From positions 23,479 to 87,478 of the forward strand of contig BDTS01000055.1 of the NCBI GenBank assembly GCA_002897915.1: a DNA stretch of 64,000 bases, in the 5' to 3' direction. A program made the position numbers and the translations under genes. Shown piece after piece: positions 1 to 64,000 of this stretch (position 1 is the first letter of the stretch; each line of letters starts with the position of its first letter). The notes under the pieces are model-generated. The model saw nothing but the letters and a program-made list of their open reading frames with translations. It ran no database searches and had not been told where the DNA came from. The stretch comes from a bacterium BMS3Bbin09 (lineage in GTDB: Bacteria > Nitrospirota > Thermodesulfovibrionia > UBA6902).

Positions 1-867
1 GTTTCCACCGTTCACAATGCCGGTGTGGTCAGGCATAATGGGAGATACATAATGCTCTTCCGCTCTCATCTTCTAAATGGCCGGTGCGTCATTGGTCTGG
101 CGGAAAGCGGAGATGGCTACTCATTTACTGTAAGCCCGGAGCCTTTCCTTGTTCCTGCAAAACAGGGCATCTTCGCCGAATACGAAGAGTATGGAGTAGA
201 GGACCTGCGTATCTGTGCCATGGATGACGAGTACCTGCTCACATACAGCGCATACTCCAGGCATGGTGTGAGGATTGCCCTTGCACGGACCACGGATTTT
301 ACCAGTGTCAAACGTATTGCTCTCATCTCCCAGCCGGACATGAGAAACGTCGTGATCTTCCCACAGAAGTTTGCCGGGAGATATGCCCGTCTTGATCGTC
401 CTCATTCCAAGATATCCCCCTGGTCCATTTACATCTCTTATTCTCCTGATCTGATCCATTGGGGAGACTCGAAGGTGGTTATGAAACCGGCGACTTACCA
501 CTGGGATGAAATGAAGATAGGCCCTGGAGCCACGCCATTCAGGACCAATAAAGGGTGGCTCCATATCTATCACGGGGTCTACCGGACAATGGCAGGTGCA
601 GTGTACAGGTTAGGCGCGGCGTTACACGATCTGGATAACCCGTCCAGGGTGATCGGAATCTCTGATGACTGGATACTGGAGCCCGAAGATCCCTGGGAGA
701 GGACCGGCTATGTACCCAATGTTGTCTTCACCTGCGGGGCGGTCCCGGAAGAGGACGGCACTGTAAAAATTTATTGGGGCGGAGCGGACACCGTAATGTG
801 CGCCGGGTCAGCTCAAATAAGTGATCTCATGGAGATGTGCCTGAATAATTCAAGGGAGCCTTATTAG
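1..867 (+). CDS. GH130-family glycoside phosphorylase (beta-mannoside phosphorylase-like), 5'-partial
   Basis: The frame is open from nt 1 and the ORF-track 'M' at 25 is GTG, so the gene continues upstream of the window. Motifs are typical of GH130 five-bladed propeller enzymes (YHWDEMKIGPGATP, GWLHIYHGV, GYVPNVVFTCG). Confidence 0.7.
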   Translation, partial: VSTVHNAGVVRHNGRYIMLFRSHLLNGRCVIGLAESGDGYSFTVSPEPFLVPAKQGIFAEYEEYGVEDLRICAMDDEYLLTYSAYSRHGVRIALARTTDFTSVKRIALISQPDMRNVVIFPQKFAGRYARLDRPHSKISPWSIYISYSPDLIHWGDSKVVMKPATYHWDEMKIGPGATPFRTNKGWLHIYHGVYRTMAGAVYRLGAALHDLDNPSRVIGISDDWILEPEDPWERTGYVPNVVFTCGAVPEEDGTVKIYWGGADTVMCAGSAQISDLMEMCLNNSREPY

Positions 868-872
868 CAAAT

Positions 873-2369
873 ATGATAAAAACATCCTTAAAGATACGAA
901 GAAGGAAAGAAAGGTTTTTCTCAGAGTCCTCCAGAGTCATAACCCAATTCTACATGCCGGGCAGTGTAGAGCAGATCAACCATATTATAGATCGAGTCCT
1001 TGGTCTTACAGAAGATAAGGTCAAGCAGAGCCTGGACCAGATCATCGCCGGCTTTTCCGCCCGCCACGAGAACATCCTGGAGGTATTCGACAGGAACTTT
1101 AATAAAGTCATGAACTATATTCCGTATGGCACAACGCTCTCAGAGGAGAGACGGTTTCTGATCGGGGCTTATTTTACACATGAATACGCTATACAAGCCG
1201 CTGCCTTCTTTAACCCCTCCATCGTTATGCATATGAATCAGAGCAATCTCAAACAAGGGTGCATCCGGGTTATTATGAGTTTTCGCTCCACCGGTGAAGG
1301 CCACATATCCTCCATTGAATTCAGAAGCGGCATTCTTGATGAAATGAACAACATCCACTTTGATGAAGTCAGCCGGTTTGTAGAAACCCCTGAAGTGATA
1401 AAGAACCCGACCTACGACAAATACGTATTCCAGTTGAAACTGGAAGATATGGAGTCAAAGAACGAGGTATCCGACGAAATCCTGAAGGACTTGTCCGACA
1501 GGTTTTCTTTCGTTGAACTGCAAGCCGCTATCGAGAAGAAGACCCATTCCTGGTATGAAGAGCCGTCTACTTTAGTTCATGAGACGACAGGGAATATGCT
1601 CTGGCTCGCCAGATCCAATTACGAATTAAGATTCAGCAAAGATAAAATGATATCAGAGAAAGTGATCTTCCCGGTCTCTGAAAACGAAAGCCGGGGGATT
1701 GAAGATGCCCGATTCGTACACTTCTACAATGGTGACGACGAACCCATCTACTATGCGACCTACACCGCCTACAACGGTTTCAATATCCTACCCATGCTGC
1801 TGGAAACCAGGGACTTCAATAATTTTAAGATTCGAACGCTCAACGGAGATGCCGTGCAGAACAAAGGGATGGCCCTTTTCCCCAGAAAAATTAATGGGAA
1901 ATATATGATGATCTCCCGTCAGGACGGTGAAAACATGTTTATCATGTCTTCGGACAATATTCACTTCTGGCAGGAAACCAAACTCCTGCAGAAGCCGGAG
2001 TATCCCTGGGAGTTCATACAGATCGGCAATTGCGGATCTCCACTTGAGACCAGGGAAGGATGGATCCTGTTGACTCACGGTGTCGGTCCCATGAGGGAAT
2101 ATTGTATCGGGGTCTGCCTGCTGGACCTGGAAGATCCGACAAAGGTGATCGGCCGCCTGTCTGAACCGCTTCTTTCTCCCACAGAAGAAGAGCGTGAAGG
2201 GTATGTGCCGAACGTGCTGTATACATGCGGAGCCATACTTCACAACGGGGAATTGATTATACCCTACTCCATGTCGGATACCTCGTCAGGCATTGCAGTT
2301 GTCCCTGTAAAGGATTTACTCTCCAGTATGTTGAATAACAGAACCACCAGTGGTTTGGAGGGGAATTGA
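873..2369 (+). CDS. Two-domain protein: ~185-aa N-terminal domain of unknown function fused to a GH130-like propeller
   Basis: The C-terminal ~310 aa repeat GH130 motifs (GWILLTHGVGP, EGYVPNVLYTCGA, ARFVHFYNG). The start is 6 nt after the previous stop and the 3' end overlaps the next gene. Confidence 0.6.
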   Translation: MIKTSLKIRRRKERFFSESSRVITQFYMPGSVEQINHIIDRVLGLTEDKVKQSLDQIIAGFSARHENILEVFDRNFNKVMNYIPYGTTLSEERRFLIGAYFTHEYAIQAAAFFNPSIVMHMNQSNLKQGCIRVIMSFRSTGEGHISSIEFRSGILDEMNNIHFDEVSRFVETPEVIKNPTYDKYVFQLKLEDMESKNEVSDEILKDLSDRFSFVELQAAIEKKTHSWYEEPSTLVHETTGNMLWLARSNYELRFSKDKMISEKVIFPVSENESRGIEDARFVHFYNGDDEPIYYATYTAYNGFNILPMLLETRDFNNFKIRTLNGDAVQNKGMALFPRKINGKYMMISRQDGENMFIMSSDNIHFWQETKLLQKPEYPWEFIQIGNCGSPLETREGWILLTHGVGPMREYCIGVCLLDLEDPTKVIGRLSEPLLSPTEEEREGYVPNVLYTCGAILHNGELIIPYSMSDTSSGIAVVPVKDLLSSMLNNRTTSGLEGN

Positions 2370-4621
2370 AAAAAATAGCAGTAATAGGAAACTACCTCCC
2401 CAGGCAGTGCGGGATTGCAACCTTTACCAGCGATCTGTGTGACGCCCTTGCAGGTCATATGAGAAAAAGCGATGAAAATCTCATCTCAGTGGCCATGGAT
2501 GATATAGATGAAGGTTACGTCTACCCGGAACGTGTCAAGTTTCAGATCAGGGCAAATGTCCAGCCTGATTATATCCGGGCCGCCGATTTTTTAAATGTCC
2601 ACAAGTTCGATGTTGCCATCATCCAGCACGAATTCGGCATTTTTGGGGGAAGTGACGGTGCCTACATTATTAGTCTGGTCAAGAACCTCAGAATGCCGGT
2701 GATGACCACCTTGCATACCGTCCTCCAGGACCCCTCCGACAAACAGCGTTTCATTATTCAGGAACTGGCAAAATATTCCGAATCATTGGTGGTCATGGCC
2801 CACAAGGCCCGATCGATGTTGAAGGAAGTGTACGGCATCGACAACTCAAAAATAGAATTCATTCCACACGGGATTCCTGACACTCCCTTTGAAAGATCCG
2901 ATACATTTCGAAATCACCTTGGTTTGAGTGACAATAAAATTCTTTTAACCTTTGGCCTGTTGAGCCCGGCAAAGGGACTTGACATGATGATCAAGGCCAT
3001 GCCCGGGATTATTAAACGCCATCCTGAGGCAGTCTATATTATTCTCGGGCAAATCCATCCACAAATTGTGAAGGAATCAGGGGATGCCTATCTCCAAAGC
3101 CTTTATCAACTGGTCAACCGGCTCGGCATGAACAATCATGTCCTGTTCAGGAACCGTTTTGTCAGCCTGGACGCTTTAATTCAGTATATAACGGCGGCTG
3201 ACGTCTATATCACGCCATATATCAGTGAACAGCAAATCGTATCTGGCACACTCGCTTATGCCACTGGCATAGGCACCCCCGTTGTTTCCACTCCTTACTG
3301 GTATGCGCAAGAGATGCTGGCTGATGGGAGAGGCAGGCTTGTCGCTTTCAACGACGATCAAGCCATGGCCAAAGCCGTAAACTACTTACTGGATCACGAG
3401 GAAAAACGAATGGAGATCCGCAAAAAGTGTTATCAGTTCGGCCGTTCCATGATCTGGAAGGAAGTGGGTCGAAGCTACCTGAATCTTACCAGTAAGGTGC
3501 TCAAACACACACATGACCGGGCCATACCACAATTTGCGGAAAGGCCGGATGCCAGGATAGTCAGTGAACTTCCTGACATCAACCTGAAACATTTGAGAAT
3601 CATGACCGATGACACAGGGATTCTTCAGCATGCAACATACTCCATACCCGACCGAAGCCATGGCTACTGCGTCGATGATAATGCCAGGGCGCTCATTGTT
3701 GCCTGCATGCATTACTCCCTGCTCAAGGATAAAGGCGTGGTCCCGTTGATTCAGACCTATCTTTCCTTTATAAACGATTCTTTTAATCCGAAAAACGGGC
3801 GCTTCAGAAACTTCATGTCATATGACAGGCGCTGGCTCGAAGAGATGGGAAGTGAAGACTCCCATGGTCGGTCCCTCTGGGGGCTGGGCACTGTCGTGAA
3901 GTGCGCACCCAGTGACTCGATTCGGCGAATGGCTGCAGGTCTCTTTTCAAAAGGCCTTCCGGTAGTGGAAAACTTTACGTCACCCAGAGCATGGGCCTTT
4001 GCCATTATAGGTCTGCAGGCCTATATGGAAGCATACGGCGGGGACACGACGGCCCGCAGGTTGCGCGCAGTCCTTGGGGAAAAACTGTTTGACCTCTTTA
4101 AGAAAGGGGCCTCTCACGACTGGCTGTGGTGTGAAGATAAAGTGACCTATGCCAATGCAAAATTGTCCCACGCACTGATCCTGGTCGGCCAATGGATACC
4201 GGACCCGGAAATGTTCGAGATGGGGATCAACAGCCTGAACTGGCTGCTTGCCAGGCAAAAGGCGCCTGAAGGTCACCTCTCCATCATCGGGAATACGGAT
4301 TGGCACAACAGGGAAGGCGATTCATCCACCTTTGATCAACAACCCATTGAGGCCATGTGTCTGATCGAAGCCAGTGCCGAGGCCTTTCGTGCCACTGGCG
4401 AGAGGAAGTGGATTGAAGAGGGACACCTCTGTCTCAGCTGGTTTCTGGGACGAAATGACCTCAATATGCAGATCTATGATTTTGAAACAGGGGGCTGCTG
4501 TGACGGCATCCAGCCTACCAGTGTGAATGCCAATCAGGGCGCGGAGTCAACCCTTTCATGGCTTATTTCCCTCCTGACCATGTATAAAATCCTTGAACAG
4601 GAAATTTTAGTTAAAAAGTGA
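2366..4621 (+). CDS. Fusion of a GT4 glycosyltransferase (N-terminal ~380 aa) with an (alpha/alpha)6 glycoside-hydrolase-like domain (C-terminal ~370 aa)
   Basis: The N-terminus (IAVIGNYLPRQCGIATFT, GT-B Rossmann halves) is a GT4-type retaining glycosyltransferase. The C-terminal domain has acidic/aromatic motifs (YCVDDNARAL, GGCCDG, NANQGAESTLSW) suggestive of a six-hairpin glycosidase fold such as GH63/GDE-like, but the fold assignment is inference. The TTG start overlaps the upstream stop (TTGA). Confidence 0.55.
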   Translation: MKKIAVIGNYLPRQCGIATFTSDLCDALAGHMRKSDENLISVAMDDIDEGYVYPERVKFQIRANVQPDYIRAADFLNVHKFDVAIIQHEFGIFGGSDGAYIISLVKNLRMPVMTTLHTVLQDPSDKQRFIIQELAKYSESLVVMAHKARSMLKEVYGIDNSKIEFIPHGIPDTPFERSDTFRNHLGLSDNKILLTFGLLSPAKGLDMMIKAMPGIIKRHPEAVYIILGQIHPQIVKESGDAYLQSLYQLVNRLGMNNHVLFRNRFVSLDALIQYITAADVYITPYISEQQIVSGTLAYATGIGTPVVSTPYWYAQEMLADGRGRLVAFNDDQAMAKAVNYLLDHEEKRMEIRKKCYQFGRSMIWKEVGRSYLNLTSKVLKHTHDRAIPQFAERPDARIVSELPDINLKHLRIMTDDTGILQHATYSIPDRSHGYCVDDNARALIVACMHYSLLKDKGVVPLIQTYLSFINDSFNPKNGRFRNFMSYDRRWLEEMGSEDSHGRSLWGLGTVVKCAPSDSIRRMAAGLFSKGLPVVENFTSPRAWAFAIIGLQAYMEAYGGDTTARRLRAVLGEKLFDLFKKGASHDWLWCEDKVTYANAKLSHALILVGQWIPDPEMFEMGINSLNWLLARQKAPEGHLSIIGNTDWHNREGDSSTFDQQPIEAMCLIEASAEAFRATGERKWIEEGHLCLSWFLGRNDLNMQIYDFETGGCCDGIQPTSVNANQGAESTLSWLISLLTMYKILEQEILVKK

Positions 4622-4727
4622 CACGTGAAGTTATGGTTTTGAACCCTTTAAAGACGGGGGATCTGTAATGCAGGACGCATTCGCCATTACCATATTCTTT
4701 ATTGTCTTGGCTATGGAAATATCTTAT

Positions 4728-5915
4728 TTAAGTATTTTTCTTGACGGCTAAAATAAATACCATAAACATTAGCGCGGCCAGAACCGATGTCACCGCCCCA
4801 AAATAAAAAGTGGCCGAGGGCGAGATATGGTCCCACAGCCATCCGCCGAATAGGCTGGCCGGCAACATTGCAAGGCCTACGACAGTATTATAGACACCGA
4901 AGGCTGTTGCCTTGAAATCCGGGGGTATTATAGTTGCCAGGAATGCTTTTTGTGTTCCTTCCGTAAGCCCCATGAAGAGTCCGTAAAATGCAAATAAACC
5001 CCAGATATCCTTTGTATCAGATACCACAGCAAAGCCATAGTATAGAACTGCAAATAATACAAAGCCAGACAGGATAACTCTCTTTCTTCCAAACTTGTCT
5101 GATGCAATACCGGCTGGAATCGAGGACAGTGAATAAACAAGATTAAACACTAAATAAACTATAGGAATCATAACAACAGAAACCCCTGTCTGTTGTGCCC
5201 TGAGTATCAGAAATACATCACTTGAATTTCCCAGGGCAAAGACAGCGGCAATCAAAACAAAAAATTTAAACCTCCAATCAAAATGTTTAATCGTCAGCGT
5301 TGGTTTCTCTAAACATAATGTCGTGGGTTCCTTCTTTTCTTTGATAAAGAAAACAATCAAAAGCACTGCGATTATGCCCGGAATCATTGAGAGCCAGAAG
5401 ATCGTTCTGTAGTTATTTGATAATAATCCGAGCAGGAGAAATGCGACCGCAGGTCCGACAACCGCCCCGAAAGTATCCATCGCTCTTTGAAGACCAAAGG
5501 CCCGGCCAAGATATGCCTTATCAGTTGACTCTGCAATGAGCGCGTCCCTGGGGGCAACACGAATTCCCTTGCCGAATCTGTCAATAAAACGGGAACCCAG
5601 GACATGATGCCAGCCTGAAGCGACGGCAATAAGAGGTCTGCTTAAGGTAGAAATACTGTATCCCGCTGCCATGAGCCATTTCCGGTTCCCTATTCTGTCG
5701 GAAAACCAGCCGGAAAAGACTCTGAGCAGGCTGGCTGTTGATTCAGCAATTCCCTCAATCAGTCCAATAATGGACTTGTTCACTCCAAGTATGTTTGACA
5801 AAAAAAGGGGGACCAGCGGATATATCATTTCAGAACTGAAGTCCATAAAAAAGCTTACAAATCCGGTGACAATCACATTCTTCCCAAAACCAAAAAACTT
5901 TTTGTCTTTTCTCAT
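4728..5915 (-). CDS. Major facilitator superfamily transporter
   Basis: 395 aa with roughly 12 predicted TM helices and an MFS-like loop motif (GWFSDRIGNRK). Confidence 0.65.
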   Translation of the reverse strand: MRKDKKFFGFGKNVIVTGFVSFFMDFSSEMIYPLVPLFLSNILGVNKSIIGLIEGIAESTASLLRVFSGWFSDRIGNRKWLMAAGYSISTLSRPLIAVASGWHHVLGSRFIDRFGKGIRVAPRDALIAESTDKAYLGRAFGLQRAMDTFGAVVGPAVAFLLLGLLSNNYRTIFWLSMIPGIIAVLLIVFFIKEKKEPTTLCLEKPTLTIKHFDWRFKFFVLIAAVFALGNSSDVFLILRAQQTGVSVVMIPIVYLVFNLVYSLSSIPAGIASDKFGRKRVILSGFVLFAVLYYGFAVVSDTKDIWGLFAFYGLFMGLTEGTQKAFLATIIPPDFKATAFGVYNTVVGLAMLPASLFGGWLWDHISPSATFYFGAVTSVLAALMFMVFILAVKKNT

Positions 5916-5930
5916 TAGTCTCCAGCCCGA

Positions 5931-8054
5931 TTACAAATCCGACTTTATTTTTATCAGGTACGCCTCTCCATCAGTAAAAAAAGGATCTCCAGTAAAATTG
6001 CGCCCTGATCCCGGTTTTACTAATTGCATTTTTTTGAAACTTTCAAGTTGTTGCGTTTGAACTAAATCGTTGTACAAGTAGTCCCTTTCAGTATCGATGT
6101 CCGGACTGATTCTATGGGTAATACCCCACTTGACCCCGGCATCGAAACTTGCTGATCCGACATATATGGCATTACCGCTATTGCTTACATATTTTGTCTT
6201 CCAGAATCTAACGTGATGTCTTGTATGGGCAACATTGGTATCCGACGGTTTTTCAAAGGCGAAGTCATTTGTCTGTGCATTCCAGAACAAAGGGGTAACC
6301 GGCGCGGTGGGATATGGTTTATTGAATAAAGCCTCTTTGTATATCTTTGCAAATGATCGAAAACCGGGTGTGTCGGCAAGGAACCAGCCCGCATCCTGAA
6401 TGGATTTGATAAACTGCCTGTCGTTTCCTGCAATGACAATGATATTTATCGGATTCTGTGCCCTGCCAAGGAGGGTTTCTGTATATTTCATATGATCATC
6501 CACAAAAATATCCTGTGCATGATTTACACTTTCATACCCATGCCCGGAATGCGGCATCAGAAGCCCCGGATTGTACCGGCCCGCATAACCGGCATAAAAT
6601 ACGAGCGAAGAAAGGACCAACACTGCCGGTACATATTTTAACTTCCCTTTGGACAACGAAGTTGTTGCGCAAGAGTCAGCTGGTTGCAGATATTTGGAGA
6701 GACTGATTCCGATAAGCAGCCAGAGTGTGCCGATCAGATATCCACTCCACACATCACTTAGATAATGCACCCCCAGGTATAACCGGCTGAATCCGATAAG
6801 GAATATTAGTATGGTCCCGGCAAAAAAGAGATTTATCCGCGACTTCCATTTTGTTGCGCAGCTTATAAGTATGTATATGATAAAACCGTAAAATGAAACA
6901 GCGGCAGTCGCATGCCCGCTGGGAAAAGAAAAAGAATGTTCGGCATATACCTGCCATTCCGGGCGAGGACGGTGGAAGGCGATCTTTCCGAGCATGGTAA
7001 ATATTTCACTTCCTGCAAAAGACAGAAAGAAGGGGACAATATACCATCGCTTTCCTGTTATCCATAATGTCCCGGCTATCGCAGCCGTAAAACCGACTAC
7101 GACCTGCCACTTACCCAGCAATGTAATCCAGAGAAACAACCTTATGAGTTCAGGGGTCCGGAATAGGGGCATAAGATTCGCAATACGAATATCCGCTGCA
7201 ATAATGGGGTCGCCTGTCAGATAGTCTTCAACGATCCCTCCAAAAAGGACAAGGACATAGAAAAAAGCAATGCCGAGAAGTGTCAACGGCAGTCCGGTAA
7301 ACGAGTCCCTTGCGACGCGTTTCTCCAGGAACTGGAAAAAAGAAGGGTGCTTCCGAACCATGCTTTCAACATCGGGGTTTGTAATTACCGCATGTTTGAT
7401 CGAGCGGCCGACTGATGCTGCAAAAGAAAATACCCGATGCCCATATTTCAGGACAGCCAGTTTTATGAGGTAAAGCGCCAGGAAAAAGAGGAAAAGGGCT
7501 GCCAGAAGAAACCCGATTCTGGAGAGCCACATCCGGGCCAGACTCAGGGACTGTGCAAAGACATAACCGGCAAGGATCCATTCAAATCCCCATCCAATAG
7601 CGCCAAGGATGTTCCAGAGCAAAAAAGTCCTTTGCCGCATTCTCACCGTCCCGGCGATAAAAGGCATGATCTCTTTTATTGACGGAACAAAGCGGCCCAG
7701 GAAAACGCTCTTTGCCCCATGTGCATCAAAAAAGGCCCGGGCCTTTTCAAAATGTTCCTGCTTTAAGAACCAGATACCTTTTTGCGCCCATTTGGATCCA
7801 TATTTTTTCCCAAGAAAATAATTAATATTATCTCCCAGAATGGCGCCGACGATGGCAAACCACAGCAGGTCCCCCAAGTCGAGATATCCAAAGGCGGACA
7901 TGGCCCCGAGAAGAAGAATGAGCGTTGAGCCGGGGAGAAACAGCCCCACAATGATTGTGGTTTCAAGCATGGCCGCGAAAAACGCGATCCAATATCCAAG
8001 AACCCCCAGGTGTTCGACTGCAGGTGTAATAATGTTGACAATATAATCAGTCAT
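5931..8054 (-). CDS. Triple-domain membrane protein: DedA/SNARE-associated domain + PAP2 phosphatase + LssY_C-like C-terminal domain
   Basis: The N-terminus carries DedA signatures (ETTIIVGLFLPGST, GRFVPSIKEIMPFIAG). The middle carries the PAP2 tripartite motif (KIAFHRPRPE, PSGHA, SRLYLGVHYLSDV). The C-terminal ~230 aa resemble the C-terminal domain of LssY-type PAP2 proteins; this last assignment is uncertain. Confidence 0.65.
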   Translation of the reverse strand: MTDYIVNIITPAVEHLGVLGYWIAFFAAMLETTIIVGLFLPGSTLILLLGAMSAFGYLDLGDLLWFAIVGAILGDNINYFLGKKYGSKWAQKGIWFLKQEHFEKARAFFDAHGAKSVFLGRFVPSIKEIMPFIAGTVRMRQRTFLLWNILGAIGWGFEWILAGYVFAQSLSLARMWLSRIGFLLAALFLFFLALYLIKLAVLKYGHRVFSFAASVGRSIKHAVITNPDVESMVRKHPSFFQFLEKRVARDSFTGLPLTLLGIAFFYVLVLFGGIVEDYLTGDPIIAADIRIANLMPLFRTPELIRLFLWITLLGKWQVVVGFTAAIAGTLWITGKRWYIVPFFLSFAGSEIFTMLGKIAFHRPRPEWQVYAEHSFSFPSGHATAAVSFYGFIIYILISCATKWKSRINLFFAGTILIFLIGFSRLYLGVHYLSDVWSGYLIGTLWLLIGISLSKYLQPADSCATTSLSKGKLKYVPAVLVLSSLVFYAGYAGRYNPGLLMPHSGHGYESVNHAQDIFVDDHMKYTETLLGRAQNPINIIVIAGNDRQFIKSIQDAGWFLADTPGFRSFAKIYKEALFNKPYPTAPVTPLFWNAQTNDFAFEKPSDTNVAHTRHHVRFWKTKYVSNSGNAIYVGSASFDAGVKWGITHRISPDIDTERDYLYNDLVQTQQLESFKKMQLVKPGSGRNFTGDPFFTDGEAYLIKIKSDL

Positions 8055-8200
8055 TTATTTGCCTTATTCTTTGTTAATCACATAATAAGCTGAAATAATA
8101 TTTACACGCGAATATCGGTCGATTTTTTATTGTAAGGTTTTTTTAAAAAAATCACCTCAAACGCAGTAATAGATTTTCAATCAAATCTTCAGCATATTTT

Positions 8201-8767
8201 TCATGCTGTAAGTTTTTTATAAATGCTTATTATCCATCTGTTTATATATTCAAGTAAAGACCTGCTTTTGTAAATCATAATGCAGGATAATATACTAAAA
8301 AATAATGAGCCTGCCATATCAAACGGAAAGTGTATTCCACAGTACACCCTCCCCCATGAAGTCAATACAGCAACGAATATCATGGCAACGCCTGCGGATA
8401 CCCATCTGCTGAATAAGAGCAGATAAAGAGAAGCACTGAAAAGGAGCGTTGCATGATCGCTTGGAAACGAGGTCTCGGGTGCATGGGATAAGATAGTTGT
8501 CCCTATCCCCGTCATAAATGGCCTTGGATGAAAATAAATAAGGGTTATGGCAAGGTTAAAAAGGAGTCCGAGAGCGGATGCCTCTGTAGCAAGGAGCAGT
8601 GTATTCTTTCTTCTTTCATTGGAGAGAAACCACAGAAAGATAAAAAGTGCCATTACTATATACGGCCCGCTTTCTGCAAAGAATATTGCAATATAATCCA
8701 GTGACGGGTTTTTCCCCGCAGCTGCATTTATCCATTGGAATAGATCTATATTTATGTTATTAAGCAT
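8201..8767 (-). CDS. PAP2-family lipid phosphatase (PgpB/undecaprenyl-diphosphatase-like)
   Basis: PAP2 motifs are present (PSDHATLLFSAS, GRVYCGIHFPFD). The start is taken at the internal Met (MLNNINIDLF) to avoid a 65-nt overlap with the upstream gene. Confidence 0.6.
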   Translation of the reverse strand: MLNNINIDLFQWINAAAGKNPSLDYIAIFFAESGPYIVMALFIFLWFLSNERRKNTLLLATEASALGLLFNLAITLIYFHPRPFMTGIGTTILSHAPETSFPSDHATLLFSASLYLLLFSRWVSAGVAMIFVAVLTSWGRVYCGIHFPFDMAGSLFFSILSCIMIYKSRSLLEYINRWIISIYKKLTA

Positions 8768-9062
8768 TCTTATATTTATCCTCTTCAAACCAGTAACCGC
8801 ATTGTCCTCCGAAGACAGCCACATCTTCTATATCTCTCCGGTCTATTGGGAAAAGCTTGCATACATCAGGTCTGCCTTTCATATACGTCAGGCATAAGTT
8901 GTCTCTAGTGAGCAAGGGACATCTGAATGCCAGTGAGCAGCAACGTGCACATTGACGGCACTGTCCCCTCCTCAATTTCAGTTGGCTCCGGATATAGTCC
9001 TTTTTGAAATGAACAATACATAGCCTCCTTATCTTCCCGATTATATGAATAATTTTAATCAA
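8760..9062 (-). CDS. YkgJ/UPF0153-family Zn/Fe-S cysteine-cluster protein
   Basis: It has a CxxCxxCC motif (CRQCARCCS) plus downstream Cys residues in a small ~100-aa protein. The start codon is uncertain. Confidence 0.45.
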   Translation of the reverse strand: MIKIIHIIGKIRRLCIVHFKKDYIRSQLKLRRGQCRQCARCCSLAFRCPLLTRDNLCLTYMKGRPDVCKLFPIDRRDIEDVAVFGGQCGYWFEEDKYKNA

Positions 9063-9210
9063 AAGAATTCCACGATACTTTGCATATGGGTTAATGATCT
9101 GCTCCTTTGTCTGTTATTTCTGTCTGTCATTCCCGCAGTTGTTTAAGCAGAAATCCAGTCTTTTCAATTGGTTCTGGATGCCCGTGGAAACTGCATCTCT
9201 CAATATAAAA

Positions 9211-9684
9211 TCAACCGATCACGGAATCAACTGCCTTCCTGATAATCCCGGCCGAAAAACCCCTGCGCTGAAGCATGGCCCAGAGCCTTCTCCTGGCGAC
9301 CTTTGCGGGGTAGTTATTGAGTACTCTGAATTTTCTTTCGGCGAATTCCATGGCCGCATCTTCTTCCATCTCCAAGGTATGCCCGGAAAGTGTCTCATCG
9401 ACGAGCCCTTTATCCAATCCCCGTTTGAGCATAAGCATCTTGATGCCGTTCTTGCCGAGTGGTTTTGATCTTGCGGAATAGCTTAAGAGCTCTGAAGCGA
9501 GTTCAGCGTCGTTTATAAGGCCGGATGTTTCGAGAAACTCCATTACAGCGTTTACATCTTCGGACTCAAAGCCTTTTGTCCGTAGCTTATCGAGCATTTC
9601 CTTCCTGCTCCTGGAGCGGTAGCTGAGGAGTTTGTATGCGTATGACCTGGCAGCGATCCTTGGGTCTTTAGGACTTTGGGGCAT
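9211..9684 (-). CDS. recX: RecA regulator RecX
   Basis: 157 aa lying immediately downstream of recA on the same strand, with a helical-repeat RecX-like sequence. Confidence 0.75.
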   Translation of the reverse strand: MPQSPKDPRIAARSYAYKLLSYRSRSRKEMLDKLRTKGFESEDVNAVMEFLETSGLINDAELASELLSYSARSKPLGKNGIKMLMLKRGLDKGLVDETLSGHTLEMEEDAAMEFAERKFRVLNNYPAKVARRRLWAMLQRRGFSAGIIRKAVDSVIG

Positions 9685-9691
9685 ATATACT

Positions 9692-10687
9692 CTACTTCTT
9701 GAAATTATATGCTTCGAGTATTTTAGCTTCTATCTCCTGGGCGGTCTCAGGGTTTTCCTTTAAATACTCTTTGGCTTTCTCTCGTCCCTGGCCTATGCGG
9801 GTCCCGCTGTATGAGTACCATGCACCAGCCCTGTCGACAATATCCTTCACGAGTCCAAGGTCGATAAGTTCGCCAACTTTGGAGATGCCTTCGTTAAAGT
9901 ATATGTCGAACTCTGCCTGCTTAAATGGCGGTGCTACCTTGTTTTTTACCACCTTCACCCTTACCCTGTTGCCGATCGCTTCCGTAGCGGACTTGAGCTG
10001 TTCAATCCTCCTGATATCGAGCCGGACGGACGAATAGAACTTGAGGGCATTGCCGCCTGTAGTCGTCTCGGGACTGCCGAACATAACACCTATTTTCATC
10101 CTGATCTGGTTTATAAATACGATCGTGGCCCCGCCCTTTGAGATGGCCGCGGTAAGTTTCCTCATGGCCTGGCTCATGAGCCTTGCATGAAGTCCGGGAA
10201 GGCTGTCGCCCATCTCGCCCTCGATCTCGGCCCTTGGAACGAGCGCCGCGACAGAGTCAATAACTATAATATCAAGCGCCCCGCTCCGCACCAGTGTCTC
10301 GGTGACTTCCAGCGCCTGTTCACCCGTGTCGGGCTGGCTGACCAGGAGGTCATCTACATTCACGCCGAGTTTTTGAGCGTAACTAATATCAAGCGCGTGC
10401 TCCGCATCGATAAAGGCCGCTGCCCCGCCCGCTTTCTGAGCCTGTGCAACCGCGCTAAGAGCAAGCGTTGTCTTACCTGACGATTCCGGGCCATAGATCT
10501 CGACAACCCGTCCTTTAGGAAAACCGCCTACACCAAGCGCCGCGTCAAGGCCGATCGAACCGGTTGAGATCGCGGCGATCTCAACAATTCCTTCAGAACC
10601 AAGCCGCATTATCGCACCTTTACCGAACTGTTTTTCTATCTGGGATATAGCTACCTCAAGGGCCTTTGAACGATCTTTATCTGCCAT
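9692..10687 (-). CDS. recA: Recombinase RecA
   Basis: It has the Walker A motif (GPESSGKTT) and the L1/L2 loops (canonical RecA). Confidence 0.97.
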
Positions 10688-10777
10688 ACTGTTTCCTCCC
10701 GATCAAATGAAATTATAAAATTTGCTGAAAATAGGATAACACAGCAGGTTCTAAATGTGTGGTGTCATTTCTTACAG

Positions 10778-11188
10778 TTAACCCAGTTTCGGCACGATAA
10801 TATATATCCATAACTGGATGCATATATTGGCGTAGATCCCTGCCATAACATCGTCCATCATGACCCCGGCCCCGCCCGGAACGGCCTTCTCGATCCAGCG
10901 GACAGGAGGAGGTTTGAATATGTCGAATAACCTGAACAATACAAAGGCCGCAAAGAGATACCCGATGGTCTTCGGAATAAAAATTACAGATATCAGATAA
11001 CCACAAAACTCATCGATCACGATATGGCCGCTGTCCTTGCCAAGGGACCTTTCCGCCTCGTCCGATGTCCAGGTCCCCAGTGAAAAGAGAAGTAGTATGA
11101 ATATCAGAAGTTTTATGTCACCGAGGGGCAGAAGCGTTATAAAAAAAAGCGCAAACAGGGAACCGAAGGTCCCGGGGGCCTTGGGCAA
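10778..11188 (-). CDS. pgpA: Phosphatidylglycerophosphatase A
   Basis: PgpA-family signature (APGTFGSL) with a membrane-associated C-terminus, 136 aa. Confidence 0.7.
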   Translation of the reverse strand: MPKAPGTFGSLFALFFITLLPLGDIKLLIFILLLFSLGTWTSDEAERSLGKDSGHIVIDEFCGYLISVIFIPKTIGYLFAAFVLFRLFDIFKPPPVRWIEKAVPGGAGVMMDDVMAGIYANICIQLWIYIIVPKLG

Positions 11189-11249
11189 ATAGCCGATAAA
11201 ACCGAGCGTCGCGATATGTCTGGAAAGTTTACTAATAATATATCCTCAA

Positions 11250-11666
11250 TTATTCCTGTACGATCTTATATGAAAAGGTCATATTCGTCCCCTTTGCCAG
11301 GGTCATGCCGACCAGACAGTACTTCTCCCTAGAAAGGTCTATGGCACGCTTGACTGCCTCCTCTGAAATGTCCCTGCCGGTAATAACATACTCGACATGG
11401 ATATCTGTAAAAGTACGCGGTTGGATGTCAGGGACCTCTCCTGTCACGTTCATCTCGAATCCGGTGACGTCCTGTTTCTTCTTCCTGAGTATCGAGATAA
11501 CATCCATCCCGGTACAGCCGCCAAGACCCATAAGTACCAACTCGGACGGCTTTGCAGCGGTATTCTTTCCGCCCACGGAAACGGGTGCATCCATCACGAC
11601 CGCGTGACCTGAATCAGCAGTAGCGATAAACTGCATATCTTTAATTAATTTAACATTGCTTTTCAT
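11250..11666 (-). CDS. OsmC/Ohr-family peroxiredoxin-like protein
   Basis: 138 aa with the OsmC fold pattern (VLMGLGGCTGMDV with conserved Cys; EKYCLVGMTL). Confidence 0.7.
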   Translation of the reverse strand: MKSNVKLIKDMQFIATADSGHAVVMDAPVSVGGKNTAAKPSELVLMGLGGCTGMDVISILRKKKQDVTGFEMNVTGEVPDIQPRTFTDIHVEYVITGRDISEEAVKRAIDLSREKYCLVGMTLAKGTNMTFSYKIVQE

Positions 11667-11741
11667 TATAATTAACCTCCTGAGATTTGCTCATATTATT
11701 GTTTACTAACTGCCTTAAATGCAAGAAATTATCTTTTTTTT

Positions 11742-11786
11742 GTCAATCATTGACCTCTTTCAATAACTCTTTTATCGTGGTACAAT
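11742..11786 (+). promoter_or_regulatory. Perfect 6-1-6 palindrome GTCAATCATTGAC (11742-11754) followed by an extended -10 TGgTACAAT (11778-11786) in the divergent OsmC / galU-lon intergenic region
   Basis: Read directly from the sequence. The palindrome may be an operator. The -10 element lies 54 nt upstream of the galU ATG. Confidence 0.4.
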
Positions 11787-11839
11787 ATGAAACATTTTGT
11801 TCCCTTGTATTCTTAATTTATTGCCTCAAAGGAGAATTA

Positions 11840-12721
11840 ATGATCAAGAAAGTAAGGAAGGCCGTATTTCCAGCAGCAGGACTCGGCACCAGGTTTTTGC
11901 CCGCCACAAAGGCCTCCCCAAAAGAGATGCTGCCTATTGTTGACAAGCCGATGATCCAGTATGCGGTTGAAGAGGCCGAAGCATGCAATATTAAAGAGTT
12001 CATTGTGATCACCGGTAAATCAAAACGGGCAATAGAAGACCATTTTGATCATGCATTCGAACTTGAGCATACCCTGAAAAGAAAAGGCAAGGAGGCAATA
12101 CTTAAGGAGATCCAGCGTCTATCCAAGCACCAGTTCGCGTATATTCGCCAGGGGGCCCCTCTCGGGCTCGGCCACGCGATACTATGTTCAAAAGCCTTTG
12201 TAAATGATGAGCCTTTTGCTGTAATATTGAGCGACGACATAATAGACCCTGACGATAACCTTTTAGGTGAAATGATAAAGATATCTAACAAATACCAGGC
12301 AACTGTCCTTGCGCTCCAAAGGATCCCGAAATCAGAGATACATCGTTACGGGGTAATAGCAGGCAAGGAAATAGATAAAAACATATATAAAATATCCGAT
12401 ATGGTAGAGAAACCAAAGGCATCAGACGCACCGTCCGACCTTGCAATAATTGGCAGATACATACTTACGCCGGACATATTCAACATACTCGAAAAGACCT
12501 TGCCCGGAAAAGGCGGTGAGATACAGCTGACCGATGCATTAAAGACCCAGTTAAAGCGGAAACCCGTCTACGGCTATCTTTTTGAAGGCAGACGGTACGA
12601 CGGCGGTGACAAGGTCGGTTATCTAAAGGCTACTGTAGAACTTGCCCTTAAGAACCCTTCCCTCAAGGATGAGTTCAGAGAATATCTTGAATCAGTAATG
12701 AAAAGGAGCAATAATGGCTGA
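11840..12721 (+). CDS. galU: UTP--glucose-1-phosphate uridylyltransferase
   Basis: Start taken at the internal Met ([25 protein letters not shown]...), which carries the GalU N-terminal signature; the longer ORF from 11687 is unlikely. Confidence 0.85.
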
Positions 12722-15179
12722 AATAGATACATTAGAAGATCGTGAAATAGAGATCCCTGCATCACTTCCGATCCTTCCTGTGAGGGACGTTGTCATATTT
12801 CCGTATATGATACTTCCCCTTTTTGTAGGAAGAGACATGTCGATCAAGGCGATCGAACACGCGGCCGGTGATAACAAACTGATCCTTCTCGTTTCACAAA
12901 AAGATATTAACGTAGAGAACCCGACCAACGATGACATCTATAAAGTAGGTACCGTTGGGACTATACTAAGAATGCTCAAACTCCCTGACGGGCGGCTGAA
13001 GATACTCGTACAGGGTCTTACAAAGGCAATGGTCACCAAGTTTTCACAGTCGGAACCATATTACATTGGAGAGATAGAAAAGATAGTGGACAGTGAAGAG
13101 ATAGACACGAGCATAGAGATCGAGGCCCTGATGCGGAACGTCAAGGAGCTTGTCGATAAATCTCTGGCGCTCGGGAAATCATTTCTGCCCGACATCATAG
13201 TGCTTATAGAAAATATCGAAGAACCGGGAAGACTCGCTGACCTGGTAGCATCGAATCTCGGGCTAAAAGCAGAACAGGCTCAGGAACTGCTCGAGGAGAG
13301 GGACCCATACGAAAGACTGAAGAAAATAAGCGATATACTTAGCCGGGAGGTCGAGCTGCTTCTGGTGCAGCAAAAGATACAGTCCGACGTTAAGGGCGAA
13401 ATAGACAAGACCCAGCGTGAGTACTTCCTCAGAGAACAATTGAAGGCGATCCAGAAAGAGCTCGGTGAGATAGACGAAAAGACCGAGGAGATCATGGACC
13501 TGCGTAAAAAAATAGAAAAGGTAAAGATGCCCGAAAAGGTCGAAAAAGAGGCGATCAAACAGATCAACCGCCTCGAAAAAATGCATCCTGACAGCGCTGA
13601 AGCTGGAACGATCAGGACATATGTAGACTGGCTGATAGAGTTACCGTGGTCAAAAAGCACCAAGGATAAACTGGACATAAAACGGGCCAAGAAGATACTT
13701 GACGAAGACCATTACGACCTCGAGAAGGTAAAAGAGCGTATCCTTGAATATCTCGGCGTAAGAAAGCTTAAAGACAAGATGAAGGGCCCCATCCTCTGCT
13801 TTGTGGGCCCCCCCGGCGTAGGCAAGACCTCGCTCGGGAAGTCCATTGCCAGGGCAATGGGAAGGGAGTTCTACAGAATGTCCCTCGGCGGAATGAGAGA
13901 CGAGGCCGAGATCAGAGGGCATAGAAGAACATATGTCGGCGCAATGCCCGGCAGGGTCATTCAGGGTATCAAGACATCTGGACAGAATAATCCGGTCTTT
14001 ATGCTTGACGAGGTGGACAAGATAGGTATGGACTTCAGGGGCGACCCCGCATCTGCCCTGCTCGAGGTGCTCGATCCGGAACAGAACTTTGCATTCGGGG
14101 ACCACTATCTGGGTGTTCCTTTTGACCTGAGCAATGTTATGTTCATAACAACCGCGAATCAGATGGACCCGATCCCCAGTCCCCTGAGGGACAGGATGGA
14201 AGTACTTTACCTCTCCGGTTACACAGCTGAAGAAAAGATCGGGATAGCAAAGAACTTTCTGATCCCGAAACAGCTGGATGAACACGGTATCACCGAAAAG
14301 AACATAAAGATAAACGACAACGCCCTGCTGCAGGTCATAACCAATTACACGATCGAGGCGGGCGTAAGAAACCTCGAGCGTGAGATAGCGCATCTCTGCC
14401 GCAAGGTAGCGAGAAAAACAGCCGAGGGTCATGTCAGAAAATATGTGATCGCGGAGAAAAATCTTTCGAAATATCTCGGAGTACCAAAATTCCTTCCCGA
14501 GGAAGAGATAAAGAAAGACGAGGTAGGACTCTCGACCGGTCTCGCATGGACAGAAGCAGGCGGAGACATTATTTATATCGAAGCTACAATAATGAAGGGC
14601 AAAGGCGGGCTGACCCTCACGGGACAGCTTGGAGATGTGATGCAAGAGTCCGCGCACGCGGCCAGAAGTTATATCCGCTCCAAGGCCAAGTTCCTCGGCA
14701 TAAGCAACTCCATGTTCTCAAACAATGATATACATATACACGTCCCTGCCGGAGCGATCCCAAAAGACGGTCCCTCAGCCGGCATTACCATAGCCACCGC
14801 CCTGGCCTCCGCCTTTTCAGGCAAGCCTGTTCGGAAAAGCATAGCCATGACCGGAGAGGTCACGCTGCGCGGGAACGTGCTGCCGATAGGAGGGCTGAAA
14901 GAAAAGACCCTTGCGGCAAAGAGAATGGGCATTAAGACGGTGATCATCCCGAAGAGAAATGAGAAGGATCTTGAAGACATTCCAAAATATATCAAGAAGG
15001 ATATGCAGTTCATACCGGTTGAGACCATGGACGAGGTACTTAAGTATGCCCTTAAGACCCCGTCCAAAGCTAAGACAAAGACTAAAGCCAAGGCAAAGCC
15101 AAAGACCAAAGCCAAAGCAAAACCTAAAGCTAAAACAAAGGCTAAACCAAAAGCTAAGGTCAAGAAGAAAAAGAAATAA
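12714..15179 (+). CDS. lon: ATP-dependent Lon protease (LonA) with a ~40-aa C-terminal K/A/P/T-repeat basic tail
   Basis: It has the LonA N-domain, a AAA+ module (GPPGVGKTS) and an S16 Ser-Lys protease domain (DGPSAGIT). The C-terminus ends with [37 protein letters not shown] (nt ~15060-15176). The ATG overlaps the galU stop (ATGGCTGA). Confidence 0.95.
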
Positions 15180-15189
15180 TTATATGTAA

Positions 15190-15209
15190 GGGCACGGCAT
15201 GCCGTGCCC
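15190..15209 (+). terminator. Perfect 20-bp GC-rich palindrome GGGCACGGCATGCCGTGCCC downstream of lon (a hairpin with no U-tract)
   Basis: It is self-complementary with a 9-bp stem and 2-nt loop. This is copy 1 of a repeated element (see the copy at 36332-36362). Confidence 0.4.
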
Positions 15210-15240
15210 CTACTCTCTTTGTCCCCTATCTCCAAACATT

Positions 15241-16200
15241 ATGCAACTTTCAAAAATTGGTGAGTTCGGCCTAATAAAAAATATCCGGACCAGATGCAAA
15301 AATTCTTCACCGGATATTCTCACCGGTATAGGTGATGACGCTGCCGCAGTTAAAACCATCCGTGGCAAGGGCCTTTTCACATCAGATATCCTGATCGAAG
15401 GCACGCATTTCGACCTTTCACTGACAACGTTCTATCAACTCGGATGGAAGTTCCTTGCGATAAATATCAGCGATATCTTCGCAATGGGCGGAAGGCCCGA
15501 TTATTTCATCGCGGGTCTGGGCATTCCCTCTGCATGCAGGTCCCGTGACATAGACGAACTCTATTCCGGGATACTGGATATTGCCCGGAAGTTCAACGTA
15601 AAGATCATAGGCGGGGACACCTGCTCATCCGAACGCGGACTTGTATTAAGCGGTACACTTATCGGAAGTGGAAAAAAGATAATAACACGTTCTACTGCCA
15701 GGCCTGGTGACGGTATCTTTGTAACAAAGACACTGGGCGATTCAGCCATGGGACTCGAACTATTAAAAAAGGGGGGTAAAAAAGTTCAGAGCTTCTCCAA
15801 TTTTACCCCGCGTTTAAAGCTCATAAAGCGACATCTGATGCCGGAACCTGCCTTGATCAGGAATACTTCAAGGATAACCTCCATGATCGATACAAGTGAC
15901 GGACTGTTTTTGGACCTGGGCCACATATGCGACGAGAGCCATATTGGGGCGCTGATCTACAGCGACGATGTGCCCGTGTCACCGGCGCTCGCAGCAGAGG
16001 CAAAAACAGCGGGAAAGGACCCGCTCGAATTCGCGTTAAAAGGCGGAGAAGATTATGCCCTGCTTTTCACGGCTCCGAAGAATATCAGGACAAGGGCGTT
16101 CAGAATCGGAGAAATGATCGAAAGAGGCCTTTACATAATAGATTCCGATGGTAAGAAAAAACCCTTCAAGGCGGAAGGGTACGAGCATTTCAAAAAATAA
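15241..16200 (+). CDS. thiL: Thiamine-monophosphate kinase (AIR-synthase-related / PurM-like fold)
   Basis: The N-terminus matches ThiL (GEFGLIKNI ... GIGDDAAAV) with a PurM-like C-domain. The start is set at the internal ATG (MQLSKIGEF) downstream of the palindrome. Confidence 0.6.
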   Translation: MQLSKIGEFGLIKNIRTRCKNSSPDILTGIGDDAAAVKTIRGKGLFTSDILIEGTHFDLSLTTFYQLGWKFLAINISDIFAMGGRPDYFIAGLGIPSACRSRDIDELYSGILDIARKFNVKIIGGDTCSSERGLVLSGTLIGSGKKIITRSTARPGDGIFVTKTLGDSAMGLELLKKGGKKVQSFSNFTPRLKLIKRHLMPEPALIRNTSRITSMIDTSDGLFLDLGHICDESHIGALIYSDDVPVSPALAAEAKTAGKDPLEFALKGGEDYALLFTAPKNIRTRAFRIGEMIERGLYIIDSDGKKKPFKAEGYEHFKK

Positions 16201-16206
16201 ATTTCA

Positions 16207-16312
16207 AATGTCAAAGCTCAAATATCAAATAAATACAAAACTCCAAACTTAACCATTCTAACATTTAGTCATTTGACATTCATTTGTAATTTGGATTTTG
16301 TCATTTGACATT
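16207..16312. promoter_or_regulatory. Array of three TTTGACAT(T) motifs: inverted at 16207-16215 and direct GTCATTTGACATT copies at 16268-16280 and 16300-16312
   Basis: An exact 13-bp direct repeat spaced 32 bp apart, plus an inverted copy, in the 120-bp AT-rich region upstream of the DUF2062 and M50 genes. Confidence 0.4.
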
Positions 16313-16322
16313 TTAACAAGCT

Positions 16323-16808
16323 ATGGCTTATTTCAGAGATAAATTCAGGGCGATATTCCAGGTCAATGAGCCGCCCCACCGCATTGCCCTCGCCTTTGCC
16401 ATGGGGGTATTCATGGGGATATCGCCGCTACTCGGCCTCCATTATATCGGCGCGGTCTTACTTGCAATGCTGTTCCGCCTAAATAAGATAGTTTCCATAA
16501 TCGGGGTCAGTGTCAATAATCCGTGGACCATCGTCCCCCTATCCACTTTTTGTGTATGGTTCGGTGCGAAGCTGCTCAGGATCAAACAGGTGCTCCCTGT
16601 AGTGGACTGGGAAAACATATCACTTTCAAGTATTGCAATGAAATTCACAGACTTTGAAAAACTAATGCATATGATAAGAGACTTATGGCCTTTGCTATCA
16701 GCCTTTTTTGTCGGTTCCTTTATCATCTGTACCATTTCCTCAATAGCGAGTTATTTTATTATTCTAAGGCTGGCAGGCAGGTACCGGAAGATCCATGAAG
16801 TATCATAA
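16323..16808 (+). CDS. DUF2062-family small membrane protein
   Basis: 161 aa with 3-4 TM helices and a DUF2062-like conserved core (GVFMGISPLLGLHY). Confidence 0.5.
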   Translation: MAYFRDKFRAIFQVNEPPHRIALAFAMGVFMGISPLLGLHYIGAVLLAMLFRLNKIVSIIGVSVNNPWTIVPLSTFCVWFGAKLLRIKQVLPVVDWENISLSSIAMKFTDFEKLMHMIRDLWPLLSAFFVGSFIICTISSIASYFIILRLAGRYRKIHEVS

Positions 16809-17640
16809 AATAACCCGAATTCATATTCTGCTTTTCATCCTGACATTCCTCACAACCCTGTTTGCGGGATGTATCCAGGTCGGTGTGGTCCCATGGCTGA
16901 ACCCGAAAATGATATACAAGGGACTGCCTTTCTCCCTGACGCTACTTCTTATTTTAATGACTCATGAACTTTCGCATTATTATTTTTCGCGCAGGCACAA
17001 AGTGCCCGCGACCCTTCCGTACTTTATTCCAGCCCCTTCATTAATAGGAACGTTCGGCGCTGTGATCAAGATGCAGCCCCCGATCCCGGACAGGCGGGCG
17101 CTTATTGATATTGGGGCATCCGGCCCCATAGGAGGATTTATTGTCGCGGTCATCGCGGTCATTATAGGACTCAACTATTCAAACATAATGCCGCTTCAAG
17201 GTATACCGGAACATCAAATAGGGATATCTTTCGGTGAATCCCTGCTCTTCACCTTCCTTTCCAAGCTGGTCCTGAATATTGACCCCGACAAATATGCCGT
17301 GATCCTGCACCCTGTCGCTTTTGCCGGATGGGTAGGCCTCTTTGTGACCTCTCTCAACCTGCTTCCGATAGGACAGCTCGACGGTGGGCACATTATGTAT
17401 GCATGCTTCGGCGAAAAACATACCCTTATATCAAGAATCATGATCCCGGTCATGATCCTTATGGGCTTTTATTATAAGCCCTGGATAGTGCTTGTTATTG
17501 TTATGTTTTTCATAGGTTACCGCCATCCGCCGGTAGTCTATCCCTGGATCGAACTGGACAGGAAGAGGAAAATAACAGGATGGGTTTCCCTCTGTATTTT
17601 TATTTTAACCTTCACCCCGATACCCATTAAGGGCATATAA
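16795..17640 (+). CDS. Site-2 protease (peptidase M50) family membrane metalloprotease
   Basis: It has the HExxH motif (HELSH) in a TM helix and the downstream LDGGH motif (GQLDGGHIMY), and is polytopic. It overlaps the upstream gene by 14 nt. Confidence 0.65.
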   Translation: MKYHKITRIHILLFILTFLTTLFAGCIQVGVVPWLNPKMIYKGLPFSLTLLLILMTHELSHYYFSRRHKVPATLPYFIPAPSLIGTFGAVIKMQPPIPDRRALIDIGASGPIGGFIVAVIAVIIGLNYSNIMPLQGIPEHQIGISFGESLLFTFLSKLVLNIDPDKYAVILHPVAFAGWVGLFVTSLNLLPIGQLDGGHIMYACFGEKHTLISRIMIPVMILMGFYYKPWIVLVIVMFFIGYRHPPVVYPWIELDRKRKITGWVSLCIFILTFTPIPIKGI

Positions 17641-17677
17641 CAACCTAAAAACAGGTAGTTATCCCGACACGGGTAGT

Positions 17678-17821
17678 TCACTCTTTGTCCTTCAATAAGT
17701 CCTCAATATCTGACAGTCTTTCTTCTATGCCTTTCTGTTTTTTTGCGTTTACAAATAGGTACAGGGAAACTCCCAGCCATGCGATTGTGTAGGCCCCGAC
17801 AAGGTAACTCCAGTTTTCCAT
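17678..17821 (-). CDS. ccmD: Heme exporter protein CcmD
   Basis: A 47-aa single-TM peptide (MENWSYLVGAYTIAWLGVSLYLF...) immediately after ccmC. The longer ORF upstream of this Met is unlikely. Confidence 0.6.
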   Translation of the reverse strand: MENWSYLVGAYTIAWLGVSLYLFVNAKKQKGIEERLSDIEDLLKDKE

Positions 17822-17823
17822 TA

Positions 17824-18498
17824 TTAATCCTCCATCCTTTTCTTCACTATCTCTAACCTTTCTTCTATCCTTGCCAGTCTGAATCTGAAAAGGAAAAGAA
17901 AGATTGTGAGTAAAATAAAAGTAGCCATACTGAAAAACATGATATTTTTCATCACAGGGTCGAGTCCGCCGCCTTCCTGTGTGAGAAGGGGATGTATGGA
18001 CTTCCACCATTTCGTTGCATACCTGACAACGGGGATATCTATGTAACCGATTATCCCCAGTACTGCCGAGTATTGAGCTTTTTTGAATTTATCGGCAATC
18101 CCGCCTCTTAAAAGAAAGTATCCGATATAGATAAACCAGAGAATGAGCACTGTCAAAAGCCTCGGGTCCCATGTCCACCAGGCATTCCAGATGGGTCTTG
18201 CCCATATGGACCCTGTTGTTAAAACAAGGGTGGACATCAGCACACCGATCTCGGCGCACGTATATGCGGCTGTGTCCCATATGAATTTCTTCTTCCACAA
18301 AAAAAGGATGCTCGACACAAACACTCCTGTAAGCGCCAGGAATGCCCCGACTGCCAGCGATATATGGAGATAGAAAATCCTCTGCACCTCCCCCATTACT
18401 TTTTCAGTCGGCGCCACCATGAATATCAGATAGAAATTCAGAGGTATCATTACCAGAAGAAACAGAAAAATAATTGTTATGCTGCGATCAGTTTTCAT
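17824..18498 (-). CDS. ccmC: Heme exporter protein CcmC
   Basis: It has the WWD domain (WNAWWTWDPRL) and a conserved His, and is polytopic. Confidence 0.9.
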   Translation of the reverse strand: MKTDRSITIIFLFLLVMIPLNFYLIFMVAPTEKVMGEVQRIFYLHISLAVGAFLALTGVFVSSILFLWKKKFIWDTAAYTCAEIGVLMSTLVLTTGSIWARPIWNAWWTWDPRLLTVLILWFIYIGYFLLRGGIADKFKKAQYSAVLGIIGYIDIPVVRYATKWWKSIHPLLTQEGGGLDPVMKNIMFFSMATFILLTIFLFLFRFRLARIEERLEIVKKRMED

Positions 18499-18504
18499 CT
18501 TTTA

Positions 18505-19182
18505 TCAGTCCTCCATTAAATACCTGAAAAGAAGTAAGGAAACAGCGAGATACAGGACATCAAATACAGCGAGCATCTGTATCCATTTCCAAGTTCCGCC
18601 TGCATTGCCATTAAGAACCATACCCATGGAAGTTACTCCTCCGAGAATGACCGGAACTACTACGGGAAGATAGAGAAAAGGCAGAAGGACTTCACCATAC
18701 TTTGAGGCGGTTGTAAGAAAAGAAAAAAGCGTGCCTACAAGAGAAAATCCGATGGTGCCCAGAACAAGAGGGACAAGCAGTTGAGGGAGCAATCCTATAA
18801 TCTTTTCAAAATCAAATAATATTACAAAAGACAGCATTGTGAAGCATTCCATTATCAGGAGAAAAAGAAAATTACTTAATGCCTTCCCTATATAGAAGCT
18901 CTCCGGAGAGGCAGGTGAAAAGACTATGCTCAGGTACGCTTCCTCATCCCTTTCAGCCATTGAAGTCCTGCCCATCCCCAAAATTCCCGAGAACGCAAAA
19001 ACCACCCACAGAATTCCGGATGCCAAAGATGAAACACTGTCTTTATCAAGATCGAGGGCAATATTAAATATTACAAGGAGAAGCAATGAGAGAAAAAGCA
19101 TAAGGCTGAGAGACTCCCTGCCCCTTAACTCCAGCAGGATGTCTTTTCTCAGGATTGCAGCGGCATTCCCCATAAATCTCAT
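18505..19182 (-). CDS. ccmB: Heme exporter permease CcmB
   Basis: A 225-aa six-TM ABC-2 type permease positioned between ccmA and ccmC. Confidence 0.8.
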   Translation of the reverse strand: MRFMGNAAAILRKDILLELRGRESLSLMLFLSLLLLVIFNIALDLDKDSVSSLASGILWVVFAFSGILGMGRTSMAERDEEAYLSIVFSPASPESFYIGKALSNFLFLLIMECFTMLSFVILFDFEKIIGLLPQLLVPLVLGTIGFSLVGTLFSFLTTASKYGEVLLPFLYLPVVVPVILGGVTSMGMVLNGNAGGTWKWIQMLAVFDVLYLAVSLLLFRYLMED

Positions 19183-19883
19183 TTTCCGGTCTCCCCCATG
19201 GAATCAAACAGTCCGTAAATCTCCTCTATCTTTACTTCCTCTTTCTTTTTAATAAACAGGAACCTCCCCTTGTGCAGAAAGGCCACACGCGTTGCAAGTT
19301 CAAAGCCCTCCTCCACGAGGTGAGTGGAGAGAATAACTGTCTTGCCCTGACTTCTTATGTCCTTTATCTTTGAAAGGATGGATGACCTCCACCTGAGATC
19401 AAGTCCAGTAAATGGCTCATCCAGAATAAAGACCTTTGGATCTGTCATAAATCCCTTTGCAAGCGCAAGTCGCCTTTTCATTCCCTGTGAAAGTTCATTG
19501 ACCGGGTCTCTCCGCCGTTCCCACAGCCCGTGCTCTTTTAAAATATTCTTTACGGATTCTCCACGGTGGTTAATTGAAAAGAGCCTGCATATAAAATCCA
19601 TGTTCTCCCCCACTGTGAGTGCATTATACAGAGATGTCTTATGCCCGAGATAAAAGACCTCTTTTTTCATTTCACTTTCAGAATATTTTTTATTGTTATA
19701 AAATGCGTTTCCTTCTGTGGGAGACATGATGCCCGATATTATTTTAAGAAGGGTGGTCTTCCCTGCGCCGTTTGGTCCGAAGACTGTAATAGAATCTCGT
19801 TCGCCGATATCTATATCGATTCCGTTCAGGGCGGTTTTTGCATGATACTGTTTCTTTAAGCCCCTTATTTCTATGAGATTCAA
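19179..19883 (-). CDS. ccmA: Heme exporter ATP-binding protein CcmA
   Basis: It has an ABC ATPase Walker A (GPNGAGKTT), signature motif and Walker B, and sits at the canonical ccm position. Confidence 0.85.
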   Translation of the reverse strand: MNLIEIRGLKKQYHAKTALNGIDIDIGERDSITVFGPNGAGKTTLLKIISGIMSPTEGNAFYNNKKYSESEMKKEVFYLGHKTSLYNALTVGENMDFICRLFSINHRGESVKNILKEHGLWERRRDPVNELSQGMKRRLALAKGFMTDPKVFILDEPFTGLDLRWRSSILSKIKDIRSQGKTVILSTHLVEEGFELATRVAFLHKGRFLFIKKKEEVKIEEIYGLFDSMGETGK

Positions 19884-21007
19884 GACTTGAGCCTCTCTTC
19901 TATCTCTCTGCTTCTGCTTTCAAGGACATCCAGAAATGACTTGTAATAACCTCTTAAATCTTCCTCATCGGATTCGCCATCGAGTTTTTTTAGTAACTTG
20001 GCCAGGCGTCTCTTTTCCTTTACCAGTTTCCATCTATAAATTTTTTTCTTCATTACAACCAGACCTGTCCCGATCATAACAAAAGCCGCCGCGATGGAGG
20101 CCTGCCACAGACTGAAGAAACCTTTATGGAAAGGCGAGAGTATTTTAAATTTAACTCCTCTTAAATCATTGCCATCCCATGCATGGTAGTCCCCGTACAA
20201 ACCCTGCTGATCATTACTCTCTCCTCTATGCTGAAGGTTGGTAGATTCGACTTTCCAGTCACCCTTTTTCGTAAAAAAGAATGATATGTTTCTTGCAATA
20301 GAGCTGTAATCTTGATTATGAAGAGACATGTCAAACACGCCTGTATCGCTTTTAACGATATATTTGAATAAGATGGAGTTCTCTCCCGGCACGACCTTTT
20401 CGTGTAATGCTATCCCGCCTCCAAGGGTATACAGATCCTCGCGGTCTATGCCGTTGGCATTCATCAGAACATATCCGGCAGGCATGGGTATATACAGTGA
20501 TTTATTGATCTTAAGCTTATTATCATACTTTCCTACATATGTAAATTTGCTGTCATTTACAAAAGTAACTGAGTCATTTACTTTGAGCGATTTATCGTCA
20601 TATGGGGTTATTGTCAGGGACCTGCCGGTGATCTCTACACTATCGGCCTTATCGGTTATTTCATATACGTTAATATCGAGATTATATTTATCCTGCTTGT
20701 TTTTTATCTGAATTAACGGGGAATAATATGATACTCCCCTGTAATTCACCTCACTCATGATTGCTTTTGCGGCAGCGACTTCCACTTTACCGTCATAAAA
20801 TCCTGAAGTCCCTGTCCGGAACTCATGCTCCTTTAAAACTTTGACTCTCCCGTATGAATCCTGATCAACAGCGAGTATCTTAAATGGATAATCAGACAAC
20901 TTTTCGCCCTTTGTTGCATTGGTCAGGCTTACTCTTACAGATAACGCAAAGACGTTGGTTGCAGTTAATATGACTAAAAATGCTATGACAATAATTTTTT
21001 TCCGCAA
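19880..21007 (-). CDS. Hypothetical bitopic protein embedded in the ccm operon (signal peptide, ~290-aa periplasmic domain, one TM, charged coiled-coil cytoplasmic tail)
   Basis: No recognisable family. Start and stop overlap the flanking genes (translational coupling with orf121 and ccmA). Confidence 0.5.
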   Translation of the reverse strand: MRKKIIVIAFLVILTATNVFALSVRVSLTNATKGEKLSDYPFKILAVDQDSYGRVKVLKEHEFRTGTSGFYDGKVEVAAAKAIMSEVNYRGVSYYSPLIQIKNKQDKYNLDINVYEITDKADSVEITGRSLTITPYDDKSLKVNDSVTFVNDSKFTYVGKYDNKLKINKSLYIPMPAGYVLMNANGIDREDLYTLGGGIALHEKVVPGENSILFKYIVKSDTGVFDMSLHNQDYSSIARNISFFFTKKGDWKVESTNLQHRGESNDQQGLYGDYHAWDGNDLRGVKFKILSPFHKGFFSLWQASIAAAFVMIGTGLVVMKKKIYRWKLVKEKRRLAKLLKKLDGESDEEDLRGYYKSFLDVLESRSREIEERLKS

Positions 21008-21348
21008 ATTCTTAACACCTCTTTAGTGATACTCTTTTTCAGGCTTTTTGAAATCTCTTTTCCGGGCTTTAATGTAATCCCTTTCGAGAAATCTCTTTCT
21101 TTTTCCAGAGCAGGACGGGCCTGTCTTTTCAAAAATTCTCTTGTGACCATATAATCTTCTTTGGTCAGCTTGCCCATTTCATATTCAAAATCTACATCGG
21201 ATATTGCCCGGATACACTCCTTTTTCTCTTCCTGTATCACGGCAAAAGTTCCTCTGCTTACAAACGGCCAGTAACTCTCATTTATAAGAGGGACAAGGAT
21301 ATAGACGAGAAAGATCAGCATTAAAATAAAAAAAATAATAACCATCAC
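20983..21348 (-). CDS. Hypothetical small protein embedded in the ccm operon (N-terminal TM + ~95-aa cytoplasmic domain)
   Basis: It overlaps the ccmF stop (4 nt) and the orf375 start (25 nt). No family recognised. Confidence 0.45.
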   Translation of the reverse strand: MMVIIFFILMLIFLVYILVPLINESYWPFVSRGTFAVIQEEKKECIRAISDVDFEYEMGKLTKEDYMVTREFLKRQARPALEKERDFSKGITLKPGKEISKSLKKSITKEVLRICGKKLLS

Positions 21349-23357
21349 TCGATTTCCATTCCTTTCAGACGTAAAATAATTTCTTTTTCAAGAAGACCGA
21401 CATCTTCCTGTCTCCTTCTTTTAGGCAGTACAGCCCAGAAAGTACCGAACATGACCACTCCGGTACCTATCCATATCCATGAAATCAGCGGGTTTATCAC
21501 GACCGTTAACGTAATTGAACCACTCCTTCTGTCCCAGTCGCCGAGAATTAAATAAAGGTCTTCTGCTATACCGTCCATGATGGCGACTTCTGTCGTAGGC
21601 TGATTTTCTCTCTTCTTGTAAAACCTCTTCTCAGGCCTTAGATAACCCTTAAACGCTCCCGAATCATAAACTTCTATCCGGGCGCCGACTCCTTCAAAGT
21701 TCCACTTTGTCCTTGACGTCAGGTCCAGATACTTCAGACGATAATTTTTTATGGTGACTTCCTGTCCTATGTTTAATACAGCATCTTCTTTATATTGGAA
21801 ATATCCATAACCGGCAAGCCCCAGTACGATAAAAACCATACCGATATGGATGATGAATCCCCCGTATTTTCTTCTGTTTCTGGTAACAAGAGTCCAGAAT
21901 GATAAGAGCCACCCTTTTTCACTGTTCTTTACGCCGGCCTTCGTGCCGAGATAAAATTCTCTCAGCATTGTTGTAATGACAAATACTGAGAAGGAATAGA
22001 AGAAGGCGGGCATAAAGCTCCTGATACCTGAAATATACAGAACCGGCAGTGACAGGGCTGTTAATGAAAAGGGGAGTAGACAATTTATTAATATCCCCTT
22101 TGAAGATGTCTTTCTCCATCCAAGAAGCGGACATACACCCATCAGCAATATGAGCAAGAGAAATAAAGGCGCGTTAATCGTATTGAAGAAAGGCGGCCCG
22201 ACTGATATTTTTACGCCCTTTACAGCCTCTGAGATCAGAGGAAAGATTGTGCCCCAGAATGTGGCGAAACATATCCCTACAAGTATTATATTATTGTACA
22301 GGAAAGAGCTTTCTCTCGAAAGAAAGGCTTCGATCCTCGGGTTTTGTTCTTTCAGTTTTTCATATCTGGTCCATATGAGATATATCCCTGCAGCCAGGAC
22401 CAGGATTAAAAACCCCAGAAAGACAAAACCAACAGGCGACTGTCCAAAGGCATGGACCGAGGAGATAATGCCGCTTCTTGTAATAAAGGTGCCGAAAATA
22501 CATAATGAGAATGTCAGCAAAATCAGTGAGACATTCCATATCTTGAGCATTCGCCTCTTCTCCTGGATTATTACTGAGTGAAGAAAGGCCGTTGCAGTCA
22601 GCCAGGGCATAAAGGAAGAGTTTTCAACAGGGTCCCATCCCCAGACACCTCCCCACCCAAGCTCTTTATAAGCCCACCAGCCCCCGAAGATTATCCCTAG
22701 GGTCAGGCATACCCATGAAAACAGGATCCAGGTCCTTGTCTTTTTTATCCACCATTCTCCTAAATCTTCCATCACAAGGGCGGCCATGGCGAAGGCAAAA
22801 GGAACGGTAAATCCGACATAGCCCAGATAAAGCGTGGGGGGATGAAAGACCATGCCGGGGTTTTGCAGTAAAGGATTAAGACCATTGCCGTCAGCAGGGA
22901 ACACGGCCATCAATTCAAAAGGAGGGGTCACAAAGTTGACAAGCACAAGAAAGAACATCGATGTCAGGTTTAGAAAAAAAAGCGTATATGGAAGATATAG
23001 TGAATTGACTCTGTGTTCGTCCCGTTGCACCGTAATAAACGTAAAGAGAGAAAGAAGCCATCCCCAGAACAGGAGGGAGCCTTTCTGCCCTGCCCACAAT
23101 CCTGTGATCTTGTAAAAGATCGGGAGGGCCTTTTCGGAATAGGATGCAACGTATTCAATTCTGAAGTCATCCATGATAAAAGCGTATACAAGAAAGGAAC
23201 AGGCAAATGTCATGAAGGCAAAAATACCTTTTGTCCCCCTGTATGACATCTCAATAAACCTTCCATCCTTTTTTCTGATACCGATTATCAGCCCTATGAG
23301 AACAAGAATTGAGAGAATTAATGAAAACAGCAATGAATATTTTCCAAAATCAATCAT
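21345..23357 (-). CDS. ccmF: Cytochrome c-type biogenesis protein CcmF (heme lyase)
   Basis: 670 aa, polytopic, with a WWD-like tryptophan-rich motif (WGGVWGWDPVENSSFMPWL) and conserved His residues. Confidence 0.9.
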   Translation of the reverse strand: MIDFGKYSLLFSLILSILVLIGLIIGIRKKDGRFIEMSYRGTKGIFAFMTFACSFLVYAFIMDDFRIEYVASYSEKALPIFYKITGLWAGQKGSLLFWGWLLSLFTFITVQRDEHRVNSLYLPYTLFFLNLTSMFFLVLVNFVTPPFELMAVFPADGNGLNPLLQNPGMVFHPPTLYLGYVGFTVPFAFAMAALVMEDLGEWWIKKTRTWILFSWVCLTLGIIFGGWWAYKELGWGGVWGWDPVENSSFMPWLTATAFLHSVIIQEKRRMLKIWNVSLILLTFSLCIFGTFITRSGIISSVHAFGQSPVGFVFLGFLILVLAAGIYLIWTRYEKLKEQNPRIEAFLSRESSFLYNNIILVGICFATFWGTIFPLISEAVKGVKISVGPPFFNTINAPLFLLLILLMGVCPLLGWRKTSSKGILINCLLPFSLTALSLPVLYISGIRSFMPAFFYSFSVFVITTMLREFYLGTKAGVKNSEKGWLLSFWTLVTRNRRKYGGFIIHIGMVFIVLGLAGYGYFQYKEDAVLNIGQEVTIKNYRLKYLDLTSRTKWNFEGVGARIEVYDSGAFKGYLRPEKRFYKKRENQPTTEVAIMDGIAEDLYLILGDWDRRSGSITLTVVINPLISWIWIGTGVVMFGTFWAVLPKRRRQEDVGLLEKEIILRLKGMEIE

Positions 23358-23773
23358 GCTTCGTCCTCTTTCTTTTCATACTTTGAAGGACATTTTACAA
23401 GAAGCTTATTTGCCTTAAATATTCTTTTTTCCATATTATAGAAGCCTTCGGCAACAAGGGTAACGCCTTCCTGTTCGAGCATGTCCGGCGGGGGGCCTTT
23501 ATATATAACATTAAGCCTGGGAGAATCCTCAATATCTTTATCTTTTAATGTGAAGTTAAGCGTCAGGGCTGCAAGGTCATAATTTACACTGCCGGGTACA
23601 ATCTCACCGTTGACCCTGACTTTCCCGTTTCCCATTTCATCAAGCTTTTCAAAAAGCTCCGATACCTCAAGATAATACATACTGCCTTCCTTCATACCGA
23701 GAAATACGAGATAACTAAAAGCCGCCATGATTAACAGCACTGAGAAAACAATAGTGATCTGCCTGCCCTTCAT
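23354..23773 (-). CDS. ccmE: Heme chaperone CcmE, cysteine-variant (CxxxY instead of HxxxY)
   Basis: It has an N-terminal TM and an OB-fold region (VRVNGEIVPGSV). The C-terminal LVKCPSKYEK aligns to the canonical LAKHDENYTP heme-binding motif with Cys in place of His. Confidence 0.8.
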   Translation of the reverse strand: MKGRQITIVFSVLLIMAAFSYLVFLGMKEGSMYYLEVSELFEKLDEMGNGKVRVNGEIVPGSVNYDLAALTLNFTLKDKDIEDSPRLNVIYKGPPPDMLEQEGVTLVAEGFYNMEKRIFKANKLLVKCPSKYEKKEDEA

Positions 23774-24336
23774 TTTTCAACCTCCGTATCCGGCTCTTCC
23801 GTCAGCCCTCTTATCAGGTCCTGTCTCTCTTGGTCGGTCCAGTCACCCGGGCCTATTTCAACAAAGGCTACTTTGCCTTTTTTGTCAATTATGAAAGACT
23901 CCGGCACTCCCGTGGTACCGTAAAGCAGTTGAATAGAGCCGGATGTATCAATCAGCGCGGGGAATGTGTAACGATGCATCTTCATATACGGCGCTACCGC
24001 CTTTTCGCCTGCGGCGTCTATGCTTACAGCAAGGATTTCAAAGTCGTCTCCTCTGAACTTTTCATATAATCTCTGCATGGTTGGCAGTTCTGCTTTGCAT
24101 GATGGACACCAGGTAGCCCAAACGTTTACAAATACAACCTTCTTTCCATAGAAATCGGACAATGAAACTTTTTTCCCTGAAAGATCAGCAAAAGTAAAAT
24201 CCCTTGCCTGCTCCCCGATTGAAGGACGGGGCTTTTTCTTTCCGCTGTCTTCCTGCTCTCCTATTAATACAATCACAGCCGCTGCGATTATAATAATGAT
24301 TGGCAGCCAGATTAAGAGCTTCAGCAGGCGCTTCAT
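23770..24336 (-). CDS. ccmG: Thiol:disulfide oxidoreductase CcmG/DsbE (TlpA-like thioredoxin)
   Basis: Signal-anchor plus the active site WATWCPSCK. Confidence 0.85.
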   Translation of the reverse strand: MKRLLKLLIWLPIIIIIAAAVIVLIGEQEDSGKKKPRPSIGEQARDFTFADLSGKKVSLSDFYGKKVVFVNVWATWCPSCKAELPTMQRLYEKFRGDDFEILAVSIDAAGEKAVAPYMKMHRYTFPALIDTSGSIQLLYGTTGVPESFIIDKKGKVAFVEIGPGDWTDQERQDLIRGLTEEPDTEVEK

Positions 24337-24354
24337 AATAAATTTCCGTTCATT

Positions 24355-24885
24355 TTATTCATCTTCTCTGAACCTGCGCACCTCATCTTCCAGAAGAGCG
24401 TCCATTTCAGGATCAACATCATCAGGCACGGTCTCTTTTATACTGATCTTCTTACGCCACAGAATGAGAAAAATTCCAACCACCAGAAACAGGTCTAACA
24501 CCAGAAAATAAGGGAACCACCATGCAATGAAATAAAAACCTTTTTTCGACGGCTGCGTCAGAATTTTCGGGCCGTAAACGTCTTCAAAATAAGCAAGAAT
24601 CGATTCTTTACTTTCTCCCTTTGCAAGCCTGTCCTTAATAAGCTCCTTCATCTGGTCTGCCTGCGCGGAAGGGCAGTTGGTCAGCGTATAAACGTAATCG
24701 CATCCGGGACTCATGATCTCATCTGCAACTTCTTCAAGTTCCATACGGGATACTTCTCTCCCATAGGATGTATTTGGGCTTATAAAAATAAGCAAAAGCA
24801 AAAAACAAATTACTTTGTGCTGTATAATTCTTTTATGAATTTTCAGATCCTGTTTACACATAAAGTTCTCAACCCTTCCTGACAC
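24355..24885 (-). CDS. ccmH: Cytochrome c-type biogenesis protein CcmH/NrfF family
   Basis: It has the conserved GESKESILAYFEDVYGPKIL block and a C-terminal TM. The Cys pair is spaced CDYVYTLTNC (C-x8-C) rather than the canonical LRCxxC. Confidence 0.65.
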   Translation of the reverse strand: MSGRVENFMCKQDLKIHKRIIQHKVICFLLLLIFISPNTSYGREVSRMELEEVADEIMSPGCDYVYTLTNCPSAQADQMKELIKDRLAKGESKESILAYFEDVYGPKILTQPSKKGFYFIAWWFPYFLVLDLFLVVGIFLILWRKKISIKETVPDDVDPEMDALLEDEVRRFREDE

Positions 24886-25613
24886 TAAATAATAACAAAG
24901 TTAGGGAACAGCGCAACGAACCGTGTTATCATATTTGTCATAAGCATAATACCGAATACTATAAGGAGCAGCCCGCTTACAACCATGATCACTCTCATAT
25001 GCTTCATAAGTTTCTTTGAGTGAGTCAGGAACGTATTCATTGCGAGCGATGACAAAAGAAAGGGTATTCCAAGACCAATGGAATAGACCGAAAGGAGTTT
25101 AATCCCGTAAGTCACCGAACCCGACGAACCTGCATACATGAGTATGGAACCGAGTATCGGACCTATGCAGGGCGTCCATCCCGCCCCGAATGTCACTCCT
25201 ACTGCAAATGTCCCGACGTATCCCGCCGGTTTGAACTGCATATGGACTTTCTTTTCTTTCATTAGAAAGTCCAGCTTTAGAAAGCCCGCAACAAAGAGAC
25301 CAAAGATAATTATCAATGCCCCTCCAATGATCCTGATATGCTCCTGGTACATAAAGAAAAACTTTCCGACAACAGAGGATGACGCTCCAAGCAGAATAAA
25401 GATAAAAGAAAATCCAAGAATAAAAACAAGAGAGTTAGTCAGGGTCAGAAACCTTACCCTTGGCCTGTCAGCATTGCCGGTAAGGTCCTCGAAAGAAACA
25501 CCTGTTATGTATGAGACATAAGAGGGAAGCAATGGCAACACACAGGGAGAAAGAAAAGACAGTACCCCTGCGAAAAAAGCTAATGAATAGGATACTTCAG
25601 CATTAAAAGACAT
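24885..25613 (-). CDS. ccdA: Cytochrome c biogenesis thiol-disulfide transporter CcdA (DsbD core)
   Basis: Six TM helices with paired Cys (SPCVLPLLP, TPCIGPILG). Confidence 0.85.
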   Translation of the reverse strand: MSFNAEVSYSLAFFAGVLSFLSPCVLPLLPSYVSYITGVSFEDLTGNADRPRVRFLTLTNSLVFILGFSFIFILLGASSSVVGKFFFMYQEHIRIIGGALIIIFGLFVAGFLKLDFLMKEKKVHMQFKPAGYVGTFAVGVTFGAGWTPCIGPILGSILMYAGSSGSVTYGIKLLSVYSIGLGIPFLLSSLAMNTFLTHSKKLMKHMRVIMVVSGLLLIVFGIMLMTNMITRFVALFPNFVII

Positions 25614-25633
25614 AACTATAAACTCCTCGCCTT
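25591..25633. repeat. Direct repeat copy 1: a 43-bp exact match (imperfectly extended to ~60-75 bp) spanning the ccdA start codon and RBS
   Basis: It is identical to 26390-26432. The imperfect flank aatgaatag vs aatggataa extends the similarity. Confidence 0.9.
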
Positions 25634-25795
25634 AACTTTCCTCAAAGCAGTCAGGATAATAATTATCTCAAAAGTTAGATAATATTTATTACTCATTAAA
25701 ATTTCTCCTACGGCTACCTCAACTAGAGGTGTGTAATTAAATTTTGAAAAGGATGGTCAATGCCAAACACTGACCGGGGATAGGGGTTGCAAATA

Positions 25796-26218
25796 TCAAA
25801 TAATGAGGATAATTTTTTTGAGAGGCAAAAAAACTGAACTTAATAAAGTGCTTGGTTGCAGCGGACTATTCATCTTTTGAATTAGTGGTAAAGTTGCTTC
25901 TGGCAAAGCATGATATGATACCTCCTCTAAATGGGAATTTATTCGTTGGAGTGAAATGTCATTCTCTATGCCGGAACTGGTCAGGATTGGAATATCCAGA
26001 CAATCATTATGAATATTATTTTCCTGATTAAAGCTTAATACTCTATTATCTTCAGAAGGAAGGTCAGAAAATACTGAAGTATTATGATTGTTTTCAATAG
26101 CAATATGACCTTCATTTTCAACACACAATACAAATCCGTATAACGAACTTTGACTTAATGCTGTGTAGATTATGAGTAAAAATACAAGCGTTGATTTTAT
26201 CTTGAAATTACTAATCAT
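25796..26218 (-). CDS. Hypothetical small secreted protein (inside the 799-bp repeat-flanked insert)
   Basis: 140 aa with an N-terminal hydrophobic signal-like segment. The context is AT-rich and no family was recognised. Confidence 0.35.
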   Translation of the reverse strand: MISNFKIKSTLVFLLIIYTALSQSSLYGFVLCVENEGHIAIENNHNTSVFSDLPSEDNRVLSFNQENNIHNDCLDIPILTSSGIENDISLQRINSHLEEVSYHALPEATLPLIQKMNSPLQPSTLLSSVFLPLKKIILII

Positions 26219-26389
26219 ATATCAGTTTAAAAAATATCAGCGATCTGCCAGCAGGCAAATACAATGATTACTTTCATAATATAAAATTCCTGGTCTAATG
26301 TTGTCAATCTTTCTTCAGCAGTCGATCCGGCTTCATTATACCTTTAGTGTTTTGACGATCTAAAAGGGAAAAGTAAAGCCAATGGATAA

Positions 26390-26432
26390 GATACTTCAGC
26401 ATTAAAAGACATAACTATAAACTCCTCGCCTT
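26390..26432. repeat. Direct repeat copy 2: encodes the last 6 codons and stop of the cadA-like ATPase and, on the other strand, a truncated ccdA-like start (MSFNAEVSYPLALLFPF*)
   Basis: It is identical to 25591-25633, 799 bp away. Confidence 0.9.
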
Positions 26433-28379
26433 TACTCTCGTTAGCCTCATGGAATTTAAAATAACCGCAAGGCTTAATCCCATATCTCCCACAGCCACCG
26501 CAACCCATAGATTTATCAGTCCCAGCAAAGCCAGGATTGTAAGACTCCCTTTGATAAGTATCGAAAGAGATACATTCTGCTTTACAACGCGCATTGTCTT
26601 TCTGCTGAGATACATCAGGTAGTCGATCTTGCTCAGGTCATCATGCATCAGGGCTATGTCTGCTGTTTCTATTGCCACGTCTGTGCCGATGGCGCCCATG
26701 GCTATTCCTACATTGGCTACAGCAAGAGCTGGAGCATCGTTTACACCATCGCCCACCATTGCCACGCTGCCGAACTTTTTAACGAGTTTTTCAACGACCT
26801 TTACCTTGTCCTCAGGCAAAAGTTCCGCATGATATTCATCTATTCCGACTTTGCCGGCCAGAGAACCAGCAACTTTTTTGTTGTCGCCTGTAATCATTGC
26901 AGTCTTAATATGAAGCTTCTTAAGATCTGATATAACTTTAGGGGCCTTTTCTCTCAGGACATCTCCGAGGGCGATTGCTCCAATTGCCATATTTTCATTG
27001 GCTACAAATACAACAGTCTTTCCTTCACTTTCAAGCTGCGATATTTCTCCGGGAATCTCCATAGATAAGCCATTAAATAGGCTCCTTGCTCCTGCGTAAT
27101 ACTTTTGACCTCCGATAAGGGCTTCCAGCCCCCTGCCTTTGACTGCTCTGAACCTGCTGATTTCTTTAAGATGAATATTTTCCGCCCCGGCTTTCTTCAG
27201 GATTGCCTTTGCAATAGGATGTTCTGAACGTGACTCCAGGGTAGCAGTCATAGAGAGCACTTCTTCACTGGAATGACCGTTAAAGCCGATAATGTCCGTA
27301 ACTTCCAGCTTTCCTTTCGTTAAAGTACCGGTTTTGTCAAAGGCAATGACTTTGACCTTACTAAGCTCTTCAAGGTAAGAGGCCCCTTTAATTAACACAC
27401 CATGTCTTGCCGAGCTGGTCAGTGCCGATACCATGGCAACCGGCGTTGATATGGCCAGTGCACAGGGACATGAAATGACTAAAAGCACCAGGGAGCGGTA
27501 AAACCATATTTCCCATGAATATCCCAAAATAAATGTCGGAACAAGAAATGCTCCAAATGCAAGAATGATCACTACAGGAGTATAGTAGCGGGCAAATTTA
27601 TCGATGAACTTTTCGGTCTCTGATTTTTTTCTCTCAGCCTCTTCAACGAGTTTGACAATCCTCGAAAGTACAGTATCTTCGGACTTTCTGGTAACACTCA
27701 CCTCCAAATAGCCCTCTTCATTCATGGTGCCTGCATACACTTCATCCCCCACTTCCTTTTCAACCGGAAGCGATTCTCCTGTAATAGGCGACTCATTGAT
27801 GGATGAATGGCCGGTTAAAACCTTTCCGTCCAGCGGTATTTTTTCTCCGGGACGGATTACTGTAATATCTCCGATTATTATTTCATGTACGTGGAGCTCG
27901 ATTTCCTTCCCGCCCCTCTTCACTTTTGCTGTTTCGGGAGCCAACTTCAGCAGCTGGCTTATTGATTTCTTTGCTTTATCGGCCGCATACTCTTCCAGGG
28001 TTTCAGCGACAAAAAACAGGAAGACAACTGCAGCTCCTTCCTCACCGTGTCCGATGAAAAATGAGCCGAAAGCCGCAATACCTATAAGACAATTAATGTC
28101 CAGCCGCCGTTTTAGAATTGAACGCCCGGCCTTCTTCAGGATGTCTCTTCCTGAAACGGCAATGACGGACATGAATACAATCTGTGCAGGAATATTCAGG
28201 GCCGTGAAAAATTCAAGCATTAACCCGGATATCAAAAGCGCTGCCGCTATCCCGCCGGCAGTCAATTGCTGGCGCATCCAGAGCGGCGACTTTTCTTCCG
28301 CATTGCCACCGCCGCAGGAACAGGCAGATTCCTCCCGGCAGGAGTCGTTGTTCATTATTTCGAGCTTTGTGTTTTGCAT
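26415..28379 (-). CDS. Heavy-metal-translocating P1B-type ATPase (Cd/Zn/Pb CadA/ZntA-like)
   Basis: It has DKTGTLT, TGDN, GDGVNDAPAL and a transmembrane SCPCALAIS (CPC) motif. The N-terminus is Cys-rich (CREESACSCGGG) and there is no canonical GMTCxxC HMA domain. It lies downstream of a CadC-like repressor gene. Confidence 0.9.
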   Translation of the reverse strand: MQNTKLEIMNNDSCREESACSCGGGNAEEKSPLWMRQQLTAGGIAAALLISGLMLEFFTALNIPAQIVFMSVIAVSGRDILKKAGRSILKRRLDINCLIGIAAFGSFFIGHGEEGAAVVFLFFVAETLEEYAADKAKKSISQLLKLAPETAKVKRGGKEIELHVHEIIIGDITVIRPGEKIPLDGKVLTGHSSINESPITGESLPVEKEVGDEVYAGTMNEEGYLEVSVTRKSEDTVLSRIVKLVEEAERKKSETEKFIDKFARYYTPVVIILAFGAFLVPTFILGYSWEIWFYRSLVLLVISCPCALAISTPVAMVSALTSSARHGVLIKGASYLEELSKVKVIAFDKTGTLTKGKLEVTDIIGFNGHSSEEVLSMTATLESRSEHPIAKAILKKAGAENIHLKEISRFRAVKGRGLEALIGGQKYYAGARSLFNGLSMEIPGEISQLESEGKTVVFVANENMAIGAIALGDVLREKAPKVISDLKKLHIKTAMITGDNKKVAGSLAGKVGIDEYHAELLPEDKVKVVEKLVKKFGSVAMVGDGVNDAPALAVANVGIAMGAIGTDVAIETADIALMHDDLSKIDYLMYLSRKTMRVVKQNVSLSILIKGSLTILALLGLINLWVAVAVGDMGLSLAVILNSMRLTRVKARSL

Positions 28380-28480
28380 TATTCAGGCATCTCTCTTAAA
28401 TTTATAAGACAGGACATTAGGGATAAAAAGTATTTCTAAGTATTTAAATGATTCTAAACTCCAATCTCCCAACCTCAGTC

Positions 28481-28843
28481 CTATTCCCTTACGTGCTTTA
28501 GCCCCTGGTCAAAAAGCCTTTTTATGTGCTTGTCATCCAGTGAGTAATAGACCCTCTTAGACTCTTTTCTGAATTTAACGAGCCTCAGGTTCCGCAGGAT
28601 TCTCAACTGGTGGGAAATAGCGGAAATACTGCCTCCGAGGATGCTTGCTATGTCGCATACGCAAAGTTCTTCTTTAGAAAGGGCATAGATTATCTTTAGC
28701 CTTGAAGAGTCGGCCAGCACACCAAATATCTCCGATAAGCTATAAACGTCTTTATCAGAGAGCATTACTTTTTTTACTGCTTTGACCTTTGCTTTATCTA
28801 CAGTCTTGACTTCACATACATCCTGCTGCTTTTTTGCGGCCAT
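28481..28843 (-). CDS. ArsR/SmtB-family metalloregulator, CadC-like
   Basis: It has the ELCVCDIASILG..SHQLRILR wHTH with the alpha3 CVC metal site, and is close to S. aureus CadC over the DNA-binding core. The start is set at ATG (MAAKKQQ) preceded by the AAGGAGG RBS; the TTG-extended ORF would overlap the operator. Confidence 0.8.
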   Translation of the reverse strand: MAAKKQQDVCEVKTVDKAKVKAVKKVMLSDKDVYSLSEIFGVLADSSRLKIIYALSKEELCVCDIASILGGSISAISHQLRILRNLRLVKFRKESKRVYYSLDDKHIKRLFDQGLKHVRE

Positions 28844-28858
28844 CAGAAGACCTCCTTG

Positions 28859-28882
28859 ATATTTGAACAATTGTTCAAGTAT
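28859..28882. promoter_or_regulatory. 12-12 inverted repeat ATATTTGAACAA|TTGTTCAAGTAT, a candidate ArsR/SmtB (CadC-type) operator
   Basis: 23 of 24 positions are palindromic, with a TGAACA-TGTTCA core typical of ArsR/SmtB operators. It lies 16 bp upstream of the cadC-like ATG. Confidence 0.6.
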
Positions 28883-29023
28883 ACTATTTTCAATGTCGAG
28901 ATGTCAAACAAACATATTCATTATTATCAGGTCTTCATATTTTATTCATAATAATAGATTATTCTAACATGAACCTGACTATATAGATTATCCGGAGAAG
29001 ATTAAACATTAAACTATTGGAGG

Positions 29024-29677
29024 ATGAAAATGAATTTCAAAACAATTTCTATAACATTAATGTCGTTAACGCTGTTGTTAATGTCCGTGTCCGTACAGGC
29101 AGAGAAAGTACCCGGCATTGTGGGTGTATACGACACTCTGCCCGGAGAAAAGTTCAAGTTTGACGGAAAGACGGTTGAAATCGTAGAGTTTATGAGCTTC
29201 TACTGCCACACCTGTTATAACTTTGAGAAATCAATCCCTGTCATCAAAGGAAACTTCCCAAAAAAGATCAAATGGAAGATCATTCCAATTTACTGGGGGG
29301 ATCACGGTTCTCCAAAGCCAGGAGAGGCATATCTTATAGCCGAAGAAATGGGCAAAGGCGAGGCAATGAAAAAAGCTCTCTTTGATGCCCAAATGGTTCA
29401 AAAAATAAATATTGGTGACATCAATGTCCTGGAATCCATAGGCAAGGAAGTCGGTCTCGGATCTGATTTTGGCAAAAAACTCAGGGCCGGAGATAAAACT
29501 GGAGAAACACAACAGGCCCTGGATATGGCTAAAAAGATCGGGATCAGTGAGACCCCCACAATAGTCATTGCCGGCAATATTAAAACAGATCCACATGCAA
29601 TGGATCATGATCTTGATATGTATAGAGACAATATTCTCATGATAATAAAGAGCATAGTTAAATCAGAACACCGGTAA
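29024..29677 (+). CDS. DsbA-like periplasmic thiol:disulfide oxidoreductase (CxxC = CHTC)
   Basis: It has a signal peptide, a thioredoxin-fold active site (FYCHTCYNFE) and a DsbA-like helical insertion. Confidence 0.6.
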   Translation: MKMNFKTISITLMSLTLLLMSVSVQAEKVPGIVGVYDTLPGEKFKFDGKTVEIVEFMSFYCHTCYNFEKSIPVIKGNFPKKIKWKIIPIYWGDHGSPKPGEAYLIAEEMGKGEAMKKALFDAQMVQKINIGDINVLESIGKEVGLGSDFGKKLRAGDKTGETQQALDMAKKIGISETPTIVIAGNIKTDPHAMDHDLDMYRDNILMIIKSIVKSEHR

Positions 29678-29785
29678 TGCTATTAATAGTTATGTTCAAA
29701 TAGGGACAGGCAAACAAGTTGTTGTAAAATCTAATCTTATTATGGTATAAAATAACGCTAACTCAAACTTATTAAGGAGATAAAC

Positions 29786-30688
29786 ATGAAAAAACTTTTC
29801 TATTCTGTAATTTTATTATCCTTCACAGCAGCTTTACTTACAGGTTGCCTTGGGGGCAAAGATTCAGACAGTCCCGTTATAGCAAAAGTCAATAACGATG
29901 TGGTTACACAGGAGGATTTTCTCAAGGAGATCAGCCGTGTGCCTGAATGGGCAAGAGGACAGTTCGAGGGGCAGGAAGGCAAAGATAAGTTCCTTGATGA
30001 GATCATCAAAAGAGAACTGATCTACCAGAATGCACTGGATATGAAACTGGATAACGACGAAGAATATATTGCAAAGGTTGAAGAATTCAAAAAAATGACC
30101 CTGATCTCGCTTCTCCTGCAGAAAGAAGTCGAAGAAAAGGCAACTGTATCCGAGGCTGAAATAAAAGACTTTTTTGATAAAAATGAGGAGAAGTTCAGGA
30201 TCGGTACAGAGATCAAGGCAAGCCATATATTGGTAGAAACAGAAAAAAAGGCAAAAGACATCATCAACAAGATCAACAACGGAGAAAAGTTCGCCAAGCT
30301 GGCCAAAAAATATTCAAAAGACAAGGGCTCTGCAGAAAAAGGCGGGGATCTGGGCTACTTCGGCAGGGGCAAGATGGTCCCTGAATTCGAACGCGCGGCA
30401 CTGAGCCTTAAAAAAGGAGAATTAAGCGCTCCTGTAAAAACTCGTTTCGGATTTCATATTATAAAGCTCATTGATATAAAGGAAGGGGAACCGGCCAATT
30501 TTGAGCAGTCAAAGGGATCTATCCAGAAACAGCTCATCTCCTTAAAACGGAAGCAGCTCTTCGATACATACATTGAAAGCCTCAAAAGCACGGGCAAAAT
30601 AGAAAAGAACGAGGAATTACTTAAGTCCATAGTGCTTCCCTGGGAAAAAGCGGTAGCACCGGCACCTGAGCCGGCGCCAGCTAAATAA
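29786..30688 (+). CDS. Parvulin-type peptidyl-prolyl cis-trans isomerase lipoprotein (PrsA/SurA-like)
   Basis: It has a lipobox (LLTGCLGG) and a PpiC domain (SHILV...GGDLGYFGRGKMVPEFE...FGFHIIKL). Confidence 0.8.
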   Translation: MKKLFYSVILLSFTAALLTGCLGGKDSDSPVIAKVNNDVVTQEDFLKEISRVPEWARGQFEGQEGKDKFLDEIIKRELIYQNALDMKLDNDEEYIAKVEEFKKMTLISLLLQKEVEEKATVSEAEIKDFFDKNEEKFRIGTEIKASHILVETEKKAKDIINKINNGEKFAKLAKKYSKDKGSAEKGGDLGYFGRGKMVPEFERAALSLKKGELSAPVKTRFGFHIIKLIDIKEGEPANFEQSKGSIQKQLISLKRKQLFDTYIESLKSTGKIEKNEELLKSIVLPWEKAVAPAPEPAPAK

Positions 30689-30710
30689 GCATCAGTTATA
30701 ACAAATTAAA

Positions 30711-30740
30711 AGGGCCCCGCAATGCGGGGCCCTTTTTTAA
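30711..30740 (+). terminator. Rho-independent terminator downstream of the PpiC gene
   Basis: The stem GGGCCCCGC / GCGGGGCCC with loop AAT is followed by TTTTTT. Confidence 0.75.
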
Positions 30741-30763
30741 TATAAGTCTCATTGAAGCGGATG

Positions 30764-31030
30764 CTATGCACCGCTTAATTCGGCTTTATAAATGTCGCAA
30801 GCATTCGTTTGATTTCTATGACAACGCTTATAAGGTTGCCATAATCTGTTTGACTCAGCATTTCGAGATCCTTTATAAGCAATATTAGTAGGGATTGAAG
30901 CAGCGGCACGCCGAATCTGACTTGTCAGACCATGTAATTCGTTTTTCGGAAAAGAGGTTGTTACATGATATACTTCCCTAGTTAATTTGTGTGCTTTTAC
31001 CCACACTTTGAGTTGTTTGAAATCTTTCAA
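30764..31030 (-). pseudogene. Four-helix-bundle protein (23S rRNA IVS / Avd-like family) disrupted by an internal deletion plus frameshift
   Basis: The N-terminal 52 aa (MKDFKQLKVWVKAHKLTREVYHVTTSFPKNELHGLTSQIRRAAASIPTNIA) match the family. The family C-terminus (DLEMLSQTDYGNLISVVIEIKRMLATFIKPN) is readable only in the +1 frame after a ~17-codon gap. The start is TTG. Confidence 0.65.
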
Positions 31031-31616
31031 TATTCGCCCGGTTTATTCTTTTGCTGAACGCTGACAGCTGAAAACTGATAGCTTTTAGAAATGCCTGGTT
31101 CTGCGTAGAGGCAGATACCCTTTTCTTCAATGCCAGATATGTGAGATAGTCTTTCACATCAGCGGAATCCATACTAATAGCATCCGCCTGTTTCACCTTC
31201 ACATCCTTTATGTAATCAAAAAAACATTTCAACCAATATGTATATGTTTGTTCAGTCCTGTACGAATAATGCCTTATACGAATCGCCTCTCGCACCTTAT
31301 CAATCAGGCTTTTGATATCATGCCGAGAACATACCGCTTTAACGTTCCTATTGTTGTTAATTGCAGGATCAACATGATTGAAATACAAACGAACAGCATC
31401 ATGCGCCTGTCTTATTTGCCAATCAGCTATTTTGTTTTGAGTCGCAAGATAATTGATGAACTTTTCCACTTGCAAAGCTTGATTTAACTCCTTGTTATTA
31501 TTAGAAAAAGCCAAGAATTTACTTGCCCAATTAGCGTAATATGTGATATATTTCTCTTGGACAAGGCACTTGGTACGCAAATACTTCTGATAATCAGGTA
31601 ACAAGTCGTTATTCAT
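30978..31616 (-). pseudogene. Tyrosine recombinase fragment: two tandem N-terminal SAM-like/core-binding domains, with the catalytic domain missing
   Basis: The second domain (IRHYSYRTEQTYTYWLKCFFDYI...KRVSASTQNQAFLKAISF) aligns well to the IntI/XerD N-domain (HYSxRTEQxYxxW...KVSxSTxxQA). No R..HxxR..Y catalytic domain follows; the ORF runs into the four-helix-bundle pseudogene. Confidence 0.6.
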
Positions 31617-31668
31617 GATTCATTTTCTGAAAATAACAATAATACCTTAAAATGTCGATTCTACCTAT

Positions 31669-31721
31669 CGTATAGCGTTTTATCCATAATGACTCCGTCA
31701 CTACGGATAAAACGCTATACG
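31669..31721. repeat. Perfect 17-bp inverted repeat CGTATAGCGTTTTATCC / GGATAAAACGCTATACG with a 19-nt spacer
   Basis: Read directly from the sequence. It lies between the recombinase fragment and the antitoxin gene, and has no canonical attC R'/R'' boxes. Confidence 0.85.
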
Positions 31722-31807
31722 TTCTGTCTATGAAATATAAATATCTTGCATAAATGTACTGTAAATAGCATATTATAAATAAAGCTATTAATAGCGAGGA
31801 GTTATTT

Positions 31808-32035
31808 ATGATAAAAACAGATGAGCTAATTTCGGAAGCAGTATCATTACCTGTTGAGACTAGGATAATGTTAGTGAATAAACTTCTTGAAAGCCTGAAT
31901 CCATCAAAGAAAGACATTGATGATTTATGGGCTAAGGAAGCAGAGGAAAGAATTGCAGACTTTAGAAGTGGAAGGGAAAAAGCAATTCCAGGGGAAGCAG
32001 TTTTTAAAGAGATTCGAGAAAAATACAATAAATGA
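31808..32035 (+). CDS. Type II antitoxin, putative addiction-module component (TIGR02574-like)
   Basis: 75 aa (MIKTDELISEAVSLPVETRIMLVNKLLESLNP...DDLWAKEAEERIADFRSG) match the family signature. The stop overlaps the toxin start (ATGA). Confidence 0.7.
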   Translation: MIKTDELISEAVSLPVETRIMLVNKLLESLNPSKKDIDDLWAKEAEERIADFRSGREKAIPGEAVFKEIREKYNK

Positions 32036-32167
32036 AATATTCTTTTCATCCTCTGGCCAGACAAGAGTTGATTGATGCAATTGATTACTACAATGAGTGC
32101 CAAGATGAATTAGGTCTGAAATTCGCAGAAGAAGTTTATAAAGCTATCCAACTTATTCTACAGTTTC
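32032..32167 (+). pseudogene. ParE/RelE-family toxin gene, 5' part, interrupted by the IS256-family insertion
   Basis: MKYSFHPLARQELIDAIDYYNECQDELGLKFAEEVYKAIQLILQF is then broken at the insertion site. It continues in frame at 33591 once the IS and one TSD copy are removed. Confidence 0.75.
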
Positions 32168-33590
32168 GAGAATGTCAAGTTTTTAGTTGAAACTGTCTGA
32201 GTGGCTCTCATCTTCATCTCGTATTTTTATGCAGCCTTCCTGTCAATTAATTCTTTGTTCTGCTGAGTTTCGATATTTTTTATAACCTCAGGAATTGAAG
32301 CGTAGCCTTTGATCCGCCTGAACCTTTTTTCACTGTATACAAGAACCGATGCCAGCCAGCGCTGCATCATCCTGCTGTTACGGTACCGCTTGATATTACC
32401 CTCAGCATCTCTCACTATGGAAAACATACTCTCTATAGGATTGGTAGAATGCAGAGTCTTTCTCAGCAAGCCTGGTACTTTAAGCTTGTGAACGGTGAGA
32501 ATCTCTTCTATAGCTTCCATAAGAGAATCAGCTGCCGACTCATTGATGCTGCGCAGCCACTTCTCCATATCCAATAACATCTGACGGGCATCTTCATAAC
32601 TGTTTTGCTCCAAGGCCGTCCTGAATAGACGATGCGCTTTTTTTCGGTACTTTTTTGCCAGATGCCTCTGAATGTTTTTATCTTTATGAATAGTACACCG
32701 CTGGTGAATCAGCTTCTTGCCAAATCGCTTACGCAATGCCTTGATAATTCCCTTGCCTCCATCCGTGATACAGATGATATGCCGGCTCACTTTCAATCCG
32801 CGCCTCTCCATATCCCCAAATAGCTCTTCACATATCTCATGATTCTCCGTCGCTCCCTGCCAGAATCCCAATACCTTCTTTATTCCTTCTGTATCAATCC
32901 CCAGTCCGATTATGAATGCCTCCCCTCCACGATGGATCGTATCAAGAAATATCGCAAAAGGTTTATATTCCGATAATGACCGCTCCTTAAATTCCCGCAG
33001 CTGCTTTGCCGTTGCCTCAACTATATGCCTGGATACTGATCCGGCTGACACTCCAAATGCCCCTGCCGCATCCACCACCGTCTCTGCATACTTCCGGCAT
33101 GATATTCCTCTCAATACCTTATTCAGAAGCTCCTGTGAAAACTGCTCCCGTTCCTTCAGCTTTCTGTAACTCCTTAACTCTATCTCCCCCTCTGGCCCTC
33201 GAAGGCGCGGGTGCTGCACCCTTATCTTCTGATCTCCTATATAGACTGATCCGGGCTGGCTTGCCCACTTATATACATCAGGACTCAATGGCTGATATTC
33301 AGGTCCTGCAATCTCCTCCCGCTCTATATACATGATCGTCTCTGCCATCATCCTTCCAATTCCCTTCATGTATACATCAAATCCGGCTTTGCCCTTTGCA
33401 TATATTTCATACATCTGCTCCAGTATCTCCTGTTTACCCAATGCTTCTTCCATCCCTCTTGTTGCTTTTTTTCTCTTCTTTGTGCTTTTCTTCATTAGTG
33501 GCTCCTCCTTTTTAAGGATATTGGTTACCCGTGGATTATATCCACGGGGGAGCCACTCTTTCAACTTTCAACTAAGAATAGTATATCCTC
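32168..33590 (-). mobile_element. IS256 (Mutator) family insertion sequence, 1423 bp, with ~40-bp imperfect terminal inverted repeats and an 8-bp target-site duplication ACAGTTTC
   Basis: The TSD copies are at 32160-32167 and 33591-33598. The ends read GAGAATGTCAAGTTTTTAGTTGAAACTGTCTGAGTGGCTC and, reverse-complemented, GAGGATATACTATTCTTAGTTGAAAGTTGAAAGAGTGGCTC. It carries a single transposase ORF. Confidence 0.8.
32227..33495 (-). CDS. IS256-family (mutator-type) DDE transposase
   Basis: Family motifs are present (LDTIH, ITDGGKGI, HQRCTIHKDKN, HSTNPIESMFSIVR). The start is taken at MKKSTKKRKK; the longer ORF would read through the right inverted repeat. Confidence 0.8.
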   Translation of the reverse strand: MKKSTKKRKKATRGMEEALGKQEILEQMYEIYAKGKAGFDVYMKGIGRMMAETIMYIEREEIAGPEYQPLSPDVYKWASQPGSVYIGDQKIRVQHPRLRGPEGEIELRSYRKLKEREQFSQELLNKVLRGISCRKYAETVVDAAGAFGVSAGSVSRHIVEATAKQLREFKERSLSEYKPFAIFLDTIHRGGEAFIIGLGIDTEGIKKVLGFWQGATENHEICEELFGDMERRGLKVSRHIICITDGGKGIIKALRKRFGKKLIHQRCTIHKDKNIQRHLAKKYRKKAHRLFRTALEQNSYEDARQMLLDMEKWLRSINESAADSLMEAIEEILTVHKLKVPGLLRKTLHSTNPIESMFSIVRDAEGNIKRYRNSRMMQRWLASVLVYSEKRFRRIKGYASIPEVIKNIETQQNKELIDRKAA

Positions 33591-33756
33591 ACAGTTTCCT
33601 CAAGCTTGGTCCCCCTTTTCAAAAAACACCCGACGATGCATAATGAATAGATTCCCGTACGGAATTATTTATCAAGAAATAAAAGATAATATTTTAATAA
33701 TTGCAGTCATGCAATTAAATAAAGAACCCATTTATTGGCATAAGAGAGTGAAATAG
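33591..33756 (+). pseudogene. ParE/RelE-family toxin gene, 3' part, downstream of the IS
   Basis: It reads PQAWSPFSKNTRRCIMNRFPYGIIYQEIKDNILIIAVMQLNKEPIYWHKRVK*. Joined to the 5' part it gives a ~97-aa RelE/ParE-like protein. Confidence 0.75.
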
Positions 33757-33775
33757 AGCAGCACAGAACAATTCA

Positions 33776-34429
33776 TTGGTCTCGAATGCAAGCCAGCGGA
33801 AGCTTTTTTTGCTTCCATTATTTTTTTATGTTCAAATCAGTTTTCAGCATGTTATTATTCTCAAGGGCTTGCATCGGACAATTCATCGTTGGTTAAGCCA
33901 GAACGGCTGGGCATCGGGCTTAAATACAGGAGGAACATTGACATATAATCTGAATGCCGGATTAAGCATGGATTGGGGCACAAATTTATGGAGACTGCCA
34001 ACAGTAACGGACACAGGGAATGATGGATGTAACTTTGGCTACAGTGGAACAGATTGTGGCTATAATATAGACACAAGCACGGGAGAGATGGCACATCTGT
34101 GGTTTGATGAGCTGGGTAATCTGGCATATTACGACACATTAGGCAACGAAAATCAAGACGGCTGGGGTCTGACAAACACCGGAAATTTTCAGAATCTGCA
34201 GGCCGGCTACTATTGGTCTGATACTGAGTATTCTCCCGATCCTACGCTCGCGTGGGACTTCAGTACGAGCTACGGCCACAAGGGCGTCCCCAGCAAGTAC
34301 TTTCAAGAGCAAGGTATAGCCGTTCGATCCGGACAACTCGCCGTTGCCCCGGAGCCGGTATCGACAGTATTATTCCTGATCGGCGGAGTATTGCTTGCAG
34401 GACGAATGAGATACAGACAGCGTAATTAG
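33776..34429 (+). CDS. PEP-CTERM sorting-domain protein (possible DUF1566/Lcl-like region); the 5' end is probably frameshifted
   Basis: The C-terminus is APEPVSTVLFLIGGVLLAGRMRYRQRN (PEP motif, TM, basic tail). The ORF starts with TTG and has no signal peptide. A signal-like peptide (MFKSVFSMLLFSRACIGQFIVG) is encoded from ATG 33828 in another frame and stops at 33896. Confidence 0.55.
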   Translation: MVSNASQRKLFLLPLFFYVQISFQHVIILKGLHRTIHRWLSQNGWASGLNTGGTLTYNLNAGLSMDWGTNLWRLPTVTDTGNDGCNFGYSGTDCGYNIDTSTGEMAHLWFDELGNLAYYDTLGNENQDGWGLTNTGNFQNLQAGYYWSDTEYSPDPTLAWDFSTSYGHKGVPSKYFQEQGIAVRSGQLAVAPEPVSTVLFLIGGVLLAGRMRYRQRN

Positions 34430-34814
34430 CCCTTTGGTGACTTGAATAATTTGGTACTTTGTCTTTCGGGGTTTGCAGGGAGTATCCCCCTGCTTCCCGA
34501 GATTAAGGAAGAAAAAATCCCATTGAAAGCTATTGAAAAACCTCGTAGTAGTAGCTCCTGAAATATCACATCATATTTATTGCCAGCAAATATAAAAAAG
34601 ACAAAAGATAAAGAATAGTTTATTCTTTAAAGTGCCTCTGAATTTGTTAACAGTTTGGTGCTAATCTGCATATAACAATTTGATGCACAAGAATGCAGAA
34701 CCTCAATCATCAAATTGACCTTTAATATTTTATGATGTGTAAATTGTTTTCTGAGCAAGAAAGTACGCTTCTGGTTCTGCATCTATGATCAAGACGTTAA
34801 AACTCCAAATAGAT

Positions 34815-34842
34815 ATTGACAATAGGTATAATTAAGGTATAA
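34815..34842 (+). promoter_or_regulatory. Consensus sigma70-like promoter TTGACA-16-TATAAT upstream of brnT
   Basis: TTGACA at 34815-34820 and TATAAT at 34837-34842, with the brnT ATG at 34855. Confidence 0.5.
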
Positions 34843-34854
34843 TAATTATATATT

Positions 34855-35115
34855 ATGAATTTTGAATTTGATGATAATAAAAGCAACACCAATAAAAAGA
34901 AACATAAGATTAATTTCAATGAAGCCCAGGAATTATGGGATGATCCTGATTTAATTGAAATTCCTATTATATCAAGTGATGAGTCACGATATTTAGTAAT
35001 TGGAAAAATATCAGGGAAACATTGGTCAGGCATTATTACTTATAGAGAAGAAATAATAAGGATTATATCTGTTAGGCGTTCCAGGAAAGAGGAGGTTGAT
35101 ATATATGAAAGCTAA
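34855..35115 (+). CDS. brnT: BrnT-family toxin (DUF497 ribonuclease)
   Basis: 86 aa with family motifs (FEFDDNKSNTNKKKHKINFNEAQELWDDP...RIISVRRSRKEE). Confidence 0.75.
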   Translation: MNFEFDDNKSNTNKKKHKINFNEAQELWDDPDLIEIPIISSDESRYLVIGKISGKHWSGIITYREEIIRIISVRRSRKEEVDIYES

Positions 35116-35329
35116 AGACATTGACAAGAAATTTGATGAAGGCAAGGATATTTCGAAACATCTTGACCTTTCAAAAGCCAGAAGACCTGAGCAGGAACAA
35201 AAAAGGGTTAATGTAGACTTCCCCTTATGGATGATCCAACAATTGGACAGAGAAGCAAAACGTTTGGGTGTGCCTCGTCAATCTATCATTAAGGTTTGGG
35301 TAGCAGAGCGTCTTGAAAGAGCATCTTAA
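35096..35329 (+). CDS. brnA: BrnA-family antitoxin (ribbon-helix-helix / CopG-like C-terminus)
   Basis: The start overlaps brnT. The C-terminal segment VNVDFPLWMIQQLDREAKRLGVPRQSIIKVWVAERL is typical. Confidence 0.7.
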   Translation: MIYMKAKDIDKKFDEGKDISKHLDLSKARRPEQEQKRVNVDFPLWMIQQLDREAKRLGVPRQSIIKVWVAERLERAS

Positions 35330-35399
35330 ATAATGTTCTAACAAGTCACTTAAGAGGAGGCTCTAAAGCTGGCGCTTTTGCGCACCCCTCATTTCGGCG

Positions 35400-37091
35400 T
35401 TAGACACTTTTTAAATATTCCAGCACCTTTGAAGGGGCGAGCCTGTCCGTCTCTTTTGTCTTTCTTGATTTAACCTCGACCACTCCTTCTTTGAGACCCT
35501 TTTTGCCGATAACCACCTGCCACGGTATCCCGAGCAGGTCGGCATCCTTGAATTTAACGCCGGGCCTCTCGTCCCGATCATCCATGAGCACATCGATACC
35601 CGCATTGATCAGGTCATTATATAGTGTATCGGCTATGCTCAGGACATCATCTTCGGAGCCAAGCGGAATGATCTCTACATCAAATGGTGAGATACTCGAT
35701 GGCCATATTATTCCATCCTTGTCATTGTTCTGCTCGATAGCAGCCGCAGCTATACGAGCAGGACCGATGCCGTAGCTCCCCATTATGATAGTCTCTTCTT
35801 TTCCATTCTCGTCCAGGTACACAGCCTTAAGCGGTTTGGAATATTTTGTGCCGAGCTTAAAAATATTGCCGATCTCTATTACATTTTCAGCTGTTAACGG
35901 ACCGCCGCACTTTGAACAGGTGTCCCCCTGCCCCGCAATATGGATGTCATGCCATTCGGCCGTAAAATGCTCGCCCGGTTTGATGCCCCTTGTATGAAAA
36001 CCTGCTTTGTTCGCGCCTGCAATATAGACACCTTCTTTCAATGATACGTCTGCAATGATCTTAATGTCCCTGTTATTGGGACCGATAAAACCAGCCTCGA
36101 CACAAAGTATCTCTTTGACCTCGTCTTTTTGCGCGGGTCTGAATTCACCCGTTATCCTTTGCAGCTTCTTTTCATGGAGCTCCTGGTCACCCCTCACCAA
36201 GGCGAGAAATGGCCCGTCATCGCCAATCAATAAAAGACTCTTTATAAAACATGACGGGGCCTCTTTCAAAAAGTTCGAGACCTCGGCGACCGTCCTTTTT
36301 TCGGGTGTTTCAACATCTTCCATTTCATTTTGTACGGGCACGGCATGTCGTGCCCCTACTATTTGTTGGGACGGGACTGATAGCGCCAACTCAACGTTTG
36401 CTGAATAGCCGCACTTATCACAAAGCACAACAGTATCTTCACCAGCGGGGCTTGGCGCCATAAACTCATGCGCAGTTGCACCACCCATCATTCCGGGGTC
36501 GCTTTCAACCTGAAGAAATTTCAGACCGCATCTTTCGAATATTTTATGGTAGGCCCCTGCATGTTTCTGATAATTTATTTCGAGACCGGCCTCGTCCCTG
36601 TCAAAGCTGTAACTGTCTTTCATCGTGAACTCACGCGTCCTCAATATCCCGCTCTTTGGTCTGGCCTCGTCTCTGAACTTTGTCTGTATCTGATACCAGG
36701 TCTGCGGCAGGTCCCTGTAGGAACTTATCTCCATCGATGCAAGCCAGGTAATGATCTCTTCATGGGTCATTCCAAGACACATATCTCTTCCGCCCCTATC
36801 CTTCAGCCTGAACATCTCATCCCCGATCTCGTCCCACCTTCCGGTTTTTTCCCATATCTCGGACGGATGAAGGCAGGGCATCGATATTTCCTGCGCGCCG
36901 ATCGCATTCATTTCTTCCCTGATAATATTGTTTATCTTTTCCATGATCCTTAATGCCAGCGGAAGATAAATATAGAGACCGGCCGCGAGCTGCCTCACAT
37001 AACCGGCACGAACCATCAGTATATGGCTTATGGCCTCGGCATCGGCAGGCGCCTCACGTAATGTTGGAATAAAGATATTCGAAAACCGCAT
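35400..37091 (-). CDS. proS: Proline--tRNA ligase (bacterial type)
   Basis: It has class II aaRS motifs, a ProRS catalytic core and a C-terminal anticodon-binding domain. A palindromic repeat lies in frame at 36332-36362. Confidence 0.95.
   Translation of the reverse strand: MRFSNIFIPTLREAPADAEAISHILMVRAGYVRQLAAGLYIYLPLALRIMEKINNIIREEMNAIGAQEISMPCLHPSEIWEKTGRWDEIGDEMFRLKDRGGRDMCLGMTHEEIITWLASMEISSYRDLPQTWYQIQTKFRDEARPKSGILRTREFTMKDSYSFDRDEAGLEINYQKHAGAYHKIFERCGLKFLQVESDPGMMGGATAHEFMAPSPAGEDTVVLCDKCGYSANVELALSVPSQQIVGARHAVPVQNEMEDVETPEKRTVAEVSNFLKEAPSCFIKSLLLIGDDGPFLALVRGDQELHEKKLQRITGEFRPAQKDEVKEILCVEAGFIGPNNRDIKIIADVSLKEGVYIAGANKAGFHTRGIKPGEHFTAEWHDIHIAGQGDTCSKCGGPLTAENVIEIGNIFKLGTKYSKPLKAVYLDENGKEETIIMGSYGIGPARIAAAAIEQNNDKDGIIWPSSISPFDVEIIPLGSEDDVLSIADTLYNDLINAGIDVLMDDRDERPGVKFKDADLLGIPWQVVIGKKGLKEGVVEVKSRKTKETDRLAPSKVLEYLKSV
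36332..36362. repeat. Copy 2 of the GGGCACGGCATG(C/T)CGTGCCC palindromic element, in frame inside proS (encodes GARHAVP)
   Basis: 28 of 31 nt are identical to 15186-15216 including flanks (GTA.GGGCACGGCATG.CGTGCCCCTACT.T). Confidence 0.85.
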
Positions 37092-37143
37092 AATTACCTC
37101 TTTTTAGAGTTTCAATATATTAACGCAACAACCATCATAAACC

Positions 37144-38304
37144 CTAATTTGCCTTTGCTTTGAGTTTTACCACAAACTCTTTCTTCTCTTCACTAAAATC
37201 ATCCTTCCTCATGAAGGTCGGGATATCAAGATAATCCTCGCTGCCCTTCGTATCCTTTGAGAGCACCCGTGCCGAGCCTTTCAGTGTATTCACATCCCTT
37301 GACGGCCTCCATTTATCGTATGAAGGCATGACCGCGCACGGTTTTTCCTCGAAGCCAGTAGCAATTACGGTTATTATTATCTTATCGTCAAGGTCGGTGT
37401 CGATCGCCGAACCGAAGATTATCTCGGCGTCTTCATGCGCGGCATCGCGGATAAGGCTGGCCGCCTCGTGTACCTCATGAAAGGATAGGGAGGAACCCCC
37501 ATTGATGTTTATCAATACTCCTTTTGCTCCATCAATGGAGGTTTCCTCCAGCAGGGGGCTTCTTATAGCCATCTTGGCCGCATTCTTTGCGCGATTCTCT
37601 CCCTCCGCGCTGCCTATACCCATCAGCGCTTTTCCGCTGTCAGTGAGTATTGTCTTTATATCCGCGAAATCCTGATTGATAAGACCAGGAACGAGTATCA
37701 GGTCGGATATGCCTTTTACCGCCTGCCTCAGAACATCGTTCGCAAGGTTCAGCGCCTGCAGCCATGGGGTATTCTTTTCCGTTATATCCAGCAGCCTGTT
37801 GTTGTGAATAATTATTATCGAGTCAACATGCTTTTTAAGTTCTTTTATTCCCTGCTCGGCGTTTCTGCCCCTCTTGTTCCCTTCGAACAGAAAAGGTCTG
37901 GTAACGACTGCTGTTGTAAGGATCCCGAGGGCCCTGGCTGTTTCCGCAACGACCGGGGCCGCCCCTGTACCTGTTCCTCCGCCCATGCCGGCTGTAACAA
38001 ATACCATATCCGCGCCTTTAATGGCCTCTTCGATTATGTCCCTGTCATCTATCGCGGCCTGCCGTCCTGTCTCGGGGTTCGCTCCGGCACCGAGTCCTTT
38101 TGTCAGTGAACTGCCTATCTGGATACGCTGGTGCGCAAGTGAGGATTCAAGCGCCTGGGCGTCAGTATTAACGGCAATGAACTCAACACCCTGCAGACTG
38201 GACGCTATCATGCTGTTTACAGCATTGCTTCCGCCTCCGCCGACCCCCACTATCTTGATCTTTGCGGCCGTGTTCTGCATCTCTTCCATCTCAAATATCT
38301 TCAT
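37144..38304 (-). CDS. ftsZ: Cell division GTPase FtsZ
   Basis: Tubulin signature GGGTGTG, FtsZ N-core and C-terminal tail. Confidence 0.97.
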
Positions 38305-38369
38305 ACTCCCCCCTTTTCAAAATTTACTATTATCTGTGATCTATTTTTGTTGTATTTATATTTCATCTC

Positions 38370-39629
38370 TTATCCGAACATCTGCCCGAACCATCTCCTT
38401 ACCCTTGTCCCCGCGCCAATAACAGCTTTTTCCTTGTACTCCTGTTCGAGCAGAACTTCTTTCACCCCGTGGAGCATAAGCCCGACAGCCGTTGCATAGG
38501 CCGGGCTCTTGATATTGTCAGTAACGCTTTCTACCCCTTCGGGGATCATCCCTATCCTGATTGGAAGCTCCAGGATGCTCTCGGCCATCACGTCCATTCC
38601 TTGCATCAGGACAGCTCCGCCTGTCAGTACCACACCCGAGTTCATGTTCTCATGAAATCCGCTGTTCATGAGATCTTCCCTGATAAGGGTAAAGAGCTCT
38701 TCTGCCCGCGGCTGCAGTATCTCGACAAGATACCTCCTCGGTATCTTCTTGTTAACACTGGTGTCGGAACAGCTGACCTCTATCTCCTCCTCTTCCTTGA
38801 CGAGCGAGATCATTGAACACCCGAACTTCTTTTTTATATTCTCAGCTTCCTGTGTAGGGAGCCTCAATCCTATAGCGATATCATTTGTAAAGTTGTTCCC
38901 GCCTATTGGGAGCACAGACGAATGGCAGAGGGTCCCGTTCCTGAAAAGCGCGATATCGGTCGTGCCGCCGCCTATATCAATAAGAACGACTCCGAGGTCC
39001 TTTTCGTCCTGCGTAAGTACCGCGTTGGCCGAGGCAAGCGGCTGGAACACAACATCGAGTAATTCAAGTCCGGCCTTTCGGCAGCTACTGGTAAGGTTAT
39101 GTACAGAGGTAGCTGCGGCGGTAATTATCTGGACGTTCGTCTCAAGCCTGATTCCTTCCATTCCGCAGGGATCGGTGATGCCGTTCTCCCCGTTCACACT
39201 GAAACCGAGCGGGATAACATGAAGTATTTCTCTGTCAAACGGGATCGCGACCGCCTTTGCCGCCTCTATAACACTATCGACATCCCGGCGCCCTATTTCC
39301 TTTTCTTGCACGGCTATTACACCATTGCTCGAGAGACACCTGATATGCGCTCCTGTTATACCTATCTGGGCGGCCCTTATATCAACACCGGCCATTCTCT
39401 CCGCCTCACTGACAGCCTTCCTGATAGATTTAACCGTCTTCTCTATATTGGTCACCACACCCTTTTTGATCCCCCTGGAAGGAACCGTACCCACACCAAT
39501 AACATTAAAAGTGCTGCCTTGTCCAGAAACCTCTCCAACAACAGCACATATCTTTGTCGTGCCGATATCGACCCCCACCAAGAGCCTTCCGTTCTTCATT
39601 GATGTATCCTTCAATAAACCCAGTTGCAT
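38370..39629 (-). CDS. ftsA: Cell division protein FtsA
   Basis: Actin-like ATPase (VGVDIGTTKI). The real start may be the internal Met at 39599. Confidence 0.9.
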   Translation of the reverse strand: MQLGLLKDTSMKNGRLLVGVDIGTTKICAVVGEVSGQGSTFNVIGVGTVPSRGIKKGVVTNIEKTVKSIRKAVSEAERMAGVDIRAAQIGITGAHIRCLSSNGVIAVQEKEIGRRDVDSVIEAAKAVAIPFDREILHVIPLGFSVNGENGITDPCGMEGIRLETNVQIITAAATSVHNLTSSCRKAGLELLDVVFQPLASANAVLTQDEKDLGVVLIDIGGGTTDIALFRNGTLCHSSVLPIGGNNFTNDIAIGLRLPTQEAENIKKKFGCSMISLVKEEEEIEVSCSDTSVNKKIPRRYLVEILQPRAEELFTLIREDLMNSGFHENMNSGVVLTGGAVLMQGMDVMAESILELPIRIGMIPEGVESVTDNIKSPAYATAVGLMLHGVKEVLLEQEYKEKAVIGAGTRVRRWFGQMFG

Positions 39630-39631
39630 TA

Positions 39632-40417
39632 TTAAGATAATTTCCCTTTTTTGATCTTTTCCATCGGTTTCACGATAACTGAATCCTTGAACCTTAAGTC
39701 TATGTACTTGATCAGCACACCTCTTTTCCGTATTTCAGGTTCGAGCTCGATCCATCTCTCAAACTTTTCCGAATAATCTCCATAACCAACTTTTATCAAC
39801 TCGCCGTCCATATTTATAAAAAGCCCGTAAGATTCTGTCCCTATTTCTACAGACTCCATACTGCTTAAAATGTTCTTTTCAGACAGCAAAGATATAAGCT
39901 TCAATGCCTCCGTTATGTCCTTTTTGTTCTTCGGGCTGATCCCCTTTAGAACTGGCAGGAACAGTGTGCTTTCACCTTTTATCCTCTCGAGAATATTGCC
40001 GTTCTCATCAATGATATATAATTTCTTTTTTATACTCAAAAGGGCCTTGGGCACTGCCTCTTCGACCTTTATCAGAAGTGTTCCGGGAAACTGTTTTTTA
40101 AGCGCGACACTCTTTATCCAGGGGTTCTCCCTGAGCCTCTCGTTAATGTCCTCGGAACGGATATCCAGAAGAGGCTGTCCTTTTGTTATCTTCATGCTCT
40201 TGACAATATCTTCTTTATCCAGATGATAGTTACCCGAAACGATTATCTCATTCACACTGAAATGGCGCGTCAGCAGTTTTGTCCCAAGCACAAGTGCCGC
40301 GACAACTATACACGCCAGAAGAACCAAGGTGCCCCTTTTCAGATATATCGCGAGCTTCTCACCACGCCTGTAGGCGGGTTTACGCACTTTCCTGGTTATT
40401 TTCTTCTTAGAGCGCAA
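39632..40417 (-). CDS. ftsQ: Cell division protein FtsQ/DivIB
   Basis: Bitopic with a POTRA domain, in the dcw position between ddl and ftsA. Confidence 0.8.
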
Positions 40418-41378
40418 GTTTTATCATCTCCTCTATCAGGTCGTTAAAGCTCATACCGCCCGATCTCGCGATCTTGGGAAGCAAACTCGTTGTGGTCATA
40501 CCCGGCAGTGTATTTACCTCAAGCACATAAGGGGAGTTATTTCCGTCCAGTATAAAGTCCACCCTGCTCGCGCCCGAACAGCCGAGAACAAGATGGGCCT
40601 TGAGTGCCATCTCTTTTACATTCTCATAAACCTCTTCTTCGATCTCCGGCGGTAATATGTAATCGGTAAGTCCTGACGTATATTTTGCCTCATAGTTATA
40701 GAACTCAAGCGACGGCCTCACCTCAACACCGCCAAGCACCCTGTTACCCAGAACTGCTATATGGAGTTCTCTGCCTTTTATGAATTGTTCGATTATGACC
40801 CTGTTGTCAAATGAAAAGGCCTTTCCGAGACACGGTTCCAGCCCGCTCTCCTCCTTGATTATCTCGACACCGATGCTCGAACCCTCGGATGAAGGCTTAA
40901 CAACCCAGGGCGGCCCGAACGGAGGCACGGGAAATCCGGGAAACATGTAAGCCCCGGTGGCATCAGGGAGATTCTCCGCACTCTTGCTTTTCTTACCCTT
41001 CTTTTTTACTACTATTATGGAAGGCGCCATCGGTAATCCATGATATGAGAATATTTTCTTCGAGGCCTCTTTGTCCATGGCAAGGGCAGAGGCAAGCACA
41101 CCCGAACCTGTATACGGGATCCCCATCACCTCGAGCAGTCCCTGAACAGCACCGTTCTCTCCAGTCCCACCGTGAAGCGCCATGAAGGCTATTTTTACTT
41201 TATCCTTTTTAAGTACATTGGCAATGTCCTTGCCGACATCCACGGCAACAGCGTCATAACCGAGTTCCATCAGGTTCTGATATATAGCAAGACCGCTCCG
41301 CATGGAGATCTCTCTCTCCGATGATATGCCCCCCATTAATACTCCTATTCTCTTTTTAGTGACCGGGCCTTTGCTCAT
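40407..41378 (-). CDS. ddl: D-alanine--D-alanine ligase
   Basis: ATP-grasp fold with Ddl motifs ([17 protein letters not shown]). Confidence 0.92.
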
Positions 41379-42298
41379 TAGTTTGCGCCCCCGATGATCT
41401 TGATCTCAGTTTCGAGTTCTATCCCGCTGCGTTGCATGATCTTTTTCTTTACGATCTCCATGAGCTGTAAAAATTCCGCGCAGGTCCCGCCGTTCTTATT
41501 AATAAAATAATTGGCGTGCATCTGGCTCACTTCTATACCGCCCACCCTCATCCCTTTACACCCTGCAGCATCTATTAATTTACCCGCGGCGTCCGCTTCG
41601 GGGTTCTTAAAGACGCAGCCGGCCGAGTGTACGCCAAGGGGCTGAGTGGCCTTCTTTATGTTCATGAATTCCCTGGTCCGTGCCGACACATCCGAGGGCA
41701 CATCCTTCTTGAGTACAATATTGGCGCTTAAGATCAGCATCCCCTCTGGCAGTTCCAGATTCCTGTATGAAAAATTGAGTTCGTCCCTGCCAAGGACAAA
41801 TATCTCTCCCTGAGCATTCATGACCGCGATAGAAGTTATCACGTCCTTGATCTCTGTAGCGAATGACCCCGCGTTCATAAAAACCGCACCGCCAACATAT
41901 CCGGGTATACCGACAAGCCCCTCTATTCCGGAATATCCGCCCTCACACGCAAAATTTATCAGCGTTACGAGCGGAGTACCAGCGCCGACGCATAAGACGA
42001 CTTTTTCTTCATCCGTTTCTTTTGTATATTCAATGCTCCTGAATGCCTTAAGGGATACTGCGATCCCCTCGATCCGGCTGTCGCTGGCGAGCAGGTTCGT
42101 CCCTGCCCCAAAGACAAATAATGGGATATTCTCTTTTTCAGCCGCAACCAGTGTATTTTTTAGTGATACCGGGTCCTCCGGGAAGACCAAAATATCGACA
42201 GGCCCGCCTATTTTCAGGGAAGTATGCGCTGACATAGGTTCGTCAAACCTTATCTCTCCCTGGATAGCCTCACATATATTGGAGTTCAGGTCTTTCAT
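41378..42298 (-). CDS. murB: UDP-N-acetylenolpyruvoylglucosamine reductase
   Basis: FAD-binding PCMH domain followed by the MurB C-domain. Confidence 0.9.
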
Positions 42299-43698
42299 TT
42301 TTCCTCCGTACTCTCTTTTTTCATTTTCAGGAACTCTTCCCCGATCTTCCAGACATCACCCGCGCCAAGGGTCAGAAGGATATCACCCGCCCTAAGCTCC
42401 GTATCGAAATAACCCGGAATATGATCTCTCTCTTTTATATATTCAATGTCTTTGCCCATCTCACTTATCCCTCTGAAAATCAGTTCCGAATTCACTCCCG
42501 GCAACGGCTTTTCCCCGGCCGGATATATATCCATCAGGACAACCTTGTCGGCATCCCTGAAAGAATCAATAAATTCACCGAGCAGGTCCCTCGTCCTCGT
42601 GTACCTGTGTGGCTGGAAGAGAACAAAAAGTCTGCCGTCTTCCCCCGCGTCTCCGGTCTTCAACACATCTTTGACCGCCTTCAGTGTCGCCATGATCTCC
42701 GAGGGATGATGTCCATAATCATCAATCACCTTGATCCCGGCCGCTGTCCCTTTCAGCTCGAACCTTCTTTGAACACCGCTGAAGTTCCTGAGTGCCTCCC
42801 TTATACTCTCGATATCCAACTTAAGTTCATTCGCGACCGCTATCGCGGCAAGGGCATTGGATACATTGTGTTCGCCGACAAGGGGCATATCGAACCGGCC
42901 AAGCGATCTCCCGTTGAGCACGGCCTCGAACTCAGAATTCATCCCCTCGGTCCTGACATCCTTCGCCACAAGATCAAGGCCCTCGCTCAGCCCGTACGTA
43001 ATAAACCTTCTCCTGATATCAGGCAGAAGCTCCCTTATATATTCATTGTCCCCGCAGAGTATTGCGAGCCCGTAAAACGGCACCTTGTTTATAAATGAAA
43101 GAAATGCCTCCTGTATTGTCTCAATGTCCTTAAAAAAGTCCATGTGCTCCCTGTCAATGTTCGTGACTACCGCGATCGTAGGCGAAAGCATAAGGAAGGA
43201 ACCGTCGCTCTCGTCTGCTTCCGCGATCAGAAACTCGCCCTCTCCAAGTTTTGCGTTACTGCCGATACCCTTCAGTTTGCCGCCGATCACAACAGTCGGA
43301 TCAAGGTTGCAGTCACCAAGCAGGCTCGCTATCAGTGAGGTCGTCGTCGTCTTCCCATGCGCCCCCGCAACGAGCACGCCGTATTTGAGCCTTGCGAGCT
43401 CCGCAAGCATCTCGGCCCTCGGTATGACCGGGATAGACATTTTCCTGGCGGCCATGACCTCGGGGTTATCCAGAGCCACAGCGGAAGATATAACGACTAC
43501 GTCCGCATTCTTTATATTCTCCTCGCTATGTCCGATGTTTATGTTAATGCCCAGTTCCCCAAGCCTCTTTGTGATCTCAGACTCCCTGAGGTCGGAACCA
43601 TCAACCTCATAACCAAGATTTCTGAGCACCTCGGCAATACCGCTCATACCGACACCTCCGATACCCACAAAATGAACTCTTTCGAATCTTTTATACAT
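42295..43698 (-). CDS. murC: UDP-N-acetylmuramate--L-alanine ligase
   Basis: Mur ligase with an N-terminal Rossmann motif (VHFVGIGGVGMSG) and GTHGKTTTT. Confidence 0.95.
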   Translation of the reverse strand: MYKRFERVHFVGIGGVGMSGIAEVLRNLGYEVDGSDLRESEITKRLGELGININIGHSEENIKNADVVVISSAVALDNPEVMAARKMSIPVIPRAEMLAELARLKYGVLVAGAHGKTTTTSLIASLLGDCNLDPTVVIGGKLKGIGSNAKLGEGEFLIAEADESDGSFLMLSPTIAVVTNIDREHMDFFKDIETIQEAFLSFINKVPFYGLAILCGDNEYIRELLPDIRRRFITYGLSEGLDLVAKDVRTEGMNSEFEAVLNGRSLGRFDMPLVGEHNVSNALAAIAVANELKLDIESIREALRNFSGVQRRFELKGTAAGIKVIDDYGHHPSEIMATLKAVKDVLKTGDAGEDGRLFVLFQPHRYTRTRDLLGEFIDSFRDADKVVLMDIYPAGEKPLPGVNSELIFRGISEMGKDIEYIKERDHIPGYFDTELRAGDILLTLGAGDVWKIGEEFLKMKKESTEEK

Positions 43699-43742
43699 GT
43701 TTAAATCCGTTCTCCGTTAATACCCGACGGCCAATAATCCTT

Positions 43743-44843
43743 TCATCGCTTTTTTTTTAAAAGGGCCGTTATAAGTTCAATGACCTTGTCGGTCGCCCCC
43801 CTGTTACCCAGAGACCTGCTTATACGTTCCATCTCCGACAGCGCATCGGAGTCCTCTATCAGGAATTTGATCATATCAAAAAGTTTTTTACCATCAAGGT
43901 CCCGGTCAAGTATCAGCTGGGCCGCGCCCATGTCCCATAATTTCCTCGCGTTCATTTCCTGATGATTGCCCGCGGAATACGGAAACGGAACAAGTATAGC
44001 GGCTTTCCCGCACGCAGTCAATTCAGCGAGGGTCGTGGCGCCGGCCCTTGATATAATAAGCTCCGCAACAGAATACGCATCGGCCATCTGATAGGCAAAC
44101 GGGATGACTGTTCCCTTAAATCCCTTTGAACTGTAGATCTCCTTCATCACATCAAAATCTTTTTCTCCGGTCTGGTGCAGGAACTGGATATTCTCCTTTA
44201 AAGGCTCCAGATATGTCAGCGCCTCAGCAATAGCATTATTGATATGGCTCGCACCCCGGCTGCCGCCGAATATGAATATAGTAAAAAGTTTTCTGTCAAG
44301 ACTGAAAACCTCGCAGCCATTGTCCCGGTCACCGTTAAGTATCTCCTCACGAACAGGATTGCCTGTTAAGAACACCTTCTCACGGGGAAAATACTTTATG
44401 CTTTCATGGTACGTTACCGCCACTGTATCAACAAGCTTTCCAAGCAGCTTGTTAGCGAGACCAGGGACAGTATTCTGTTCATGGATCAAGGTCGGTATCC
44501 CCATCAGTTTCGCGCACAAAAGTACGGGGCCGGAACTGTAACCGCCGACTCCCATTACCAGCTCCGGTCTTATGTCCTTCAATATCCTGAACGAGTCCAT
44601 TATCGAAAGAGGTACTTTTAAGGCCGCCCTGACCGTATCGATAATATCCCTGCCCACAAGCCCCTCGGAACGTATGAACCTCAGGTCATATCCTTCCCTC
44701 GGAATTATTTTTGCTTCGATCCCGCGTACAGTACCGACGAATGTGACCTTCGCTCCCGGTAGAGTTTTTTTCAGCCCCCTCGCAACCGCCAGCGCCGGGA
44801 AGACATGCCCGCCTGTACCGCCGCCCGCAATTATAATATTCAT
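43743..44843 (-). CDS. murG: UDP-GlcNAc:undecaprenyl-PP-MurNAc-pentapeptide GlcNAc transferase
   Basis: GT28 family (IAGGGTGGHVFPALAVA). Confidence 0.95.
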   Translation of the reverse strand: MNIIIAGGGTGGHVFPALAVARGLKKTLPGAKVTFVGTVRGIEAKIIPREGYDLRFIRSEGLVGRDIIDTVRAALKVPLSIMDSFRILKDIRPELVMGVGGYSSGPVLLCAKLMGIPTLIHEQNTVPGLANKLLGKLVDTVAVTYHESIKYFPREKVFLTGNPVREEILNGDRDNGCEVFSLDRKLFTIFIFGGSRGASHINNAIAEALTYLEPLKENIQFLHQTGEKDFDVMKEIYSSKGFKGTVIPFAYQMADAYSVAELIISRAGATTLAELTACGKAAILVPFPYSAGNHQEMNARKLWDMGAAQLILDRDLDGKKLFDMIKFLIEDSDALSEMERISRSLGNRGATDKVIELITALLKKKR

Positions 44844-45982
44844 CTGCGACTTCTCCTATGAGTGTTATACACAGGGTTGCTATTGTATGCGTTGTTTTCA
44901 TTCTGACGCGATATGCTTATCAATATAGCGGCCGCGCACATGTTTATAAGAAGCGCCGAACCTCCGTAACTTATGAAAGGCAGGGGCAGTCCCTTTGTCG
45001 GCATAAGTCCCATGGATACCGCAAAATTAATAACGGCCTGCACACCTATCATCATGGTCAATCCCATTGTCAGAAAATAACTGAAGGGGTCGCTTGTCCG
45101 TAAAGATACCTGGACCCCTCTTATAAAAAACCAGACAAAGATGCCGACCACAGTCAGGGCTCCTATCAACCCAAGCTCTTCACTTATGAGGGAAAAAATG
45201 AAATCCGTATGGACCTCCGGCAAAAAATAAAGCTTCTGTTTACTGCCCCCGAGTCCGACACCAAAAAAACCGCCGCTGCCAAATGCAATGAATGACTGCA
45301 CGAGCTGGAACCCGTCTCCGAACGAATCCTTCCACGGATTGGTAAAACTCATTATCCTTTTCATCCTGTACGAGGACGAGGAGACAACTATGTATATCAC
45401 GGGTAATGAAGAGAGTACGAGCGCGCCTATGTGACTTAACCTCGCCCCTCCAAGTATCAGGAGGCCCACGGTAAGTATCCCGAGACTCATCACCGCCCCG
45501 AAATCCGGCTGGGCAATAATAATGCCCTGAAAGATGAGCATTATAACGACCGGGATCAGAATACCGTACTTGAATTCTCTCATCCTATGAATGTTTTTGT
45601 CCATATAGTCCGCAAGAAATATCACCATCACAAGCTTCACAAGCTCTGACGGCTGGAATGTCGTCGGCCAGAGCCGCAGCCACCTCCTCGCACCATTGGC
45701 TGATATCCCGATCCACGGAACAAAAACAAGCAGTATCAGAAACAGTGAGAATCCCATCATGATATAAACAAAAGACCTGAACTTCTTATAGTCTGTCCTG
45801 GATAGAATAAGCATCGCCGCTATCCCGACACATAAAGTAAATATATGGTTCCAGAGATAATGGGAACCGCTCCCGTATTTCCTCATGGACATGAGTGCCG
45901 TTGAGCTATAGACCATCACGGTCCCTATGCACACGAGCAGCATCACTGAAATAACTATGTCACGTGTATATCTGGAGTTCAT
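44840..45982 (-). CDS. ftsW: Lipid II flippase / peptidoglycan glycosyltransferase FtsW (SEDS)
   Basis: SEDS family polytopic protein at the dcw position between murD and murG. Confidence 0.9.
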   Translation of the reverse strand: MNSRYTRDIVISVMLLVCIGTVMVYSSTALMSMRKYGSGSHYLWNHIFTLCVGIAAMLILSRTDYKKFRSFVYIMMGFSLFLILLVFVPWIGISANGARRWLRLWPTTFQPSELVKLVMVIFLADYMDKNIHRMREFKYGILIPVVIMLIFQGIIIAQPDFGAVMSLGILTVGLLILGGARLSHIGALVLSSLPVIYIVVSSSSYRMKRIMSFTNPWKDSFGDGFQLVQSFIAFGSGGFFGVGLGGSKQKLYFLPEVHTDFIFSLISEELGLIGALTVVGIFVWFFIRGVQVSLRTSDPFSYFLTMGLTMMIGVQAVINFAVSMGLMPTKGLPLPFISYGGSALLINMCAAAILISISRQNENNAYNSNPVYNTHRRSRR

Positions 45983-47421
45983 TTTATGAGTTCCCTTACC
46001 ACCTCTTTGAACTTACGGCCCCTCTCCTCAAAATCAGCAAACATATCAAAACTCGCACAGCCTGGTGAAAGCAGCACCACATCACCTTTGGATGCGTTTG
46101 CCATAGAGACCTTGACCGCCTCACTGAGACCATTGACCTTTATGGTCCGGACCGTGCCTCCCAGGGCCTGAGCTATCTTCTCCGCTGCCTCCCCGATCAA
46201 TACCAGGAGCTTCACCTTTTCTTCTATCAGATCACGCAAAACCGGAAAGTCACCGCCTTTGTCCAGGCCTCCCATGATCAGCACTACTCTTTCAAGACCT
46301 TCAAGGGACTTTGCAACAGCCCCGACATTCGTACCCTTTGAGTCATTTATAAAATTGACCCCGTTTATCTCCTCAACGAACTCTAGTCTGTGCTCGAGTC
46401 CTGCAAAATTCTTCAGCACATCTTTGACGGCCTTATCCGGACACCCTGAAAGCAATGCTATCAGTGAGGCCGCCATCGCGTTCTCAATGTTATGAACTCC
46501 TTTTATTTTTATCTCATCAGTCGAAATGATCGGGGAATCAATAACCCCGCGCAAAGGGAGAGGTATATTGCAATAGATATCTTCCCCCTTCATGTATATT
46601 CCCTCGACCTCTTTTTTGCGGCTGAAAAATAATACATTCGGCATTTCCGCCTTCTTTGCGTCATACAACTCCATTATCAACGGATCGTCCGCGTTAAGCA
46701 CCAGATAATCATCCTCTGTCTGATTCTCAAAGATCCTCACCTTTGCGTCAATGTAATACTGCATGCCCTCATACCTGTCAAGATGGTCAGGGGTTATATT
46801 AAGGATAGCAGCAACTTCAGGTCTGAACTCCTTTATGGTCTCGAGCTGGAAACTCGATATTTCGGCCACGATGTATTCAGGCATTGAATCCATTTTCTGT
46901 ATTTCTTCTGTAAGGGCATTGCCGATATTTCCGCCAAGCAGTGTCCTGCGCCCCGCCTCTTTGAGCATAAGGTCTATAAGTGTGATCACGGTCGACTTGC
47001 CATTAGTGCCAGTGACCCCGATAAAGGCAGGTAAGGAGTAATGAGTACCGGTTAATGAGCCTTCAAGGCCCACCTTACTGCTCATGATTCGGAACTCATT
47101 ACTCCTCACGCTTTGGTAGGCAAGTTCTAGTTCGCCGATCACCGGGATACCCTTTGCCCTTGCATTTGCAAGCAGGGGGATACTAAGAGGAACACCGGGG
47201 CTTACCAGTATCAGATCGGCTTCGTTAAAGACCTCTTCCGGGTTTTCACCAGTAACGATCTTTACATCAGGCGGCAATTTACTTATATGTTCTTCAAGTA
47301 AACTCCTGGGCCTCTTGTCCGTAATCGTTACATGCGCACCGGCCGAGGAGAGAAGATTGGCGGCGCCTCTCCCGCTTCTTGCGAGACCAACCACCAGAAT
47401 TTTTTTATCTCTAAATTTCAT
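45979..47421 (-). CDS. murD: UDP-N-acetylmuramoylalanine--D-glutamate ligase
   Basis: Mur ligase motifs (GTNGKST). The start was chosen at MKFRDKKILVVGLARSG; the ORF extends to 47445. Confidence 0.93.
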   Translation of the reverse strand: MKFRDKKILVVGLARSGRGAANLLSSAGAHVTITDKRPRSLLEEHISKLPPDVKIVTGENPEEVFNEADLILVSPGVPLSIPLLANARAKGIPVIGELELAYQSVRSNEFRIMSSKVGLEGSLTGTHYSLPAFIGVTGTNGKSTVITLIDLMLKEAGRRTLLGGNIGNALTEEIQKMDSMPEYIVAEISSFQLETIKEFRPEVAAILNITPDHLDRYEGMQYYIDAKVRIFENQTEDDYLVLNADDPLIMELYDAKKAEMPNVLFFSRKKEVEGIYMKGEDIYCNIPLPLRGVIDSPIISTDEIKIKGVHNIENAMAASLIALLSGCPDKAVKDVLKNFAGLEHRLEFVEEINGVNFINDSKGTNVGAVAKSLEGLERVVLIMGGLDKGGDFPVLRDLIEEKVKLLVLIGEAAEKIAQALGGTVRTIKVNGLSEAVKVSMANASKGDVVLLSPGCASFDMFADFEERGRKFKEVVRELIK

Positions 47422-47463
47422 TATTTTCTCTGCCACCTGTATCATTTATTTAACTTAATACTT

Positions 47464-48546
47464 TTACCTGATCTTAAATGTCGTCAGGCTCAAAAGCGCC
47501 AGTATAATGCCCACTATCCAAAACCTTACTATTACCTTTGATTCATGCCATCCTTTTTCTTCAAAATGATGGTGGATAGGCGCCATCTTAAATACCCTTT
47601 TGCCGGTAAGCTTAAACGACAGTACCTGGATCATTACGGAGATGGTCTCCATTACGAATATACCGCCTACTACTGCCAGCAAGATCTCGTGTTTGGTTAT
47701 TACCGCGAGTGTGCCGAGCGCTCCCCCGATACCGAGTGAACCAACATCACCCATGAAGACCTCGGCAGGGTAACTGTTAAACCAGAGAAATCCGAGTGCA
47801 GCGCCGAACATGGCCCCGCAAAATACCGTCAGCTCACCAGTACCCGGCAGGAAAAGAACATGCAGATACTTTGAAAAACCGACATGGCCCGATATATATA
47901 CGAGAGCCCCGTTAGCAAGACATGCAATGCCCACCAGCCCGATGGCAAGGCCGTCTATTCCGTCAGTCAGGTTGACCGCGTTCGAGGCCCCAACTATCAC
48001 AAGTATCGAAAAGGGGATGTAGAACCATCCCAGATCGATCATCCACTTCTTGAAAAACGGGATACTTAACATTGAAAAATTCGGGTCGCTCTGATCAGAA
48101 TAGAACAAAACCCCTATCGCAAGGGCCAGCATGATCTGTGCACCGAATTTATACCATCCCCGCAGTCCCTTTGAGTCTCTCCTTATTGCCTTAAGATAAT
48201 CATCCGCCAGCCCTATAAAACCGAACCCGACTATCGCGGCCATCATTATAAGGATATATTTATTGTTCATGTCGCCCCACATCGCGACACTCATTACCAC
48301 CGAAAAGATAATAAGCAGCCCGCCCATAGTGGGGGTGCCTGTCTTTTTAAGATGGGTTTTCGGACCGTCGTCCCTGACATGCTGGATGAAGTCCGCCTTC
48401 TTCAGCATGGCGATGAGCCAGGGGGCCAATATGAACGTGATCACCAGAGCCGTGATCGTCGCAAGTACCGCCCTGAAAGTAATATACCTGAATACATTAA
48501 ATGGTGAATAGACCTCGTGAAGTGAATAAAAAAGCTTATATAACAT
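47464..48546 (-). CDS. mraY: Phospho-N-acetylmuramoyl-pentapeptide transferase
   Basis: Polytopic with DD/DxxD motifs (NAVNLTDGIDGLA). Confidence 0.96.
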   Translation of the reverse strand: MLYKLFYSLHEVYSPFNVFRYITFRAVLATITALVITFILAPWLIAMLKKADFIQHVRDDGPKTHLKKTGTPTMGGLLIIFSVVMSVAMWGDMNNKYILIMMAAIVGFGFIGLADDYLKAIRRDSKGLRGWYKFGAQIMLALAIGVLFYSDQSDPNFSMLSIPFFKKWMIDLGWFYIPFSILVIVGASNAVNLTDGIDGLAIGLVGIACLANGALVYISGHVGFSKYLHVLFLPGTGELTVFCGAMFGAALGFLWFNSYPAEVFMGDVGSLGIGGALGTLAVITKHEILLAVVGGIFVMETISVMIQVLSFKLTGKRVFKMAPIHHHFEEKGWHESKVIVRFWIVGIILALLSLTTFKIR

Positions 48547-49912
48547 TTCTTATGCTCCTGATTATTTTTTCCATCAGCATTGATCGTGAACCTTTAATTA
48601 AAAGTGTATCGCCCTGTTTCAGAATATTCATGATCTCTTTCCCGGCCTCGTCAGCATCCCTGAAGGAAAAGACCTCTGGTGTCATTCCTGTTTTCATACT
48701 CTCCTCCACTGCCAGGCCCATCATTTCTCCTACAGCCACAAAAACATCCACATCTGCCTCCGAGAGCAGTCTGCCGATCTCCCTGTGAGCTTCTTCAGAA
48801 AAGTCCCGGAGTTCTTTCATATCACCGAGCGCGGCAACCACCCTGCCACCGGTCCCGGAGCCCATACGGACGAGCTCTTTTATCGACTCGGCCATTGATG
48901 TCGGATTCGCGTTGTAAGAGTCATTTATCATTGTAATACCGTTCTCCTTTATAACCTCGAACCTCATCGGGAACGCGCTGTAACCGTCAAGCGCGGCCTT
49001 TATCTCATCAATGGTCACACCGAGCGAAAAAGATACGGTAGCAGCAGCAAGCGCGTTGTATACATTAAAGAGTCCATGCACATTCAGGTTTATCGGGATA
49101 CTTCCCGCGTTTCCGAGCTCCAGCGTAAAGTCGGTACCGTTCTCAGTTGCCCTGATCTCACTGGCCCTGACATGGGACTCGTTCTCTATCCCGAAGGTTA
49201 TTATCTGCCCCTTAAAGGAGACCTCACGTATACCCTGCATTAACCTGTCGTCATCGGTATTAACAACCGCGACACCAAGTTCCCCGAGTATCTCGAGCTT
49301 CGCGGCCCTCAGCGTCTTATAACTGCCGAGTTCTCCGATATGAGCAGTGCCCACATTAGTGATCACGCCATGGCTCGGCACCGCAATTTCACAGAGCCTC
49401 TTTATCTCTCCTGAATGGTTCATCCCCATTTCAAGGACGATCATCTCATCCTCAGGTTCCAGCTTCATAAGGCTCAAAGGCAGACCGATATGGTTATTGA
49501 GGTTCCCTTGATTCTTCAGGGTCCTGAATCTTTTTGAGAGGACGGCATGGATCATCTCCTTGACCGTGGTCTTCCCGTTACTGCCCGTGATCGCTATTAC
49601 AGGAATACTGCGTCTCATCCTGATAAAATGCGCCAGGTCCTGCAGAGACTTAAGTGTATCTTCAACACAGACTATCGCCTTGCCTTCCGGCAGTTTTTCC
49701 GGCCTTATATCCACAACCGCGCCGCTTCCCTGCAAAAGCGCGTTATTGAGAAATTCATGCCCGTCAAACTTCTCGCCCCTTATGGCAAAGAAAATCTCAT
49801 TGTCCGAGATGCTGCGGGAATCGATCGAAACACCGCTGAAATCAACGGAACTATCAGAGAGAAGTTCTCCTCCAGTTGCCTCGATGATCTCTTCTATTGT
49901 CAGATTTGCCAT
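48536..49912 (-). CDS. murF: UDP-MurNAc-tripeptide--D-alanyl-D-alanine ligase
   Basis: Mur ligase (GSNGKTT) at the dcw position. Confidence 0.93.
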   Translation of the reverse strand: MANLTIEEIIEATGGELLSDSSVDFSGVSIDSRSISDNEIFFAIRGEKFDGHEFLNNALLQGSGAVVDIRPEKLPEGKAIVCVEDTLKSLQDLAHFIRMRRSIPVIAITGSNGKTTVKEMIHAVLSKRFRTLKNQGNLNNHIGLPLSLMKLEPEDEMIVLEMGMNHSGEIKRLCEIAVPSHGVITNVGTAHIGELGSYKTLRAAKLEILGELGVAVVNTDDDRLMQGIREVSFKGQIITFGIENESHVRASEIRATENGTDFTLELGNAGSIPINLNVHGLFNVYNALAAATVSFSLGVTIDEIKAALDGYSAFPMRFEVIKENGITMINDSYNANPTSMAESIKELVRMGSGTGGRVVAALGDMKELRDFSEEAHREIGRLLSEADVDVFVAVGEMMGLAVEESMKTGMTPEVFSFRDADEAGKEIMNILKQGDTLLIKGSRSMLMEKIIRSIRNVI

Positions 49913-49915
49913 GAT

Positions 49916-51415
49916 CTATTCTCCGTCTCCTGCGAGATGCTCCCTTATCACCTTCCTCAGTACTTCCTTGTCGCTGAAGTAGTATCTTTCGCCGTTAATC
50001 TCCTGGTAATCTTCATGCCCCTTGCCTGCCACAATAACGGTATCACCTTCATGCGCGATCGAGACAGCTTCCCTTATCGCGGTTTCCCTGTCAGGCTGTA
50101 CTGTATAATTTTCCTTTTTTATTCCCTTTAGCATATTTTTAATTATCTCCATCGGGTCCTCAGTACGCGGGTTGTCCGAAGTGATGAATACCAGATCACT
50201 CAGCTCAGAAGCAGCAAACCCCATCAAGGGCCTCTTGCTGCTGTCCCGGTCCCCGCCGCACCCGACCACTGTGATGACCCTGCCCTTTGTCATGAACCTC
50301 GCCTCATCTATAAGTTTCCTGAGTGCGTCCTCGGTATGGGCGTAATCGACTATGCAGAAAAAATCCTGACCCTCGTCCAGATTTTCGAAACGACCCTCCA
50401 CCGGTTCCGCGGCCCGGACACCCTTTTTGATCGTATCTTCATTGATCCCAAGCGCGTAAGCTATCCCGATGGATGCAAGGATGTTGTAGACATTAAATCG
50501 TCCCATTAGTTTTGAATCAACCCTGAAACCGCCATCAGGCGTCCTTACATCAAAAGAGAGACCTCCCGACAAAACAACGCTGTTGTCTGATATATTCTCC
50601 GCCCTTATCATCGCGTTACTCTTAATGCCGAATGTCACAACATCCCTTTTAATTTCCTGAGCGATCGGCCTTATCATAGGGTCGTCCATGTTCAGCACGA
50701 CCTTCCCGTCTTCTGCCAGGGAATCGAATATCCGTGTCTTGACTCTGAAGTACTCAGTCATCGTATTGTGAAAATCAAGATGGTCCTGGGTGAAATTGGT
50801 AAAAGCCGCCGCCTTGTATGTGCACCCCTTGACCCTGTCGAGTGAAAGGGCATGGGATGATACCTCAAGCACCGCGTATTCCATTTTATTCGTCACCATT
50901 TCGCTTAAATATCTCTGCAGATCAAGAGATTCAGGAGTGGTATTGACCGAAACCTCTGTCCTCTCTCCAGTCATACATGAGATCGTACCTATAAGGCCCG
51001 CCTTACTACCCCCGGCCTCAATAATACTTTTTGTAATAAAGCTCGTTGTCGTTTTTCCGTTCGTGCCGGTAATTCCGATAAGGGAGAGACTCTTTGAAGG
51101 ATGTCCGTAAAAAGCGGACGAAATGAGGGCCAGGGTTTTCCTGCTTTCAGGAACCTCAACGAATGAGGTACTGTTCAGATCAGCGTGTTGTTTCGCATCT
51201 GCTACTATCGCATTTTCCATAATTATTGCAGCAGCCCCCCGGCTTAATGCATCCTTTATATAATCATGGCCGTCCACCCTGAATCCCTTAACAGCCACAA
51301 AGATAAAATCCTTTTCAACTAATCTCGAATCATACGCAAGACCTTTAATTTCAATATTTAGAGGTCCGTCCGTTCTTCTTATATTGAGACCTTCTAAAAG
51401 TTCTAACGTGGTCAT
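49916..51415 (-). CDS. murE: UDP-MurNAc-L-Ala-D-Glu--2,6-diaminopimelate ligase
   Basis: Mur ligase (GTNGKTTT) with a DNPR motif (meso-DAP specificity) near the C-terminus. Confidence 0.93.
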   Translation of the reverse strand: MTTLELLEGLNIRRTDGPLNIEIKGLAYDSRLVEKDFIFVAVKGFRVDGHDYIKDALSRGAAAIIMENAIVADAKQHADLNSTSFVEVPESRKTLALISSAFYGHPSKSLSLIGITGTNGKTTTSFITKSIIEAGGSKAGLIGTISCMTGERTEVSVNTTPESLDLQRYLSEMVTNKMEYAVLEVSSHALSLDRVKGCTYKAAAFTNFTQDHLDFHNTMTEYFRVKTRIFDSLAEDGKVVLNMDDPMIRPIAQEIKRDVVTFGIKSNAMIRAENISDNSVVLSGGLSFDVRTPDGGFRVDSKLMGRFNVYNILASIGIAYALGINEDTIKKGVRAAEPVEGRFENLDEGQDFFCIVDYAHTEDALRKLIDEARFMTKGRVITVVGCGGDRDSSKRPLMGFAASELSDLVFITSDNPRTEDPMEIIKNMLKGIKKENYTVQPDRETAIREAVSIAHEGDTVIVAGKGHEDYQEINGERYYFSDKEVLRKVIREHLAGDGE

Positions 51416-51438
51416 TTAACCCGTTAAGGCGGTCCTCC

Positions 51439-53268
51439 CTATCTCGATCTGGTGACAAGATAAATTTTATTCGCATCTCTTTCCATAGGGACACCCAGAT
51501 ACGTAAAAGTATTTTCAACTATTTTCTTGAATACCGGGGCGGCAACCACCCCTCCGTATATTTGCTTCTGCGGCTCATAAATAACAACAATAAGCGCGAC
51601 CTTCGGGTCGTCCGCAGGCACGAAGCCCACAAAGGAACTCACATATTTAGTTCTGGAATAACGTCCTTTTTTGGGATCGAATATCTGGGCCGTGCCGGTC
51701 TTTCCGGCAACCAGGTTCCCTTTGATATAAGCCTTAGTCGCTGTACCCCCTTCTTCCACAACCATCTTCAGGATATTTTTGACAGTTTCAGCCGTTTCCC
51801 TCGAAACAACACGCCTCTCGACCTCGGGCGTGGTCCTCTTTATTACAGCCCCCGAAGGCGATATAATATCCGAGACAACATAAGGCTTCATCAATAACCC
51901 GCCGTTGGCGATCGCTGCGAATGCCCTTATGATCTGCATCGGAGTTGCTCCGATTTCCTGGCCTATCGACAACTCGGCCAGAGAAATGCCGGACCATTCA
52001 TCTGTCTCCCTCAGAATTCCGCTCGCTTCACCCGGGAAGTCTATTCCGGTCTTATCTCCGAAGCCGAACCTTTTCAGATAGTCATAATATTTCTCCTCAC
52101 CCAGTCTGAACCCGATCTTTACGGAACCGACATTCGACGACCTCTGGATCACTTCCGAAAAGTTAAGGATACCCATCTTATGAGCGTCATTGATCCTTTT
52201 ACCGCCTACCACGATATAACCCTTTGATACATCAAACATATCATCAAGCTTTACGACTTTCTCTTCGATCGCGGCTGCGGCAAGAACCAATTTCAATGTT
52301 GAACCGGGTTCGAAGATATCAGTGATAGCCCTGTTCCTCCTATCTCCCCAGAACTTCTCAAACTTTGCCCTGTTTCTTCTATTCGGCCCTTTAACGGAAA
52401 GGTTCGGGTCATAGGTAGGCCTGTTCGACATTGCCAGTATCTCACCTGTTGAAGGATCCATCATTATCGCAACAGCCGCCTTTGCCTTCCATTTCTCGAC
52501 CGCGTTTGCAAGTTCCCTCTCAACAATATGCTGAATACCTTCGTCTATGGTAAGCAAAAGATTATTACCCGAAACATTGTCATCAATCTCCCCCGAAAGG
52601 CTGTTACCCCGGGCATCGGTCGATACGGAAACGTTTATCCCCTTTCCTTTGAGGAACTCATCATAGTAAAGCTCAAGGCCGGAGATACCAATATTATCTA
52701 TATCGGTAAAGCCGAGTATATGCGACGCGGTATTCCCTTTTGGGTAAAAGCGTTTTGCTTCGGTCATCATGCCAAGCGCCTCAAACCCCGGTCCATCCAT
52801 CAGCTTGCGGACTTTACGGACTGCCTCAGGTTCCATTTTCCTGTCGACCCAGACAAATTTCTTCTTCCTTTTTTTGAGAAGTGTCCTGCTCAGATCCTTG
52901 TATGAGACCTTCACAAGCGGGGATACTTCGCGTGAGAAGCTTCTTGTATCTTTAATCAGCTTTGGCACCGCATATAGAGAATATGTATCAATATTGGTGG
53001 CCATCTCTTTCATGTTCCTGTCCCAGATCACACCCCTCTCGGGGTTTAATGTCTTCTTGAACTGGTACTGCTGTGCGGCCCTTCTGGAGAGTTTATCGTG
53101 GTCAAAGATCATCAGGTCCACCAACCGCCACGATATCACTACGAAGCAGAAAAGGATAACGGTAATGATGACCAATGCGCGCTTCCGACTTTTTTTGAGA
53201 TGCTCCTGGTGAGGGTTGTGATCAAAAAGCTTCAGGTTCTCGTCGTTCTGATTTCTTCTCTTCGTCAT
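51439..53268 (-). CDS. ftsI: Peptidoglycan D,D-transpeptidase FtsI (class B PBP)
   Basis: N-terminal TM, PBP dimerisation domain, and transpeptidase motifs (STLK, SSN, KTGT). Confidence 0.93.
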   Translation of the reverse strand: MTKRRNQNDENLKLFDHNPHQEHLKKSRKRALVIITVILFCFVVISWRLVDLMIFDHDKLSRRAAQQYQFKKTLNPERGVIWDRNMKEMATNIDTYSLYAVPKLIKDTRSFSREVSPLVKVSYKDLSRTLLKKRKKKFVWVDRKMEPEAVRKVRKLMDGPGFEALGMMTEAKRFYPKGNTASHILGFTDIDNIGISGLELYYDEFLKGKGINVSVSTDARGNSLSGEIDDNVSGNNLLLTIDEGIQHIVERELANAVEKWKAKAAVAIMMDPSTGEILAMSNRPTYDPNLSVKGPNRRNRAKFEKFWGDRRNRAITDIFEPGSTLKLVLAAAAIEEKVVKLDDMFDVSKGYIVVGGKRINDAHKMGILNFSEVIQRSSNVGSVKIGFRLGEEKYYDYLKRFGFGDKTGIDFPGEASGILRETDEWSGISLAELSIGQEIGATPMQIIRAFAAIANGGLLMKPYVVSDIISPSGAVIKRTTPEVERRVVSRETAETVKNILKMVVEEGGTATKAYIKGNLVAGKTGTAQIFDPKKGRYSRTKYVSSFVGFVPADDPKVALIVVIYEPQKQIYGGVVAAPVFKKIVENTFTYLGVPMERDANKIYLVTRSR

Positions 53269-53414
53269 AGAATCCTTATCAGGTCCTGACGCCCCCCGCC
53301 AAGTTGCCTGCTGGAAAGATTATGTCAATCTTAAGCCAACATAAAGCTTTACCTCTTTTTATTCCTCATCCCAGAATCTTATTAATTTCATTTAAGTCCA
53401 GTTGCAGCCGCTGA

Positions 53415-53771
53415 TCATCTTAAGCGATTGCCCGAAGAGTTATTGTTAGATACTTTGTAAGCCACTGCCGCGGCTGTCCTTTTGACAAAAAAGACATTTT
53501 CCCTTTCAGGCAGTGACATCCCGAGGCGTTTTATAGCGACATTTTCGATCTTCTCTGACGAATAATAACTCGCCCTCTGCGCAACCACTATTTTGCGGTT
53601 ATGGTAAAGATCTGCCCTCTGCGACTCCAGGTCTCCGAGCTCGTACTCAATATTGACAACAGAAGCCCGCAGCCAGACAATGGCAAACAAACAGAAAGCG
53701 AAATATATTACAAAGCTGACCTTTATGAGAGCCCCTCTTTTTTTGCGATTTTTCACCCTGATGTTACTCAT
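53415..53771 (-). CDS. ftsL: Cell division protein FtsL
   Basis: 118 aa, bitopic, with a coiled-coil after the TM, positioned between rsmH and ftsI. Confidence 0.7.
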   Translation of the reverse strand: MSNIRVKNRKKRGALIKVSFVIYFAFCLFAIVWLRASVVNIEYELGDLESQRADLYHNRKIVVAQRASYYSSEKIENVAIKRLGMSLPERENVFFVKRTAAAVAYKVSNNNSSGNRLR

Positions 53772-54643
53772 ATCTTCTCCGCCACCCTTAGTTTTGCACT
53801 TCTCGATGATGGGTTAAGCTTCTGCTCCTCCCTTTCAGGCACTATAGGTTTTTTTGTAATGATCCTGAACAACCCCTCTTTGGCAAGTTTTCTGAAAGCA
53901 TTCTTAACGATTCTGTCCTCAAGTGAATGATATGAGAGAACACAAAATCTCCCTTTTTCTTCAAGCAATTCCGCCCCTGAATCAACAGCTTTCGAGAGCT
54001 CGTCCAATTCGGAGTTCACCTTGATCCGAAGGGCCTGGAAGCTCCTGGTAGCCGGGTGGATCCTGCCCCTTCTGCCGACAGCCTTCTCGATTATAGTTGC
54101 GAGTTCCTTACAGGAGGTGATACGGTTCTTGCGGCGCGCAAAGACTATTGACTTGGCGATCCTCCGGCTGTACCTCTCCTCACCATATTGATAGATAATA
54201 TCCGCAAGGTCTTTTTCTTTATAACTGTTCACCACTTTTTCCGCGGTAAGATCGCTGCTCTGGTCCATTCTCATATCGAGCGGTTCATCCCTCATAAAGC
54301 TGAATCCCCTGCCTTCGGCCTTCAGGTGAAGCGTCGAAACCCCTGCGTCGAGTATGATACCGTTCACCTTTTCATAACCCAGGCTGTTCACAACGTCTTT
54401 CATATTGGAAAATCTATTCTTTATAAGGTGAACCTTCTCAAATCCCTTTAAACGCTCCCTGGCTATCTCGATGGCATTTTCATCCCTGTCTATACCAATT
54501 AATGTGCACCCTTGCGCACACTGGAGAATCCCTTCCGCGTGTCCCCCGAGGCCTAAAGTTGCATCAATATATATTCCTGAACTCTTCAATTCCAAAGCCG
54601 CCAAAACCTCCTCCAGCATTACCGGGACATGAATTACATCCAT
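53768..54643 (-). CDS. rsmH: 16S rRNA (cytosine1402-N4)-methyltransferase RsmH (MraW)
   Basis: SAM-binding motif (DATLGLGGH) of the MraW family. Confidence 0.95.
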   Translation of the reverse strand: MDVIHVPVMLEEVLAALELKSSGIYIDATLGLGGHAEGILQCAQGCTLIGIDRDENAIEIARERLKGFEKVHLIKNRFSNMKDVVNSLGYEKVNGIILDAGVSTLHLKAEGRGFSFMRDEPLDMRMDQSSDLTAEKVVNSYKEKDLADIIYQYGEERYSRRIAKSIVFARRKNRITSCKELATIIEKAVGRRGRIHPATRSFQALRIKVNSELDELSKAVDSGAELLEEKGRFCVLSYHSLEDRIVKNAFRKLAKEGLFRIITKKPIVPEREEQKLNPSSRSAKLRVAEKI

Positions 54644-55099
54644 TTACATGTCAAGTTTTGAAAACTCCTCCATCATTGCCTTTTTATTTATCTTCTGCGG
54701 GTCTACTATGTTGTCGCACTCGTTCCTGTCCCAGAGCTCTATCCTGTTGCCGAGCCCTATAACGACGATCTCGCTGTTCAGTCCGGCGCTTGACCTGAGC
54801 ACAGACGAAACTAATATCCTGCCCTGTTTGTCGATCTCACACTCCTGGGCAGACCCGATGACCCTGCGCATATAGTACTTCACCGCGTCAGACGTCTGCG
54901 GCTTGTCTTTCATTTTTTCGACCAGCCTGTTCCATTCATCGACAGGATAAGCGGACAAACACTTATCGAATACGTCGTTCGCCAGTATCAATTTTGAATT
55001 ATTGTGAGTGGACGAGAGAATTTCACGGAATGGGGCCGGGATGATCACTCTACCCTTTGGATCTAATGTGTTATAATATGTTCCGGAGAAACCTGGCAC
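54644..55099 (-). CDS. mraZ: Transcriptional regulator MraZ
   Basis: A 151-aa tandem DXXXR-type MraZ/SpoVT-AbrB fold (GTYYNTLDPKGRVIIP), first gene of the dcw cluster. Confidence 0.92.
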   Translation of the reverse strand: MPGFSGTYYNTLDPKGRVIIPAPFREILSSTHNNSKLILANDVFDKCLSAYPVDEWNRLVEKMKDKPQTSDAVKYYMRRVIGSAQECEIDKQGRILVSSVLRSSAGLNSEIVVIGLGNRIELWDRNECDNIVDPQKINKKAMMEEFSKLDM

Positions 55100-55127
55100 C
55101 TTACCTCCACTTTATGACATTATTTAA

Positions 55128-55151
55128 CCACTTTGCCCCACTTTTACCCAC
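55128..55151 (-). promoter_or_regulatory. MraZ-box-like operator: three GTGG(G)N direct repeats with 10-bp periodicity (minus strand aGTGGGtaaaaGTGGGGcaaaGTGGtt)
   Basis: It lies 29-52 bp upstream of the mraZ start and matches the known MraZ TGGGN repeat arrangement. Confidence 0.6.
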
Positions 55152-55305
55152 TGAGTATATTAATATTGTGAAATGCTTGTCAAGGGAAAAAAGCATTGTT
55201 TTTCTTAATTCCATATTTTGTGGCCTTATATGGCTATTGATACTACTTATAGTGGGTTATCAATACTGGTTGCATGAATAAATTCAATAATGTATCCTGA
55301 GAATA

Positions 55306-56181
55306 ATGATAGACCCTGTAGAAAGATTCCTGAATTACCTGACCGTGGAGAAAGGTCTCTCTCCAAATACACTGGATGCCTACAGGCGAGATATCCTCAA
55401 ATTCCGCGAATACCTTAAGGAAAATGGGAGAAAAATAACGAATTTCAAGAAAGATGACCTTGTATCCTTTATAGATAAGCTCCGCAACTCAGGGAACCAG
55501 GCATCGACCCTGGCACGCCATATCGCCTCTCTCAGGGGATTCTGCAAGTTCCTGCTCATAGAGGGGATCATCAAGGAAGACCCTATTGAGAACCTCTCTA
55601 CACCCAAAGGCTGGAAACGCATACCAAAGATCATAGGCATCGAAGAGGTCTCAATCCTGCTGAGCACACCCGGGGGCCAGAAACTTTCCCTGCGGGACAG
55701 GGCAATGCTTGCGACCATCTATTCTTCGGGCCTCAGGGCGAGCGAGGTCGTAAATATAAAAATGGGGGATATAAATTTTGAAGGCGGCTTCCTGAGAGTA
55801 AAGGGTAAGGGCTCGAAAGAACGGGTCGTGCCGATAAACGACGCAGCGATAGGAACTATCGTGAATTATATCGAAGAGTCAAGACCCCAAATATTGAAGA
55901 AAAGAACAAGCGAGTACCTCTTTCTTGCAAAAGGCGGTAAACCGATGACAAGACAGCGGCTCTGGCAGCTGATCAAAAAGTACTCGGCCGGGTTATCAAT
56001 AGAGATATCACCTCACACTCTCAGACACTGCTTTGCGAGCCATCTTCTGGACGGCGGTGCGGACCTGAGGGCCCTTCAAAAAATGCTCGGTCATACCGAT
56101 ATATCAACGACCCAGATATATACCAAGGTCACGCCTGAGAGACTCAGAAAGATCCACAAAGAGCATCACCCGCGGGGATAG
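55306..56181 (+). CDS. xerD: Tyrosine recombinase XerD
   Basis: The N-terminus has LSPNTLDAYRRD and the C-terminus has the R...HTLRH...LGHTDISTTQIYTKV catalytic motifs. It is divergent from mraZ. Confidence 0.75.
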   Translation: MIDPVERFLNYLTVEKGLSPNTLDAYRRDILKFREYLKENGRKITNFKKDDLVSFIDKLRNSGNQASTLARHIASLRGFCKFLLIEGIIKEDPIENLSTPKGWKRIPKIIGIEEVSILLSTPGGQKLSLRDRAMLATIYSSGLRASEVVNIKMGDINFEGGFLRVKGKGSKERVVPINDAAIGTIVNYIEESRPQILKKRTSEYLFLAKGGKPMTRQRLWQLIKKYSAGLSIEISPHTLRHCFASHLLDGGADLRALQKMLGHTDISTTQIYTKVTPERLRKIHKEHHPRG

Positions 56182-56289
56182 CGACAGACCGTCCCGCAGA
56201 CAATATCCCGCCACAAAAAACTTGTAAACAAAGCATTCCAAAGCTATAATGACAACATCTATACTTAGTTGCATACATAACGTGGGGGG

Positions 56290-58758
56290 TTGCATTTGCT
56301 AAGAGAACTCAAGGAAACAGAACTTAAGAACAGCTGTAAACATTCCGAATTACCGTTCAATACTACAGATGATATTTCCGCTTTAAAAGAGACCATCGGG
56401 CAGAAAAGGGCCTTAAGCGCCCTGGAGTTCGGACTGGACATAGACAGCCACGGGTTCAACATATATATTCTCGGTGAGAGTGGTACGGGCAAGATGACCA
56501 CCATCAAGAATATCCTGGAAGAAAAATCCAAAGAAGAACCGGTACCCAAGGACTGGTGCTACGTTTACAATTTTAAGGACAACGACAATCCCCACGCATT
56601 AAGCCTGCCGCCCGGAAAGGGCCTCTCATTCCAGAAGGACATGGATGAAATGATATCAGTCCTGCAGCAGGAGATACCCAAGATATTCGATTCCAAAGAA
56701 TATGAGAATCAGAAGACAAATATCCTCACGGACTTCCAGACAAAGCAGAAGGGACATTTCGCCTCACTTGAACATGAGGCAAAAGAAAAAGAATTCACGC
56801 TCAGGAAAACCGTCAGCGGACTTGTACTGGTCCCGCTAAAGAAAACTGGTGAGGCATTGAGCGAAGAAGAGTACGAAGCCCTTGAACCGAAAGTCAAGAA
56901 CAAGATAGAGATTATAGGGAAAGAGCTGCAGGAAAAGCTCGATGACGCGATAAGAATTGTTCGGGATGAAGAGAAAAAGATCAAGGAGATAATAAAGGAC
57001 CTCGAGCGTGAGGCTACATCTTCTTCTGTCAAACACAGGATCGAGGATATCAGGAAGACGTTCAAGGATGAGATCGATGTCTCCGCGTATCTTGATGAAG
57101 TAGAAGAAGACATCCTTAACAATCTGGACGACTTCAAGCTACAGGAAGAACAGGCATCCGCCCTGCAGTTTATGAAGCCGGCCAAGTCCGAACCCTCATT
57201 CAACAAGTATGCCGTAAATGTCTTTGTAAACAACCTGGACCGGAAAGGCGCGCCTGTCGTGATCGAGAGCAACCCGACCTATTACAATCTTTTCGGGAGG
57301 GTTGATCATAAATTGCAGTACGGCATGGCAATGACCGATTTCACCATGATAAAAGCCGGCGCTCTCCAGAGGGCGAACAACGGCTACCTGGTCATAGACG
57401 CTCTTGAACTCCTCAAAAATATTTTCGCCTATGACTCGCTCAAACGGACAATAAAGGACAAAGAAATAAAGATCGAGGATGTATGGGAACAGTACCGTCA
57501 GGTCTCGACCATTACGCTGAGACCGGAACCGATCCCGTTCAACGTAAAGATAATACTGGTCGGGAACCCGCAGCTATATTACCTGCTTTATAATATTGAC
57601 GAAGAATACAGGGAGCTCTTCAAGGTAAAGGCAGACTATGAGAACCGCATGAACAGGAACGAAGAGAACACCCTTAAGTACGCCAATTTTGTGCAGACCA
57701 AGTGCTCAGAGAAGGGTCTAAAGCCCTTTAATAAGGACGCGGTCGCGAAGGTAATCGAGTATGGCTCAAGACTCGCCGAACACCAGAACAAGCTCTCGGC
57801 CAAGTTCAGCGATATAGCGGACCTGTTGAGAGAGGCGGACTACTGGGCAAAAAAGAACGGTAACGGCATCATAACCGCCGAAGACATCGATAGGGCCCGG
57901 CAGGAAAGACTATACCGCGTAAACAAGGTGGAAAATAAGATACTCGAAGCAACGAAGGAAGGAACACTGCTCATCCGGACCGAAGGTGCCGTAACTGGAC
58001 AGATCAACGGGCTTGCAGTAATAGACCTCGGTGACCACAGATTCGGCACACCTTCAAGAATAACTGCGAGGACATACGCCGGCAAAGCTGGCATTGTAAA
58101 TATCGAGCGTGAGACCAAGATGAGCGGGAAGATCCACGAAAAGGCGATCATGACGCTCACCGCGTATCTCGGTGGAACGTATGCGAGGAAACAGTCCCTC
58201 AGCCTGACCGCTTCCATAACCTTTGAACAGCTTTACGGCATGATAGAAGGCGACAGCGCCACATGCGCGGAACTCTACGCGATCCTGAGCAGTATATCCG
58301 GCATCCCGATAAAGCAGTCCTTTGCAATAACAGGTTCAATGAACCAACATGGCGAGGTCCAGCCCATAGGCGGGGTCAATGAAAAGATAGAGGGTTTCTA
58401 TGAACTCTGCAAACAGAACGGGCTCAACGGGGACCACGGAGTTATAATACCGGAGCGCAACCTTATTAATCTGATGCTGAACAGCGAAGTGATAGAGGCC
58501 GTTGCTAAGAAAAAATTCAGGATATACTCTATTGATAATATAGAGGATGGGATAAAAATACTAACCGGCATGGCCCCCGGAAAATTGAAGGCTGATGGAA
58601 CGTATCCCAAAGGAACATTCAACTCAGCAGTGATGGAAGCATTAAAAGAGCTTTCTGACGCTCTGGGACCAGATAAAAATATTAACGACAATGGAAATGG
58701 GAAAAAGAGAGCCGATGACACTTCTTCTCAATGCGGTAAGAACAAGTGCAGTGAATAA
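56290..58758 (+). CDS. Lon-like ATP-dependent protease (COG1067-type: AAA+ domain + S16 Lon_C protease domain, no LonA N-domain)
   Basis: It has Walker A (ILGESGTGKMTT) and a C-terminal Ser-Lys dyad region (GDSATCAEL ... ITGSMNQHGEVQPIGGVNEKIEGF). It is 822 aa with a GTG/TTG-type start. Confidence 0.7.
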   Translation: MHLLRELKETELKNSCKHSELPFNTTDDISALKETIGQKRALSALEFGLDIDSHGFNIYILGESGTGKMTTIKNILEEKSKEEPVPKDWCYVYNFKDNDNPHALSLPPGKGLSFQKDMDEMISVLQQEIPKIFDSKEYENQKTNILTDFQTKQKGHFASLEHEAKEKEFTLRKTVSGLVLVPLKKTGEALSEEEYEALEPKVKNKIEIIGKELQEKLDDAIRIVRDEEKKIKEIIKDLEREATSSSVKHRIEDIRKTFKDEIDVSAYLDEVEEDILNNLDDFKLQEEQASALQFMKPAKSEPSFNKYAVNVFVNNLDRKGAPVVIESNPTYYNLFGRVDHKLQYGMAMTDFTMIKAGALQRANNGYLVIDALELLKNIFAYDSLKRTIKDKEIKIEDVWEQYRQVSTITLRPEPIPFNVKIILVGNPQLYYLLYNIDEEYRELFKVKADYENRMNRNEENTLKYANFVQTKCSEKGLKPFNKDAVAKVIEYGSRLAEHQNKLSAKFSDIADLLREADYWAKKNGNGIITAEDIDRARQERLYRVNKVENKILEATKEGTLLIRTEGAVTGQINGLAVIDLGDHRFGTPSRITARTYAGKAGIVNIERETKMSGKIHEKAIMTLTAYLGGTYARKQSLSLTASITFEQLYGMIEGDSATCAELYAILSSISGIPIKQSFAITGSMNQHGEVQPIGGVNEKIEGFYELCKQNGLNGDHGVIIPERNLINLMLNSEVIEAVAKKKFRIYSIDNIEDGIKILTGMAPGKLKADGTYPKGTFNSAVMEALKELSDALGPDKNINDNGNGKKRADDTSSQCGKNKCSE

Positions 58759-60334
58759 ACAGAAAATATTGATACGCAGTGTGAACTGGATCGGCGACGC
58801 AGTCCTGACAATTCCCGCTATAAAGGCCATACGCAATGCATTCCCTGAAGCCCATATAAGCCTGCTCACAAAGCCATGGACCGCAGAGATTTTCAGCGGG
58901 AATCCCGACATTGACGAGATCATTTTATATGACAAAACGTTCAAAGGCATCACCGGAAAGTTCAGGCTCGCCAAAATATTAAGAAGCTCCTGTTTCGACA
59001 CTGCTATACTCCTTCAGAACGCCTTTGACGCCGCGTTTCTCACATGGCTCGCGAGGATACCCGAAAGGATCGGCTACAAAAGAGACTGCAGGGGCTTCCT
59101 GCTGACAAAGGGGATTCCAGTTCCAGTAGAGATCCCCGGACAGCACCAGGTCAACTATTATCTGAACATCGTAAGGGCCATTCAAGAAAATATAGAGGAA
59201 ACACCCCCCTATATCCATTTGACCGACAATGAAAGACAGTGGGCGAGAGAATTGATCGCGTCCAAACTACATGACCCTCACCTTCCGCTTATAGGTATTA
59301 ACCCGGGGGCTGCATACGGATCGGCCAAGAGATGGCCGCCCGGGAATTTCGCCGAATTGATAATGAAGATCATCAACGACCTTAACGGCAGGGTCATTAT
59401 ATTCGGAAGCCAGGCCGAGGTCGAGATCGCAAATGAGATCATTAATGAGATCAACGTCCTGAAAATAAAAAAACGAATAGAATTCGGCTCGCGCATCATG
59501 GTAATGTCCGGCAAGACAAGCCTCAGGGAACTTGCCGCACTGATATCGGAATGCGACGCGTTCATAACCAATGATTCAGGCCCCATGCATATAGCGTCTG
59601 CCCTGCATGTGCCAACAGCGGCCATATTCGGCTCGACCGATCCCGCGGCAACCGGACCATTCGGAAAGAGCCATAAGGTCATCACAACAAACCTGCCCTG
59701 CTCCCCCTGCCTCAAAAGGAAGTGCCCTGAAAAGCACCTCGCCTGCATGACAGAGATAACTCCGGACATGGTCTTCGGCTCGCTTAATGAAATTCTTCCA
59801 ATGCAGAGAGCGGTATTTCTCGATAAGGACGGTACCATCATCGAGGACAAGAACTACCTGAATAGTTTTGATAACCTTGTCATACTTCCGCTCGCAAAAA
59901 AGAACCTGCAGCAGCTTAAAACAGCCGGTTTCAAGCTGATCGGGATAACCAACCAGTCCGGTATCGGAAGGGGTATCGTGGACGAGCAGTTCGTCATTGA
60001 ATCAAACGAGCTCCTGCAGAAAAAACTCGGGATAGATGATTTTTATTACTGTCCTCACCACCCAGATGATAAATGCTCCTGCAGAAAACCCGAGCACCTG
60101 ATGATGCTTGAAGCTCGGCTCGATCACGGGATAGACCTGAAAAGGTCGTATGTGATCGGTGACAAAGAGTCCGACGTTCTTCTCGGGAAGAACACAGGCG
60201 CCACCGGCGTCCTCCTCTCGGCAACACCGCTCTTTGATAAATCAAGTGCGGCCTTTATCGCAAAGGATCTGAGTGAGGCGGTTGAGTGGATACTCAAGAG
60301 AGAGATACGGTTAGGGCGGAGCTTTCAGCTGTAA
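58691..60334 (+). CDS. Bifunctional ADP-heptose:LPS heptosyltransferase II (WaaF/RfaF-like GT9) fused to D,D-heptose-1,7-bisphosphate phosphatase (GmhB)
   Basis: The N-terminal ~350 aa are GT9 (ILIRSVNWIGDAVLTIPA, TNDSGPMHIA). The C-terminal ~180 aa are HAD-IIIA GmhB (VFLDKDGTI, CPHHPDDKCSCRKP, VIGDKESD). The exact start is uncertain because the ORF overlaps the upstream gene by up to 67 nt. Confidence 0.75.
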   Translation: MEMGKREPMTLLLNAVRTSAVNKQKILIRSVNWIGDAVLTIPAIKAIRNAFPEAHISLLTKPWTAEIFSGNPDIDEIILYDKTFKGITGKFRLAKILRSSCFDTAILLQNAFDAAFLTWLARIPERIGYKRDCRGFLLTKGIPVPVEIPGQHQVNYYLNIVRAIQENIEETPPYIHLTDNERQWARELIASKLHDPHLPLIGINPGAAYGSAKRWPPGNFAELIMKIINDLNGRVIIFGSQAEVEIANEIINEINVLKIKKRIEFGSRIMVMSGKTSLRELAALISECDAFITNDSGPMHIASALHVPTAAIFGSTDPAATGPFGKSHKVITTNLPCSPCLKRKCPEKHLACMTEITPDMVFGSLNEILPMQRAVFLDKDGTIIEDKNYLNSFDNLVILPLAKKNLQQLKTAGFKLIGITNQSGIGRGIVDEQFVIESNELLQKKLGIDDFYYCPHHPDDKCSCRKPEHLMMLEARLDHGIDLKRSYVIGDKESDVLLGKNTGATGVLLSATPLFDKSSAAFIAKDLSEAVEWILKREIRLGRSFQL

Positions 60335-60455
60335 CTCAAGAGTGCGGGGTCAGGCTTGAAAATTGACATTTAAAATCACAAGTTCGCAAGCCTGCAGCCG
60401 CATCTTAGATTTGACCCGAAGAGCGAATCTGCGGGGGTTGTGATAGAATATCTCA

Positions 60456-61487
60456 ATGAAAATCCTGGTGATCAAACCCAGCTCTTTAGGGGACGTGATA
60501 CACGCCCTGCCCTTTCTGAATTCTGTAAAGGAGTCATTCCCGACAGCCGAGATAGACTGGGTAATAAGCAAGAGCCTCAAGGGCCTGCTGGAAGACAATC
60601 CTCTCATCAACGATCTCATAGTCCTGAACAAAGACTCCTGGAAGAACATCAGGAGACTGCCGAAGACACTGGCCGAGATCGCGCGCCTCAAAAAACAGCT
60701 GAAAAAGAAAGAATATAATTTTGTAGTTGACCTTCAGGGTCTCTTGCGGAGCGGACTGATCGCATTCTCTACCCATGCCACTCAAAAGGTCGGTTTCGCG
60801 GACTCACGCGAAGGGAGCACTATCTTTTATGACAAAAAGCTCACGGTAGACAGATCCCTTCACGCAGTGGACAAGTGTCTGGAAGCAGCAAAGGCGATTG
60901 GAGCCAATCTGAAAAAGGCGAAGTTCCCGCTTAATGTTAGCAAGGACGCCAAAGAAAGGATGAGGGAACTATTGGGCGATACAGACGAATATATTGTTAT
61001 CGTGCCCTCGGCAAGATGGGCCTCAAAGAGATGGCCCGCGGAGAAGTTTGCCGCACTTATAAAAAAAACCTCCTTCCCCTGCGTTATCGCCGGCACCAAA
61101 GGAGACAGGAAGATATCCAAAAAGATAATCGATTCGATTAATAAAGGCGGCCATAAAAAGAATTGGAAGAACACGATAATCGACCTATGCGGAAAGACTG
61201 ACTTGAAGGAACTAACCGCGTTGCTGGCAGGCGCAGAGGCAGTTGTAAGTAATGATTCCGGCCCTATGCACATTGCAGCGGCCCTCAACAAACCGGTCGT
61301 TGCGATCTTCGGTCCGACTGACCCGGTCAAGACCGGCCCTTACGGCTGGCAGACAAACAAAAAACTGACCGTGATCAAGACACTGGTTTCATGCGGGCCA
61401 TGCAGGAATAAAAATTGTGCCGACCTTATATGTATGGAGAAGATAAGCTCGAACAAGGTTATGAAGGCCCTGAAGGAATATCTATGA
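60456..61487 (+). CDS. ADP-heptose:LPS heptosyltransferase (GT9; WaaC/WaaQ-like)
   Basis: GT9 motifs (MKILVIKPSSLGDVIHALP, SNDSGPMHIAAAL). Confidence 0.8.
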   Translation: MKILVIKPSSLGDVIHALPFLNSVKESFPTAEIDWVISKSLKGLLEDNPLINDLIVLNKDSWKNIRRLPKTLAEIARLKKQLKKKEYNFVVDLQGLLRSGLIAFSTHATQKVGFADSREGSTIFYDKKLTVDRSLHAVDKCLEAAKAIGANLKKAKFPLNVSKDAKERMRELLGDTDEYIVIVPSARWASKRWPAEKFAALIKKTSFPCVIAGTKGDRKISKKIIDSINKGGHKKNWKNTIIDLCGKTDLKELTALLAGAEAVVSNDSGPMHIAAALNKPVVAIFGPTDPVKTGPYGWQTNKKLTVIKTLVSCGPCRNKNCADLICMEKISSNKVMKALKEYL

Positions 61488-62212
61488 AAATATCCAGATC
61501 CATTTCGTTCACTACTATCTTTTTCATAATACTTTTCTTTCTTTCCAATTTTGCGGAAGCAGGATCAAAAACATATCATTACAATCTCTACTGGTCCGGT
61601 ATAAAGGCCGGTGAGGCAACCCTGGAATATCTGGATACCCCCGAGGGTTTCACGATCAAGACACATGCCGTATCCTCAAAGTTCATTTCGATATTTTATA
61701 AAGTGGATGACCGGGCGGAGACAGTTCTTTACCCTGACGGATACCCCAAAATTACCACCCTGAACATCAGTGAGGGCCGCCACACTAAACATAAGGTCAC
61801 AAGCTTCATCCAGAAAACCGAAGAGACGCCTCAAAAAATATTTTTCCATGACATTCTCAAAGATGAAAAAGCGGAGTATAAACTGGACAAGCCGGCTTAC
61901 GATCCTTTATCAGGGTTTTACGTGATGACCCAAATACCTATGGAAATTGGAAAGACAGAATATATCAGTATGTTTGACAGCAAAAAGATATTCGACGCGG
62001 AGATCAATGTACTGAAGAAAGAGAATATCAGCGTGCCGGCGGGCAAGTTCGATACGATAGTGATAAACCCGGTCCTGCAAACAGAGGGCCTCTTTGTCCG
62101 GAATGGAAAGATGTTCATATGGCTCACCGATGATGAGAGGAAGATCCCCGTGATGTTCAGGAGCAAGGTCAAGATAGGAAGTTTTGTGGCAAAACTGGCG
62201 GAGGAGAACTGA
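61484..62212 (+). CDS. DUF3108-like secreted protein
   Basis: Signal peptide (MKISRSISFTTIFFIILFFLSNFAEA) with a beta-rich body (VPAGKFDTIVI motif). The ATG overlaps the heptosyltransferase stop (ATGA). Confidence 0.5.
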   Translation: MKISRSISFTTIFFIILFFLSNFAEAGSKTYHYNLYWSGIKAGEATLEYLDTPEGFTIKTHAVSSKFISIFYKVDDRAETVLYPDGYPKITTLNISEGRHTKHKVTSFIQKTEETPQKIFFHDILKDEKAEYKLDKPAYDPLSGFYVMTQIPMEIGKTEYISMFDSKKIFDAEINVLKKENISVPAGKFDTIVINPVLQTEGLFVRNGKMFIWLTDDERKIPVMFRSKVKIGSFVAKLAEEN

Positions 62213-62356
62213 AACAGCGCATTCCAGGCAATCATCCCTTTACCAAACTATCTGTATTATTGAAATATAGGCAGGAAAAATTATAAAATAAGAGTTGAGT
62301 TTTAATCCTTTTAAATTTCTACAAATCACCATTAAATATGGTTTCAAGGAGGTTGA

Positions 62357-63664
62357 ATGAACATCGCTGTTATCGGAAGTGGCTACGTTGGATTGATCAC
62401 CGGTGCATGCTTTGCGGAATTCGGGCTGAACGTTACCTGTGTGGACAACGATGAAAAGAAGATACAAACATTGAAAAAGGGAGAGGTGCCTTTCTATGAG
62501 CCCGGACTCGAAAATCTGCTCAAGAAAAACATCAAGGCAAAACGCATGCACTTCACAAGTAATCTGGCCGAGGCCGTGGAATCTTCTCTCGTTATCTTTA
62601 TAGCGGTCGGCACTCCTCCTAAAGCCGATGGTTCGGCAGAGATGAAATTTGTCGAAGGTGTCGCAAAAGAGATCGCGCAAAATATAAAAAACTATAAGGT
62701 CATTGTAACAAAGAGCACTGTTCCTGTCGGAACAGGAGAAAAGATCAGCAAGATCATTAAAAAGAACATCAAGGGAAAAGTCGATTTTGATGTTGTATCA
62801 AATCCCGAATTCCTGAGAGAAGGCGCCGGGATCGAAGACTTCATGAGGCCGAACAGGGTCGTTATCGGCACATCGAGCACACAGGCCACAGCGATAATGA
62901 AGGACCTTTACAGTCCGCTTTACCTTATCGAGGCCCCGATAGTCATTACCGACATAAAGACCGCGGAACTCATAAAGTACGCCTCGAACGCGTTCCTTGC
63001 CACAAAAATATCCTTTATAAACGAGATAGCGAACCTCTGCGAGAGTGTCGGAGCGGATGTGCAGACAGTATCTAAGGGCATGGGCCTTGACAGGAGGATA
63101 GGTTCGAAGTTCCTGCACGCCGGCCCTGGTTACGGCGGTTCATGTTTTCCGAAAGATACTCAGGCACTCTCGAAGATAGGAAAAAAGAATAAAGTAACCC
63201 TCGGGGTCATAGACGCGACGATCCGGGCCAATGAATTCCAGAAAGAGAGGACCGCCGACAATATTCTGAAAACAATGGGGAAGATAAAGGGGAAAACTGT
63301 TGCTATACTCGGTCTCTCTTTCAAACCCAATACCGATGATATGAGGGATGCGCCGTCCCTGCTCATTATCAAAAAACTTTTAAAAGCAGGCGCCAGGGTG
63401 AAGGCTATTGATCCTGTGGCAATGAAGGAGGCAAAGAAGATCCTCCCCAAGGTCACATTTACCAACGACGTTTATGCCGCGATAAAAGGCGCGGAGGCCG
63501 TCATAATAGTCACCGAGTGGAACGAATTCAGAAACCTGGATCTCGTGAAGATAAAAAAGATCCTGAAAGGCAAATTATTTTTTGATCTCAGGAACATATA
63601 TGAACCTGCCAAATTATTTAAGATGGGTTTTGATTATCACTGTATCGGGAGGGGCAACCTTTAG
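62357..63664 (+). CDS. ugd: UDP-glucose 6-dehydrogenase
   Basis: N-terminal NAD-binding motif (IAVIGSGYVGL), catalytic Cys region (GGSCFPKD), 435 aa. Confidence 0.93.
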   Translation: MNIAVIGSGYVGLITGACFAEFGLNVTCVDNDEKKIQTLKKGEVPFYEPGLENLLKKNIKAKRMHFTSNLAEAVESSLVIFIAVGTPPKADGSAEMKFVEGVAKEIAQNIKNYKVIVTKSTVPVGTGEKISKIIKKNIKGKVDFDVVSNPEFLREGAGIEDFMRPNRVVIGTSSTQATAIMKDLYSPLYLIEAPIVITDIKTAELIKYASNAFLATKISFINEIANLCESVGADVQTVSKGMGLDRRIGSKFLHAGPGYGGSCFPKDTQALSKIGKKNKVTLGVIDATIRANEFQKERTADNILKTMGKIKGKTVAILGLSFKPNTDDMRDAPSLLIIKKLLKAGARVKAIDPVAMKEAKKILPKVTFTNDVYAAIKGAEAVIIVTEWNEFRNLDLVKIKKILKGKLFFDLRNIYEPAKLFKMGFDYHCIGRGNL

Positions 63665-63718
63665 AAGATTACCCCATACTCTTGACATTAAGAAGGGAAT
63701 TCAATAAAATTACTCTTT

Positions 63719-64000
63719 ATGCGAAAACCATTTATAGCAGCAAATTGGAAGATGAACAAGACCGCTGAGGAGACCGAAGCTTTCATCAACTCTTTTCTCC
63801 CTATGGTCAAAGATGTAACAGATGTCGATATCCTGCTGGCACCGCCTTTTACTTCATTAAGCGCAGCGGCAAAACTTCTGAAAGGGTCCAATGTGATCCT
63901 CGCTGCCCAGAACATGCATTTTGAAGAGAATGGAGCCTATACCGGCGAGATATCGTGTGAAATGCTCCGCTCCGCGGGCTGTACATGCGTGATCATCGGG
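63719..64000 (+). CDS. tpiA: Triosephosphate isomerase, 3'-partial
   Basis: It begins MRKPFIAANWKMNKT (TIM N-terminal signature) and runs off the window end. Confidence 0.85.
   Translation, partial: MRKPFIAANWKMNKTAEETEAFINSFLPMVKDVTDVDILLAPPFTSLSAAAKLLKGSNVILAAQNMHFEENGAYTGEISCEMLRSAGCTCVIIG

Follow-up and report, generated by a model that had tools for sequence, protein, structure and literature searches.

An apparently recent IS256-family insertion splits a ParE-type toxin gene and leaves the antitoxin gene intact in an uncultured Nitrospirota-like bacterium

Introduction

ParDE systems are composed of two small, overlapping genes: an antitoxin gene and, directly downstream of it, a gene for a toxin with the beta-alpha-alpha-beta-beta-beta order of the ParE fold, as in the solved systems of Caulobacter (3kxe), P. 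aeruginosa (6xrw) and M. tuberculosis (ParE2, 8c26). The antitoxin of these pairs is ParD (RHH). ParE toxins inhibit growth by poisoning gyrase, an effect that the antitoxin neutralises. Natural populations are rich in orphan antitoxins, for which an anti-addiction role has been suggested; loss of the functional partner in the original genetic context is one described source of them, as surveyed in Klebsiella pneumoniae (PMC7192599).

Members of the IS256 family such as ISCth4 (structures 6xg8, 6xgw and 6xgx) measure about 1.4 kb and encode one Mutator-type DDE transposase with a CxxH motif, flanked by imperfect terminal repeats of about 40 bp and by 8-bp target duplications. The catalytic residues of ISCth4 are D175, D241 and E348, its R-TIR carries a -35 hexamer, a subterminal TGTAAA motif has been noted for the family, and hybrid promoters arising at the ends of family members have been described (PMC7780238).

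Here we analyse a locus at which both layouts meet, with a toxin of 97 aa. It lies on a contig of the metagenome-assembled genome (MAG) "bacterium BMS3Bbin09", an uncultured deep-sea Nitrospirota-like bacterium from a subseafloor massive sulfide deposit of the Southern Mariana Trough; the whole stretch of 64,000 nucleotides that was analysed is referred to as the window. We conclude that an apparently still-active IS256-family element has very probably inserted, very recently, by chance and with tolerance by the cell, into the ParE-type toxin gene of this bacterium.

Results

A complete IS256-family element within a toxin gene

The locus comprises the following features.

31808 to 32035, forward strand: intact antitoxin gene, 75 aa (GenBank GBE40797.1, 'putative addiction module component')
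32032 to 32167, forward strand: 5' fragment of the toxin gene, codons 1-45 plus 1 nt
32160 to 32167: target-site duplication, copy 1, ACAGTTTC, present as a single copy in empty sites
32168 to 33590, reverse strand: complete IS256-family insertion sequence, 1423 bp
32168 to 32207, reverse strand: transposase-distal inverted repeat (IRR), 40 nt
32227 to 33495, reverse strand: transposase gene, 422 aa plus stop (GenBank GBE40798.1)
33550 to 33590, reverse strand: transposase-proximal inverted repeat (IRL), 41 nt, with tips conserved in relatives
33591 to 33598: target-site duplication, copy 2, ACAGTTTC
33599 to 33756, forward strand: 3' fragment of the toxin gene, from the remainder of codon 46 through the TAG stop at 33754-33756
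33798 to 33826, forward strand: terminator-like hairpin and T-run 3' of the toxin stop (pattern match only)

An initial annotation of this DNA had proposed an 8-bp duplication at 32160-32167 and 33591-33598, an element of 1423 bp and imperfect terminal inverted repeats of about 40 bp, all of which agree with the sequence. The octamer has one further occurrence on the plus strand of the 64 kb (51782); two fixed positions would share 8 bp by chance with a probability of about 1.5e-5. The distance of 1423 bp between the repeats is exact and the ends are matched by identical copies: contig L005 consists of exactly these 1423 bp and contig L001 has the same ends, which confirms the boundaries independently. 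IRR and IRL align with 31 of 42 columns matching. A single open reading frame (ORF) lies between the ends, and both the size and the imperfect repeats fit the IS256 family (about 1.2-1.5 kb). The subterminal motif differs, with TAGTTGAAA in the element where the family has TGTAAA.

The long minus-strand ORF spans 32227-33564 from a TTG; its best start is the ATG at 33495, preceded by AAAGGAGGAG. The product had been taken for an IS256/mutator-type DDE transposase, and it scores above the cut-offs of both NCBIfam NF033543 'IS256 family transposase' (216.6 bits, cut-off 150) and PF00872 (120.2 bits, cut-off 21, 1.3e-34). It aligns to the ISCth4 transposase 6xg8 (phmmer, E 8.4e-20), with the DDE residues D185, D245 and E355 (spacing D-60-D-110-E) and the CxxH motif C267-H270 aligned to D175, D241, E348 and C262 of ISCth4. 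Besides ISCth4, the named IS256 members are likewise distant: transposases of the plasmid database are at most 35% identical, this being the best protein match, and the plasmid collection holds no DNA match to the element. The closest relatives are 60-78% identical and are unnamed copies in MAGs of Nitrospirota, Desulfobacterota and Acidobacteriota; in the GTDB representative set, which lacks the window's own genome, the best transposase match is 77% identical. The element is apparently an unnamed member of the family.

The interrupted gene encodes a ParE-type toxin

Splicing 32032-32167 to 33599-33756 yields 294 nt with a 97-aa ORF, in the very sequence that had been quoted for the gene restored by removal of the element and one duplication copy. 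The spliced protein matches PF05016 ParE_toxin over residues 3-83 (37.9 bits, cut-off 23), nearly all of the 120 toxin homologues listed are precomputed as PF05016, and the toxin profile matches ParE2 (8c26) with an E-value of 2e-6. Full-length 97-aa homologues are up to 92% identical, and the junction residues F45, P46 and W49 are conserved. A first structural model built from 19 sequences (pLDDT 54.6) was discarded; the AF2 model from 119 sequences (pLDDT 92.7) displays the ParE fold, an N-terminal helical hairpin packed on a three-stranded antiparallel sheet with strands at 56-60, 66-73 and 76-84. The top Foldseek matches are the ParE toxins 6xrw, 8c26 and 3kxe (TM 0.75-0.79, versus 0.65-0.67 for RelE), although sequence identity to the solved ParE toxins is only 15-24%. 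The earlier label 'RelE/ParE-like' thus stands for the superfamily, on the strength of Pfam, homologues and fold, and the fold narrows the type to ParE, not RelE. A weak tblastn match at 63778-63867, considered as a toxin paralogue, proved to be the start of a triosephosphate isomerase gene.

The stop of the antitoxin gene overlaps the toxin start by 4 nt (ATGA, 32032-32035). Instead of a ParD, this gene encodes an 'addiction module component' with scores of 62.7 bits against PF09720 Unstab_antitox (cut-off 23.3) and 43.4 bits against TIGR02574 (cut-off 31.9). Its exact protein is found in loci L009-L013, and the protein is identical to that of the empty-site alleles described below, in line with the initial view of an intact antitoxin. 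The antitoxin-toxin layout is common to the homologous locus L008 and the empty-site loci. The hairpin and T-run at 33798-33826 likely mark the end of the operon, as far as the pattern indicates.

What remains of the toxin gene is a 5' fragment that reads on into the element and ends at 32190, a 52-aa ORF closing in LILQFRECQVFS before the stop, and a 3' fragment that encodes the beta-sheet core and the C-terminus and whose sole start is an internal ATG at 33643 (37 aa). The split toxin is not called in the public annotation and the 52-aa stub is absent from the protein collection, which holds the intact 97-aa sequence from ENA assemblies only, without an NCBI accession.

The element might have landed in a pseudogene of an operon that was already defunct, so that nothing was inactivated. 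The neighbourhood would suit such a history: the islet around the operon is small and decayed, with an N-terminal integrase fragment, a truncated 23S_rRNA_IVP ORF and a second pair, BrnT/BrnA. This reading is nonetheless unlikely, as the ORF of the intact allele runs its full 97 aa and retains every family-invariant residue, the model adopts the ParE fold with confidence, and homologues preserve the coupled antitoxin-toxin arrangement. A dN/dS of 0.16 against the L008 homologue, which has a like layout, further points to purifying selection on the toxin family.

The integrase fragment adjoining toxin-antitoxin genes also raised the idea of an integron; the intergenic regions of the islet folded into hairpins but gave no callable attC site, and a hairpin with a 17-bp stem in this intergenic DNA is unique within the window. 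Rfam and tRNA scans of the whole 64-kb window gave no matches.

Occupied and empty alleles from one deposit

In five contigs (L009-L012 and L092) the locus lacks the element. Their toxin gene is identical to the in-silico splice at 294 of 294 positions in five assemblies, the 5' fragment of the occupied allele equals nt 1-136 of their intact gene, and the empty junction reads CTTATTCTACAGTTTCCTCAAGCTTGG. Evidence for the occupied allele comes from one assembled MAG contig and from one contig end, that of L013 (k127, an independent assembly with a different assembler), which ends exactly at the left junction, 32167. Compared with its identical copies and with the empty alleles, neither the element nor the toxin halves carry a single substitution, and the antitoxin gene, together with the DNA upstream of it, does not differ between occupied and empty alleles. 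Since an unbroken gene persists in the sister MAG and in further assemblies from the same study, the insertion appears to be a polymorphic allele, not a fixed state; the identical copies together with the empty sites indicate that it is recent.

With a repeated element, the possibility has to be weighed that the assembler wrongly threaded it into the toxin gene and that no cell holds this allele. The element also forms separate contigs of about 1.4 kb, as collapsed repeats typically do, contig L002 joins flanks of two sites without a duplication, and all other long contigs of the locus are empty. A mis-join, however, cannot make a perfect 8-bp duplication of a target that is single in the empty allele, and L013 breaks off precisely at the left junction, as it should if the assembly graph branches into the element there. 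We therefore regard an artefact as extremely improbable.

Other copies of the element and its targets

Copies that are 100% identical occur on the same-study contigs L001, L002, L004 and L005. The copy on L001 is flanked by a different 8-bp duplication, TTATAGAA, and among related copies in four other genomes, which share homologous tips, 49 of 56 have duplications (41 of 8 bp and 8 of 9 bp); terminal repeats and duplication hence recur beyond this locus, as had been anticipated. On L002, the left flank of one site is joined to the right flank of another. A scan of JGI metagenomes for the exact 41-nt IRL gave 0 matches, and its 25-nt tip was found at four loci. One of these, L096, is 88% identical over the whole element and has no flanking duplication; two others are distantly related, and their right ends could not be placed with confidence. 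The missing duplications at L002 and L096 are attributed to chimeric metagenome assembly or recombination between copies. Within the 64-kb window, blastn and tblastn searches with the element and its transposase returned only the element itself.

Whether this IS group favours toxin-antitoxin genes was examined as well. When 51 related insertions were spliced out, 40 of the restored sequences contained an ORF of 60 aa or more across the junction, many of these ORFs being spurious in appearance. Ten were scanned among the 23 junction-spanning ORFs of at most 260 aa: none encodes a toxin or antitoxin, two are other transposases (IS200-like and IS110-like), and there is no sign of such a preference among these ten.

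These data bear on whether the loss was selected, either since toxin activation may be costly in this environment or since an orphan antitoxin is useful as an immunity (anti-addiction) factor or regulator, an addiction module thereby turning protective. The perfect preservation of the antitoxin and its upstream region fits this proposal, as does the anti-addiction role put forward for orphan antitoxins (PMC7192599). Yet with zero substitutions in the element or toxin halves the event is too recent to bear a signature of selection, the intact allele prevails in most assemblies, no second ParE or PF09720 gene on which the antitoxin could act was found within the 64-kb window, and the related elements lack a preference for toxin-antitoxin genes at the sites tested. 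Selection for the loss is accordingly improbable in our assessment, and a chance insertion is preferred.

Promoter signals and a fold-back in the transposase leader

Two further features were identified at the transposase-proximal end.

33535 to 33564, reverse strand: predicted transposase promoter TTGAAA-18-TATAAT, inside IRL (consensus match only)
33496 to 33558, reverse strand: leader fold-back, a predicted pairing of the Shine-Dalgarno region GGAGGAGCCACU with GAGUGGCUCC, the inner motif of IRL

With 11 of 12 consensus matches, the former is the best promoter-like site in 31600-33900. In addition, IRR carries an outward-facing TTGACA at bp 6-11 from its tip (32173-32178, minus strand), with TTGAC at the same place in relatives, and IRL carries TATACT at bp 6-11 from its tip (33580-33585, minus strand). 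The same arrangement is found in ISCth4, where the distal repeat provides a -35-like hexamer and the proximal repeat, close to its tip, a -10-like one; the R-TIR of ISCth4 places its -35 in the same layout as the TTGACA of IRR (PMC7780238). A circle junction would assemble a promoter from the two: a junction of 6-8 bp, compared with 5-6 bp in ISCth4, gives a spacing of 16-18 bp, the sequence prerequisite of a circle promoter. A circle or tandem IRR-IRL junction would read …TTGACATTCTC-N(6-8)-GAGGATATACT….

The same TTGACA, perfect and 5 bp from the tip, points to the antitoxin gene, and a TAAGTT hexamer follows 17 bp downstream in the flank. IRR might thereby form a hybrid promoter, as IS256-family ends are known to do (PMC7780238), and drive an antisense RNA over the stub and the antitoxin gene, so that the main effect of the insertion would be on antitoxin expression. 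TAAGTT, however, matches the -10 consensus at only 3 of 6 positions, the site is absent from the promoter-scan report, and the toxin is physically split whatever the transcription. A primarily regulatory effect is highly unlikely, and the split of the toxin gene by a chance insertion remains our reading.

The leader is predicted to fold back on itself. An RNA starting at the tip of the element reaches -37.1 kcal/mol (z -4.95), compared with -4.6 (z -0.5) for the leader RNA from the predicted own start. The fold-back is kept in 16 relatives with 4 compensatory pairs and was reached in 0 of 500 shuffles. It includes the helix GUGGCUCC/GGAGCCAC, and an inner hairpin of the leader, CCCGUGGAU/AUCCACGGG, spans the -10.

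For IS10 and IS50, Mahillon and Chandler reportedly described in 1998 that read-through transcripts fold back and sequester the transposase ribosome-binding site. As in fold-backs of that type, the predicted pairing of terminal repeat and Shine-Dalgarno region would be confined to RNAs whose start lies outside the element, and the element's own promoter, here a predicted one, lies downstream of the 5' arm. The additional, covarying inner hairpin around the -10 sets the element apart from IS10 and IS50. We know of no description of a fold-back for this IS256 subgroup.

Discussion

The arrangement can be accounted for by a simple course of events. Very probably the IS256-family element transposed into a chromosomal type II operon, antisense to it and within codon 46 of its toxin gene, integration duplicating 8 bp of target. 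Going by its family membership, the movement presumably took the copy-out/paste-in route through a double-stranded circle. The cut falls between the beta1-alpha1-alpha2 part of the toxin and its beta-sheet core, leaving a 52-aa N-terminal stub that is probably coupled translationally to the antitoxin and a 3' remnant that would lack a promoter. With the toxin split after residue 45, between helical hairpin and beta-sheet, its function is very likely lost, to judge from the position of the break; the stub might, in principle, still bind the antitoxin or have a regulatory effect. We infer that the insertion was a chance event and was tolerated as neutral, since loss of the toxin would cost the cell nothing while antitoxin is still made.

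A bolder combination of the above is conceivable, in which the element turned the addiction module into an antitoxin gene on its own that is maintained because it is useful, for immunity against related ParE toxins on incoming mobile elements or for transcriptional regulation, and in which the covarying fold-back with its inner hairpin over the -10 is an undescribed regulatory module shared by the whole IS256 subgroup of Nitrospirota, Desulfobacterota and Acidobacteriota. We consider this combination improbable and retain the chance, tolerated insertion.

The result resembles the orphan antitoxins of the Klebsiella pneumoniae survey (PMC7192599), an antitoxin without a functional partner toxin in its original genetic context; in contrast to that survey, the generating event is resolved here at base level, with both alleles in one environmental population.

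Insertions of IS elements into genes, toxin genes included, are routine, so the case carries little conceptual weight. Its value is that of a very clean reconstructed example, with occupied and empty alleles, a duplicated target and identical copies of the element. The element and its relatives now have defined ends, which aids MAG curation and IS annotation and corrects the public annotation of the locus. As read from these alleles and copies, the locus shows an insertion sequence that appears to be currently active in an uncultured lineage, and it illustrates that toxin-antitoxin decay can begin by knock-out of the toxin while the antitoxin is spared.

Structure of the inserted element

An 8-bp target-site duplication, as proposed in the initial annotation, is present as two copies of ACAGTTTC (32160-32167 and 33591-33598). 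The element between them measures the expected 1423 bp (32168-33590), starts with GAGAATGTCAAG… and ends with …TAGTATATCCTC. Aligned with each other, the ends form imperfect terminal inverted repeats (40 and 41 nt; 31 of 42 columns match), in line with the ~40 bp originally given. The element is filled by a single long open reading frame (ORF) on the minus strand, for which the ATG at 33495, preceded by AAAGGAGGAG, is the most plausible start, giving a transposase of 422 aa. Its identification as an IS256/mutator-type DDE transposase holds (PF00872, 1.3e-34; NCBIfam 'IS256 family transposase', 216.6 bits at a curated cut-off of 150 bits). In alignment with ISCth4, a structurally solved IS256-family transposase shown to perform copy-out/paste-in transposition (PMC7780238), the DDE triad (D185, D245, E355) and a CxxH motif (C267-H270) fall on the catalytic residues of that enzyme. 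Membership of the IS256 family is backed by every sequence-level criterion, and the element is a new, apparently unnamed one.

The disrupted gene encodes a ParE-type toxin

Joining 32032-32167 to 33599-33756 in silico restores an ORF of 97 aa, the length originally estimated, and the suggested ParE/RelE similarity is borne out by a match to PF05016 ParE_toxin (37.9 bits; cut-off 23 bits). The reconstructed toxin has many full-length 97-aa homologues with up to 92% identity, among which the junction residues F45, P46 and W49 are invariant or nearly so. Its family profile matches the solved M. tuberculosis ParE2 (8c26, E 2e-6), and the best PDB matches of a confident AlphaFold model built from 119 sequences (pLDDT 92.7) are the ParE toxins 6xrw, 8c26 and 3kxe (TM 0.75-0.79), with RelE lower (0.65-0.67). 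The disrupted gene is a ParE-type toxin gene.

The antitoxin gene, located directly upstream and overlapping the toxin start as ATGA, is indeed intact: it encodes 75 aa (31808-32035; PF09720/TIGR02574 'addiction module component'), and the exact protein occurs at the empty-site locus. The same layout of a 75-aa antitoxin and a 97-aa toxin is found in another genome (L008), and dN/dS values against this locus (0.16 for the toxin, 0.21 for the antitoxin) point to purifying selection. That the pair was already dead before the insertion is unlikely, as the toxin allele is intact, conserved and under selection.

In the model, strand 1 and two helices occupy residues 2-44 and the sheet residues 56-60, 66-73 and 76-84, so the IS, entering after residue 45, cuts the fold between its two halves. 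The 5' remnant is a 52-aa ORF of 45 native residues followed by RECQVFS, and the 3' remnant lacks a start and a promoter. Given the split fold, this stub and the startless 3' remnant, we strongly infer that toxin activity was lost through the insertion.

Empty sites and age of the insertion

Exact searches with the antitoxin protein and the neighbouring ProRS variant recovered this chromosomal locus in further assemblies from the project behind the window, PRJDB5792, which sampled massive sulfide deposits below the seafloor of the Southern Mariana Trough (PMC11427306). In five empty-site contigs (L009, L010, L011, L012 and L092, the last from the sister MAG BMS3Abin09 and 104,202 bp long), the alignment to the window runs to 32167 and resumes past the element, leaving out 1431 bp, i.e. 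the IS and one repeat copy. All five carry ACAGTTTC in single copy and an unbroken toxin gene identical to the in silico splice (294/294 nt). A sixth contig from a different assembler (L013) ends right at 32167, the expected outcome when an assembly graph meets a repeat. The occupied allele is very unlikely to be a mis-assembly, which would not generate a target duplication; moreover, a contig assembled independently is broken at the insertion junction.

Neither the IS copies nor the two toxin halves contain a single substitution, which marks the insertion as very recent and as polymorphic. It may have been selected for the benefit of the orphan antitoxin, given the anti-addiction role proposed for such antitoxins (PMC7192599), but it is too young to bear evidence of this selection.

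Copies elsewhere and target choice

Seven metagenome contigs were retrieved by an exact-protein search with the 422-aa transposase, and their DNA is 100% identical to the element in every case. One consists of exactly the 1423-bp element (L005) and another of the element plus 2 nt; such stand-alone contigs are what a collapsed repeat usually looks like. In ERZ1742238, the coverage of the stand-alone IS contig (193.9x) is about that of the chromosomal empty-site contig (194.7x). L001 holds the element, beginning and ending at the same bases, in unrelated DNA, between copies of a different 8-bp repeat, TTATAGAA. A third right-hand junction occurs in L002 and L003. L002 combines the left flank of the L001 site with a different right flank, shared with L003, and has no target duplication; either the assembly is chimeric across IS copies, or the IS mediated a genuine deletion or rearrangement (L001-L003 derive from ENA ERZ1742237 and ERZ1742235 and Logan DRR093002).

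A scan of species-representative genomes gave no copy of the element from the window's own genome and found transposases with 60-78% identity in Nitrospirota, Desulfobacterota, Acidobacteriota and other MAGs. In four long-read MAGs, 56 complete related copies were delimited, with the common tips GAGGxTATxCT…TAGTTGAAA and TTTCAACTA…TTGACxxxxTC; the perfect direct repeats flanking them measure 8 bp in 41 copies, 9 bp in 8 and 7 bp in 2, and 5 copies have none. Terminal repeats and target duplication thus recur both at L001 and at related copies. Transposases with >90% identity also occur in contigs binned to another phylum, Planctomycetota, and L096 (JACKQG010041748.1, binned as Candidatus Brocadiales) matches the whole element at 88% DNA identity. 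Either the IS has spread horizontally or short IS contigs were mis-binned.

Of 51 related insertions that were spliced out, 40 yielded an ORF of ≥ 60 aa across the junction, and 23 of these ORFs were ≤ 260 aa. Ten of these 23 were scanned: none is a toxin or antitoxin gene and two are other transposase genes. Nested ISs were seen in the long-read MAGs (L046 and L063), with relatives inside IS200-like Y1 and IS110-family transposase genes. The duplicated 8-mers of the related insertions have no obvious consensus. Nothing in this limited scan (10 of 23 short ORFs) suggests that the toxin gene was hit more than by chance.

Genomic neighbourhood

The following features surround the locus:

30764-31616, minus strand: decayed tyrosine-recombinase gene; 212-aa ORF with N-terminal SAM-like domains only (PF13495), without catalytic domain
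31669-31721: hairpin between the integrase fragment and the antitoxin gene; perfect 17-bp stem, -29.4 kcal/mol, z -6.8
33776-34429: ORF between the toxin-antitoxin pairs; PEP-CTERM-like tail …PEPVSTVLFLIGGVLLAGRMRYRQRN, weak Lcl_C match below cut-off
34855-35330: second type II toxin-antitoxin pair; BrnT toxin (PF04365, 85.8 bits), then CopG/BrnA-like antitoxin
37144-53268, minus strand: standard cell-division/cell-wall cluster adjoining proS; ddl, ftsQ, ftsA and ftsZ after mur genes

The recombinase fragment overlaps a truncated 23S_rRNA_IVP (four-helix-bundle) ORF covering only profile positions 1-48 of 106, and all sister contigs share this decayed state. No second copy of the hairpin was found within the 64-kb window. 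The called start and length of the ORF at 33776-34429 vary by assembly (153-206 aa), with 1-nt indels among alleles. The BrnT pair lies 1.1 kb downstream of the split toxin; both pairs and the integrase remnant form a small islet between surA-like/dsbA genes and proS-ftsZ. The window proteins GBE40797 (antitoxin), GBE40798 (transposase), GBE40802 (ProRS) and GBE40803 (FtsZ) are encoded on a 99,926-bp contig of 'bacterium BMS3Bbin09'. Their close homologues carry Nitrospirae/Nitrospirota labels, and the window's ftsZ supports a host that is not a planctomycete.

Predicted promoters and leader of the transposase gene

Like ISCth4, the element has an outward-facing -35-like hexamer in its transposase-distal repeat (bp 6-11), here a perfect TTGACA (32173-32178, minus strand) of which TTGAC is kept in relatives. 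The proximal repeat carries a -10-like TATACT at bp 6-11 (33580-33585, minus strand). If the IS tips were joined in a circle with a 6-8-bp spacer, the two hexamers would make up a promoter, TTGACA-N16-18-TATACT. In principle, the outward -35 could drive antisense transcription across the antitoxin gene, but the sole -10 candidate at 17-bp spacing is a weak TAAGTT that is absent from the promoter-scan output. In that scan, the strongest sigma-70-like match of the region, TTGAAA-18-TATAAT, lies within the proximal repeat.

RNA from the predicted start site of the element itself is predicted to be unstructured. RNA from the IS tip, which any read-through transcript would contain, is predicted to fold (-37.1 kcal/mol, z -4.95), so that the inner repeat motif GAGUGGCUCC base-pairs with the Shine-Dalgarno region. 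In this leader fold-back (33496-33590, minus strand), the predicted -10 is spanned by an inner hairpin that shows covariation. Sixteen relatives with 60-78% transposase identity retain both helices: 96% of cells are paired versus ~40% with partners slid, and compensatory changes occur in four pairs, matched by 0 of 500 shuffles. Variation is nearly absent from the outer helix, whose 5' arm also belongs to the transposase-binding repeat, so covariation support comes mainly from the inner hairpin. Judging from these patterns, the fold-back probably blocks translation of read-through transcripts, shielding the transposase from outside promoters. Such protection is a known principle in IS10 and IS50; we know of no description of it for this IS256 subgroup.

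Conclusions

Both the finding and the interpretation of the initial annotation are correct. Disruption of a ParE-type toxin gene by an IS is an ordinary phenomenon; this insertion is unusually well documented because the occupied and the empty allele both survive in public assemblies.
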